NCBI RefSeq assembly: GCF_000143415.4
Contig: NW_003314271.1
Span: 868,001-932,000, forward strand
Direction: 5' to 3'
Length of the DNA: 64,000 nucleotides
DNA from: Selaginella moellendorffii
Taxonomy: Eukaryota > Plantae > Lycopodiophyta
Part shown: piece by piece, positions 1 through 64,000 of the stretch
How positions within the stretch are numbered: position 1 is the stretch's first letter
Layout of the letters: each line of letters starts with the position of its first letter
Notes under the pieces: generated by a model
Databases searched by the model: none
What the model saw: the letters and a program-made list of their open reading frames with translations, nothing else
Told to the model about the DNA's origin: nothing
Translations under genes and position numbers: made by a program

Positions 1-985
1 ATCTGCATATAGAGCTCCAGAGCATCTGGAACCTCACGCAGAGTCACCCTCAATATTATCCTCGGAGCATGGCGATTCAAGTGACGATGTTGAGCAACTC
101 TCCTCAAAGTATTCGATTCTGCCGGAAACTCAGGGGAGTTTCTTTCAATCCGATATTGATCTTAACGACCTCTTAGACCGTCCAGGTATACGAGTCAGAG
201 TGGACATTTTGCTATCTGACACACGGCTCGATTCAAACTATCTGCAGACATGTTCCTCGGCCAGAAGGCGCTCACTCCTGCCGTGAGCTTGGACATGAGC
301 GGATGGAAAGAAGTTCTGCGAAGTTATCGAGAGAATCCAACGAATGGCCCCGTCAAGCCAGAGGACGAGACGTTAGAGCAGCGTACTACCAGGGATGCAT
401 TCCTGGAACAAGCCTCGCCCATAAAGTTTGAGGATGGAATGTTCAAGTTATCACCAAGAGCGAGTCTAAGTCCTAAAGCGATCATGGAAGTCTTATCTCC
501 TCGGGGTCTGGGTCGCCAACCTCAGACACATTTCGAGGCTCAGCTGCGTGCTGCCACCGCTGAGAACGCCATGAAAACAGCACAAAGCCTCTCTCCGGTG
601 TGAATTACATAGTCAGTTCTTTCGTTACATGTAATCTCTAACACGTCCATGCAGACAAAACGTGTTTCCTCTCCTCCGCCTGCGCAAAACGTCCTTGTGG
701 ATATGGGGCGTGCTTCTCAACAGGTATTTAAGTTCCGCTTTCTCTCGCTGGCGAATCGACACGGGGAGCGCACTGGTTAAAAACTCTAAGCTTGTCAAAC
801 AGGAGGGCAGAATCAAGCAACTGGCTAGTTTTGCACGATGGGCGCTCGAGCCCGCGCCCGCGGGCTGGAGCTCAGTTTGCCTCCTTCCAACGAAGAAACC
901 AAGGTTTCGTCTCACGTATATATTTATCTCGCCTCTAGATTCTAAATGGCAGGTTCTCGTCTCCGGGACCGCTGGACGTGGGTAA
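1..985 (+). CDS. Truncated CAMTA-like gene, copy A (5' part outside window; spliced)
   Basis: Exons paralogous to copies C/D: DLNDLLDRP, FLGQKALTPAVSLDMSGWKEVLRSY, IKQLASFARWAL (cf. CAMTA LKKLDSFGRWM). The C-terminus diverges and stops at about 985. Confidence 0.7.
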
Positions 986-1119
986 GTGAGGCACCACGAG
1001 GTCGTTTGATAAACAAACAAGCCTGGCTGCGAGATTGGTGATGTGGGATTGCCAAAGGCGTGTAGCGTTATAATTTAAGAAAATCTAAAACAGTTTAGTT
1101 CAAAGCTTTTGTTCTTCTC

Positions 1120-1545
1120 GCGCAATCCGTAACAGATTCTGTGGCGTGACCTGCCGTCAGAGCGCCCGCGAGTAGATCAAAGCCTGTTTCTACAGTGGAG
1201 GTAATGCTTTCTGTCATGCCGCATTTTCCTGGGGGCGCTGCCAGATTTGATCAGCAATGGCTTGGCTGTGGCGATTGTTGACACTGGAGCGATTTTGATG
1301 CAGGGATTTGTTATGAGGACGCTGTCTCGGCCACGCTTGCATCCAATGTCTATCTCGGTCGGTATACACTTTCTTTCATACCTTGTGAATTTTTATCGAG
1401 ATTTTCTTTGTTAGATTATTACTTGGCCTACTTGTCCCACAGTATCTGATACGTGCTACATTGATATCCTCAAGAACAAGCCTCTGGTTTGTGTAAACGG
1501 ACAATATCTGAGGAGTCAAGTTGAGGGATCTTTGAACTCTGGTAA
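1120..1545 (+). pseudogene. HISN2: HISN2/hisIE (PR-AMP cyclohydrolase/PR-ATP pyrophosphatase) remnant, copy A
   Basis: Fragments read NGLAVAI-VDTGAILMQGF...DAVSATLAS and IIYL..PTC, matching the HisI domain, with deletions and frameshifts. Confidence 0.75.
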
Positions 1546-1897
1546 GTGCACTCTTGTTTTCTCCATTTTGAACTTAAAGCTATGTGTTTCTTGCACAGGG
1601 TCATAGATGTTTTAAACGTCCAAAATGCAAGCATCTAGCACCATGTAGTTCATTCTAGTATGTTATGTAGAATGGAATGCAGGGCTCACAGGGCATATGC
1701 CTTGGGTACAAAAAACCAAGCAAGTGGTGAGAGTTTATAGTGGGGCCGAAATTTCCAGAAATCGACGCTGGGCGAAAGGGCAAAAGTCCTTTTTCTTTGA
1801 TCAAAATATTACCTTTACATGGTCAAACTAAAGTGGTGGAGGCGGCTATTTTTAGCTGTCAAAGAGGCATTGTTTTAGATTGATTTTTGTGTTTGAG

Positions 1898-2400
1898 ATG
1901 GCGATGCCGCAACAAGGTGAGTGGAGGAATTTCAAGATTGAAGACAAGAGATAACAAGGAGATTGAAGACTGGGAGATAACAAGGATCTGAGGCAATCGT
2001 CCAGAAAGCTTGCTCCGATGGCTCAAGCTACCCGAAGTTGGCAAGATACTTCGCAATTATCAGAGCTACCGTTCCTCCCAGCAGGCCCACCAGTGAGTGC
2101 TCCTTTGCTCTCCTTGCTTGTGCCACACTGACTTGCCACGCTACTAGGTGGATCCTTGCTCTTGTTTCATTGCAACGCCTTACAGGTAAAGTTTATGCTT
2201 TCTCTCGCTGGCCTGTGCTCAAGAACTTTAGTGGCAGTACCAATTGGACACGGAGAGCGCACTAGCTAGAAAATCAAGCGACTCGCTAGTTTTGGACGAT
2301 GGGCGCTGGCAGAGATAGGTAGCAACAATACAGATGCGGTCTCGAGCTCCATTTGGGCAGCCATGGACGATTACAAAGAAACCACTTGCACTCATAAAAA
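1898..2400 (+). pseudogene. CAMTA-like copy B, heavily deleted
   Basis: ATG..PQQ|gtgagt exon 1, then RWLKLPEVGKILRNYQSY, then a jump directly to KIKRLASFGRWALAEIG. Most of CG-1 and the middle exons are lost. Confidence 0.8.
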
Positions 2401-2469
2401 TCACGTGAGACAAAAGGGAAAGTGCAAGTCGTCTTTGAGAGCTAGGGCTTTAGTGCTACAATGTAGCAG

Positions 2470-2645
2470 TAATGCGGGAATGACATGCCTGCGATCTCGC
2501 GCAATCCGGGCTCCTCTCGGAACTGTGGAGGTAAGGATTGTAATTCTTTCTGGGATTTTGTAGCGCCTAGGAGATCCATGCGCAAGTTATGAGAAAGAGA
2601 TTTTCTCAGTCAGGCAAAAAGAACAGCCGAGCGTTCAAGTTGAGT
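2470..2645 (+). pseudogene. HISN2: HISN2 remnant, copy B (5' and 3' ends fused by deletion)
   Basis: gcaatccgggctcctctcgg..ctgtggag|gtaag matches the starts of copies A/D; agattttctcagtcaggc (RFSQSG) matches the HISN2 C-terminus. Confidence 0.6.
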
Positions 2646-3051
2646 GATCTTTCAACTCAGCTGGGAAGTGCTCCATATTGAACTTAAAAGTATGTGCTTC
2701 TTTCCCAAAACTTCCAAAATGCTTTGTATGCGTATGCCCAAGGGCATACTTATAAACAAACCGAATAAGTGGGTGGTGGAATATCTAATGGTGGAATATC
2801 AATTTCACATCGGGCCAAAGGTTCTTTTCCTTTGATCCTTGGTTCTTGGGTGATCCTATGCTTTTTAGTTGGGCACCACTTATAGTGGCTGCCTTTACAT
2901 GGTCGAATGTGTGGCGTGCAACATTCAAACTAAAGTGGAAATGCTCCTCAGGGCATCTCTAGTGTCTTGCTATATTTAGCTGTGAAACCGATAACTATGA
3001 ATCAAATATCAAAACTCGCGACTGGCGCTCCCCTGGTTTGATTTTGTGTAG

Positions 3052-4679
3052 ATGGCGACTGTCCGTGGGATGCGGCAGCAAGGTGAGTGGATGCTAATTA
3101 CAAGATCGAAGACTGAGATAACAAGGGTCTGAGGCAAAACAGACTTCGACATGAGGCAGATCATCCAGGAAGCTTGCGTCCGATGGCTGAAACCACCCGA
3201 AGTTTGCAAGATCCTTCGCAATTATCAGAGCTACGGTTTCGATCTCAGCCACGTTCCTCCCAGCAAGCCCGCCAGTGAATGCTCCTTTCTCCTTGCTTCG
3301 ATTGTCACATGGACTGACTTGCCAAAGCTACTAGGTGGATCCTTGCTCTTGTTTGATCGCAAGGCTGTAAAGTACTTTCGGAAGGATGGCCACAACTGGA
3401 GAAAGAAGAAAGGCGGCAAGGCTGTTCGCGAGGCTCACAAGCGGCTCAAGGTTTGCTTGTTATTCCTAGGAACAACGAGGCCACCACTATTGCGGCACTT
3501 GGTTGTATGCAGTTTGGGAGTATTGACGTGCTACATTGTTACTGCACCCATGGAGAGGAAGATCCAAATTTTCAAAGGAGCTACTGGATACTGGAAGGGT
3601 AAAAAAAAAGTGATATGGAAATCTCCTCACGTGTATTATCATGACTTGTAGTGCTTACAAACACATTGTTCTTGTTCACTACCTTCAAGTACAACAGGTC
3701 GGTGTTCTGGTGCTTTTCTTTTTCCAGCTCGAAGCTTTTCCTTTTCCAGGATCTTGAATCGGCATACAAAGCTTTAGAGCATCCGGAAGCTTTCTCGCAC
3801 GCAATGGATTCGCCTCTGTTGAGTTCTGTCGGAACTCAACAAGGTCCAAGCTATCAGCAGGGGAGCTTGTTTCAGCCCGGACAAGATGGTGGTATTCTGG
3901 AAGATTGTATTGATCTTAACGACCTTTTAGACAGTCCAGGTATATGTGTGACTAGTCAGAGTGGACGTTTTGCTTTCTCACACACAGCTCGATTCAAACT
4001 ATCTGCAGACAAGTTCCTCGGCAAGAAGGCCCTCACTCCTGCTGTGAGCTTGGACATGAGCGGATGGAATGAACTTCTGCGAAGCTATCGAGAAAATCCA
4101 ACCACTGGCCCGGTCAAGCAGGAGGATGAAACTTCAGAGCAGTGCACTACGAATGCATTGTTAGGACAAGTCTCGCCCATGAAGTTTGAGGATGGAATGT
4201 TCAAGGAATCACCTGGAGCGAGTCTAACTCCCAAAGCGATCATGGAAGTTCTATCTCCTCGGGGTCTGGGTCGCCAACCTCAGACACATGTCGAGGCTCA
4301 GCTGCATGCTGCCGCGACCAATAATGCCATAAAATCCCTCTCTCCGGTGAGTGAATTAGATAGTCAGTTCTTAATCTCTAACACGTCCATGCAGCGCTGG
4401 CAAGAGACTATTTCCTCTCCTCGGCCTGCGCAAAACGTCCATGAGGATATGGGGTGCGCTTCTCAACAGGTAAAAGTTTATCTTGCTGCTGCGCCTGCCA
4501 CTAAAGTCCTTGAGCACAGGAATTCGACACAGGGAGCGCACTGGTGGAAAAATCAAAGCTTGTCGAATAGCTCGCTGGGCAAAATGAAGCAACTGGACGA
4601 TGAACGACGAAATACAGGTGTGCTACTTGCACGGACGCTGGTCACAAACGTTTTTCAGTGCAGCAAACAGTTGCAATAA
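3052..4679 (+). CDS. Truncated CAMTA-like transcription factor (CG-1 domain, no TIG/ANK/IQ), copy C
   Basis: Spliced CG-1: DMRQIIQEACVRWLKPPEVCKILRNYQ..GSLLLFDRKAVKYFRKDGHNWRKKKGGKAVREAHKRLK..IDVLHCYCTHGEEDPNFQRSYWILE..HIVLVHYLQV. Canonical GT-AG introns. Confidence 0.8.
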
Positions 4680-5339
4680 CAAGCAACGCATAGAGGAATA
4701 GACATCTCCTTATATTAAAAAGGTACTTTTGTAATGAAAGAGTTGCCACTAGACACTCATTTAGCATTGAATTCACATTAATCCATTTTATGGTAAAATG
4801 CCTTAAAATATAAGCATTCTGCCACCAAATGGTTTTTACGTTAGCCACCACTGGATCAAAACAAATGGTTTTTAGGTTAGCCACGAAGTTGAAAAATAAA
4901 GATTAAGGCTATAAACTTTTATTTATGGATCTAGACAGTTTGGTGGATTTATTGCAACGATGGTGGATTTTGCCTAGGGTTACAAAGATTTTTATGATTG
5001 AGGTAAAGAGGGAGCATTTCTACAATTATTTACAACTAAAGATAATATGTTAAATTTTTTAATTGTTCTGATTGTTTTTCTAATATGTATATTTAAATTT
5101 TGATTTTTTATTAAAATTATTATTATTTAAATGTTTTATATTTTATATTTTACAAGGTATATAAAAAGTATATTCTTTTCTTTTAGAATATACAAGGAAT
5201 TTTGATGATGTGGCAGCCTGCCAAACATGAAAAAAAGAGAGGAAATCCTCCAAAATCACCCTAATACTTACCTTTAACATAAATTTATAGTTAACTTCAA
5301 TTTAATATAAGAGTAATACTACTCCTGTACGAATGCTAC

Positions 5340-5670
5340 CTCGTGCAAAGGCCTATCACAATGGAGCTCATACGCTTTTGCTGTTTCTCTTGCTGGAGTT
5401 TGACGTTCACCAGTGTCAAGAGAGGAGAGGAGGGAGAAGAGGATAGATTGTGCTCCACGAGAGAGGAAGAAGGAGAGGGCTGAGCTGTGCAAGACAGTCG
5501 GACAAAACGAAGGCAGGAAAAGGACTGTATCAGAAATGGTCTTGTACCATTCGATGGTACTGCTTGCAGCACAAGATGTGAAGATGGCGGAAGTTATGGA
5601 AGTCTTGAGAGCGAGATTCTCTCAATCAGGCGTTGAGGACGAGAACAGCCGAGGCAGGAATTCAAGTTGA
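5340..5670 (+). pseudogene. HISN2: HISN2 remnant, copy C (HisE C-terminal part)
   Basis: AELCKTVGQNEGRKRTVSEM-VLYHSMVLLAAQDVKMAEVMEVLRARFSQSGVEDENSR matches plant HISN2 (SEMADVLYHAMVLL..VLRKRFSQSG). The AD residues are deleted. Confidence 0.85.
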
Positions 5671-6255
5671 AGGATCTTTCAACTCAAGTGGAGAGTGCTT
5701 TTCCATTTTGTTTTAGAGGGCTGATCCCATATGTGTTTCCCTCACAGGATCGTAGATGGCTTGACCGATGGAAGTATCAAGCACCAACATGTTTTTCATT
5801 CTAGTAGCCTTTACATTTACATGGAACATGTACAAACAGACCGATCAAAGTGGGGAGAAAACCAAGAAAACTGAATTAAGCGAATTGAAATTTTTTATTT
5901 TGGTAGTGGGGTGGAATATGCATTTTCATATATCCATAATCAATCCTTGACGTACCAACGTGTTGGTTCTAAAACAATAATATAGTGGAATGTTACTTTT
6001 AGATGGTGGAATGTCTACTGGTAAAGGTGTTCTTTGCGTCAAATTAAGAACATGAAAGTTGTGCAGAGTTCCTCAGCACTATATTTAGATTGCATATATT
6101 TCTGGATGACCATTTGGTCATCAAATTATTTGCGTCAACTGGCCAATCAAAGCTCGCGGGTGGCAGGGGGCTCTCGTAGTTAGGCGTTCATGGGGGGATG
6201 CCATGGCGGTGGTGTGAAGCTGCTCCCACTGTTTTAGATTAATTTTGTTTTTGAG

Positions 6256-7978
6256 ATGGCAACAGGTGGAAGAGTCTATAAAATGCCGCAGCAAGGTGAG
6301 TGGAGGCTAGTTTCAAGGTCAAACAAAGACTCTGCTATCTGAGCAGACCTCGACATGAGGCAGATCATCCAGGAAGCTTGCGTCCGGTGGCTCAAACCAC
6401 ACGAAGTTTGCGACATACTTCGCAATTATCAGAGCTACGGTTTCGATCTCAACTCCCTTCCTCCCAACCGGCCCGCCAGTGAGTGCTCCTTGCTCCTTGC
6501 CTTGTGTCACACTGACTGGCTTGCCATGCTACTAGGTGGATCCTTGTTCTTGTTTGATCGCAAGGCTGTGAGGTGCTTTCGGAAGGATGGTCACAACTGG
6601 AAGAAAGAAGGCCAGGCTCACGAGAGGCTCAAGGTTTGCTTGCTATAACTAGGAACAACCATCGCGACACTTGGTTCCTGATCTTGTATGCAGTCTGGAA
6701 GCATCGACGTGCTGCATTGTTACTACGCCCGTGGAGAAGAGGATCCAAATTTTCAACGGAGCTACTGGATGCTGGAAGGGTACATAGAGCAGGAAAAAAC
6801 AAACATGCATCCCCCCCTCACTTGTATTATCATGGCTTGTAGTGCTTATGAACACATTGTTCTTGTCCACTACCTTCAAGTACACCAGGTCGGTTGCGGT
6901 GTTTTTCTTTTTCTAGCTTTCTTGTGGCTCGAAGCATTTCTTTTCCAGGGTCGTGAATCTGCTTATGGAGCATCTCCAGAGCATCCGGAACCTTTCTCGC
7001 ACTCGGAGCATGGCGATTCAAGTGACCATGTCGAACAGATGGAGCAACTCTTTTCAAAGGATTCGCTTCTGTCGGAAACTCAGTCCGGGCAAGGTGGTAA
7101 TCTAATGATGGAAGATCGTATTGATCTTAACGACATCTTAGACAGTCCAGGTAAACGAACCAGTCAGAGTGGACGTTTTGCTTTCTGACACACAGCTCGA
7201 ATCAAACTATTCTGCAGACATGTTCCTCGGCCAGAAGCCGCTCAGTCCTGCCGTGAGCTTGGACATGAGCGGATGGAAAGAAGTTCTGCGAAGCTATCGA
7301 GAGAATCCAACGAATGGCCCAGTCAAGCAAGAGGATTCAGATGCTTTAGAGCAGCGTACTACCGTGGATGCATCGCCGGGACAAGTCAAGTTTGACGATG
7401 GAATAATGTTCAAGTTATCACCTGAAGCGATTCCAAGTCCCAAGGCGATCATAGAAGTCCTCTCTCAACCGGGTCTGGGTCGCCAGCCTCACACACTTCT
7501 CGAGGCCCAGCTGCGTGCTGCCACCGCCGAGAACGCCATGAAAACAGCACAAAGCCTCTCTCTGGTGAGTGCAGTTCTTTACATGTAATCTCTAACACGT
7601 CCATGAAGCGCTGGCGGGAAAGTGTTTTCTCTCGCCCGCCTGCGCAGAACGTCCTTGTGGATATGGGGCGCTCTTCTCGACAGGTAAAAGTTTCTCTTTC
7701 TCTCGTGCAGCGCCCTGGATAAAAACTCATTTTCAAAGCTTGTCAAACAGGAAGAGAGCGACATCAAGAGCCTAGCTAGTTTTGGACCATGGGCGCTGGC
7801 AAAATTTGGTAACGACGACGATGCAGGTGCGCTACTCGAGGCCGCGCCCTCGGTCTCGAGCTCCGTTTGGGCAGCCATGGACGTTGACAAGGACAGAGAA
7901 GAAACCTCCAACCTCCCTACGCCAATGGAGCTTGAGATGAGTGCCCAGTTCCAACGCTTCAGCATTACAGACCTTTAA
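6256..7978 (+). CDS. Truncated CAMTA-like transcription factor (CG-1 domain), copy D
   Basis: ATG 6256, exon 1 MATGGRVYKMPQQ, CG-1 exons, IKSLASFGPWALAKFG, and end MSAQFQRFSITDL-TAA (7976-7978), at the position where the CAMTA TIG domain starts (Q.FSI.DFSP). Confidence 0.85.
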
Positions 7979-8087
7979 GAAACCAAGGTTTCATACGTAT
8001 CTCGCTTGTAAAAGGGTGGATTTTGTTTGAAGAAGTGTATATATACATATTGGTTTAACAGAGAGTTAGGGTTTTAGGGCTCGTGGC

Positions 8088-8900
8088 AATGCGGGACGCG
8101 ATCTGGGCTTCTCTCGGAGATTCCTCCGCTTGAGCAGGAGGTTCCGCTAGAGCTCTGGAGGTAAAGATCATAAATACCTAGGAGATCCATGCGAGGTGGA
8201 GGCGCTGCTGGATTTGATAAAATTCGATGGGTGTGATTTTGATGCAGGGATTTGGGACGCTGTCTAGGCCACGAAGCGAGTGACGTAATTTAGTCGAAGT
8301 CGTTGATCTCTTTTTGGACCAAAGGAGAGACGCTATCCAATTTTATTGGTGTTGTGGATGTCTATCTCGACTGTGATGGAGATTCGGTACACACTTTCTT
8401 TTATTCTTTGTGAGCTCTTATCGACTTTATCTTTTTTAGATTATTACTTGGGAAAGCCTGACCGGCCTACTTGTCACACAGGAGCTGGTTGACTTAAGTT
8501 AGTATTATTAACAAGAACTTGAGATCAATCAGTAATTTTTCTCATACGTGCTACATTGATATCCTCCTGGTTTATGTAAACTGACAATATCGTTCTTCTT
8601 CTTCCACTGATATATTTTTTTACAGATTGATGTATTGTCAACTTCTATTTGGAAAGAGTCATTCAACAGCGAGCCTGATGGGGAAAGCCGTCGTGGCTAT
8701 TGCAGACCAGGAGCTGCTCTTAAGGTGTTGTTTGAGCTTTTGTTTGTTTCATGCGTCTGGCTCAGAAGAAACTTTGGCAGGGAGGAAGCTGGTGATCTGT
8801 GCAAGACAGACCGAAGGCAAGGAAATGACTGTATCAGAAATGGGTGACGTCTTGTACCATTCGATACAATGCTTGCAGCACAAGACGCGAAGATGGCAGA
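8088..8900 (+). pseudogene. HISN2: HISN2 pseudogene, copy D (most complete)
   Basis: EVEALLDLIKFD, ILMQGF, FSRSR*SL-WTKGETLSNFIGVVDVYLDCDGDS|intron|YLGKPDRPTCHTGA, REEAGDLCKT, TVSEMGDVLYHS. Contains an in-frame stop and frameshifts. Confidence 0.85.
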
Positions 8901-9167
8901 AGTCGGATCTTTTAACTCAGCTGGTAAGTGCTTTTCCATTCTGTTTAAGAGCTAACTAACAGGGCTAATCCCATGTGTTTCCCTCACAGGGTCGTAGATG
9001 TTGTAAATCCATGGAATGGAAGTGTTGTCTGCAGCAATAATGCCTTAAAAAAATGGTGTGTGAGTTTGATATTGGAAGGTCGACACGTTGTGTGATGCTG
9101 TTTGGCGACTTCCAAAACTTGACCGAAGCAAACTGTACAAGTATCTAGCACCAACAGGTATTTCACT

Positions 9168-10775
9168 CTAGTATGTTACCATCACCCATGTCGCTGTGCC
9201 TGGGATTCCATTGTGTAGGGGAACGAGCATGTAGAACGATGGTGGAGCGATCACGGCGCTTGGCGGTGCCGAGCTTTTCACAGTAAAGGTGTTCCCGTTT
9301 GCTCGTAATGGTGTGGAAACCGCTAGTTTGAGCTGCCTCTGCCCTTGAGAGAAGGAGTGCGTGGTAAACGGAGCACTCAAAAGCGTCAACTCGATATCTC
9401 CTGTCAAGTTGCCCGGTAAGGAGACGTCCACCGAGAATGGCATTCCATAGTTGATAACTCCTGGATAGTTAACTAACTTCGGTCTCTGCCAGTCGTTTGC
9501 AGGGTCTAGATATGCCGGAGAAAAAGCTTCTACTCTCAACTCCGTTGGAAACTCTCCCGTGAAAGTGTAGTACTCGTGCGTGTTGCTGCCTGCTACAAGG
9601 ACTCGGCCGTCTGGAAGAAGGTTTGCGGTGGAGTGATACATTCTCGGAATGGTACTGGCTGCTTGAGTTTCGAACTTTGAGCTGACCGGATCGAATATGA
9701 CAGGGTTGAGGCAGGGACTGGACGCGTATCCCCATCCTTGAGATCCACTTTGCGCTCCGTTGATGATGAGGACTTGGCCGGTTGGAAGCAGAACCATGTC
9801 ACCCATGTTTCTTCGCGTAGGCATGTTGAGTATGTTCCAATTTGGATCGCCTGACGTCGCTACCATTCTACCGCAGGTCTGAGAGGCCGGAAGCTGACCA
9901 GCTGGATACGCGTAGGCGTCCTTGTTGCTTCCTCCGCAAACGAGAATTTCGGCATTGGAGAAGCTGTTTGCGCTGTCCAAGGGAAGCATGACCGAGCTTC
10001 CGGCGGATGGATAGTTCCGGGGCTCACCAGGCAGCGTTGGATATCTCCGAAGCACAGTGTTGGTGAAATAGTTGAGGAGAATGGAGTCCCGGTTGGCGAA
10101 GACGAACAGGTTGTTGTCCGGCAGCAGATGCAGGAAGGGATACAGGTTGTTGAAAGTTGGATCGTTCGTCTCCTTGAGAAACGGCAGCTCAAACTGCCCG
10201 GCTCCTCTGTCCGGGATGAACTCGTAGGAGAAAGCGCTTCGTCCGCCTACAACGATCACGCGACCGTCTGGCAAGAGCTGATTGCTGGCGTACCACCTTC
10301 CGGAATGCAAAAACTCGGTTTTTGATTCCTGCCAGTCGCAGGTGCCCCCGTTCGGACACGGCGTCATGTACCTGACTTTGAAGAACCCATCGAAGTCGCC
10401 CCCCGTCTGGAGAAGCGTCCCGTTCGGCAAGAACTGACCTGAGCTGCACCAAGTGTCCGAGTATATCGACAGAGCTCTGCTGGCCCCGGAGAAGTAGTCG
10501 AACATGACCGAGTGCGCGGTGCAGTCGTGCTTCAAGGTTCGATCGTCGGGGTTGTCTCTGCATCCTCCTCCGGCGAGGTTGATCTGCGAGGGGCCGATGT
10601 TGGTTCTGTCCAGGAAGATCGCGTTGCTGAAGTGCGTGACGACCGTGTGCATGCTAGCGACGCCGGCGTTCTGCGCAATGACGTCGAATCGCCCGGGTTG
10701 AGCTCTGGTGGAAGAAGAGATCAAGACGACGACGGAGAGGAACCAGAGGAAGTTTCTTCTTCCGGGACAGGCCAT
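9168..10775 (-). CDS. Secreted glyoxal/galactose oxidase-like copper radical oxidase (GLOX family), intronless
   Basis: ATG at 10775 gives signal peptide MACPGRRNFLWFLSVVVLISSS. Motifs SMH, TWCSSG, RWYAS, NLYPF, PRMYHS, FTTHSFSQGQR. Confidence 0.93.
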   Translation of the reverse strand: MACPGRRNFLWFLSVVVLISSSTRAQPGRFDVIAQNAGVASMHTVVTHFSNAIFLDRTNIGPSQINLAGGGCRDNPDDRTLKHDCTAHSVMFDYFSGASRALSIYSDTWCSSGQFLPNGTLLQTGGDFDGFFKVRYMTPCPNGGTCDWQESKTEFLHSGRWYASNQLLPDGRVIVVGGRSAFSYEFIPDRGAGQFELPFLKETNDPTFNNLYPFLHLLPDNNLFVFANRDSILLNYFTNTVLRRYPTLPGEPRNYPSAGSSVMLPLDSANSFSNAEILVCGGSNKDAYAYPAGQLPASQTCGRMVATSGDPNWNILNMPTRRNMGDMVLLPTGQVLIINGAQSGSQGWGYASSPCLNPVIFDPVSSKFETQAASTIPRMYHSTANLLPDGRVLVAGSNTHEYYTFTGEFPTELRVEAFSPAYLDPANDWQRPKLVNYPGVINYGMPFSVDVSLPGNLTGDIELTLLSAPFTTHSFSQGQRQLKLAVSTPLRANGNTFTVKSSAPPSAVIAPPSFYMLVPLHNGIPGTATWVMVTY

Positions 10776-11553
10776 GGTCGATAGAAACTTTGGTTTGGCC
10801 TGGGAGACACGGCAGAGAAAAGCTCTCAGCGACGAACAGACAGGACAAGGCACTTACAGGTGGAGCGGGAGGCAAAGATCAAACAGACAAAACCGGGACG
10901 AAAATTCCTGCGGTACGCTCCTCACCGTGTCTGCATTGATGGTGGCGGCGACGCGAGTGAGCGCAATGGTATACAGTATGAGACTCTACTCGCTAAGGAC
11001 AAGCCTCTGCTGGTATCATCAATGCTTTAACGCGATTTAATCGTGCTCGCCTTTGACACTACACTCATGCTCGCCAGCTTTGCGTTTTTGCAGGGATATC
11101 GCGTGTATCAAAGGAGAGCGAGATGCTACTCTTCCATTGCCACTGGGGAAGTATTACACGAGAAGGTACGCTTGCTGCCACTTCGTAGAGTTTTTCCATG
11201 GTCGCTTTCGTAGTGTTGTTTTGCTTGCTTGGTCGGGCTTAAAGTGAGAGATCCATTGCTTTGTCTTGAAGTCTCTGGCGCAGAGAGCTTTGCTCACCCC
11301 GGCTTTGACTGCAGTGCACACAAAGCTCCATCCAGATCTAACGCTTTTCTCAGAGACTTCACTTTTCCTCTCTGCAGCTTTCTTTCGCTCTTTCTGAATC
11401 CGGCCCGTCGGTGCTGAAGCTTCACGTGACTTCCACTTCTCATTCATACGAATGGATTCTTTCTCGCGATAACGGAATGCGGTTGTCTCGGGTGTCTGCA
11501 AAGGCAATGTTTTGAGAGTCCAGCGAAATAGCAGGGAAAAAGAGAGAGGAGAG

Positions 11554-13827
11554 TTACTTACGTCTGAAGGTCTTGGTGCTACTGGTTGCAGCCCAGAGGT
11601 CGCCCCACCGGACCTTTTTCGCTTCCTTGTGAAGAACCCGGTGCTTGGCGCGTGTCACGGTGAGACGATCAAAGCTACCGGACGAGCCGTCCGGCGACGT
11701 CGAGCGGCAAACATCCAAGGTGACGTGTTTGCCTCGCCGGAATGGCTTGAAAATCACGCGGCCCCAGCCACTGCTCATGTTTGCCGCCGTCTCCTTGCAT
11801 TCGTCGTCGTCACCCTCTTGTTCTTCGATTTGGTCTTCGTTCTCGTCCTCGCGTGGTTCTTCCTCCAATTTAGTTTCGATGTCTGGCGGAAATTTCTGTT
11901 AGATTGAAAGACCAACCTGAGTTCTCACCACCTTCATCGTCGTCTCTGGTCTCTCTATCTTCGTCGTTTTCATCCTCTAAGTACTCTTCCTCTTCTTCAT
12001 CCTCGTCTTCCTCATAGTCTACAAGTAGGTCGTTTTCTACTGGCTCGTCTTTATCCAGCTGCAGCTCCACATGATCTAGTGGCCAATCCACCCTGTAAAG
12101 AGAGCAGCTGTGAGAAATGCCAAGCCAAAACTTTCAGCTCCAATAACTACCTTGGACGGTGCCCCCGGCGAAGGACCACATAACTGTACTTCTCATCTTC
12201 ATAGCCACGCAACATTGTTCGTGAGTGTTTCTGGAGAAATAATACAATAAACTAAGCAGCAAATGGATTTTCACTGGGATGGATACCTTAGCCATTCTTT
12301 GAGTGAACGTTCGTTCAAGACGCTGGACAAAGTGGCAAAATAATGTTGTGCCGTCCATTGGACAGACACCATCGTGTGGACACTGAAACAAAAAAAAATG
12401 AAAGCTCGTATCAGTAACACATGGCAACGCAAAGTCCTTACAACGTACCGGTGCAATCACATGAGCACCACCACCGGGTATTTCGACCTCTTCCTCGCTG
12501 TGTACTACAAGCTGCTCGCCTAAGTTTCTTTTACTGCCATCTTCCTCCGAGGTGCCGATCATGGGAGTGTCAGTGGAAGTTGAGCCAGTCAGGAACTTCC
12601 GCCGTCTTCGAAGTTTCTGAGATGCAAATGCTGATTAACACTGTCGGACGATACAAAAGAGATACTTGCCTTTCTTTCTAAAGCCAGGATGTGAGCCCGT
12701 ATGCCTCGAACTGTCAAAGACCCTTCTGAAGTTCCCGGTTCGACGATTACCTGCGCTAACCATTAAAAATACCGGCAAATAGAAATATTTCGCTATGCTT
12801 ACAAGAATGTCTCGAGTTAGTGCCCACAGTTGCCGGGCAGTAGTGATTTGTTCTTCAACGGTCGGGAGCTCTCCAATCGCGTGACACTACAACAATCTTG
12901 TTAGACATGCAAATACGTATCCATTTACAGAATCGCTTACGGCTATCACAATGTCGTGACCCGAGTGTCGTGTCTTTTTTGATAGGATTCGTAGGGTCTT
13001 ATGGTTGTGCATAACCGGTGGATCCTCCAAATCTAGTACCTAGCATCAGGAACATGTAAAACTGAATTCGCAACTTGTGAAAGTGTACCTTCGAGGATCT
13101 TCTTGGATGCCGCAAGCATTGAAGGAGAAGTCTCCACCATGTTCACTAGCTTGACAGTTTTCGGCCATACTTGAGACATTGCCCTGCGCAGAAAAGAAGT
13201 TTTTGGTGATTGTTCGAAAGGTAGCTCTTACCAAATGGAAGTTCCTGGTCCAGAGCCATAGTCCAAAACATTCTCTGGTTTAAAATCAGGCAGCCGCCGA
13301 GCAACCTATCGATCGAGAGAAAAAAAACACTTTTGAACATAGATCTCCAAGAAAATCATGAGACCTAGTGATACCTCGCTCAAGACAGTGTGGATGACCG
13401 AGTAGACCGCTGGCATTTTCGCAGCAACGTATGCAGCAACCTGCTTCTCATCGTACCTTGGCTTGAGTCGAGCCGCGCGATATTTCTTTGGAACTGGAGC
13501 GAAGGGTCCTTTATTTGAGAAGTAATCCTCCACAGCAGCCAGGACTTTCGCCGAGGGCTCGAAAGAAGGAGTGACGGCAATGGGCGGCTCCTCGCTCTTG
13601 CCGCTGAGCATGAGCGTGTAGTTAAAGACATGCTGCCGAATTTGGTGATTGGAGTAGTCTGGAGGGGAGAAATCGTGAGAAAATCCAAGAATGCGGCTGA
13701 TTTCCAGCGCCATACCTGCAAGATATCCCTTAATCGATTCTTGGAGAGGCTCCGGCACGCGTTTAAGGCCAACCGTCTGCTTGGCGAGCCGGCGGAGGAG
13801 CCGCGAGCGCAATATCTTGCGCACCAT
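11554..13827 (-). CDS. RSM22: Mitochondrial small-subunit assembly factor RSM22/METTL17-like methyltransferase (multi-exon; 3' end may extend to about 11440)
   Basis: Arg-rich transit peptide, AAYVAAKMPAVY, DYGSGPGT, HVIAP-CPHDGVCPM..FCHFVQRLERT, GWGRVIFKPFRRGKHVTLDVC..AKKVRWGDLW. Confidence 0.88.
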
Positions 13828-13955
13828 AGCCGAAAAACCCTAAACCCTAAACCTCCTAAACCCCTTTAATTGGACCACGTGGCGAAATAAAAGACATTGA
13901 ATCTCAACGGTCAGGATCCCTTGAAATTTGGGAAAGAAAGTTTAGGGCAGGAAGG
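13828..13955. promoter_or_regulatory. 128-bp divergent promoter with telo-boxes and G-box
   Basis: AAACCCTAAACCCTAAACC at 13835-13853 and CCACGTGG at 13875-13882, between head-to-head RSM22 and NDUFA2. Confidence 0.55.
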
Positions 13956-14367
13956 ATGGCTTGGCGCTCGGAGATCTCGCGCCGAGCTCGCGAGCTGCGA
14001 ATCCTTTTCTGCCAGACCTCTCCTGGCAGCGAGACGACCAGGTGGGCAATTTTCCAGCTCCAATCAATCGTTGCTAGAGCTAGGTTTGCAGGGATTACAT
14101 CCTCAAGAACTACAAGCAGCTCAAGACGCTCAATCCCACGCTGCCGATACTTCTCAGGGAATGTAGCGGGATCCAACCACGACTGTGGATTCGATATCGT
14201 GAGCTCTCTTATCTTCTCCCCCCCAAAAATCTGGTTTGTGCTCACACGATTTGGCACGATTTCTCTTCGCAGCTTATGGAGTGGAGCAAAGCGCCACTCT
14301 CGATGGGCTTAGTGTAGAACAGATCGATGCCAAGCTCGAAGAACTCGTGAAAGACGCTCCAGAGTGA
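13956..14367 (+). CDS. NDUFA2: NADH dehydrogenase complex I subunit B8 (NDUFA2), 3 exons
   Basis: [29 protein letters not shown]|[35 protein letters not shown]|[30 protein letters not shown]. Confidence 0.93.
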
Positions 14368-14506
14368 TTGGAAGAATGGTGAAAGACGATGGTGCGCATA
14401 TTCTCAGAATAATCTAATAAGTCGAGGGGTTCCAGCACTTGCCACAATTGGGCATTTGGGATCCTCGAGAATGCTTCTTTTCCTATTCTCTTTCTGGTAG
14501 CTTGGA

Positions 14507-16246
14507 ATGGCAAGATCATGGACGAGGCACAAGCTCTTGGATCTGGCACTGGATTGCGATGGCTTTGCCCGCGCGCTCCGAGCCTCGAGGGACGCAATCG
14601 AGGTAGCCGCCCTCCATCGCCAAATTCTCCACAGCCCACACTGCTGCGATGATAGATTCCTCGCCAATCTCGTCGTCCAGATGTATGGCAAGTGTGGCGA
14701 TGTGGAATCCGCTAGGCTCGCTTTCGATTCCATGGAGTGCCCGAATCTCTACTCGTGGGCGATCCTCCTGGGCGTCTATGCTCGCAATGCGCACCTCCGA
14801 GATGCCAAGGAAACCTTCGATCGGATGCCCCAGCGCAACGAAGTCGCGTGGAATTCCGTGCTCACTATGTTTGAGGAGCAGCGGATGATCGACCCAGTGT
14901 GCGAGATATTTGATCGGATGCCCAGCACCACGGTGGTGTCGTGGTCTTCGATTGTTCGTGCAAATGCCCAGACTGGGCATCTGGGTCCAGCCAAAGCGGT
15001 GTTTGATCGGATGCCCGAGCGGAACGTAGTGGCATGGACGGCTATGGTGTCGGAGTTCGCCTACGCCGATTCGATCGATCTAGCCAGCGAGATGTTCGAT
15101 CGAATGCCCGGATGGGATTTGATCGCTTGGACTGCCATGGTCACTGCATTTGCCGCTAATGGGCATTTGGGACAAGCATTTGATCTCTACGATAGGATGC
15201 CCGAGAGAGGAATCCCATCCCACAACGCGATGATCATTGCGTGCGCTCAAAATGGTCTCGCACGGGAGTCGCAGAAGATCTTCGACGAGATGGGCAATCG
15301 AAACATCGTGTCGTGGAACTCAATCCTCTCGGTTTGCGCGACCGAGGAGGAGCTTGGCTCGGTGGAGGCGCTCTTTCGATCCATGCCCGAGTGGAGCGTG
15401 ATCAGCTGGATCGTCCTCTTGGGAGCTTACGCGAGCGCCGGAAGGATCCCGCAAGTGGAGGAGCTCTTCCAATCCATGCCGGAGCGCGATCTCGTAGCAT
15501 GGAACGCGATGATCTCCAGCTATGGCCGCCATGGCTACGTCGAGCGATCGAAGAACACCTTCTCCAGGATGCCCGAGCATGATTTGATCTCCTGGAACTC
15601 ACTGCTCACGGCCTTCTCGGCGAACAGCCACCCGAGAGAGGCCCAGGCGGTGTTTGATTCCATGCCCGAGAGGACGACCGTGTCGTGGGCGGCGATGGTG
15701 GCGATGAGGTCCCAGCAGGGTCACCTCGATTCGGCGAGGGAGCTCTTCGATTCGATGCCGGATCGATCGCTGGCGTCCTGGAACGCGATGCTGGCGGGCT
15801 ACTCGCAGAATGGCCACTCCAAGCCGGCGATGGAGCTCTTCGCGCTCATGAATCTGGATGGATCCCAGCCCAGCGCGGCCACATTCGTAGAGATCTTGGG
15901 CGCGTGCCGCGACACAGGCAAGGCGGAGCTGAGCTACGGCTACTTCGCCTCCATGGTGGGGGATTTCTCCCTGGATCCCGTGCCCAGGCACTACTGCTGC
16001 GTCGTGGACGCGCTCGCCAAGGCTGGGCACCTCCGCGAGGCCGAGGAGATCATCAAGGGCGTGCCGGGGCTGGAGAGCGCTGGGATCGCGTGGCGGAGCC
16101 TGCTGGACGGGTGTAGAACACACCAAGATCTCCAGCGGGGGAGCGATGCCGCGAGGATGGCGATCCAGTTCGATCCAGGCGCCGGCGCCTCGTACGCGCT
16201 CGTGACGGACGTGTTGCGCTCTTCGTCTTCCTCCCAAGAACCCTAA
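14507..16246 (+). CDS. PLS-class pentatricopeptide repeat protein with E domain, no DYW; intronless
   Basis: Tandem 31-aa repeats (FDRMPERNVVAWTAMV), HYCCVVDALAKAGHLREAEE, WRSLLDGCRTH, ASYALV. Confidence 0.93.
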   Translation: MARSWTRHKLLDLALDCDGFARALRASRDAIEVAALHRQILHSPHCCDDRFLANLVVQMYGKCGDVESARLAFDSMECPNLYSWAILLGVYARNAHLRDAKETFDRMPQRNEVAWNSVLTMFEEQRMIDPVCEIFDRMPSTTVVSWSSIVRANAQTGHLGPAKAVFDRMPERNVVAWTAMVSEFAYADSIDLASEMFDRMPGWDLIAWTAMVTAFAANGHLGQAFDLYDRMPERGIPSHNAMIIACAQNGLARESQKIFDEMGNRNIVSWNSILSVCATEEELGSVEALFRSMPEWSVISWIVLLGAYASAGRIPQVEELFQSMPERDLVAWNAMISSYGRHGYVERSKNTFSRMPEHDLISWNSLLTAFSANSHPREAQAVFDSMPERTTVSWAAMVAMRSQQGHLDSARELFDSMPDRSLASWNAMLAGYSQNGHSKPAMELFALMNLDGSQPSAATFVEILGACRDTGKAELSYGYFASMVGDFSLDPVPRHYCCVVDALAKAGHLREAEEIIKGVPGLESAGIAWRSLLDGCRTHQDLQRGSDAARMAIQFDPGAGASYALVTDVLRSSSSSQEP

Positions 16247-16603
16247 ATTCCCTAGAACCTTATAGGTATATTCGAGATTATGGCGGGAAAGACAGCCAGG
16301 TCAATGCCACGTAGGTGACTGTGTACACGTGTCGTGGCCGGCAGAGGGTAGGGTTTGTGCTTGGGGATGGATTTTCTTCTCTGGTAGAATCCGTTGGCCG
16401 CGGCAGGAGAGTGGCTGGCTGCGGCGGCGGCGCTCTTGCTCGGTCGGCCATAATGCCGTGGAGAATCATCATCTCGTGACGATTAGGGCTAGAATTCTTC
16501 CAAATCCATCCGTTGTAGCGAGATGCTCGGATCGGATCCAGGGATTTGACGCATCGCGCTTTTCTTCGTCCGCCTCTTCGATTGATCGTTCCAAGCTGCG
16601 GCC

Positions 16604-18220
16604 ATGGCGGAGCACAAGATAATCTTTGTGGAGCCGCCGGCAGGCTGCGAGGAGCGGCGGCGCAGTAAGCGTATGATGGCTTGCCCGAGCGGTCACAGGT
16701 ACTGCTGCTCGGAGATCCCGGAAACCCCACGCAAGGCCGTGAGGAAGAGCCCCAAGAAGATTGGAGCCGGGTCGCCGCCGTCGCCTACCAAGATCCGGAA
16801 TTCGCCCAGATCGAGAACAGCTGGGCCGGTGACGAGGAAGATCAAGAGGAGGAACTTGGCGGAGATCTACGAGATCACACCGGCTTGTGAGCTCCCGAAA
16901 GAGGATGAAGAAGAGGATGAAGACGAGGATGACGAGGAGGATGACTATGAGGAGGTGGACGATGTCAAATGTGGGAATTGTGATCGAGGTAATGATCCAC
17001 AGAGGTTCCTACTGTGCGATGGTTGCGATCGTGGCTATCACATGTACTGTCTCTCTCCAATCCTTGTCGCGGTTCCCAAGGGTGACTGGTTTTGCCCGCA
17101 TTGCTCCAAGGATCGACAGCAAGTCAAAGGTTGGATTTATATTCTTTTGCTTTGCTTCCTTCTGATTGATCGATCCGGGGCTCGCTTCTTGCAGTGTTTC
17201 CCATGGTGCAAAGAAAGCTCATCGATTTCTTTGGGATCGAGAAGGTGGAGGAAGAACCAACCAAAGGTACCAATACAAGTCTACTTCTTTCAGCTTGGTC
17301 CAATAGTTCTTGCGCTCGACAGAAGTGAGGCGACGACGACACAGTGGCTCTCTGGTGATTTACAAGAAAAGCAGGAAGCTGCTGCCATACATGCCATCCA
17401 AGGATCCATCGCAGAGGCTGGAGCAAATGGCGTCACTGGCGTCAGCCTTGATGACTTCCGGTATTGAATTTAGCAACGAGCTCACTTATCTTCCAGGTCT
17501 AGCTCCAAGGCGTGCGAACAGAGCCGTGCTAGAGAAAGGAGGAATGCAGGTGTGGGAACGCTCCCTCGTTTCTCTGTCTCAATGATCTTCACGAGCTCTC
17601 TAACACTCCAGGTGATTGGCAAAGAAGATAAGGCCACTTACGAGCTTTGCAAGGCAATGTGCATCCGAGGCGAGCATCCTCCTCTCATGGTGACCAGAGA
17701 TCCCCGTCAAGGGTGAGTTTCTCTCTCTCTTCTAGTATAGTTCTTGGTTCTCAAGAGGCTTTTTCTTGCTTTAACTCAGGTTCGTCGTGGAAGCAAACAA
17801 CCATATAAAAGACATGACTTTGATCGCGGAGTACACCGGCGATGTAGATTTCATGTGCAACCGAGAGGACGACGAAGGCGATAGCATCATGGGACTCCTT
17901 TTCCCGGAGGACGCTTCGCAGGAGCTCGTGATCTGTCCAGACAAACGTGGAAACATTGCCAGATTCATATCCGGGATCAATAACCACACCTCGTAAGCTC
18001 TAGTTTGTGATCACAGCAAGAACTTTGAGTGCTAAACTTTCCTTCTGCTTTTTCCTGTAGCGACGGCAGAAAGAAGCAGAACTTACGTTGTATCCGCTTC
18101 GACATCGATGGTGAAGTTCACGCTCTCTTGGTTTCGATCCGGGATATCGCCAAAGGCGAGAGGCTCTACTACGACTACAATGCGTACCAGAAAGAATACC
18201 CAACGGAACACTTCGAGTAA
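16604..18220 (+). CDS. ATXR5/6: Histone H3K27 monomethyltransferase ATXR5/ATXR6-like (PHD + SET)
   Basis: [30 protein letters not shown]; [55 protein letters not shown]. Confidence 0.93.
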
Positions 18221-18609
18221 GCAAACCTTAGTACCTCCGAAAAAATTCTTTGCTCTTGTGATTTTATTATTTGCTCTTCCGGCTGGCTATCCCAAAGCGC
18301 TTGATCCAGCCCGAGATCACGAAAATCGTGGTGTTTCCAGAAGAAAGAAAAGAGACGATCGTCCATGACAACTACAAAATTATATTTCATTTGCTATGGT
18401 CCTGATCCCTCTTTAAACCGACGGTCCAGAAAAAAAGGAAGCGACGGGCAGGATAATCGAAGGGGAAAAGGGGGAGAATTATTCTGGAACCTAGGTGTGG
18501 TCTAAAGGGAATTTCTCCTTCGCGGAGTGGTCCAGAAGATCCGCGGAGCTTTTGGTCGTCATTCTCGGCGCGCGATAGAGGATCGAGGCTGATCCTGATC
18601 TCCGGCGCG

Positions 18610-19919
18610 ATGGGGGCGTCGTTGATCCAGGTGAGTGTTCTTTAACTTCTAGAGCTGGATCGAGCGATCGATCGATGAAATTTTCGGCACATTGCCGCAG
18701 GGATTCCTTAAGTCAACGGCCATGACCATAGTCTCGGAGATCGGGGACAAGACGTTCTTCGTGGCCGCGGTATGGAGATTTCTTTCCATTGCGTGGCAGT
18801 TTTAATTCTTTGGTTTTTTCTTTCCTTTTGTTCTATCAGTTGATGGCTATGAGGCATCCTCGCGGTGTAGTTCTAACTGGAGCGCTCTTAGCTCTTGTGG
18901 TGAGTCGAGCAAAAGAAAATTTCTAGTCTTGGAGATCTGAGCAAAAGTTTTTCGAGCTCGTTTTGGAGGATTTGGATTCTAAAACTTTGTTTTCCCTTCG
19001 TGCTGCCAGGTGATGACTATTTTTTCTGCAGTGTTTGGCTGGGCAGCGCCAAATCTTGTAAGAACAAACAGTGTGTGACTTTGTTTGTCTAAGTTTTGCG
19101 TTGTCTTCTTCTTTGCAGATATCTCGCAAGCTGACACACAACGGTGCCACGTTTCTCTTCTTTGTTTTCGGCCTCCGGTCGCTATGGGATGCAATCTCCA
19201 ATGAGGAAGGGTAGGCGATCGCTCGCTTCTGGTTGGTTTTTCACCGTTTGTTCTTCAGGGAGTCCGAGCTCGCGGAAGTCGAAGCAAAGCTTGTAAGATA
19301 AATCGAGTGATCTCGACGATGGTTTTTCTGATCTTGTATGTCTACTGTCTCAGGGGAGGACTGACGATATAAAGAAGAAAAAGAAGCAACAAACGAGCGT
19401 TTTTTTGTCCCCCGTTCTCATCGAGGTGAATTCGCCCTGCTCATTTCTCTCCGATCGCTCATACATTTTGCAAACTCCAGGCTTTTTCGTTAACTTTCCT
19501 TGGTGAATGGGGCGACCGGAGTCAGGTAACGAGCAATCGATCTTTCTTACTCGATCACTCAAAACTTCCATGCTTGTAGATAGCTACGATAGGATTGGCT
19601 GCCCAGGAGAACGTAGTGGGAGTAGCAGTCGGTGGCTTCCTGTAAGTCGAATTCTTGGCGAAAACTTTGAGATCTTGCTGACAAAAATTCCTTCTTTTGT
19701 TTCTCTCTTCTCGTAGGGGCCATGCCTTGTGCACGAGTGCTGCTGTTTGGGGAGGGAGGCATCTAGCTTCAAGCATCTCCGAAAGATCGGTACGTATCAA
19801 AGCTTTTCCTTTCCTTTTCTTATGATTTCTTTGTGGATATTTAGGTTGCGCTTTGTGGTGGCATTTTGTTCTTGCTATTCGGAGCGCATTCCTTGTTTAA
19901 CGGTTTCCAAGTGGCTTGA
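18610..19919 (+). CDS. GDT1/TMEM165 (UPF0016) Ca2+/Mn2+ transporter, about 11 small exons
   Basis: Both family motifs are reconstructed across introns, SEIGDKTFF and GEWGDRSQ-IATI, plus LMAMRHPR and GHALCTSAAVWGG. Confidence 0.9.
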
Positions 19920-20054
19920 ACGTATTAAGTTCTTCAAGCCTACGTAACTATACTCGTGAACTCTGGCTACGGAAGTTCATTCTCTAAAAGTTCTTTATAC
20001 AAACTTCGATTGGCTTCGAAGAAGAAAACATCTTTGCTCTTACTAGAAATTTCA

Positions 20055-20306
20055 ATACATATATTGTCAAACTCCAACATGAGCTTGTTTTAATAGTAAA
20101 CTTTACAATCTCTGTTCGGCTATTTAATCAAATCCTTGCTCCAGTTCCAGACTTTCACAGCACCTTGCTTGTCACCCGAGCCAGCAGCACCTTTCTTGTT
20201 GCCCGAGAAGACTAGATTGTTACCGGCAGCCGCAGAGGAAAGGCTGATAACTTCTGCGCTCCAGAACAAGTAGGATGGAAGCCCGTAAACCTTCACTGTT
20301 TAGTCA
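20055..20306 (-). pseudogene. Duplicated 3' end (last ~60 codons plus 3' UTR) of the CCCH-WD40 gene
   Basis: Direct copy of about 21850-22087 (aatcaaatccttgctcca..gactagattgtt..cccgtaaaccttcactgtt) with indels. Confidence 0.85.
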
Positions 20307-21499
20307 ATGAGTGTAGTTACGAAGAACATAACTATTTTGTTGTATATAACTGTTAACTTGCTATTTTTGTTTTTATCACACATACTCAAGAAAAAAGTGA
20401 ATATATCAAATGGATTAATGGCTGTATATTTACTACTTGTAATAAAAATAAAAGTAGTGAGTTAAAAGTAAAATTTTGGAAAACATTCAAACTCTTAAAA
20501 ATAAATTGATTAATGATAGTTTGATGTTTATTGTTTTTGATTATTTTAATATATTTTAGTTTTTAGGAGTTTGAATGTTTTTTGTTTTTTTTTTTTAAAG
20601 TCAAATTCAACTTAAAAATGAACTTTTTGCATTGTTACACAAGTTATGTATATAAGTAAAGAAGGCAATAATAGAATAAAAACTTTAAAGGAAATATAAT
20701 TTATAGTATTCAAGATTTAGATGATAAATCAACGTAAACACTATCATATTATCATTTTTGCCATAAAATAAAACCAAATAGATGTCTAAAGTATGTGCAA
20801 CTATTTTTCCCCTTTACTTTCTATATAGTGTCATAATGTAAATATTTTAATAAAGTAGATTTAATTTTATTAGGATAATTTTATCATTTAATATTTTTAT
20901 TTATATTTAATAAAAAATTTACAAAAATTATATTTATTTGTAGTTATTAACAGAAATAGTTACATTATAAAGTTACTTAAATTTTACTTAAAAAACTTCT
21001 ATATAATTTACATTGCCTTTATAGTTTGTAATATAGTTCTTTAGTTTTTTCCATATCATTTACATCATAATTTCAATTATAGTTCCAACAAAATTACTTG
21101 TTATAGAAGTAACATCAAACCCCTTTAAGTAGTGTGGTTAATTTTAAAATCTAAAATTTGCAAAAAAAAGCTAAAGACATTACAACTTAAATACTATTAA
21201 AAAGGTTAGTTGTCAAGTGTGATGCCACCAGGGAGGTCAGTTGTTGAGAGTGATACTGCTGGGATAATGGATATTTTTGATTCACTTTTAAAGAAAGAAC
21301 AAAACAAAAAGTTATAGTTTGTGATTAAAAAAAAAGTAATATGTTAAAATAAAAACTTAAAAAACATTCACATTTTTAAAAATAAATAAAGTTATGACAT
21401 TTATATTTTATTATTATTTTAATTTGTAAAAACATTTAGGGTATTATATATCTATAAACTTGGAATAATAAAAAAGTTCACATTTATATATAATTTGCT

Positions 21500-21780
21500 C
21501 CACATTGCATGTAGTAATGCTTAGTTTGCTTAATAGTAGTGTTATTCATATTTATTAATTTAATTAATTTAATTAATTTAATGGAAATTTAAATACTTTT
21601 CTAATGGTTGATATTCAATAAGCTTAATTTTGTGTTTATAAATTATAAATATGTTTATACATTATAAGTACAAAATTAATCTAAATAAATATTCTAGAAT
21701 ATTCAAATATATTTTAAGTATATTCACTACCCTTGAATCATATGAAAATAATTTAACTGAGTAAAACAATAAAAACTAAT
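21500..21780. repeat. AT-rich dispersed repeat, also at about 28170-28470
   Basis: Shared blocks ttgcatgtag..tt(a/g)gtttgcttaatagtagtg, ttaatctaaata and agtatattcactacc in the same order. Confidence 0.6.
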
Positions 21781-21913
21781 TTACATATTGCTTGAACTTA
21801 AAACAGCCACTTGGTTTAAATAGACAAAAAACCATCTTTACTCTTAATACATATTTTGTCAAACGCTCCAATGCACGCTTGTTTGCCTAGTAAACTTTAC
21901 AATCGCTGGTGAG

Positions 21914-23475
21914 CTACTTAATCAAATCCTTGCTCCACTTCCAGACTTTCACAGCGCCTTGCTTGTCGCCCGAGAAGACTAGATTGTTGCCAGCAGCCGC
22001 AGAGGAAAGGCTGATGACTTCCGCGCTTGAGAACAAGGCGCCTCTTTCCTCGAACGATGGTAGCCCGTAAACCTTCACTGTTGAGTCGCGGTACGAGCAA
22101 ACGAGCACGGGCTTGCCATCGCTATCGACGCTCCCACACATCCCTGTTACTCCGCTTCGTCCCACAATCTCCTCCTCTCCTTCCGGAAACGTGAAGTAGT
22201 TCTCCAAAGTTCCAGCCGGAGTCGCGGCCCACACCTTGATGAAGCTATCGAGCGAGCAAGACAGGAGGAAGGACTCCCAACACAGCAGGCCCGTTAGCTC
22301 GCCAGCGTGAGCCTTGACGATGGTTGCACAGCTCTTCCCAGTCTCGGCCTCGCAAACTCTGATGGATCCGTCCCTGGAGCCCGAGTAGACGCGACCTCCA
22401 GCCACAGTGAGTGCCGTGACAGCGCTGGGATGTTTGCTCAACGTCCCTGTAGATTTGAGCTCTCCACTGCCAAACTCCCACGCGCAAACTTCTCCCGAGC
22501 CAAGCCCCGCCACCAGCAAGCCTTTGCCAACTGCTAGAGCGTTCACGTTTCCCGGTGCTCGAGCTTGTAGTGTCTGCTGCGAGAACTTGACGTTCCAGGC
22601 CAGGACTTCGTGGCCAGCACCGGCGAAAATCCAGCCAAAACCACTGGCCAGTGCCTCCACCGGGCCCTCTAGCCTCAGAGTATCTGACACGGTCCCCGAG
22701 TTGCAATCCCAGGCCCTGAGAGTTCCATCGGTAGCACCAGTAAAGAGCACTGCCGAGTCTGGAACCATAGCTATTCCCGTGATGCTCTCCTTGTGCTCTT
22801 TGAGCGTGGTGAGGAGCGCCAATCCGGTGACGGTGGTAGCAGCGTGGAGGAACTTACACCTCTCCCCATATCTACACGACCCCTCCAGCCAATACGCACA
22901 AGCCCTTTGGGTGTGAGGAGAAGGCGAAGTTCCTGGTTTCCTTGCCGGCTTCTTTGATCCCAATATCAGTGCCTCTGTCGACGAAGATCTCTTGAGCTTT
23001 GGAGGCGGTGGAAGAGCTGCTGGATCGACGATGATCTTCTGTGCATTGTTTTCCGAGTGTTAGCGACCATATGCCTAGCTGTGAAAACCTTTTGCGCAAC
23101 ACACACTACCTTGCTCTTGATGATCTCGGGCCCCTTCGTTTGATCAAACCCAATGACCCTCGCCTTGTCTGCCAGACCCTCTTTGATCCATGTGTTCTTC
23201 TTCAACACGGGGCGGCTGCCGCTGGCGCTGCTACTGGGATCCGCGGCGGCGACACTCCGCTTCCTGCTAGGCCTCTCCAGCGGGAGAGGAGCACTCTCCC
23301 CGGAATCAGCTTCACCGTGCACGAATCCACAGCCAGCACCCTTGCTACATCGCCCCTGTTGCCAGAATTTACATACCCTGGGGATCTGGCCGGTGAAATC
23401 GAGGCGATCGCTCATGGGTCGCCTGGAAATCGCCCTCTTCGTTGCCTCTGGATGAAGAACCTCGCTCAGCGCCAT
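21914..23475 (-). CDS. Zinc-finger CCCH + WD40 protein (ZFWD-like), one intron at about 23110-23039
   Basis: Two CCCH fingers (CKFWQQGRCSKGAGCGFVH; CAYWLEGSCRYGERCKFLH) and a WD40 propeller. A GT..AG intron joins the two ORFs in frame (..IIKSK|KIIVDP..LILGSKKP). Confidence 0.9.
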
Positions 23476-23664
23476 CGACTTGCCCTAAATGAATGAGCCC
23501 TAATTTCAAACTGGAAGTAGTAGAAATAAAGGTTTAAAGGAAAGTTTAGGGTTCTTTAGGGGTTTTAAGAATATTTAGGGTTCTTGCGATGGAGCCTCGA
23601 TCGATCGCGGTAAGGAGCTGCCAATGCTGGTGATTTTTCACTGCGAGGGCCGCGGAGTGGTCTA

Positions 23665-24951
23665 ATGCTGGTGATTTGGAAGAAATCCCAGAATACGGAC
23701 GCTCTAGCCTCCTCGCTCTGGAGGCGAGAATGCGGCAATCCGTGGGTAATCCAGCGGCGCTTCATGGCCAGGGAGAGGAAGAGGAAGAGGATCCGGCAAG
23801 TGAGCTTCGACGTGATGATCAGCCGGGAGAAGCACGTCAGGCAGGCGCTGTGGCTCAAGGATCTCCTCGTCACGAGGCCCGGCCACACCATCTCGATGAT
23901 AGATTTCCGGGAGGAGGTGAAGAATCTGGGGATGCGCGTGAGGAGGCTCTACTACCTCCTCGAGTACTACGACACGCTCTTCCAGACGCGGGTGGACAGA
24001 GCCAAGGTAGAGTGGATAGAGCTCGGGGAAGATGGCCGGAGGATCGTGGAGCTGGAGAGGAGGCTCATGGCCGAGTACGAGCCGTGTCTAGTGGAGAACT
24101 TGCGAAAGCTGCTGATGATGAGCGAGGGCGAGAAGATCTGCCTCAAGAGGATCGCGCTGCTGCGAGAGCCACTGGGACTTCCTCACGACTTCGAGCAGAA
24201 CCTGGTACACAAGTATCCGCAGTACTTCGAGGTGGTGATCGCCAAGGACAAGAAGTACAGGGATTTGCAGCCGTTTCTCAAGCTCACGAGCTGGGATCCA
24301 CTGCTGGCCATCTCTCGCCGAGAAGCCGATGCCGAGGAGAGCGAGAGGGATCCACACTCGTTCCGGATGAGGTTCCCGGGGGTCAAGTTCGTGCGGGGGA
24401 GGGACGCGCAGTTCCTCAAGAGCTTCCAGATGCTCGAGTTCCCGTCGCCGTATGATCCAAACCACGGCTACCCGAAGCTCTCCCGGGAGGCTGTCAAGCG
24501 CGCGGTGGCGGTGATACACGAGTTCCTGTGCCTCACGCAGGAGTCCAAGGCGCTGGTCGACTCCATCGCCGAGATCCGGCGAGAGACTGGGATTCCAAAG
24601 AAGATTGGCGAGCTCATTTGCCGGCACCCGGGGATCTTCTACTTGTCGTGGAAGGGAGCGCTGGCGAGGCATCCACATATGGAGGTGGTGTATCTCAAGG
24701 AGGCTTACAGCAAGCCTTACGAGGGGGAGCGGCTGAAAGCTGCAAGACTGCTGAGGAAAGGGCCCCTGGTGCAAGTGAAAGAAGCCATGGCTCTCACGAT
24801 GTGGCACGCAGATCTGGCCTATGATAAGAGGCATGGCACGGATTGTTTCTTGGAGGGCCGCCAGTTCCCGATGATAACTTACGATGCGTTTGAGAGTACC
24901 TTCCAATCGGAGCTGTACAGGGAGCAGAAGATCAAGTACGAGAACCTCTAG
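23665..24951 (+). CDS. PORR (plant organelle RNA recognition) domain protein, intronless
   Basis: LRKLLMMS, LGLPHDF..YPQYF, LTSWDPLLAIS, FQMLEFPSPY, KRAVAVIHEFLCLT, RHPGIFYLS..VYLKEAY. Confidence 0.9.
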   Translation: MLVIWKKSQNTDALASSLWRRECGNPWVIQRRFMARERKRKRIRQVSFDVMISREKHVRQALWLKDLLVTRPGHTISMIDFREEVKNLGMRVRRLYYLLEYYDTLFQTRVDRAKVEWIELGEDGRRIVELERRLMAEYEPCLVENLRKLLMMSEGEKICLKRIALLREPLGLPHDFEQNLVHKYPQYFEVVIAKDKKYRDLQPFLKLTSWDPLLAISRREADAEESERDPHSFRMRFPGVKFVRGRDAQFLKSFQMLEFPSPYDPNHGYPKLSREAVKRAVAVIHEFLCLTQESKALVDSIAEIRRETGIPKKIGELICRHPGIFYLSWKGALARHPHMEVVYLKEAYSKPYEGERLKAARLLRKGPLVQVKEAMALTMWHADLAYDKRHGTDCFLEGRQFPMITYDAFESTFQSELYREQKIKYENL

Positions 24952-25579
24952 TTTCCGGATGGAAGAAAGTTCGAGCATTTGAAGAGCTGAGGGTGGAGCC
25001 GGCTTATTCAAAACCAACGACATGGATGGAAAGCCTCGCATTGGACGAGGAATACAAGTCACTGGCATATGAAATGGAATACTAAGAGCTATGGCTTAGA
25101 TTTACACCTTCTTAGTGATCTACGCCTTAAAGGCAGGATGGCGAGAGAGATTATGGACTCATCTCAGCATGACACATCGATGGCAAGCTTGGAGAAGTCG
25201 ATATGCTGATTCTTATAGATTTGATGAGAGAATATATTTTGGCATTATATTCTAATAGAATATATCTATTTGTAATAACTGGAACCCTCTCAAGAAAACC
25301 TAGAGCATACTAAAAACTTCTTAAAATTTATAAAACTTAAATAAAGTAACATAAATGATTATGTGTACACTATTATGTATGCACTAAAATTTTAATACTA
25401 TACTATATGTGATTGCTTACTATACTATATGTGATATGTGATTGCATTATATATTTATGCATGCAGATATTTTTTTTAATTTAATTTTTTTGTCTTTTTG
25501 AGTTGCATGCAAAAATATCATGCACATAAACACTTTTCAATTGTTATATAAACAATCAAAATGTGATTATGTGTATAAT

Positions 25580-26013
25580 ATTTTTTTCATAAAGTATGTC
25601 ATGTATGCATGGGTGTAGCACATGTGATCATGGGATGAGATTTGGATATATTATCACTGTGAATCTTTAGAACCTTGGGGGATAAATGGGGATAAAATAG
25701 CCATTAAAGGCTCTTTCATCAAGCAATTACCCCTTTTCCAATTCGCTTAAAGGGAAATAAATAAGATGTGCTGGAATGGGTATGACACTTTAAATTGCTA
25801 TGTATCATGCCATGTCATTTCAAACAATATAACATCACTACAATCTAACAATTGGAAAATGGGCAATTATTTGATGAGAGAGCCCTTAATGGCTATTTTA
25901 TCCCCATTTATCCCCCAAGGTTATAAAGATTTACGGTGATAATATATCCAAATCTCATCCCATGATCACACGCGCTACCCCCATGCATACATGACATACT
26001 TTATGAAAAAAAT
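25580..26013. repeat. Foldback inverted repeat (about 164-bp arms, 105-bp loop), MITE-like
   Basis: 25580-25743 is the near reverse complement of 25850-26013. Confidence 0.9.
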
Positions 26014-28879
26014 CACAATAACATAAATCTAGCAAGGGTATTTATGTTTTATTCCACTTATTACAACTTATTTGTAATGTAGTGCCTTAATTATGATTGA
26101 TTGGAATGCCATCAATTAGAGTGTGGTGGCAAGCGCAATTGATTGGAGAGCAATAAGTGTGATTGATTGGAATATGGTAGCAAACTTGATCAATTGAATC
26201 ACAGTAGCAAAACATTTCTACTTTTATATATATGTTTTATATAGTGCCATAAAAAAATATTATTTTCTTTGAGTATTTAGAGTGTTAAGCATGGTGGTTT
26301 TTTGCAAACAAATAGATTTTGTTATACCTAGGGCTTTTCTCTTGCTAAAAAATTGTGCTACAATAAAACATTAGTTTTATCAATTTTTAACATTTTTAAT
26401 CATATACTAAAGTTTTTAGCATTACAATAGTTTGTTGCGCTTGGGCTTTTATGCAAAGCACTTTTCATTACCTTCACAAAAAAATAAACCCACTAATAGC
26501 AAGATTAACCCATAACATTCAAAATGTAGACATCCAAAGGTACTAAAAATTTAGTTTTTGCATTAGAAAATGTTATGCCTAGAAGTTTTAAATTTAAACC
26601 TATAAGCTCCCAAATTTAAACTTTTTAAAAAGTTCACCCAACTCAATATTACTTAAACCAAAGACACTTAACCCCAAGTATCCTAAAACTCTTAATTGAT
26701 TGAAAAAGGGAGTTTTACTCTTTTGACACTTTATTCTTTAAATCGAGTTTAGCTAGAAGCAAATTAAACCTTCTAAATGTCAATTTTAACATGTAGTAGG
26801 ATGCCCCACAACTTTTTTGATAATAAATATTGAGTCTTTCTATCATGAATATCTCCACTAATTCCTAGTTTCTATGTTACTTCATATTGTGGAAATCTTT
26901 TTCATTTCACATGGAACTCTTTCACCTTATGTTATTATTACTTGCCTTTAAAGCTTCCATCTCATAAAGCTTTATGAACCTACTTAAAAAACTCAAATCA
27001 CTTTAGCCACACCTTCCACATCCACTTTTATTGTAGTAGTGGATATGTAATGTTAAATCCTAAATAATAAATTTGGACTTTCTGGGAGGTCACACAATCT
27101 AATGCTACTCAAACCCAAAAACATTTAACCTCAAATATCTCAAAAACCTTAATTGATTGAAAAAAAAAGTGCACTTTTATTCATGGGTTCGTTCCTTTTA
27201 GATTTAAATTATTATGTACTGTCTCTTAAGTAATTGTCTTTAGTTGTTTACAAAATCTTATTGACGTGTCAAAAAATCTAATATAAAGTTGAAATTTATT
27301 CACAAAAAAAATAAATTATATATATGATGCTGATTTGGACTTTGCCATACATATGTGGTGACCACCAATGTATGCCTATCATAGGGTGGAAACTCTTTTT
27401 TAGGGTTAGGATAAATATACATACATTGTAAGGGTGTGAATACCTAGGGTTTTGTATGGATAAATTTTAGGTACATGCAAAGGTATAGAGAGGGATTTTA
27501 TTTTAGAATAGGGTAGATTTAAATAGCAATAGTGTTTGGATTAGTGTGGCTTATTATATCTAAGAAACAAGGTTAGGAGCTTGTAAAAGTTCACAATTGG
27601 GGAGGTATTCAAAGTATAAAAAATAGTAATAGGGTGTTTGAATCTTAATATATATATATACACATGCACACACCTTTAAGTTTTGTTAGTTTTAATGCCA
27701 TAGGTAGATATATAAGGGCTAAAATTGATTTATTTTTTGGATATACTTGGGGTTTTATGAATTTTTTTGAACACAACCATATCCAGAGATTTGTTCTAGG
27801 TGGCCACCCTAGGGTGGCTATGCATAAATAAAAAGTTGTGCTCAAAATATTATATTATAAGTCACAAATGTGTATTACAACAATTTAAGCACACTTGCCA
27901 AGCCACCCACCCTAGGTACGCTTCCTTAGGAGGTGTACCCCCCCCAAATTGCTATCATAAATTGCTTGCTATATACTATAGTATGATAATAAATAAATAC
28001 TAAAATATTCTAAAAACTAAAAAATAAAAATCACACAATTAGTTAGCATTCTCATACAATACAGCTTTTATTTAATTTAATTTCTTCCATGTTTTTAAAA
28101 TAACCTTAACTATAAAATTTTAAATTTAAAAATAAATTTAGTTACTAAAAATTATAATTAATAATTTTACATATATTGCATGTAGCAACACTTGGTTTGC
28201 TTAATAGTAGTGCTTATTATTTATTTATTTAATTGATCAATTGAAAAATTGTAACTATAAACTTGTTTATAATTTATAAATACAAAATTAATCCTATTGC
28301 ATTCAACCATTAGATGATAGAATAAACTAGAATATACCAGAAAGTGTTTAGAAACCTTATAAATTATAAATAAAAAGATTAATCTAAATATATAACAACT
28401 GCTAGATGGTAAAATAATCCCAGAATATCCAGGTATATTATGAGTATATTCACTACCTGCTTAAGCAAACCCAAAATAAAAAATAAAAATAAAAACTGTT
28501 TCATAAATATGAAGAAATGCAACACTAAAAATACTATATATATATATATACACTGTAAGTAATTTTCCTAAAACCTTTTAAAACTAAAGCACATACTTTT
28601 GTGATTTAATTTTTTTCATTAGTTGTGATTTTTCAAATATCCTTATACTTCAAAATATAATAGAAGAAAATAAAAGTATAAAATAATAATACATGCTGAG
28701 CTTTCATTTTCTTATTCAAGGCAGCTAGTAGTCTTGGATATGGTTGTTTTTTTGAATAAAGTGAAAAAATATTTAAATAGTAAAACATACATGAGCTTCT
28801 TTTTTTAGTTTAGTATTTTTTATTTAAAGTAATGTCGTTAGAATCTTAAAAAAATATCTGACCACCTTTACATATAATT

Positions 28880-29385
28880 TAAACCTCTAGACCAAGTATT
28901 ACATACACCACCATACTCAAGCTTCATGCCTCAAAGTTTCACTTGATCTCAACATGTGCCACAACATGCCAAAAGTCATGTCCACATGACATAAATCTGC
29001 AAAAAAGAAATTTTCCACCATAATAATCTTGCTAACTTTCACTAATAAGTCATGCACCACACCATCTTATTGTTGGTTCTTAGTGGCAGTTTTGACAATT
29101 TTATCTCAGCAAAGTTGGTTGAGGAGTATAACCTGCCAGTGACTAAAGTGATTCCTTATGGAATTTTTGGAGCTGTCACCAAGAACTAATAGTGGGATGG
29201 TGACTTATTAGTGAAAGTTGGCAAGATCACCATGGTGGAAGATTTCTTTCTTGCAGATTTATGTCATGTGGACATGATCTTTGGCATGTCATGGCACATG
29301 CATGTTGATCTCAACATCAAGTGGAGCCTTCAACACGTGAAACTTAAGTATGGTGGCATCACATAATATTTAGTTTAGGGTGTAA
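28880..29385. repeat. Inverted repeat built from a Ty3/gypsy aspartic protease remnant
   Basis: 28880-29052 mirrors 29200-29385. The + strand reads LSGSFDNFISAKLVEEYNLP..VEDFFLADLCHVDMIFGMSW, a retropepsin-like pattern with the catalytic Asp lost. Confidence 0.75.
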
Positions 29386-29602
29386 AGATAGGATCCTAAC
29401 ATTGGTGAGAAAATATTCATAAACTTACTAATCTTCTTATAAGTTTTGCCTAAAGAGGTAGCTTTTTGACAAAATCAAGTATTAAGTTGCATCCAGGTAC
29501 TATATAAAATCCTCTTTATGCATCAAATTAATTTGCTATTAGTATGAACTCTCTTTTGAGTCTTCTGGCTTCATTGTGTCCCCTAAGCTAACATTGTTTT
29601 TC

Positions 29603-32600
29603 CATAGTTCTTGACAAATGCATTTTTTTTAGGAATTTAGCATTTGTAAACGCTCGTTTGTGTTCACATTTGTTGCGTATTTGTGTTTGTTACTATAATT
29701 TTTTTAACTAAGTTAAAGAATATTCTTTTGTTTTACCCTTTCTCTATTCTTGGGCTGAGCAACGATGTTGGAGAGAGCAGACAAGCTGTGGAAAATGAAT
29801 GGGGTAAGGACACCATCCTTGGCAAAACATATAATAATGTTCAGCATCACTAGATTTATAAGCATTGCAACAAAGAGTATAGAGGGTTTTGAAGCGTCGC
29901 CGGGCATATTTGGGGCAAATCCTAAGTCACCAAATTGCTTTGTGTGAGGCTATGCCGAGTTGCAATTGCTCCACATCACTGAGTTCTGCTCAAATTATCT
30001 TTTGGATAAGTCTTCCAAAAGACTTCTTAGTTCTTATGCTCGGCTACCCAAATGCCAAAAAGGGAACTACCTACTACAAGATCAAATGCCCAAATGTTGC
30101 ATAGGGACATAGAGAGTAGAGGCAATGGAGAATCTATGAGGCAATCCTCTTAGGGAAGCTCTATGTACTCAATTGGAAGTGCAACTTTTGATGGCCATTT
30201 GCCTACAAACATACAGTTTATTGCAAATGTCAAGTTGGGGCATTTAGGAAGCAAAACTCAAATGACTCTCAAATAGTTCTTTGAAAATCAATATCACCAA
30301 AATGCAAACATGACTATGAGGAGGTTCATCTATGCTCATGCTCTTCCTTTTAACATAATCTGTTCACCTTTTTGGGAAGACATAGTGGATGCTTTACTTC
30401 TTGTTAGAAAGGGATACAAATCCACTATAATCAAATATAAAGGACTTTGTGTTTAGCATTTGAATGAAGAATGTCAAAGTCTGAGGGAGAGGATGCAATT
30501 AATCAGAGAAGGATGGAAACATTATGGTTATAATATTATCTTGTATGGATGGCAATGCAGTAGGAAGAGGTTGATTATCAACTTATTGGCTGTGAGTTGT
30601 CAAGGTTGTGTTTCTTAAAATCAATTGATGCATTAGATGCAATCAAGAGTGGTTTATATCTCTATGAGCAGGTAGTGATTCTGGAAGTTGTACTTGAGAA
30701 TGTTGCCCAATTGGTCACAAATAATGCAGCCAATTGCGTAAGTATGGGCCAACTTATGATGGAGGAATTCCCTCATATATCATACATGTTTGTTGTGTTT
30801 GCCATGTTCTTGATTTGTTATGCAAAGATATTAGCAAATTTGAATGGGCACAACTATTGATTAGTGGATGTGAAAAGCTGGTTACCTTCTTTACGAAGAA
30901 ACCAAGTTTCCCACTTGAGTTAGTTGAGAAATTGGTCAATGACCGTGTACTTAGATCGGATAAACATAAGGTAGGAACCCTATGTGTTTCTTGCTGAGCA
31001 TACTCAACTTGGTTTGAGAAACTCCTGTCATTGGCTTGCACTTGCTAGTATCAAGAACTCCCGCGATATTGAGATTGGTCCCTTAATATCGCTAGATGAT
31101 AGCTTACCGTGTCTGCCAAACACCCTCGCTATCATACCCTTTGTGTTAGTCTCATTTTGGTCCCAAATGTTATTTATGGAAAGTGTCCAGATTTGCTCAT
31201 TTGGCATATCTACGGAATGTAGAGATCGTCCTGAACACAATGGTGTTCGTCCCGTGTCCAAATTCGCAATCTAAGGACATTCCATATTTAGTAAGTTTCA
31301 AGCTTGTCCCAGAGACTAACTCCTGATACTAAGGGAGGCTTGGGGTGAAAGCCCAAAGCGTGTGTTCCTCTAGGGGGGGGGGATGTGGGGGGTTCCAAAT
31401 GCATAGTAGGGATAGTGGGTAGGTCGGGCATGGCCGACCAACCTGAGGCATAGTCTAGCTCCCGCTTGCGTGCTTGTCCTTGTTCTGCGTCCGGCTTGGG
31501 TCTAAGCCCAAGTTCCATTCCATGCTAGTTGGTGGAGTACCCATGTCCTCGCGTTAGGCCACCGGTATGCCGAAATAGCGCCAGACTTCGTTTGGCTCCG
31601 TTTTGCGTGCTGGTCCTGGCATTAGGATGCTGGTTGCTCCAGGACTGTTCCAAGTCGCTCCGGGCTCCTGTCCCTTCGCTCCTTGGGCTTTATGCTCGAG
31701 AGTTGCTCCGTGGTTTAGTTCCGTCACTCCTTGGCTCCATGCTTGGGAGTTTGGCACCGTTCCTTTGTTCAGTGGCCCAAGGCCCTGAACCTCGGGTTCC
31801 TATGGACACGTGGCATGGACACGTGGCATGTGACACGTGGCATCTGTCACGTGGCACAAAGAGGGTTTAGGTTCCGCTTCGTGGTGTTATCCTATGGTAA
31901 ATCACTATAGGATAAAGGGTCAAAACCACGTGCGCTACATACATGGTTGTTGTGTTTGCCATGTTCTTGATTTGTTATGCAAAGATATTAGCAAATTTGA
32001 ATGGGCACAACTATTGATTAGTGGATGTGAAAAGCTGGTTACCTTCTTTACGAAGAAACCAAAGCTTCTAGCTACTTTCCGAAAGATTGCACCATGGGAT
32101 ATTGTAAAGCTAACAACAACACAATTTGCTTATAGCTACTTGGTTATAAGCCAATTCGTTGATGAGAAAATGCTATGGAAGAACAATGAGTTTTGGATAC
32201 AATGTTCTGAGCTTCTCATGATCATGGCCCTAATTCTAAAGCTATTAAAAATAGCTGATAAAGATGGTGTAAGGATGGGCATCATCTTTGAAGCTATTGA
32301 TCAAATGCAAGAGCAGAAATTGGCTGATGATGATGTGGTGGACAAGTAGAGAATTGAAACATTTAAATCATTCATATACAACAATGATCAATCTGATCCA
32401 AACCATTGGCTCATGATGCACAATCTTCTACAAAGTATTGGCTGTTGTTTACATCTTTTGTGAATGGACATAGAAGAGGATGTTGATACCCATGCATACT
32501 TTGAAGAGATTTCAAAGGGGGATTTGAAGGTTGAGGAAAAGTTAATGCTTTAATTTCATGATTTCAAGAAAAATTGACCTACAGAGATGAGACGTAATCT

Positions 32601-33153
32601 GGCATCTCAAAGAAACATGTGTAAGAAAAGGATGTTTTGGTGGGGAGGTATAGATCTCAACTCCCTGACCTGCAGAAGGTGGCTATATGAGTTCTCAGCC
32701 AATGCATTTCAGTTTTTGATGCTGAAAGAAATTGGAGCACCTGGAGAATTGTTCAGTCTAAGAGAAAAGCTCAGTTGCTAGTTGTGAACATTGAAAAGTT
32801 AATGTATTGTTAGACTAACTTGAAATTAGTCCAACTCATAGAGACAAAGGCCACCCCTTGTAAGAAGATTGATCCAGATGATTTGGATTTAAAGCCAATT
32901 GGGAGAGGCTTTGCATATGCAGTAAAGGATGGAAGAATCCCAAGAACTTTTATAGAAGATAAATGATAATGTTGTCGAAGATGAGGTTGACAATAGTGAT
33001 TGAGAAGGATATTCGAATATTTAAAATATTTGTTTAGAACCTTTTACATTTCTTTAGGTTTTTAGGTTTGTTACTGACAAACGCGTTTCCACGTTTGCAA
33101 ACACATTTGGATTTATGTGTTTGGAACATTTGTGCGTTTGCTCCGTAAGTATG
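29603..33153 (+). mobile_element. Degenerate hAT DNA transposon (DUF659 + hAT dimerisation transposase pseudogene)
   Basis: RFIYAHALPFNIICSPFW, GW..IINLLA..FLKSIDA, ENVAQLVTNNAAN, CHVLDLLCKDI, LPDLQKVA..LSQC..AERNWS. Ends CATAGTT / AAGTATG, with imperfect 8-bp flanks tgtttttc / attttttc. Confidence 0.85.
30906..31939 (+). mobile_element. 5'-truncated solo LTR inserted in the hAT transposase
   Basis: Colinear with 56655-57553, ends ..gcgctaCA, and transposase sequence resumes immediately after it. Confidence 0.8.
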
Positions 33154-33258
33154 ATTTTTTCTTCTTCATTATCTTGTATTTCTCTCCTTTTTGAGCATTG
33201 CCTGATCGAATAGACGAAGAACATACGAAGTTTTCTGAAAGAAAAGTTACAAAACTAA

Positions 33259-35457
33259 TTACATGCTGCTGGAGCTATCGTTTGGTGACGTGCTATTGCT
33301 GGGCCATTGCATTTGCACAGACGTGGGCGAGCTCCTAGTATGTTTCTTATCATCATCGACCACTTCCACCTTCCTGATCGCCACCATCTGCTCCAGGTAG
33401 CGCTGCTTCCCCTCCTCCTCGATCGCACGAAGCCTCGCTGCCACATCCTTCATGCATGGCCTGTCCTCCTTCTCCGTTGCCAGGCACTCAAACCCGAGCT
33501 CCGCCACGCACTCCACCATCCTCTGCCGCACGCTATCTTCCCCCGCCCCAAGCCGCGGATCCACCAGCTTGTCCAGCTCGCCGCACTGGATCCGCGACAC
33601 CGCCAGCGCCGCCAGGTTGATCTCCTTCCTCTCCCTGGCCATGTCCACCGCCCGCTGCGACGACACGAGCTCCATGAGCACCACCCCGAGGCTGTAGACG
33701 TCGCTCTTGTCCGTGAGCTGGTAGCTCTGGTGGTAGTCCGGATCCAAGTAGCCGGGAGTTCCCTGTGGCGCGGTGGTGATGTGCGTGAGCTCCAGCGATG
33801 GGACGAGGCGGGAGAGACCAAAGTCGCCCACTTTGCAGTGGTACCGCTCGTCCAGGAGGATGTTTGTGGACTTCACGTCGCGGTGGTAGCAGACGTTTGT
33901 GTGGAGGAAGGCGAGGGCCTCGGCGCACTGGACCGCGACAGTGAGGCGGGCGTCCCAGCCGAGGTAGTCGCGCGGGTTGTCGTAGAGGTGGTCGGCTAGA
34001 GTTCCATGGGCCACGAACTCGTAGACGAGGAGGAGCTCCTGCTCGATGCAGCAGCCGTAGAGCCGGACGAGGTGGGGATGAGTTACCTGTGTAGGAAAGA
34101 CGATTGAAGTTAGCAAGTCTGGAGGATTCGTGCGTAGGGGAACGACTGCGTACGAGATCAAATATGATCAAAGCAATATAAGTCAAGAAGATTAAGGTGA
34201 CAATGCATGAAACGAACAAGTCGGAGTAATGCAAGTCAAGAAGAATAAAGTGGCAATGTATGAAACGAGTGCTTGAAACGAAAAGATCAAGTCCGAGGTA
34301 CGTATCCTATTCTTTATTCTAGGACAACTCATGAAAAGATGATGAACGAGAGGACACACAACAAAAAAAACCATGCAGTTCTTCCAAGAAAAGATGGAAA
34401 AGATGGAAAAGATTTTGTCATGAAAACTCGAGGTAAGCTTACCCGAGAGAGGATGGTAACCTCGTTGTCAAACTGGTACTTCCCCTGGGCATTCCAAGGA
34501 TTGAGCTTCTTGACGGCCACCAGCCGGCCATCCCGGAGCTTCCCCTTGTAAACAGTCCCAAACCCTCCATCTCCGAGCCGGCCATCCTCGGAGAAATTGT
34601 TGGTCGCCTCCTGGAGCTCCCTGTAGCTAAACCGGCTGCTATTGCTCCCACCATCGCCATTCTCCACAGTAACGCTCACGCTGCTACCGTAACTGTTGCT
34701 AGTGCCATAGCTCCCGCTGTTGTTGCTGTAGACAATCCGGCCACTCTTGGAGAGAAGCTGCGGCGGCGGCTGCTTTGGATCATCGCCCAGAATCAATCCT
34801 CGCTGCTTCGCTGCGAGCCGCCGCCGCCTCGCAACGCAGCACACGCATCCCAGCAAGAACAAGACACCCAAGCCACCACCTACGGAGCCACCTTTAATAA
34901 GAGACAAAGATAGATTTAGGCTCGATCGAGAGAGTGATAAGTTTCTCTTGCGTACCAACAATCGCTCGAGTCTTGCTCGTGCGCCCACTGCCCAAGCTCG
35001 GAGAACTTAGACTAGCGGACCGGGAGCAGTTGACGACGGTGGCCAGGTGCAGCTGCAAGAGGTCCGGGTTGCAAGAATAGTCTGGACGATCGAACTGGAT
35101 CACGGCGTGATATCTAGACTCGTCCCCTGGGGCTGGAGGCGTTGGGTAGCAGCCAAGGCCGTCGCGCCATTCTCCAATCACTCGAATCCCGCAGGAAGTA
35201 TCGATCCGGCAAGTACGAGCCGCGCAAAGAGCCGGCGGCGAGCGGTCGACCACCACAAAGGGGGCAAGGAATGCAACGATAGTGTAGCTTTCATTGCTTA
35301 TGCGGACCTTGTCGTCCTCACAGCTGAGAAAGAATGGAGAGTCTTCGCAAGAGAACGGCGGTGGGATCACTACCTGCCCACAGTTCCCAGGCTTGCATCC
35401 CTGGCCCGAGGTGCCATACAGCGCGAGAGCTAAGAGAAGCGCGATGGCGCACAACAT
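33259..35457 (-). CDS. LRK10L/WAK-like receptor kinase (signal peptide, Cys-rich ectodomain, TM, RD kinase), 3 exons
   Basis: CKPGNCGQVVIPPPF..LSC, TM LGVLFLLGCVCCVA-RRRR, FSYRELQEATNNF..LGDGGFGTVYKG, HRDVKSTNILLD, HITTAPQGTPGYLDPDYHQSYQLTDKSDVYS. Confidence 0.92.
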
Positions 35458-36339
35458 CCCCTCGAATCCAAGTCGGAAACAGAAAACTCCCCTGTTCGTA
35501 CTTCTCTCACCCGGAATTCGCTACCATCCCCAGGAGCAAGTGTCCCACGCGCAAACCCCGACTTCGAGAGGAGTCAAACCTTCGCTCGCTTCTCCGGAGC
35601 GGATGATAGAACCTTCTTCCTAGAATGATAGATTGTCACTCACACTGGCGAGCATTTTCCTCCATGCCATTTGGGTGGAGAAATTGCCCCACCGTCGTGG
35701 TTTCCACACGGATTAGCAGCCGCGAAAGGAGGAGGAAGGCACTGCGCCGCCGGGAAGATAGGACCCTCCTTTTGTTGACTCCATAGCTCTTTCTAATTAA
35801 CCTGGCATTGATTCCTTGACAGTGGACTAAAAACCATAAGTGCCTTTTATCTTTTGACCCGACTCTTCGCGTGAAGCTTCTCTTTTATACATTACACTTT
35901 TTTTCTTTTTGACAGTAGACAAAAAAGAAGTCACTCTCTTTCTTCTTCTTCTTTCTTTTTGTTTCTTGGTTCTTTGTAAACTATGACTTGGCATAGATCG
36001 TTGTCCGTCACTGCCAACATAAATGAAAGCCCCGTTCCTTGTTGTTTCTCTCGAGTGATATCACCTGTGACACCTTCTTCTTCCGGCCAGTCACTCCTTC
36101 CCTTCGACGATTCAATGGCTTCTCCTCGGGGCGCTGACGGGCAGATTTGAGAGTTTGACACTCTCAAAGCTGTGATTTTCTTTGCTAGCTCCCAACCTTG
36201 TCTTTTCTTCCATCGCTATAAATTTGCCGATTCTACACATCCGAGCGTAACGAGAGTGAAGAGTAGAACCCCACGCACGCTCTTGGACCTCGTCCTCTTC
36301 CATTTCCTCGCCTCCTACTTAGCTTCCATCTGCATTATA

Positions 36340-38253
36340 TCACAGGCTCAAACTCCTTGCCTGTTCTACGCCGGTAACCATTGCCGTGATGTTATTAGTT
36401 CCTTCGGCGATCTCACCCGCCGCGAATCCAAAAAAGTCAGTCTCGTTCTGCAAATGCGCTGTTAGCCCCGAGCAAATCAAAGCCCATAAAAGCTCTACTT
36501 ACATTGTGCAGGAGCTTCGACACTGCTCCTCTCGAAAACTTTCTAGCGAACAAAAAGCAGGCTCTGGGAATGCCATTGCAGCTACACCATTCCGTCCGGC
36601 CTTCCGTTTCATACTTGATGCTGTGAATTCCCTGAAAACGGTTTTCCAGTGTCTAAGTTGCCATGCTAAACGAGATAACACACCTTAATGTCTTTGATTG
36701 TCTGTGCGGAGACGTCTGCTGTGTTGAAGGTTACCGGATGCCAACGATCGTTCTCGCGTCTGTCAGATGCCTTCCAGAGTGTGTAAGTCAGCGTTCTCCT
36801 CTCGATCTCGTTTTCCACTGTTTTGATCTATAATAAAGTATAGAGTTAAAATGCAAGACACGAGGAGCAAGCGTCAAACACACCGCCAACAAGGTCTGGA
36901 TGTAATGCTCATCCGGAACGCAGTCGTTTTCCGAACTAGTCTGCAAAAAAGCATCCCATATGTGAGAGTGAAAACAAGCAGCCGCCATACCATTCCATAT
37001 TTCCTTCCAGCTTGTGGTTGCATATCCCGCTGCGATCACAAACTTTTTTCAGTAAAAAAACAAATAAACAACGACGACAAATATCCTGTTTCATTGCATG
37101 CTTCCTCTTCGTGCTTAAGCTAACCTTATGCTGATCATTTGAGACCGCTTTTTGCTTGAGTTGCGAGAACCTCTGCAAAGGAGCTCACAAACTAGCTTCG
37201 AAATGCTCTAACTCGACAAAGATCCATGGTGGCACTTATAAGTACTCTACCTTGCAATGCTCGTAGAATTTCAGCAGTATCCTAGAGTCCCCAACAACAA
37301 TCTCTGCGTGCTTTCTCAGGAGCATGAACCACTGTGTCGAAGGAGGAAAGGACACAGTCAAACTTCCGAATAACGCTTGCGGAGCTTACCTGTGATCCTT
37401 TCCTCCATTTCTCATGTGTAACAGTCGGAAACATGCGAAAGTTATAGCGTGTGTTCTTGCTTTCGATAAAACTGATAGAAAAAGAAAACCGGTGTTCATA
37501 ACATGTAGAGTGTGTCGCATTTACCTGTCAACAAAACTCTTCGGAGACGAAGTTATATACTTATAGATGTAATTAAAACTGTATAGAGGTATGCAGCTGG
37601 AACATCGCGAGATAAAACTGATCAGAATGAAGCAGCGTCGAAAAACAAAAAGGTCACCTATCGGACAGTAAAACAAAATGAGAAAGAGAAGCATCCTGTA
37701 GAGCTCTATGAAGTAAAATACGCTCAGCATCGATCATACTCGCCTCACCCCACTCCACCTGCAAAAATGATGTGATCAAATGGGTGAAAAAGAAAAGGAA
37801 GAAAAGGTGATGCTACCATGACACTATTGTTGATCTGCCGGTTCCAGAAGAAAGAAGACTCGGTGTTTGTGGCATCGTAGACAAATCCAGGCCGAGCGTG
37901 AATATAGATGCTATACAAGTGTTCTTGAGCACCCTGAGAGAAGAACAAGAAAAAAGAATGAGCAACTGTGCTGTGACTGTAAACGAAGAAAGGAAAATGC
38001 GCAAGACAATCTATACCTTGAAGAAAAGGTCCCAAACTTCTTCAACAGCTAAACGATTGCGAGCTAGAAACAAGAGAGCGATCCTCGGCGCACCGATCTT
38101 CTCAGGCACGGTGGCACGAATGCTGGCCGCGGGCATCGGCATTGTGCCCGGGGAAGATGGAAATCTGAGACCGCACAGCGCTAGGAAGAATAACAAGGCG
38201 AGCACGGAGATCCTCCACTTCCATCGGTGAAATATCGACGGCCTCTTCTTCAT
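36340..38253 (-). CDS. Core-2/I-branching GlcNAc-transferase family (DUF266/BC10-like), multi-exon; 3' end approximate
   Basis: Type II TM, RIALLFLARN, YSIYIHARPG, VEWGEASMIDAERILL, FVLLSDSCIPLYSF, WRKGSQWF, CVPDEHYIQTLL, CFLFARKF. Confidence 0.9.
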
Positions 38254-39531
38254 GGCTGGCGTCCTAGAGGCCGCGATCCATCCACGGCGTCCCCTTGTTG
38301 TCCCTACCTCTCGGATCTCCCGATCGTCTCCTCAAAGACGCCCGTGGCGTGCTATCTCGGAGGACTCCGCCATGGAAATAGGAATTAGGGCTCCACCAGA
38401 TTATTTTAGGTGCTCTGTTTTAGGGCTTTAACACAAAAGGTTATTTTAAAGGTCAGGATATAACGAATTCTAGTTAATAGTAAAATGAAGAAAACAATGT
38501 TACAAAAGAATGAATCACCAAGTTAATTCACTTCTATATATAAAATTAATTTAATTTATTAATATTTTAAAATTTATATTTAATTTATTTTGTAATGCAA
38601 TTCTTATGTACTTGAAGAGAAAATTGAAGCATATTAAAGAAAAAAAAAATGAATATATGATTATACTAGTTTAAATATAAATGTTTATCTAGATAATTTA
38701 TATATTTACATGTATATATCTGATGATAATTTGTTTATTAAAATAATATAAATTTGTTTAAATAAATATACTAATAGTAAACTAGGTTTTAAAATTAATA
38801 TTATAATAAAAAGATACAAGAAAAATTCTGATTACTTTTCACTTTTTCTGTTTTTTTTTACTTAATAACTTTTGGAATAATAGCAATGACTATGTATCTC
38901 AAGAAGACTTAAATATTCATTTTAACAGCTCAATCAAATAATTTACTATAAAAAGGCAGACACAGAGACTACTTAAAAATGCTCTTCACATCAATTACTA
39001 CCTGGAAAAGTTTACTCTAGTTGTATAGCTTATCTAATGAACAGGATTGGTTTCAAAATCTAATATTCAAAAAATCTTAATTACTATAGACATAAAAATC
39101 TGGGTGACGATTGTTTACCCTAGGCTGTCGTGCCCACCTGAGACTTGAGTGAACCTAGATTACTTTTACCAATATTGTGAAAAAAGTCATGCTTTCCCTG
39201 CTGTTTAGTATTTTTCTCAAATTATTTGAGCTGCGCTTGACAGTACGTATCGTGGATAATCTCTGGTTGCCGAAGGTGGAACCCGGTGTCTCGTCTTTCA
39301 CGAGTATTAACATCATTGAAAAGTACAATAGTTTGCTGACGTGATTTTATTGGAGCTCACAAAAAAGTTGACAAACTTTTCTTTGTTTTCAACAAACTTT
39401 GGACGTGGAATGTGCCAAGCACGTCCACAACCGATTCTTCTGCCCATTCGCACAGTCTTGCTGCTTCCCATAACCCCCAACAAGATCTTGGACGTCAGAT
39501 TTGACCTTTTCTGCACCTTTATGAGGATTGT

Positions 39532-40437
39532 TTAACAAGTTATTCCATTTACTTTTAATGCTGGAAATAGATCCAATACCTCATTTGTTTCACCAGAGGG
39601 CTGAAGTTGCACATAAGAAAGATCCCCTTTGGAAGTAAAACTTGTCACAACTTCCTGCCTTGCATAATGATTGCTCAGTGGCGGAGGAGCCATGCCCAGC
39701 TCAATTCCTTCCACATTTGCGCTATCCCTCAGCTTGGCAAGCTTTCCCGCAGGACTTCTGACAACCTCCCCCCTGCCACCTTTTCTCTTTCCACCAGTGG
39801 CGAGGCTGAGGCTGAGGCTGAGGCTGAGACCAACAATCTCCTCCGAGATCTCCATCCCAGCGTCGTCTGATCTCATCTCAGAAACTGGCAATGTTTGTCC
39901 TCGAAAACTGCTGCTCGATGCAGACCTCGAGTCGAGCGTAAGGGTGTAGCCTTCGCCCGGATGCTGCACAATGTATCTCAGCTTGCACCCGATGCTGCAA
40001 AACTTGAACTTCCCGTTTTCCAGATCCGCGATCTCCTCGGGCGTCCGGTGCTTTTCCTTGCCGGTGGAGTGCCTCCGGCCACACGAGATGCAGATTTGGG
40101 CCTTCCCCTGCGGGCTCTGCTGGTTGGACGTGGGGCGGTCGATGTAAACGCCGAACTTGAAGTTGCAGTAGTACCACTGCACGTCGCTCACGTCCAGGAG
40201 GTGTTTGATCTCATCGACCCTGATGGACATCTGCCGCGAGGATTTGAGGATCTTGACGATTTCGTGGGGGTTGTCGTCATGGCACGCATCGCAGACGACG
40301 TCCTCGCAGCGAGTGCAGAAGTTCTTGAAGGTGCGAGAGCACACGCACTTCAGGCCCAGTTGATTCTCGGGCCGCGTGATGCGAGCCAAGGAAATCAGCA
40401 TTGGCAACCACTTTGGACCTTGGCTCTTTGAATCCAT
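39532..40437 (-). CDS. PLATZ zinc-binding transcription factor-like, single coding exon
   Basis: PKWL, CVC..NFCTRC..VCDACH..H, IRVDEIKHLLDVSDVQWY..VYIDRP, CISCGR..FKFCSIGCKL. Confidence 0.85.
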   Translation of the reverse strand: MDSKSQGPKWLPMLISLARITRPENQLGLKCVCSRTFKNFCTRCEDVVCDACHDDNPHEIVKILKSSRQMSIRVDEIKHLLDVSDVQWYYCNFKFGVYIDRPTSNQQSPQGKAQICISCGRRHSTGKEKHRTPEEIADLENGKFKFCSIGCKLRYIVQHPGEGYTLTLDSRSASSSSFRGQTLPVSEMRSDDAGMEISEEIVGLSLSLSLSLATGGKRKGGRGEVVRSPAGKLAKLRDSANVEGIELGMAPPPLSNHYARQEVVTSFTSKGDLSYVQLQPSGETNEVLDLFPALKVNGITC

Positions 40438-40668
40438 TAACGCTGCCCTAGGAAAAGAAAGCGTTCAATATATACAGTACTTTCAAAGGGATAGCAAAAA
40501 GGAAGCACTATTTTAGTAAAATATATTATCACAATCTATCCACCGGAATTAAACCTTTTTAATAAATGAGAACGAGAAAATTTTTGCTAAGATTATCGCC
40601 GTGTTCTGACTCTATTTTATTGAACTCACGACGTTCCTACACTACCTCAGTGACAACAAAAACGGCGC

Positions 40669-43600
40669 TCACTTGCCACCACCGCTTTGAGCCCAGTACT
40701 CTTTGACAAGCTTTGCGAACAGAGAGTCCGGATTCTGGAGAAGCTTTTGAGGACTCTCGTACTCTGCCAATCGACCTGTTCGGTTTTCGAGGTTTAGAAA
40801 TCCGAGAGCACAAAAGAGACAAAAAAACTACCACTTACCATCGTGCAGTGCCATAACTCTATCGCTGTCAATCACCGTTGGTATCCTGTGAGCGACCGTC
40901 ACCACGGTGCACGAAGCAAACTCCTCCCTTATGACTTTCTGGAGGACTGCATCCGTGGTTGAATCGATAGAGGCCGTAGCTTCGTCCAGAACCAGAATTC
41001 GCGACCGTCGGAGGAGAACACGACCGAGACAAAACAGCTGCCTCTGCCCCGCGCTCCAGTTTCCACCCTCATCAGCCACTACAAAGGCATGTCATTAACA
41101 AAACCAGGGGAAAATGGAGACTTTATAGTACCTCCTGATTCAAGCTGTTCCGGCAGTGATCGGATCACGTCACCCATTTGACATTTGTCAAGAGTCTGAA
41201 GAAAATTCTGCTTAACACAAAGAAAAAAAAGGTTGAAACAAACTTACCTCCCATATTTCCTGGTCAGAATAAGAACCGAGCGGATCCAAGTTCGACCGTA
41301 CTGTTCCACGGAAGAGCGTTGGTTCCTGAGGTATGATCCCCAACTTCGTTCGCAAATCCCGAAGCCCGATAGAGCATATGTCGATTCCGTCGATTAGAAT
41401 TGTTCCACCGACTGGCTCCACAAGACGAAACAAAGCTCCAATCAGCGTCGTCTTCCCACTGCCGGTTCTCCCAACAACACCAACTTTGTGGCCTCCTTGA
41501 ATGGTGCAGCTGATTCCTCTGAGCACCAGAGGCGAGTTTGGCCGGTACCGGATCTAAAAAAAATGTTTCGCGTCATGCTCGGACTGGAATGCTCGGACTG
41601 AAATAGCTTTATTACCTGAAGTTTTTCCAGTACGATCTCTCCCTTGCTAGGCCATTCAGGAGGTGGTCGGTTGTTCTCAATAATAGGTGGAGCCTCAACT
41701 GGGACATTCATGTATTGCTTGATACGCTCGACTGAGACAATGGTGTTGGCTAACTGGCAGTACCATTGTGTGAGAACCACAAGACTAATGTTCACGAGAG
41801 CTCCATACGAAAGTCCCATACCAGCAAGGCCTGAAAATACATGAAACGGTTGTGATACATGGATGTGGGATGGAGTTTTACATACCTGGGCCGATGTCGA
41901 AAGTCGACAGCATTATACCAAAAATGCACAGCAGCACAGTCCCGCACGATTCTACACGTAGCACAAGCCATTCCATCACCGAATAGTTATGCATATATAG
42001 AGAAACATCCTTGTCGAGAAGGACCAAGTTCTTCTGCCTGAACTCGTCTGCTACTCCGAAAGCTCGAATCGAAGTAACGCCGTTAATAGTCTCGCCAGAC
42101 ATGTTGACAATTGGTGCTTTCGTCATAGCGTTCAGCCTCATGAGCGACTGTGCAGTGGAGCGGAAATATTTCTGCCAAATCACAAATTTTAGCGCCAACA
42201 ACAAAATTAAAAACTAACAACAGTTACCTCGACTCGTTTGATCATGTACAACATCGGTATGACGAAGACGAAGTACGGCCAGACCACGTAAATCAGTATG
42301 ATGAAAACGCTGGGAAGATCAAACAGGAACCCGATTATGATGTTCGAGATTTGGTTGAGGTCGATGTCCAGTAAACTCATGTCATTCGAGGCCTGATCCA
42401 GACTCACCCGTAAGCTCACGGAAAAAGGTAAAAGGTAAAAACGAGACTTACCCTGCTCAGAATCCTTCCTGTCGGTGTTGAATCGAAGAAGGACATTGGC
42501 GCCTTGAACAGAGAATCCATCAATCTGTAGAAGAACTCCCTAGAAGCCTTAAGCCCCATAGCAATATGAGCTCTCATCCTTATGATAAAACAAAAGCTCG
42601 TCGACCAGGAGATCAAAGTGTATCCACCAACAAGCAGCTTCGCATTGATGTCCGGATTCTGAACCTGGATTGCGAGATATAAACTTGCGGCAGCCTGACC
42701 AGCAACCAGACCCGCCTGCGCGACTAGATCCACAATGAAGAAAAATCTCGCCTTGGAGATTGTCAGATAATCCTTGTAAGGCTGGAGACCCAGGTCTCCA
42801 ACCCCCATCTCTTCCTTCTCGGTCAGTTGAGAAGCCGTGAACGATTCGCTATGATCTTGCTGCTTTTTGCTGGAATTCCTTCTTACGATACTGATGTGCC
42901 TCTTGAACTCAGGGTCCTTGTTAGATTTGCTTTCACTCATCTGCTGCTCCTGCTGCTGATTGTTGAAGTTATCCAAAGCCTCCTTGTGAGCATTGACAAG
43001 CTTCTCAAACGCGAGACCTGACTCAACTAGTTCGTCATAGTTACCACTCTGTAAGACTTCGCCATCTTGCATCACCTGCACACGGAAGTCGTTTGTGAGC
43101 TTGAGCTTATAATTCTGAAAAATCAAAACACTCACCAAAATCTTGTCAACCGCAGGTAGGAACTCTACTTGATGAGTAACGAGCAACACAGTTTTACCAG
43201 CCAATGCTTTCATAACACAATCCTGTTAAAACCCCTTTAGTAAACCAGAAAAGAAATCTCAGGAACTTACATGAAAGAGAGTTGCAGCTGTGTGAGCATC
43301 CACAGCACTGAAAGGATCATCCAGAAAATAGATATCCGAGTCGTAATACACCGCCCGAGCAAGTTGAATTCTCTGCTTCTGGCCACCGCTGAGATTTAGC
43401 CCCCTCTCGCCAATCTCAGTCTTGTCACCATGCGGAAGTATCTTCAAGTCGGATTCAAGAGCGCAAGCCTTGAGAACGTTCTGGTATTTCTGCTCGTCAT
43501 AAGGTTTGCCAAATACCACATTGTCTCTTATCGTGCCAGTTTGGATCCATGCAGACTGAGAGACATAAGCCACTGTCCCATAGAGTTGCACCTACAGGAA

Positions 43601-45993
43601 AGAAAGAAAAAAAAAAAAAACACAATGAAAGAAAGATTCGTCAAACGTAAATAGAACATTAACTTACTGTTCCAGACATCTTGGGAATCTCTCCGAGTAA
43701 AGCGGACAACAACGACGTCTTGCCAGAGCCAACAGCACCACAAATGGCCACTTTATCACCGCGATGTATCTCAAAGTTTGCATTCTTGAGGCTCGGGTGT
43801 GAACCATCCCAGCTAAAGAATCCCCCTCGCGCGCGCACAACAACGTCGCTCCCCTTGAGAGACCTCCGATCGACAGCGTTTGTATCAACTTCTTCGTCCT
43901 GGAGGAACCTCCCGAGCCTTAACAGCGAGACTTTCACCTGGAAGAAGGAAAACGTGAGAGCAATTAAAAGAAAGAAATTGCAAGTCGTCAACACAAGATC
44001 CATGGAAAAGTTGACACATCAGCGGACGAATCCTACTGACAGGAAAACGATGCAATGACAAAGAAACCAGGAAACGTGGACAAGCATGAACAGCCCAGTG
44101 TATGATCTAAAAATCTAAAGAACGAAGTTGCGACTTTCAAAAAAAATTAAAGGAAAGATGGACGATGAGAACTCACCTGGGTGATGATCGCTAGAAGCTC
44201 GGGGACGATCCTCACGGGCTCCTGCGTGTTCCCAAACGCCGAGAAGACCGTGAAGATCACCGCGGCCGTGAGCTTGTTCCCGAGAAAGGCATACCCGGCA
44301 AGAGCAACCGCGACCGCCACCGTGTAGCTAAACCAAAACGTGATGAGCGAGACGCTCCTCTTGCCGTGCATGGATCCCAGCCACTGGAGCTCCTCCTCCC
44401 TGTGCTGCTTGATCAGCGTCTTGAATTCCTCCTCCCACGCCTGGAGCTTGATGATCTTCATGCTGGTGAGGATCTCCGTGGTAGCCCTCAATCGCTTGTC
44501 CTGCGCGACCATGAAATTCGTCTGCGCGCGCTGGAGGAGGCGGCTGGTGGGGATCTGGATGCACGCCGTAACGACGAGCACGGCAACGCACGCCAGGGTC
44601 GCCAATCCGATCGTCCCTACGAGAATGCCGATGGCGATCCCTAGCTGGAGGACGAGCGTCCATGTATAGTGCATCCACCACGCAAAATCCCCCAGCCGGT
44701 ACGCATCCACGCCGATGTAGCTCACGATCTCGCCCGCGCCATGGCGCTGCTTGGCCGAATTCGCGAGCCGGAGCTGCTTCTCGTAGACCTCGGCGATGAC
44801 GGCCGATCGCAGGCGCGCGCCGACGAGGCGCGATTGGAAGCTCCAGTGCCGCTGCGAGATGGACTGGAGGAATTTCGCGGCCGTGAGGCCGAGGATGATG
44901 GCGAAGCCCTCGACCCGGAAGAACCCTAATTTTTCCCCCTGGGGCTTTGCCACCGAGCGCACGAAGAAATACGTGAAGAGCGGCGAGGAGGAGAGCGCTA
45001 GGGTTCTTACGAGCGCCAGGAATCCGGTGTAGAGGAATTCCTTGCCGAAGCATCCGGCCAGCGCCTTGAAGACGGAGATCCTGGCGCCGTGCTTGCGCTG
45101 GAGCTCCAGGCGCTGCGCGAAATCGAGGTGATTGGTCTGGGCGCTATACTCCGGTGGAAGATCGGGGATGTCCTGGAGCTCCAGCGGCCTGGAATGGCCG
45201 AGGTCGAGCAGTGGATTCATCCACGAGAAGGAGAGCTGGCTCCAGAATCCCGCAGTCGCTAGCGGCGTCACATTCTTCTCGGGGATCTCTACTCCGCCAT
45301 CGCCGTTGAGCAGCGGCGTCGCGAGATCGCGCTCCTCGTCGCGCTGTTCTTGCCCGCTCCAGATCTCGCGGAGCTTCACCGCCGCCGCCGCAAGGAGGAC
45401 GCAGCACACCGGCCACGCCGCGATGGAGAGAATGCCATAGACCGTGAGTGCCGACGAGGACTCCCGGACGAGCACCGCGATCGTCCACGCCGTGATCACC
45501 GTGTTCATCACGAACATCGCGATCCACCAGACGCAAGCTGTGACCTTCGCGGCGCGACGAACGCCGGACGCCATCGCCGAGTAGCCCACGCCGCCCCACG
45601 AGATCGTCTGGGCGAGCCAGAAGACCCAGACGATGGAATCGACCGGCCACTCGGTCGCGAGCAGCCATAGCAGCACCGCGAGCTGGGCGAGCGCGACCAG
45701 GCTCGCTAGAACGCCCACCACGATCGACCACCGCGACCTCCTCCTGGATCCAGTGTTCTTGCGCGATGCGATGTGGACGATCACGAAGGCGAAGAAGAAG
45801 GCGAGCTTGAGGATGCAAGTGATCGCGTTCTCGGTGCGCGGTAGCACCGCCCAGGAGGACTGGAACCGGGTGGAGCAAATCGATTGGAGCTGGATCCAAG
45901 CATCTGGCAAGAACAAAGCGATACGAACGAATCAGCGCCAAGAACACATCGATCTATCGCTCGCTCACCTTGGACCTCAGGTCGGACCTTCAT
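40669..45993 (-). CDS. ABC transporter C family (MRP; ABCC8/ABCC10-like), multi-exon
   Basis: TMD0/TMD1; NBD1 [25 protein letters not shown]; [13 protein letters not shown]; NBD2 [24 protein letters not shown]; end [13 protein letters not shown]. Probable first exon MKVRPEVQ|gtgag. Confidence 0.95.
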
Positions 45994-47719
45994 CGCTGAG
46001 TCAAGTATCACTCCTCTCACGAAGAGCCAGCGACCATCTAGCGCTCCTCAATCCACCATAGCCGAGTGGATTCTACCTCAAATCCACCATAGCTAAGCTC
46101 TGCCTAGCTAGCTCTCGGAGGATGTGTGGTAGCGCGGGCGATCGATCGCTATGACTGAATTAATTGTAACCGGCGGCCTTGCTGGTCACTGCTCCTTCAT
46201 TCATTCCAAATTCCTCGTCCTCCGGCCAAATTTTTTCGTGCCAGTACCAACAGAAGCAAAGCAAGGGAGCCGCGAGAGAGAGAGTTATCTTTCTTCCTCG
46301 GTGATGTGTCACTCTCCTCCGCCACGTCGGACTTTTCCGCCTATGACGTGGTCTAGCTGGACATAATTCTTAAATGCCCCATTTGTTACCTGGCGCGAAC
46401 TGTCCGGCAAGAACCACGTGGGCGGCGATCTGACGGATACCGGCGTAACAGCTCGGCCCCAAATCGACGGCTCACAGGCCTGTGGCTCCCAGCCGAGCCA
46501 CGCACTTGGAGCTTTGACGGGCAGCCAGGGGTGATATAATCAGTTGCTGGCTGGCTGTGGAGCTGACACATTTGTAGTTTGGAAAGAATCGAAATTCTCC
46601 AACCCAAACGTCCAGGTACATGATTCTTTGTATTCACAGATCGAAGGCACGCAACGCAGCAAGCAACTGAGATCTTTCCTCCAGCAAGGAGTGATTGAAT
46701 TCTTCTCGAAAAGCTTGGGTCTCATCTGATCGTAAGTTTAGGGGGATCTTTGTGAAGGAGTCCTGGACACCGGATAAATGGAGGATGCTTTAGAAAATTT
46801 TGGGAAAACGCTGGCATTGAGGAGGCTTAGTCAAGCCCAACACTTGAGTCAATTGGCTCAATGCAAATTCCTCCCTTGTCTTTTTGTTTCCAGAAGTCCA
46901 ACCCGATCGCCCACACTCCGATTTTTTAAGAGTGCATGGAATACAAAATGGACTCTTTCATTGACACGGAGTACGAAGATTTTAGGGTTCTATGGGGTTT
47001 TGATTTTAGGGCTTTCCCATGGAGAAGCGCAGGCGATCGCACGCCATCCACAAGCGGGCATGCTTCGCGAAGCTGGGCCCTGGGGCGAGGAAGGGGAAGA
47101 CTACGAGCCCTAATTCTTCCCCGGGACCTGCGAATTTGGACAAGTATTTGAATGAAGAGGGGGAGTTGTGGGCGGAAAGAGTTTGTGGCGCAGTGGTGGG
47201 TTAAAATCTCTCCTTGTTTTTTTTTTTGAGGTGATCTTTAGTGAAGCTTTGCTAATAGATAGCCATGGCGTGTTTGAAGATGGTGGCTATGGAGCGTGCT
47301 GCCACCCTTGGTGACCTGAAGCTGGCCGGGGTTTTGAGTTGGGAAACTCTCCAGGGCATTTGTAAGTAAGATTTGGGCTTTGTTTGCTTGGCTCTTACTT
47401 AGGTTTGTTTTTCTAGCGATTGCTCTTGAGGAGTTTAGAGAGCAACGGCTTTCTGCTCGTCTGGCGGAATATCAAAATCATTGAAGAAAAGAGATGTGTT
47501 TTCTCTTTCTCAAGTTCTCAAGGACAAGAGAAGACATTGCAAGCAGGCCCCTTTTTGGAACTGAAAGAATTCAAGACATGTAGTCGGTAAATCACTCTTC
47601 TCTACGATAAAGCTTAGCGTGTAGGGTGCTACTGTAGTGTCAAGCCAAGTGTAAGTGCTGTAGTTGCAAGAGTTTTTTTCAATGTTTGAGTTGGACATTG
47701 CAAGAAAGTATTCCATTCT

Positions 47720-47865
47720 TCATGCTGTATTCTTCGTTTTGTGGCCCAAGGCCCTGAAATTTGGGTTTTACTCCAAGACATGTGGCATATGACATGTGGT
47801 ATATAAAAGGTTTATAGTTATCCTATGGTTATTCACCATAGGGTAAAGGTGAAAACCACATGCAT
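47720..47865 (+). mobile_element. 3' end fragment of the same LTR family as 30906-31939 and 56400-57553
   Basis: gtggcccaaggccctgaa..catgtggcat..ttatcctatggt..accatagggtaaaggtgaaaaccaca. The adjacent 47836-47968 is locally duplicated. Confidence 0.65.
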
Positions 47866-48608
47866 TTGGAATAATATTATCTTTATTAGGTTTATAAATG
47901 ATTTTAATACCATAGGGTAAAGGTGAAAACCACATATTATCTTTATTAGGTTTATAAATGATTTTAACATTAAATTTAGTGAGCTTCTCTGGCTAGTGAG
48001 TTTACTTTCATGTAAGCCTTAACTATATAACAAAGTAGCTCAATATGTTATTATCTGTATAAACCTTGGTATGTCCACATAAATAATGTCTCTAATATTT
48101 TAACATTGCCACTATAGCACACAATCACAATTTTGCTACAACACAGCACCAATAATATAACTAGATATATCACAATGCACTTCAAAGAATTTATCAAGAT
48201 CTGAAATCTTAAGAACAAAAACCGTAGTCAAGATCTCCTTCAACCGTACAAAAGCACGCTGACAAATTTGTGTCCAATAAAACTGAATACTACCTTTCAT
48301 TAATTTATCAAGATCTGAAATCCTAAGAACAAAAACCGTAGTCAAAATCTCCTTCAACCGTACAAAAGCACGCTGACAAATTTGTGTCCAATAAAACTGA
48401 ATACTACCCTTCATTAATTTAGTCAATAGAAGAACAATACTTGCAAAATTGCAAACAAACTTGCAATAATATCCCGTCAAACTGAGAGAGGAATGAACAT
48501 CTAATACAGTAATTGGGATTTCCTAGGACTTCACCACTTCCACCTTCTTTGGATCCATTTTAATTATGCCACCACCAACTATATGTCCAAGAAAGTTTAT
48601 GCGCAATT

Positions 48609-51600
48609 TGTGACACATAAATCCCTAAACCCCAAAATGGAGCTGAAAGGGTGCTACATGGTAGTGGCTGAAGCGAAAGCCAAATGAGTGTAACATGTTT
48701 GGACTAAAAGCTCTGACTTGAAAGGTCGAGAGCAAGAGTGGAACTCTCAATGAAGTGCTCAAAGAACAAGCACGAAGCGAGTAATAAGTGAGTCTTTAAA
48801 AAAGGGACATAAAAGGACCAACACATGACACGTGGAAGAGTCCAAGATAGACCTGAGATGGACCCGAGATGGAGTCCAAGATAGAGTCTTAGATGGACCC
48901 AAGATGGACCCAAGATGGAGTCCGAGATGGACCCAAGATGGAGTCTGAGATGGACCCGAGATGGAGTCTGAGATGGAGTCCGAGATGGACCCGAAATGGA
49001 GTCTAAGATGGACCCGAGATGAAGTCCGAGATGGACCCAAGATGGACCCAAGATGGAGTCTGAGATGGACCAGAGATGGACCCAAGATGGAGTCTGAGAT
49101 GGACCGAGATGAAGTTCAAGATGGAGTCCAAGAAGAACCTGAGATGGAGTCCAAGGTTAAGACCAAAACTGAGACTGAGACCGAGACCAGGACTGAGACC
49201 GAGACAAAGGCCGAGGCCGAGTCCGAATTCAAGTTCGAGTCCAAGGGTGAAAGCCCAAAGCATTTGTCTCCCAAACCTTAGGGTTTGGTAAGCTCCAAAA
49301 GTATAATAGGGCGAGCACTCCAATGAAGCTAGTTTGGCCAAGGAAGGTTATACCGAAGTGTTAGGTGATGGGATAACCATTGGGAAGTCTAAGGCTAAAG
49401 TGAATACAGACTGACAAGTGGGGTAGCCTGGTGAAGTGTTCAAGAGTCAGCTCTAGTTCCCTGGGGAGATCAAATGGTCGATGCTCCCAGTCCAAGCATG
49501 GGTGGCACTATCTACTTGGATATCTAGCGTGGCTCAACGGAACCTCGCTCTAAGCTCATGGTTAGAACACCCAAAGGCGGAAAGTGGGGAGAGTACCCAT
49601 AAGGCTTGCGTAAGGCCACGGTGTTTTGAAATGTTATCCCAAAGTCCTAAGCTGTGAAAAGGAAGAGGACTAAAGATATGGTCACATGGTGAGGAAGTCC
49701 CAAAGGATAATGGGACTTAGAGGTCGGGCCTGTGAGCCTTGTTCCAGTGGCAATGTTGACAAACATAGCCATGGACAAAAAGGGATTTGGTGGGGACTAA
49801 AAAAGGGATATTAGGGAAGGCTATTCCCCATGTTTGTAAACATCTTAAGGATGCTAAGGAGTGGATCTAAGGTGACCACTCATGGACGGATGACCTAGTC
49901 TTGGAGAGATAGGACTGTGATGCAGGTGGTATTGGACCACCAGTGTGGCAAAGGTGATTGGGCATGGCTTTAGTGTAATGGGCTGATATATTTGTGGTAC
50001 CTTTGAGTGCCGGCCATGGGACTAGACACATGGAGCACTTGGACCAAGTGCAAGGGTTGAGTGGTAGAGATGCCATTCTCAAGGATAGCAAACCCCAAGT
50101 TCGGAATAGAACTTATGAAAGTTGTGAGTGAGACTCCTCCATGTGGTTGATGGTGTGGTTAAGTGACTAAAGTAGAATGAAAAATTTAGTCACTTACAAT
50201 TTGGTATTGGAACTATTCCTTAGTTTGACTTTTATTGCTGCTCAAGTATATCACCACTTGTATTAGCATTAGAAGGTCCAAGGAGTGGGCTTATCATTGA
50301 GGAGTAGCAGGTTGGGAGGATATGGCTCTCCACTATAGTTCATGTGTGAACTTGTAGGCAAGGTGGTGGATAGAAAAAGGCCAATAAAGGAACGACTTTG
50401 GGATCTTGGGAACAGTATAAAGTTTTCCTTAGAGAGTTGAGGATGTGATCTAGATAAGCATTTGACTAAGAAAACTGGCAGATATAGTTGTGGTAAGCAA
50501 CTATAGTTGGGATCGCGGGAAAGCTAAAGACTCCAAAACAATAAAGGAGTCACAAAATTATCCTTATATAGTTGAGGCTGGTGCTCATGAATTTGAAAGC
50601 GGAATTAATGACTATGAGAGGTTAAATGAGGACACAAGTCCTTGAAATGGTAGCTGGGGCTACCTTTTATAAATGTTGGAACAAACCCAAGGAGTTAGGG
50701 TGTACTTAGAGGATGAATCAGTATTTTCATCGTAAGAACAGATAGTCCCAAGGGGCAAAGGTAGCCCACAAAGAATGAAAAATAATCAAGTGTTGGAATA
50801 ACACTTGTAATGGTGGTCCTTGTGAGTAAGACATGAATACAAGAAATTGTATTCCAATGAGCTAGCATCTCAAAAGTAGGACCCTATGGGTCATGGGATT
50901 ACTAAAGTCCAAAAGTTGAATGACTTGAATGGAGTCAAGGAATAGTTTTAAAGGATTAATAAAAGCATTTGGACTGAGGTGTGTTGTGCCTTACGAAGGA
51001 TGGGGAAGATTATACGATCCAAATATGAGAACAGTGGTTATCTCATTGATGGTGGAATGTGTCATACTAAAGTCATGGAAAATGTGTTCTTAGAGAAAAC
51101 AATTTTGACACAAAATGGTGTATAAACTCTATAGTGTAGTGCTAATAAATAGTTAGCATGAGAAAGAATTGTATTGGTTTTAGCAAGGACTTAAACATGA
51201 GAAAGAAGTGTCATAAATGTAAACTCATGGAGCCAACAATGTGGAAACACCGAATGTGCCAAGGCGTGATGCCTTGAGGTCAAGTTGGTCGGTTCATGAG
51301 AACCCCTTCCCAAAAGAATTCTAATAGAAATAAGAATGGCATAGCCTAAGTTAGAAGGCATGCAATTGAAGTGTGGTGACCTAAATAATGATGGAGGTGT
51401 GAAAGCACCAACAATGAGTTGTAAGACTTGACAACTATAAGGCAACTAAGCAAAAGGTGCAAAATAATTGGTTAAGCTGGTAGAAGGTAACTAACAAGAC
51501 TTTTTATTGGGATAAAGAAATTAAATATACCCTTATGGGGGATAAATTGCTTATGTTGAAATATAGTAAATCAATGTCGTAAAAAAAATGCTCATTGTCA

Positions 51601-54600
51601 AAGGGGCCATCATTGGGACACCCAAACACTCTAGAATACTAGGAGGTGGTGTTTGGTGTCATGAGGGCAATAGATAAGGTCCAAGGGACTAAATCCCTAG
51701 CGAATAAAGGATAGGAGGTGCTATCCAAATGTCCAAAGTTGCGAAGATGGGAGAAGTCCGTCTACCCGAATTAAACAAAGCCAAAATGGGATTTTGGCAA
51801 GGTTAGTGATGGGCATATAAAGGCTTATATATAGCAATGTTAATCCCATTATGTGGAATTACAAGGTGAGCATACCCGGATTGAAGAACCACCCTAGACT
51901 ATCGGGTAGGTTCATCCCTAAAAATACTTGCTAAGGTATGGTAAAAAAGACAAAGCTATCCTTCTATTGTAGAGGAAAATAACTAAAGGAAATGTATGAG
52001 GCCAAAAAACAAATATTAAGTGGATAGAACTGAACCATAGAAATCAAAGGGCGTAACTAAGGTTAGTTATGTAAGTTGGGAGTGGAAAATCAAGTGCGCG
52101 CTCAAGCATATTATTACTAGCAACCGTGGCGAAATGAGAGGCCTTAGCAAGCTAAGGGACAAAGTTCCTTTAAATTTCTCAAAGACAATTCTAGATAACT
52201 TAGTACCTAGAAAAGCCAAGTGTAAATGGTATGCACGAAATTAGAGTGGCACAGCAGAAGCGTGGTCTTGAAACTTACCATAAGGCAAGGCTATCAAGGT
52301 TAAGGAAGTAGTTCCCGAGTGTTCAAAAGGATGGCTTTGAACGAAAGTTGATGATCAAGGACTTTCACGCTTATGCATGAACCATGTTACGGTAGTCGGA
52401 TGACTTGCTAAGCGAGGTTAGCAAATCAGGGGAACAAGTACCTTAGTTGAAAGTGCTAACTTAAAAAAAGGGCTGCCTATGGGGCTAAGCATGGAGGAGT
52501 CCATGCATGATCATAAACTTGTTAAGTGAGAGGACTTGATAGTGTAAAAGAACTAGGTTCCTAAGCTGTGATCCGTAGCGCACTTTGAGTATAAATTGGT
52601 GCACCAGCATAAAGAGTCATGCTTGGCATCCTGGGTGATACCATCCATAGATGCATATACGGAGGTTGAGTTCGAGTCCCAACCCTCTAGTGTTTGGGTT
52701 CGAGTCCCAAATCACTAGAGTGTGGTGATAGTTTGGAATACGAGGACAATCATGTTTTGGTGGTCATAGACTCTTAGTGAGGAGACTGACTTGGGCACAC
52801 TGCCAAACGAGGGATGCCGCGGAGTCGTGATGTATGGTTAAATTGCTTAGAGTGAAAGCTTAGCATATCTAACTTGAATACTTTGGTGCAAATGGCACCA
52901 AAAACATGGTGAATAAGATGGGGACATCTAGTCTTAGTTTCTATAGACCCTTGGCCAAAAGGGTTGACTTGGGTGCACTGCCAAGTGTGGGGGATGCCTC
53001 TGGGGTCATGGTCAACAAGTTAAAGGTCTGGAAGACTTAATACTTATTGGTAGACCTGTTAAGGTGACAAAGGTTAGATCACTAAGTGATCTTACGGCTA
53101 AACAAAGATAAAGTCTTTATGAGGTTAAAGAATAAAATTCTTAATTCAAAGTGTTGATTTGAATTATTGGTAATGGTGTAGCTTGGTCGAGGTGACCAAG
53201 TGGGAAGGTCACCTAAAGGGAAATCAATTGTGTTGATACGATAGTATAGTGAATCCAAGAAAGTAGTCTCTAGAAAAGACCTATAAAAGGGTCACAAAGT
53301 GGGGTTATAGATGGAGCCCATAGCAAAAAATGCTAAAGAAACCTACTAGGGGTGAACACCCTCTAGATTTAGCAAAGTAGAGCTTTTGCCATAGAACCAA
53401 AAGGATACCTCGAGAATGGAGGTAGTGATCCTATGTTACTTGGAGCAACAATCAACAAATAGGAGTAAAAAATACTAGTGGCCAAGTGTGGGCCATAGAA
53501 TTCATTGGAAAGAATCCAAATGACAAAGTTAGGCGAGGAACACTAATGTGTTGGATGCTAACGAATTGTGGGAAAGGAAGTGTGTTTCCAATGATGGATT
53601 CCCAAATGCTCCAATTTGGCAAAGGTGAAAGCTCCAAAAGAGGGAGTGGCAAGGTAGCCAAATGATAGGGTCATGGACAGCTCTAGCATAACTTATAATA
53701 GCTAGAACTTAGTGCCAAGATGGCACGAAATAGAAAGAGGATTATAGTGCCCTCAAGTAAAAAACTTCCTATGATGGGGAAGTGGAGTTTGCACAAATAT
53801 ATGCAATGAAAAGTGTCAGAAACACCTAAGAAATTGACTTCGAGAAGTCAAGATTAAAAGTTCCAAAGAGGAATGGTTATATCGATAGAAGTTGAGACTA
53901 CTGGAAAATAAATAGTGGGATTGAAATAGAGAAGGTGTCTCTAATGGGTTTAGCGAGAGCTAAACTAATAAAAGAGAAAGAACCATTTGAGGTGGTCAAA
54001 TGAGTCTCTATGTTAGAGACACTATGCTCTTTAGAGGTTGGACAAGGCATGGTGAGCCTTTGGTGTCAAACCATTGACAAATATTGGTTAGGTGCCAAGG
54101 ATGGAAAAGGTAATACATGCTGATGTTACTTTATAAAATGGTTTATCGTTCGATGAGGACATCAAACTTCGTCTATGGGTGGTGGAGTTGTGAGACACAA
54201 ATCCCTAAGCCCCAAAATGGAGCCGAAAGGGTGCCACGTGGTAGTGGCCAAAGCAAAAGCCAAACGAGCGTCACGTTTAGACTAAAAGCTCCAACTTGAA
54301 AGGTCGAGAGCAAGAGTGGAACTCCCAATGAAGTGCTCGAAGAACAAGCATAAAGCAAGCAATAAATGAGTCTCTAGAAAGGGACACAAGAGGACCAACA
54401 CATGACATGTGGAGGAGTCTGAGATAGACCTGAGATGGAGTTCGAGATGGACCCGAGATGGACCCGAGATGGAGTCTGAGATGAACCCAAGATAGAGTTT
54501 GAGATGGAGTCCGAGATGGAGTTTGAGATGGACCCAAGATGGAGTCTGAGATGGACTGAGATGGAGTCCGAGATGGACCTAAGATAGAGTCCAAGATGGA

Positions 54601-55794
54601 CCCGAGATGGACCCGAGATGGACCCGAGATGGAATCTAAGATGGAGTCCGAAAAGGACCCGAGATGGAGTCCGAGATCAAGACCGAGACCGAGACCAAGA
54701 CCAAAACTGAGATTGAGACCAAGACTGAGATTGAGGCCGAGACAGAGGCCGAGGCCGAGTTCAAGTCCGAGTCCAAGTCTGAGTCCAAATCCAAGTCCGA
54801 GGGTGAAAGCCCAAAGCATTCATTTCCCAGTCCCTAGGGGGTTTGGTAAGCTCCAAAAGTATAGTAGGGGGAGGACTCCAGTGGAGCTAGTTTAGCTAGG
54901 AAAGGCCAATTTGGCCCAGGAAGGCTGTACCCAAGTGTTGGGTGATGGGATAACCATTGGGAAGTCCAAGGTTAAAGTGAATATGGACTAACAATCGGGG
55001 TAGCTTGGTGAAATGTTCAAGAGCCAGCTTTAGTTCCCCTGGGAGATCGAATGGTCGATGCTCTCAATTTAAGCATAGGTGGCACTACCTACCTGGATAT
55101 CTGGCGTGGCTCAATGGAACCTCGCTTTAAGCCTATGGCTAGAGCACCCAAAAGTAGAAGGTGGGGAGAGTACCTATAAAGCTTGTGTAAGGCCACGGTA
55201 TTCCGAAATGTTATCCCAAAGTCCCATTCTGTGAAAAGGAAGAGGAGCAATCCTTTAGTGTAGTGACTAAGGATATAATCACATGGTGAGGAAGTTCCAG
55301 AGGACAGTGGGACTTAGAGGTCGGGCCTATGGACCTTGTTCCAGTGGCAATGTTGGCGAACACAGCCATGGATAGAAAGGGACTTAGTGGGGACTAAAAA
55401 AGGGATATTAGGGAAGGTTGTTCCCCACGCTTGCGGACATCCTAAGGATGCTAAAGAGTGGATCTGGGATGACCACTCATGGATAGATGGCTCAGTCTTG
55501 GAGAAACAGGACTGTGATGTAGGTGGTATTGGACCACTAATGCATAAAGGTGATTGAGTATTGCCTTAGCGTAATACACTGATATGTCGATGGTACCTTT
55601 GAGTGTCAATCATGGGACCAGACATGTGGAGCACTTGGACCAAGTGCAAGGGTTGAGTGGCAAGGATGCCATTCTTAAGGCTAGTAAGCCCTAAGTCTGG
55701 AATAGGACTTATAGAAGTTGTGAGTGAGACTCTTCCAAGTGGTCGAAGGTGTGGTTAAGTGGCTAAAGTAGAATGGAAAATTTAGTTGCTTACA
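48609..55794 (+). mobile_element. Full-length LTR retrotransposon with non-coding or decayed ~4-kb internal region
   Basis: LTRs 48609-50198 and 54189-55794 (TG..CA), TSD CAATT (48604-48608 and 55795-55799), PBS-like ttggtat at about 50200, purine-rich tract gggtggtggag before the 3' LTR. Confidence 0.93.
48835..49245 (+). repeat. LTR minisatellite (GAGATGGACCC / GAGATGGAGTCC units, then 6-bp GAGACC units); second copy 54412-54800
   Basis: Visible interspersed 11/12-bp units in both LTRs, in different order and number. Confidence 0.9.
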
Positions 55795-56399
55795 CAATTA
55801 TTTAAAAGTGCATTTACTTTTTTTAGTATACAGTTTGTGTTTATGCAACTTTTGAAACACCAACTTCAAGTGTTTCAAATGATCTTTCAACATTTCATTG
55901 AAGACTAAAACATCATTGATATATAAGATAACAAATGTGTTTAAATAATTTCTAAATATTCTATCCATCATTATATTGAATGTTGCTAAAGCATTGTATA
56001 ACAAAATGACATAACAAAGAACTCATAAAATCCATATCAAGTTTTAAAGGTTGTCTTCTCCACATCTTGATTTGCCACTTATATACGGTGATATTCGGAT
56101 TACAAATTAAGTCACATAAAATACTTAACCTTTAAGAGTTGGTTAAATAAGTCATTAATGTGAGGCAAAGGATAACTATTTTTAACTGTGATCTTCTTGA
56201 GAGCCCAATAGTTGATACACATCCTTATGATAGCACCCTTTTTCATAATAAAAAGGACTGGCACTCTATAAAGTGAATTGCTTAGTCGGATATAATTTTT
56301 GTCAAAAAGTTTCTAAGTTCAACCATCTCCTTGATGTTCAAATGATATAAAGCTTTTATAGATGGTTTAGAAAACTAATAAGCCGGGCCAAGTATACTT

Positions 56400-57570
56400 G
56401 GCTAAATTAACACTTAAGAATTCCTTCCTTATACTTATCTAGTCAAGTACAAATGTTAAGTCTAATTTATTAACACTTGGACAAGAGGGGTTGATAAAGG
56501 AAACTAATAGTACTGATATTTTGCCATCATGACAATAAGGAGAAAGTGTCTATAAGGGCTACCAACAAGTATCTTTTGATACTTGAAGTTATACTTGCAA
56601 TTACTACCTTACTGCCACGATGACAAAAAATTAGTATTGTTAAACCCTTTATTAGTCTCCACCTAAGCTAGTTGAGAAACTAGTCATCATGTATATAGGA
56701 ATTTTTATATATTTCTTGCTGAGCATACTCGGCCTTGATATAAGAAACTCATATGTTAGCTTGCATTTGCTAGTATTAGAAACCCCCATGATATTGAGCT
56801 TATTAACTCAATATTGCCACATGATAATTTACTATATTTGCCAAACACTCTCACTATTATGCCCCATGTGGGTGTTTAGTCTTGTGTCCAAGTTCACAAT
56901 TTAGCACCATTTCATATTTATTAACTTTCACACTTATTTTAGAGATTAACTCTTAGTATTAAGGGTGACTATGGGTGAAAGCATGTGTTCTGTAAAGGGA
57001 GGGGGGGTGGGGTGCTTGTGAGGGGTTCTAAATGTATAGTAGGGATAGTGGGTAAATCAGGCATGGCCAACTAATATATGGGATAGTCTAACTCTCACTT
57101 GTATGCTTGTCTTTGTTTTGTGTCCAATTTAAATCTAAGCCCAAGTTCCATACTATGCTATCTGGTGGAGTACCTATATCCTCACGTTAGTCCACCAGTA
57201 TACTAAAATAGCACTAAACTCCATTTGGCTCCATTTTGTGTGCTGATCTTGGCATTCAGATGCTAAAAACTCTATGACTATTTCAAAGTCATTTTAGGCT
57301 TTTGTCTTTTTACTTATTAGGCTGAACATTCAAGAGTCACTTCGTGCTCCAATTCCTTTGTTCCTTTACTGTAATTTTGGGAGTTTGGCTTTGTACCTTC
57401 ATTCAGTGGCCTAAGGCTTTAAAACTCTAGTTCCATTCCATTGTCTTTTTACATGTGGCATGTGACATGTGACATATAAGGTTTAAGTTCCACTTCGTGG
57501 TTATCCTATAGTAATTCACCATAGAATAAAGGGTGAAAATTACATTTGCTACATTTGGTATCAAAGGATG
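56400..57570 (+). mobile_element. LTR of a second family followed by a tRNA-Met-type PBS; 5' boundary uncertain
   Basis: Ends ..ttgctaCA at 57553, then tttggtatcaaag (cf. TGGTATCAGAGC). Colinear with 30906-31939. Confidence 0.75.
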
Positions 57571-59752
57571 AGTCTTAACAAGTACTATCTAATGAGATTG
57601 AATAATTAGTCTCATTACATACACAAAGATGAAAATGATGATCTGAGTAGGTACACATTTAGGTGGTAAAACTTCACATTCATTTCTTGGGTATGAATTT
57701 TAATTATCTTTTGTATTATATTGTGTGAGCTTGCACTTAAGCTTATAAAATGGATGTGAAATGTTCTGTTTGCACGAGTTTGTGCTTAGGCTTGTGAATG
57801 AGGCATATTAGCAACTCAAGGTTACACTTTAAGTTGGCAAAATTAATTTTAGCCTATGAATTATTGTCAGAAAAGTAAACTTCCTTTGGGTTTGCTAAGA
57901 GTGGCAAATAAGTACTCTATATTTATTAGCATGGCACTAGTGGATCTTTTTTAGGCATGATTATAAATAGATTAATCAAGATTGTAAGGATTAGTCTATT
58001 GATTTAAGTAGTCATTACTGTGCTCTCTTATAAACTTTTCTTGGATTGAATTAAAGGCAATGTGAACACAAGAGTAAAGTTTAGTCAAGTTAAGTTTGAA
58101 AAGAGAGTCATCAGGGATAAAGGATTAAACACATAAATCATTTTCTTTTTTTAGAGAAATAATTTATAACAAAATGTTAACTTATTATTCATATTCACAT
58201 CATGCAATCAAAAATCCTTACCTTAATGCATATTAATTATGATAGTGTTACAAGTGGTGAATAATAAAGATGGATAGTGGTGAAATGGTAAACCATTTTA
58301 CATAGGGTTGTTATTGAAGTAGTAAGGATGTTTACTCTGTGGGATAGACCTTAGCTTCCTCTGCTGCTAGTATCACAATATTAGTAGAAAAGTTCTCATT
58401 AGCCAGGAAGATGAGAGACTTTATGCAAGTTTTAATAGGTGTGTACTGTTTTTTCTTTTGTGCATGTGTTTACTGATGCTGCTTCCCAGGACAAAAGTCT
58501 GTTGATGTTGATCAAAGAACTTGAGGAGAGGAACGTGGCAATGCACTATTTCAAAGACGGATACTGATACTGGATGGTGCTAATGAGAAAGTGCAACTTG
58601 ACTCGACTATTGAAGCGGCTATGGCTGTCTTGAACCGAGGTGGGAGCATACAGACAGCATCAGCTCATGCCACCTCTGCCTCAAATGAAGTCAACGCAAG
58701 GAATTGGGTTCTTGCCAAGACCTCCTCCTAGGAGTGTTTCAGTGATGAGAGCGATGACGAAATGGCTTTTGGATCTGGTTGGCTTTGGAAACTGCAGAGA
58801 GAATTTTCAGCGACGCATCTGAAGATCGAGATGAGAAAGAACAGATTGACAGAGTGGCATCGAGGTGCCTGCACGGATGCTTACAGTGGTCCTGCTATAT
58901 TTGCACGTTTGTCCGACTGGGATCCTCTTCGCCACAGTTGAAATGGTAAGGTAATTCTTGAGTTGTGTTCTGCGGGCTAAAACGGTATTTTTTGGTTTCA
59001 GGCATTCTCTCCTTTGCGACCTTTTCTTTGGTGCCAAGTTTGGTAGAGAGGGTGGATTGCATCGGTCACGATAGAGTACAAGTCAACGCCGTTGTTGCCG
59101 TCCAGGATATTTCGGTGTACGTGCTTGTAACCAGCGTCTCATCTTGTTAACCGCACAAGTCATTCAGGTCCCTACGTGGAGTTCTTAACTTACAGCTTCT
59201 CTGGAACATTGGAGGAGCTCTTGAATTCCACGCCTCCGCGCGCTTGCACGCTGTGGCGAGAACCGAGATGGTGCTTGTGGCTCGCGTCATCAGCAGTGAA
59301 GCGAAAGACGTGTGCTATGTATACTATTCTTCCACTTCGCCGTGTGGCTATCTTTCTTCTTTTGCTTGACGCTGTCCAGAGCTTGGTGCGTTTATCCAGC
59401 ACTTGAAGAAGCGTGACGGGGCGGCCCTCGCTCAGGCCGTCAGAAAGATGCAGGCCCGAGAACTTGCGAGAGTTTTCCAGCTCAAGGAGCCCGCCGTGTA
59501 AGTAATAACAGGCAGAGCTTGGATACAGATCGATATCCAAGCTCTCGTGTTGTGGTAAGGAGCACGACTTTTTTCCTTCGCTTCCTCTTCTTCCTGTGGC
59601 CTTTTTCGTCTCTCTCCTTTTTTGTACTCTTGTTGTCTTCTCACTCTTGACGAAACTTAGCTTGTTCTCTCTTTTTTTCTTCTTTCTGGAGATTCGTGTT
59701 CCTGTGATGGATCCTCTCGATTAATTTTTTCGTTTTTCTCTTTGCAGGTGAT

Positions 59753-60690
59753 ATGGATATGGACGCTCAGCACACCACCATGAACGAGAAGCAAACGTCC
59801 CGCCTCTGGAGGCCTGTGGCAGTTCTTCCCCGACACCGAGGACGAGGAGATGGAATCGCCAGCGCAGACAAGTGGAAGAAGCTGGTCCAAAAGCACAGTG
59901 CCGACTCCAAGTGGCAAGACATCCCCATGGAGCTCCTGGTGCGGATACTAGCGCTGGTCGACCACCGCACGGTTTTGTGGCCTCTGGCGTGTGCACCAGC
60001 TAGTAAGATGCCTTGTCTCTTGGCATCCTGGAGCTTTCATTCTCTTGGTAAGCTCGCGTTTGCTTTTTTTTTTTTTACCAACTCTGCAAAGCCTTGGGTC
60101 GCTCACTGGTTTTGTTTACCGTGTTGTTGGCTGGGATCATCTACAGGTGTGCGAAGAGCCGTGGCTTACAAGTTCTACTGCGTGCAGAGCTGTAACTTGC
60201 GAAGATGCACACTATCTCTCGTGCTTGGACTTGTCGAACGGGAGGTCGAGAGGTCCTTGGTGGCTTTGGCAAACGGGTGCCAGAAGCTCGACCTGAGTGG
60301 CTGCATTGGGATTAGTGGTGCCCGGCTCCTGAACCTATGCGGATGCGACAATGCGGGGTCGGACAACGCTTTGAAGGTAAGTCGAGCAAAACCTTGCTTT
60401 GCTTCCTTTTCTCAACTTCTTGTTCTTTCCTACAGGGCTCCGTGCGACAGAATCACTGACGACGGAATGTCGGCATTTGCTTGGCTATTTGATGTCCCGA
60501 CTGGCGAGGAGTCGAAGTTGCCATCTTATCTCCTGACACGGCTTAAACACTCGGCGTGTCGTTTCTCTGTTTCGATTCTTATCTTGTTCTGCTTTGGCTT
60601 TTCCAGACGTGAGCGTGATTGCACTGGCCGAGAAGTGCCACCGCTTGGGATATCTTGGGCTGTACTGCTGCGACTGCCGCTAGAAAATAG
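59753..60690 (+). pseudogene. SKP2A/B-like F-box/LRR pseudogene
   Basis: KWQDIPMELLVRILALVDHRTV, LVALANGC-QKLDLSGC, LNLCGCDNAGSDNALK, CDRITDDG, VSVIALAEKC..LGLYCC, with frameshifts and internal deletions. Confidence 0.75.
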
Positions 60691-61081
60691 AGGAAAAGTC
60701 TGGAGAGCTAGGCATTTCATTCCAGCCTCCAGAGCAGCAGTGCCAAGCTCTCGGTGAGTGAGCGCGAAAGAGAAGGAACCAAAGCTTAAGCGGAGCGGTC
60801 GCGTGGCGAAGTTCATGGCTGGACAAACTGGCTCTTTTTCCACTTCTTCTCTTCGAAAGGTGTAGTCCAGCAAGACACCGGCAATCAATGAATCGAAATG
60901 GAGGACGGTTTGGCGATTATTTTCTGTGGAATAGGGCAAAGTTCTCTTCCTCGCTCCATTGACTCTTGGCAACGTAGTCATGGGCTACCAACCTATCCCA
61001 TTACCACGGATTTTCTTTATAATAATACAATACGGGGTGGAAGACCAATCCGTGGTGAGATACCCCTGCGTATATTAGGTC

Positions 61082-62476
61082 ATGGGCGAGTTTAGTCTCA
61101 GGGAAGCAGCGCGGGTTTGCCTACCCGATGTGCGAGTTGATCCAGTGCAAGAAGATAGTGGCTGCTTCTCCAGCACACATGTTCAACTGGAGCCGTGGCC
61201 ACAGTTTAGAGAGGATTTGGAGGCCTTCATCAACGGGCTGGACAACACGGAGAAGCGGCTATCGACCTTTTTTAGGCAGCGCTACGTGCCCGTTGCCTCA
61301 GAAGAAAGCATAATGCACGCCCTCAACTTCATCGCCTTCCCGCTCGTGGAAGAAATGGCCAAGCAGCTACGCATCCCGTTCCGGTACCGGCATGGTGATG
61401 GGAGGTCCTACTCGTTTGCCACCCAGGTTGTTGTTGACACAAGCGCGGCTTCTTCTTCTTTCTTGTGTGAAGGAGCCACCAGGAGCGAACCGTCGGGGGT
61501 GCATGGGGTCGGGCACATAGCCGACCCCTGGAACGTGGAGCTGACCCAAGTGGGGACTGGTGACCGCAAGGTTGAGTACCACGTCCAGCGTCTCTTTGGC
61601 TGCATGGTGCTGGATGAGGCGCGGGTGGGCTACATCTCGAGCTACCACCAGACTGTTTTCTTTCGCAGGCCGGATGCTACCAGCAAGCTCCTCCAGTTCT
61701 CTCCCGTGTTTGGGAGGGAAGGCGCAACGGTAGGAGCTTTCGTGTTCCTCCTGCACGGCCTGAGCCGAGAACCAAAGCTCCGTATGGACCGGAAGCTTGT
61801 TCCCTTTGCCTCCACCCGTGGCTCCACACTCCTAGGCATCCGCCCCATGCCCCGGGGCGGTCACGCTCGGCTGCAAGTGGTTGACGCATGCAGGCTTGGC
61901 GACATGTCGGCGCCCAGCATAGAGGAGCTCGGGCTCACGGGCCGCGTCGCCGGCTTGGCCAGGTTCGGGAACGTCTTGGAGGGGTGTTTCAAGAGCACTG
62001 GGATCCGGATCGTGCTCAAGACGTTTGATCTCCGGGAGGAGGGTGCGGCGGAGGCGTTTGAGCAGGAGCAGAAGGCTTATGTTGCTATGCAAGACCTCTA
62101 TGGCGTTTATACAGCAACTTTCTATGGGGTGGGCAGGCTGCCTCACTTCAACGCGGTCTACTTGGCGCTGTCGGATGAGGGCACAAGGAAGCTTGGAGAT
62201 GACCGGGTGACGAGGCACACTGTGGCTGCGTTGAGGCTGGGGCTGAATCAAATCCACATGCGGGGAGTTCTTCATGGGGATCTCAAGAGGTCCAACGTGA
62301 TGATCGCTCGCAATGGAGGGCCCCGGTTCCTCGACTTCGACTGCTCTAAGATGCGGCCTAAACTCTGGGAAATGCAGGAGGAGATGGAACAAGTGCAAGA
62401 GCTTTTAGTGGAGGTAGGCTGCGAAGAACAAACTACCTTTAAATCTGTTTTCCTTTTTTTCAGCCGATTGACATGA
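61082..62476 (+). CDS. Intronless atypical protein kinase with an N-terminal restriction-endonuclease-like (Crinkler/fungal-type) domain
   Basis: Kinase: RFGNV, IVLKTFD, EQKAY, GVLHGDLKRSNVM, FLDFD. N-domain: ASEESI, QRLFGCMV..GYISSYHQTVFFRR. Confidence 0.7.
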   Translation: MGEFSLREAARVCLPDVRVDPVQEDSGCFSSTHVQLEPWPQFREDLEAFINGLDNTEKRLSTFFRQRYVPVASEESIMHALNFIAFPLVEEMAKQLRIPFRYRHGDGRSYSFATQVVVDTSAASSSFLCEGATRSEPSGVHGVGHIADPWNVELTQVGTGDRKVEYHVQRLFGCMVLDEARVGYISSYHQTVFFRRPDATSKLLQFSPVFGREGATVGAFVFLLHGLSREPKLRMDRKLVPFASTRGSTLLGIRPMPRGGHARLQVVDACRLGDMSAPSIEELGLTGRVAGLARFGNVLEGCFKSTGIRIVLKTFDLREEGAAEAFEQEQKAYVAMQDLYGVYTATFYGVGRLPHFNAVYLALSDEGTRKLGDDRVTRHTVAALRLGLNQIHMRGVLHGDLKRSNVMIARNGGPRFLDFDCSKMRPKLWEMQEEMEQVQELLVEVGCEEQTTFKSVFLFFSRLT

Positions 62477-64000
62477 CAAAATTCTGGAAAGAATGGCTAA
62501 AAGCAGGAGGGCTTCCCAACAAGCCTCTGGTAAGTGCCAAGCCATCTTAAGTTTTGTGATTTTCTAGCTTTCTAGCAACCAGGACCTTCACAAAAGGGAA
62601 TGGTACTGTCGTTTGGTTATGAAGTATCCCTCCAGGTGTTTCTAATTGATTTATGAATGATGAACAGTTTAATTTATATATTTTGCACAAGGAACACATT
62701 CTTTTCCCAAATTACCGTTTTCCCCGTAAGCTTGTTGCTGCACCTCGCTTCCTTGAAGTCATTCACAGGAGTGGTTCGTGAAACCACAGATTTTCACCCA
62801 GCGACACACATATCTCCAAAGCCACATTTCTTCAAATGTGGCAAACGCCACACAACCTGAATCCTCGGCTGACATATCATCCCACCTCTTATTGTGCTCG
62901 AGCTTGATAATGGACGAGATCCATGATCTAGCACACTCGCAACAAACTGCTTAAGAGATTACAGCTGCTCCTTGATACGGCTGGACTATCGTTGCTAATT
63001 CATTGCCCATGCTGCCACAAGCCACCTACATTTGATGTAGGAGCATGGATCTATGACAGTTGAGATCTATGGTGCCCTTACTTCCCACTCCTCTTATGTA
63101 AATTGATTTATCATAAAGTGTGAACTAATTGCTAGCCTTGACACTAGGAAAAGCAAATGTCATTGATAAGCTCTTCAAAACGGTTGGTGGCATCTCAAGG
63201 TATTATGGATAACCACCCTTGGCCACGACCTCTCCACACTGATGACAGAATTGATTGAACAATTGGACTTTTGGACCTGGTAATCTCTCCAATGTTAGTG
63301 TGATGCTTAGATGAAGGATAGTGTCTTTTTTGGAATTTATGTGAACACCATCAACCTGAGTCACCAATTCAGTTTCACAATCTACAGTGACCTCACCCCC
63401 TGCAATTGGAAAATCCTACAGTGTTATAGGCTATTTTCCATAAGAGATATTGCAAGGAAATGTTTGTTAACAGATTATTGTTCCAAAACAATTACTTTTC
63501 TTTACTTAAGTTTATTTGTTTCTTCAATGCCATTCTAAGTAATGATATAATTGTAGAATTTTAAAATGATAGATGATTTGATGACAATAAAAAATATTAT
63601 AAATATTTTGAGAAAAAGTTACCCTTTTACTCCAAAATAATAACTCTTAACCATCATTTTCTAAAATACAGTATTAAAAAGAGGCAGAAAAAATATTAAA
63701 ACTTAAACATCCTTAAAGGAGATATTCCAATTTAAGTAAGTTAAAAACAGTTATTAAATAATATAAATAATTACAAAAAGTTTACAATATAATTAAACAT
63801 CAACACAATTTTGTTATTTTACTTTAACACATTATAATGTTATTATTGTATAGTCAAAATGCCCATTGATTAGATGAAGATTTGAATGTCTTAATACTAT
63901 TATAATGGGCTTGAGTACAACTACAAACTTCCAATCGTATGACTATCAAAGTTTCAATGTTTACAATGATTCAAGAGTTTAATATCTATGCTAGATGCTT

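What the first reader, a model, noticed from the sequence alone, without database searches (positions are those of the whole stretch)
1..7978. Tandem array of CAMTA paralogues cut before the TIG/ankyrin/IQ-calmodulin module
Seen: four copies. Copy D is spliced, open, and stops at QFQRFSITDL*, exactly where the CAMTA TIG domain begins; C and A end even earlier with different tails. Known: CAMTAs are CG-1 (binds CGCG/CGTG), activation region, TIG, ANK, then IQ/CaMBD. Inference: these are Ca2+/calmodulin-independent CG-1 factors that could be constitutive regulators or dominant-negative competitors of full-length CAMTA, i.e. a lineage-specific module that decouples CAMTA targets from calcium.
Basis: partly seen in the sequence, partly recalled or inferred. 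Interest (0 to 1): 0.75.

Follow-up and report, generated by a model that had tools for sequence, protein, structure and literature searches.

The report
Tandem truncated CAMTA genes in Selaginella
A spikemoss (Selaginella moellendorffii) carries a tandem array of four copies of a calcium-regulated transcription factor gene. All four keep the DNA-binding head but lack the calmodulin-binding half, and three have stayed protein-coding under selection, so they may regulate genes without calcium input.

Summary
The window is Selaginella moellendorffii, and positions 1-7978 hold four tandem CAMTA-derived units.

- **Copy A:** its 5' end is cut by the window edge.
- **Copy B:** a dead relic with a large internal deletion.
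- **Copy C:** exons 1-8 are intact, but the tail is lost.
- **Copy D (6256-7978):** 9 exons, 421 codons, open. It ends ...FSITDL*, opposite residues 440-444 of the 982-aa full-length SmCAMTA, whose Pfam TIG match starts at 442.

No TIG, ANK or IQ coding sequence was found anywhere in the 64 kb window.

A, C and D are not simple wrecks:
- all GT..AG splice sites are kept;
- all 9 (C-D) and 7 (A-D) indels in exons 1-8 are multiples of three, against 5 of 19 in introns;
- CG-1 dN/dS is 0.32 (p = 2e-4) at dS about 0.34;
- a neutral sequence would keep the D reading frame open in at most 2.5% of simulations.

Constraint is nevertheless relaxed. Each copy departs at 5-6 of 38 near-invariant CG-1 positions. 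D has lost six residues of the basic loop, and A and C carry Y>C in the critical YY pair.

The genes are already in GenBank/RefSeq, where NCBI fuses A, B and C into one 917-aa model. I found no paper that discusses them. Calmodulin-independent function is plausible, given the engineered CAMTA3-334 precedent, but it is untested and expression was not checked.

The parts
1..185 (+). Copy A, 3' part of exon 6. The CG-1 exons 1-5 lie upstream of the window; their protein is seen in NCBI model P0153.
   Evidence: Alignment to D exon 6. P0153 residues 1-376 give the whole copy A protein, with CG-1 and the basic loop intact.
248..597 (+). Copy A exon 7
   Evidence: AG/GT boundaries. It is the same sequence as in P0004 and P0153.
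655..723 (+). Copy A exon 8 (69 nt, 6 nt shorter than in C and D, in frame)
791..903 (+). Copy A exon 9. It keeps the IKQLASFARWA motif. Deletions removed the FSITDL-stop stretch, so the frame runs to the ancestral donor AAG|GT at 903|904. The NCBI models add a small exon starting at 953.
1898..2379 (+). Copy B, a relic. It has exon 1, a shortened exon 2 and the start of exon 3, fused by a large deletion to the exon 8/9 region. No CG-1 reading frame is left.
3052..4469 (+). Copy C exons 1-8: 3052-3082, 3143-3274, 3335-3450, 3513-3598, 3652-3697, 3750-3939, 4009-4346, 4395-4469. The frame is open (338 codons) and CG-1 keeps the basic loop.
   Evidence: Splice sites and lengths; no stop codon; Pfam CG-1 at 89 bits on the ORF piece
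4559..4701 (+). Copy C degraded exon 9. The ancestral acceptor gives LVE-stop (4559-4570). The NCBI model uses a later acceptor (4618-4701, a 27-aa novel tail).
6256..7978 (+). Copy D, the complete gene. Exons: 6256-6295, 6347-6478, 6536-6633, 6694-6779, 6843-6888, 6949-7150, 7218-7564, 7609-7683, and 7739 (or 7751) to 7978. It encodes 421 aa, with TAA at 7976-7978.
   Evidence: GenBank models P0002 (this haplotype) and P0003 (the other haplotype) are.
6600..6615 (+). Site of the 18-nt in-frame deletion in D exon 3. It removes six residues of the basic R-K-K-K-D-G-K-x-V-R-E loop of CG-1. The deletion is also present in the other haplotype.
   Evidence: An AF2 model of copy A places this segment in a low-confidence loop before strand 87-94.
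7979..7989 (+). Sequence after the D stop that still matches the parental exon end (E-T-K, then donor AAG|GT at 7987|7988). Copy A has the same stretch at 894-905.
   Evidence: Canonical CAMTAs read ...SPDW....EETKV here.
8235..9000 (+). Spacer after D. It shares segments with the spacers after A (1291-1660), B (2584-2702) and C (5481-5806), so the duplicated unit is gene plus spacer.

Best explanation
This is an old tandem family of CAMTA-derived genes in Selaginella moellendorffii. [quoted passage not shown]

**Origin (inferred from sequence).** A single ancestral copy was truncated inside the first TIG-coding exon. Copies A and D still share the parental exon end (E-T-K) and its donor site beyond D's stop. 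The unit of gene plus spacer was then amplified at least four times. After that, A, C and D stayed protein-coding under weak to moderate purifying selection, their 3' tails diverged through frameshifting deletions, and B decayed.

**Mechanism (inferred, not shown).** Copies A and C most likely act as calmodulin-independent CG-1 factors at CGCG/CGTG boxes. They would resemble the engineered Arabidopsis CAMTA3-334 'N-terminal repression module', acting either as regulators in their own right or as competitors of the two full-length CAMTAs. D has lost most of the basic loop (the predicted NLS and DNA-contact segment). It is more likely weakened or changed in DNA binding or nuclear import.
For: - **Domain content:** CG-1 only. 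No TIG, ANK or IQ match in 64 kb by tblastn at E <= 10.
- **End point:** D is colinear with P0012 residues 13-444, and the TIG match starts at 442.
- **One ancestral truncated unit:** A and D share post-stop sequence, and each unit carries a related spacer. The copies form one clade with 100/99 support.
- **Splice sites:** every GT..AG is kept in C and D, and in the part of A inside the window.
- **Indels:** in exons 1-8, 9 of 9 (C-D) and 7 of 7 (A-D) are multiples of three, against 5 of 19 in introns.
- **dN/dS:** CG-1 exons give dS 0.34, dN 0.11, ratio 0.32, Fisher p 1.7e-4. Exons 6-8 give 0.54-0.72, with p 0.002-0.01 for two of the three pairs.
- **Frame survival:** a neutral sequence keeps D's frame open in 0.07-2.5% of simulations.
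- **Haplotypes:** both keep the D reading frame and its stop. Allelic protein divergence of D is 1.8%, like the full-length genes at 1.5-1.8%.
- **Critical residues:** the DNA-binding residues W26, W75, H88, W118 and Y132 of PMC10417383 are present in all three copies.
- **Middle-region motifs:** motifs shared with Riccia and Diphasiastrum CAMTAs are retained.
- **Precedent:** CAMTA3-334 is functional without the IQ and CaMB domains (PMC9826522).
Against: - No expression data could be consulted. The word searches found no assembled-read (Logan) relative of these proteins and no relative in another species.
- Each copy departs at 5-6 of 38 CG-1 columns that are at least 90% conserved, where canonical CAMTAs have a median of 0. 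A has FRKDG>FQKDG, YY>YC and VHY>VQY. C has AHE>AHK and YY>YC. D has the 6-residue loop deletion.
- dN/dS of 0.3-0.7 is far above what a canonical CG-1 domain is expected to tolerate (my expectation, not measured here). It could reflect past constraint followed by recent decay.
- The tails of A and C are degraded, and B is dead.
- The 3' part of copy A differs from its allele at 3.8% of residues.
- The upstream regions of B, C and D share only about 35 nt before the ATG.
Confidence: 0.6

Rival explanations
1. A decaying pseudogene array. A 5' gene fragment was duplicated in tandem and was constrained for a time, or merely survived by luck. All copies are now non-functional, and the open frame of D is a leftover.
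For: - B is clearly dead, and the tails of C and A are broken by non-3n indels.
- Every copy has independent hits at near-invariant CG-1 positions, including the 18-nt deletion in D and Y>C in A and C.
- dN/dS is 0.54-0.72 outside CG-1.
- No relative from assembled reads was found.
- CAMTA family surveys did not list these genes.
Against: - Exonic indels in exons 1-8 are 3n only, while intron indels are mostly not.
- CG-1 dN/dS is significantly below 1.
- Neutral survival of the open frame is 0.07-2.5% for D alone, and C and A are open as well.
- All splice sites are kept.
- D's allelic protein divergence is no higher than that of the full-length genes.
Confidence: 0.25
2. One long gene, as in the NCBI model. 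Copies A, B and C would be exons of a single 917-aa read-through protein with several CG-1 domains, with D a separate gene.
For: RefSeq model P0153 (917 aa, same scaffold) joins A, B and C through small bridging exons. It has sister isoforms (P0005, X2), which may reflect transcript evidence.
Against: - The bridging pieces come from the relic copy B and from spacer sequence, read in frames unrelated to CAMTA.
- The model keeps intron 2 of copy C as coding sequence.
- A separate NCBI gene (P0004) ends copy A at its own stop.
- Each unit has its own ATG and a conserved stretch of about 35 nt before it.
Confidence: 0.07
3. Decoy or bait copies. These would be rapidly diversifying truncated copies of a host target, kept as decoys for pathogen effectors or as partners of immune receptors, rather than as transcription factors. 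In Arabidopsis, CAMTA3 is guarded by NLR immune receptors.
For: The array is tandem, the tails are variable, the dN/dS is raised and DNA-binding positions are relaxed. CAMTA3 as a guardee of DSC1/DSC2 is cited in PMC10417383.
Against: There is no direct evidence. No NLR gene lies next to the array among the neighbours checked. No sign of positive selection was tested or seen.
Confidence: 0.05

Closest known systems
Full-length S. moellendorffii CAMTAs: CAMTA-a (P0012/P0156, 982 aa, SELMODRAFT_413101/441667) and CAMTA-b (P0033/P0232, 963/966 aa, XP_024514944.1)
   Same: The truncated copies share the CG-1 domain, the G-A-Y-E-H-I-V-L-V-H-Y stretch, the D-x-x-D-L-L-x-x-P-D-x-x-L-G motif, the K-x-L-D-S-F-G-R-W motif and the F-S-I-x-D start of TIG. 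They are colinear with these genes up to residue 444 of P0012.
   Different: - The copies lack TIG, ANK, IQ and CaMB.
- They form a separate, strongly supported clade on a long stem (0.68 changes per column).
- Grouping with CAMTA-a is disfavoured (AU p 0.044), while grouping with CAMTA-b is not rejected.
- Their CG-1 domain is much less conserved.
Engineered Arabidopsis CAMTA3-334 / 'N-terminal repression module' (Kim et al. 2017, as cited in PMC9826522 and PMC10417383)
   Same: It is CG-1 plus the region before TIG, with no IQ or CaMB. It binds target promoters, represses SA-pathway genes and induces cold genes independently of calmodulin binding.
   Different: It is a laboratory truncation of a canonical CG-1 domain. 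The Selaginella copies are natural, old and tandemly amplified, and they carry changes at conserved CG-1 positions. Their activity is untested.
Conserved CG-1-only proteins of about 232 aa in monocots (Musa, Zingiber, Curcuma, Carex, Iris, Phalaenopsis, Dendrobium; P0164, P0166, P0177, P0179, P0163, P0168, P0189, P0161)
   Same: These are natural short proteins with a CG-1 domain and no TIG, ANK or IQ.
   Different: They have a canonical CG-1 domain and end much earlier. They share their own C-terminal tail (...D-T-T-L-S-L-R-C-G-S-M-M...), which is unrelated to the Selaginella tails. They may be splice isoforms, and their origin is independent.
Algal CAMTA-like proteins (Ostreococcus, Coccomyxa) described in PMC4770041
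   Same: They are CG-1 proteins without IQ or CaMB, so they are presumably calmodulin-independent.
   Different: They keep TIG and ANK, and they represent an ancestral state rather than a secondary truncation.

Membership tests
CAMTA (as defined in PMC4770041: CG-1, ANK, IQ and CaMB, with or without TIG) | CG-1 DNA-binding domain (PF03859) | tested here: met
   Pfam scores: D 116-130 bits (P0002/P0003); the A+B+C model 289 bits over three stretches; the C ORF piece 89 bits. The cut-off is 23.5.
CAMTA (as defined in PMC4770041: CG-1, ANK, IQ and CaMB, with or without TIG) | TIG/IPT domain | tested here: not met
   No Pfam TIG match in P0002, P0003 or P0153. D stops opposite residue 444 of P0012, and the TIG match covers 442-517. 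There is no tblastn match in the window.
CAMTA (as defined in PMC4770041: CG-1, ANK, IQ and CaMB, with or without TIG) | Ankyrin repeats | tested here: not met
   No Pfam Ank match. There is no tblastn match to P0012 or P0006 beyond the N-terminal half anywhere in the 64 kb.
CAMTA (as defined in PMC4770041: CG-1, ANK, IQ and CaMB, with or without TIG) | IQ motifs and the calmodulin-binding domain | tested here: not met
   No Pfam IQ match. The proteins end before the part of P0012 that carries these motifs. A cryptic calmodulin-binding helix in the new tails cannot be excluded by sequence alone.
Functional CG-1 DNA-binding domain | The residues shown to be needed for DNA binding in AtCAMTA3 (W26, W75, H88, Y102/Y103, W118, Y132; PMC10417383), plus the conserved basic loop | tested here: inconclusive
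   W26, W75, H88, W118 and Y132 are present in A, C and D. The second Y of the YY pair is C in both A and C. D keeps YY but lacks six residues between W75 and H88. No solved CG-1 structure exists to judge the effect, and the AF2 model is only moderate, with mean pLDDT 65.
Unprocessed (duplicated) pseudogene | Frameshifts, premature stops or lost splice sites within the conserved coding exons | tested here: not met
   For A, C and D in exons 1-8 there are no stops, only 3n indels, and all GT..AG sites are kept. The feature is met for copy B and for exon 9 of C and A.
CAMTA3-334-like N-terminal module (CG-1 + activation region) | A transcription-activating or repressing region between CG-1 and TIG | not testable with these tools
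   A conserved acidic I-D-L-N-D-L-L-D motif and other middle-region motifs are retained. Activity needs a reporter assay.

The most novel reading that the evidence does not exclude
S. moellendorffii maintains, under selection, a small family of natural 'CG-1 + activation region only' CAMTA paralogues. These would bind CAMTA target boxes without any calmodulin input, so part of the CAMTA regulon is set by a calcium-blind competitor or regulator. That would be a natural counterpart of the engineered CAMTA3-334 module, and the diverged tails and the loop-deleted copy D may provide different strengths or localisation.
Probability: 0.3. Interest if true: 0.6.

Novelty: new variant of a known kind. 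Interest (0 to 1): 0.42.

Why it matters
CAMTAs are the textbook link between calcium/calmodulin signals and transcription in plants. Work in Arabidopsis shows that an artificial N-terminal fragment already carries most of the activity, which leaves the role of the calmodulin-binding half open.

A naturally truncated and selectively maintained family would offer an evolutionary experiment on that question, and it sits in a lycophyte with only two full-length CAMTAs.

The result also corrects two records. Family surveys that require all domains overlook such genes and count only one CAMTA in this species. The current RefSeq model fuses three copies into one 917-aa protein.

Tried and rejected
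I could not fetch the DNA upstream of the window (copy A exons 1-5), the other haplotype's array, or the genomic DNA of the full-length CAMTAs.
- **The joined D model was not searched or folded.** My own spliced 421-aa model of D was used only inside scripts that read the window file. All searches and the fold used single ORFs by reference, or the databases' own models (P0002-P0005).
- **One hypothesis dropped.** I briefly considered that the array is the only remnant of a second lycophyte CAMTA lineage. One search showed a second full-length S. moellendorffii CAMTA (P0033), so I abandoned this.
- **Tree placement unresolved.** The CG-1-only tree of 71 rows could not place the clade. The longer alignment also leaves it in a polytomy.
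- **No solved structure.** The PDB sequence search for a CG-1 structure found nothing.
- **Literature.** Searches for the locus tags and for natural CG-1-only CAMTAs found nothing.
- **Relatives of exons 7-9.** The word searches found only the two haplotypes, with no assembled-read contigs and no other species. This is not evidence of absence.
- **Earlier scan notes.** These had nothing relevant.


Full report
**Source and context**

A word search with the long open frame of copy C returned three Selaginella moellendorffii proteins.
- P0002 (SELMODRAFT_440305, 422 aa, on a 3.09-Mb scaffold) is the GenBank model of copy D in this window.
- P0003 (SELMODRAFT_411325, 383 aa, on a 2.76-Mb scaffold) is its counterpart on the other assembled haplotype.
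- P0001 is the counterpart of the 3' half of copy A.

The rest of the window holds ordinary plant genes: glyoxal oxidase, PPR, a WD40/CCCH protein, PORR, a receptor-like kinase, PLATZ and an ABC transporter.

Pfam finds CG-1 (PF03859) on the ORF pieces of C and D and on the database models. Self-comparison shows four tandem units:
- A: 1 to about 985, with its 5' end outside the window
- B: 1898-2379
- C: 3052 to about 4701
- D: 6256-7978

A, C and D are 77-79% identical at the DNA level. Each unit is followed by a spacer that shares segments with the others (1291-1660, 2584-2702, 5481-5806, 8235-9000).

Reading the sequence and anchoring the boundaries gives nine exons for D, with GT..AG at every intron. 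The frame is an open 421 codons ending ...FSITDL, with TAA at 7976-7978.

Against the full-length S. moellendorffii CAMTA P0012 (982 aa; CG-1, TIG 442-517, ANK, IQ), D aligns colinearly to residues 13-444. FSIVD occupies 440-444.

tblastn with two full-length CAMTAs finds nothing beyond the N-terminal half anywhere in the 64 kb, even at E <= 10. Splicing into nearby TIG/ANK/IQ exons is therefore excluded for at least 56 kb downstream.

**The other copies**

The representative search and the cluster look-up brought in the RefSeq models from the same scaffold.
- P0153 (917 aa) reads through A, B and C as one protein. Because of this it reveals the whole copy A protein, including the CG-1 exons that lie upstream of the window.
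- P0005 is an intron-retaining isoform of copy A.
- P0004 is a separate NCBI gene covering A exons 7-9.

State of each copy:
- **A:** CG-1 has an intact basic loop, and the K-x-L-x-S-F-x-R-W motif is kept. Deletions of 39 nt and of about 20 nt (the latter judged by eye) removed the FSITDL-stop stretch. The frame now runs to the parental donor AAG|GT at 903|904.
- **C:** exons 1-8 are intact (338 codons, no stop). Exon 9 is wrecked by deletions. The ancestral acceptor gives LVE-stop, and the NCBI model uses a later acceptor with a novel 27-aa tail.
- **B:** only exon 1, a shortened exon 2 and the start of exon 3 remain, fused to the exon 8/9 region.

**How the truncation arose**

Just after D's stop the sequence still reads E-T-K followed by a good donor site (7979-7989). 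Copy A has the same stretch. Canonical CAMTAs read F-S-I-x-D-F-S-P-x-W ... E-E-T-K-V at this point.

The ancestral unit therefore included the first TIG-coding exon and part of the next intron. The stop arose inside that exon together with an internal deletion, and this happened before the array was amplified. This is an inference from sequence.

**Gene or pseudogene?**

Several independent signals say that A, C and D were held as coding sequence for most of their history.
1. All splice sites are conserved.
2. In a codon-blind DNA alignment, every indel in exons 1-8 is a multiple of three. The counts are 9 of 9 for C-D and 7 of 7 for A-D. Only 5 of 19 intron indels are. Exon 9, where the tails differ, does carry non-3n indels.
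3. Nei-Gojobori estimates:

| Region and pair | dS | dN | dN/dS | Fisher p |
|---|---|---|---|---|
| CG-1 exons 1-5, C vs D | 0.34 | 0.11 | 0.32 | 1.7e-4 |
| Exons 6-8, C vs D | 0.389 | 0.278 | 0.72 | 0.11 |
| Exons 6-8, A vs D | 0.279 | 0.153 | 0.55 | 0.01 |
| Exons 6-8, A vs C | 0.439 | 0.235 | 0.54 | 0.002 |

   Intron divergence (roughly 0.25 overall) is similar to the uncorrected synonymous divergence.
4. With 8-17% neutral substitutions per site, D's 421-codon frame stays open in only 0.07-2.5% of simulations, and C's frame in 0.1-3.8%.
5. The other haplotype keeps D's frame, its loop deletion and its stop. D's allelic protein divergence (1.8%) equals that of the two full-length CAMTAs (1.5% and 1.8%). 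The 3' part of A is higher at 3.8%, from only 7 differences.

**Constraint is relaxed**

At the 38 CG-1 columns that are at least 90% conserved among 66 full-length CAMTAs, the copies depart at 6 (A), 6 (C) and 5 (D) positions. Canonical proteins have a median of 0, and both the Selaginella and Diphasiastrum full-length proteins score 0.

The residues shown by mutagenesis to be needed for DNA binding in AtCAMTA3 are W26, W75, H88, YY102/103, W118 and Y132 (PMC10417383). I mapped them by their spacing in P0012.
- All are present, except that the second Y of the YY pair is C in both A and C.
- D keeps YY but lacks six residues of the nearly invariant basic loop between W75 and H88.

No CG-1 structure is in the PDB. 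An AF2 model of copy A's CG-1 (mean pLDDT 65) puts the deleted segment in a low-confidence loop before a strand. The deletion probably spares the fold, but it removes a conserved basic surface. From the CAMTA literature as I recall it, that surface is the predicted nuclear-localisation and DNA-contact segment. No tool result here supports that point.

**Where the copies come from**

S. moellendorffii has two full-length CAMTAs, not one as counted in PMC4770041.
- CAMTA-a is P0012/P0156.
- CAMTA-b is P0033/P0232. The first genome annotation split it into two partial models.

On 279 columns the truncated copies form one clade (100/99) on a long stem of 0.68 changes per column, placed in a polytomy of land-plant CAMTA lineages.
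- Forcing them together with CAMTA-a costs 14.7 log-likelihood units (AU p 0.044).
- Forcing them together with CAMTA-b, with or without Diphasiastrum 19G, is not rejected and is slightly better than the free tree.

They share H-Y-L and a two-residue stretch after N-Y-Q with the b-type proteins. They also keep a middle-region motif (S-P-K-x-I-M-x-x-L-S-P-R-x-L-G-R ... E-A-x-L-R-A) found in Riccia and Diphasiastrum 19G but lost from both Selaginella full-length proteins.

The family is therefore old, and it is not a recent partial copy of either present-day full-length gene.

**Comparison with what is known**

- By the definition used in family surveys (CG-1, ANK, IQ and CaMB), these proteins are not CAMTAs. 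They are CAMTA-derived CG-1 proteins.
- Functionally, the closest thing is the engineered CAMTA3-334 module. It binds promoters, represses SA-pathway genes, induces cold genes and rescues camta2 camta3 mutants without the calmodulin-binding domains (PMC9826522; PMC10417383).
- Natural CG-1-only proteins also exist elsewhere. The word search shows many short annotated CG-1 proteins. They include a family of about 232 aa, with its own conserved C-terminal tail, across several monocot orders.
- I found no paper on the monocot family or on the Selaginella loci.

**Limits**

- Expression was not tested.
- The word searches found no assembled-read or other-species relatives of exons 7-9. Given the length windows and the content of the databases, this is not evidence of absence.
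- My own spliced model of D was never submitted to a search or folding tool. Searches used single ORFs by reference and the databases' own models. The joined sequence was used only in scripts that read the window file.

**Verdict**

The interpretation (calmodulin-independent CG-1 factors) is reasonable and has an experimental precedent, but it remains an inference.

The data favour genes under weak selection, at about 0.6. A decaying pseudogene array gets about 0.25, and the NCBI read-through model and a decoy role get less.

This is a new variant of a known kind. The sequences are already in public databases but are mis-annotated and not discussed in any paper I found. It is of moderate interest to CAMTA and calcium-signalling specialists.

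Noticed in passing
not in the window: proteins P0033/P0232 (other scaffolds of the same genome): S. moellendorffii has a second full-length CAMTA (963/966 aa, XP_024514944.1). The first genome annotation split it into SELMODRAFT_160122 and SELMODRAFT_77935, so the published count of one CAMTA in this species (PMC4770041) is too low.
   Followed up: partly
window 1-4701 (NCBI model P0153): The RefSeq model 'calmodulin-binding transcription activator 3 isoform X1' (917 aa) fuses copies A, B and C through bridging exons taken from the relic copy and from spacer sequence. It also keeps intron 2 of copy C as coding. It looks like a read-through artefact, or at best a rare transcript.
   Followed up: partly
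proteins P0164, P0166, P0177, P0179, P0163, P0168, P0189, P0161 (monocots): A conserved CG-1-only protein of about 232 aa, with a shared C-terminal tail (...K-Q-V-P-D-T-T-L-S-L-R-C-G-S-M-M...), occurs in Musa, Zingiber, Curcuma, Carex, Iris, Phalaenopsis and Dendrobium. I found no paper about it. It may be a conserved short isoform or a separate gene.
   Followed up: partly
window 48838-49155 and 54414-54688: Two arrays of imperfect tandem repeats with 12/23/34/46-nt periods (unit about GAGATGGACCCGAGATGGAGTCC). They lie inside a region of roughly 6 kb with strong G-over-C and A-over-T skew (50-56 kb). A 114-nt, 2.1-copy repeat sits at 48188-48426.
   Followed up: partly
window 20001-22000 and 26001-30000: AT-rich islands (GC 26-30%) lie between gene-dense stretches of 45-57% GC. 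Their content was not examined.
   Followed up: no
protein P0173 (assembled-read contig, unknown plant): This CAMTA transcript runs into non-homologous sequence right after ...S-Q-E-T-K-V-L-F. That fits an intron at the E-T-K position, the same place where the ancestral donor lies after the stop of copy D.
   Followed up: no
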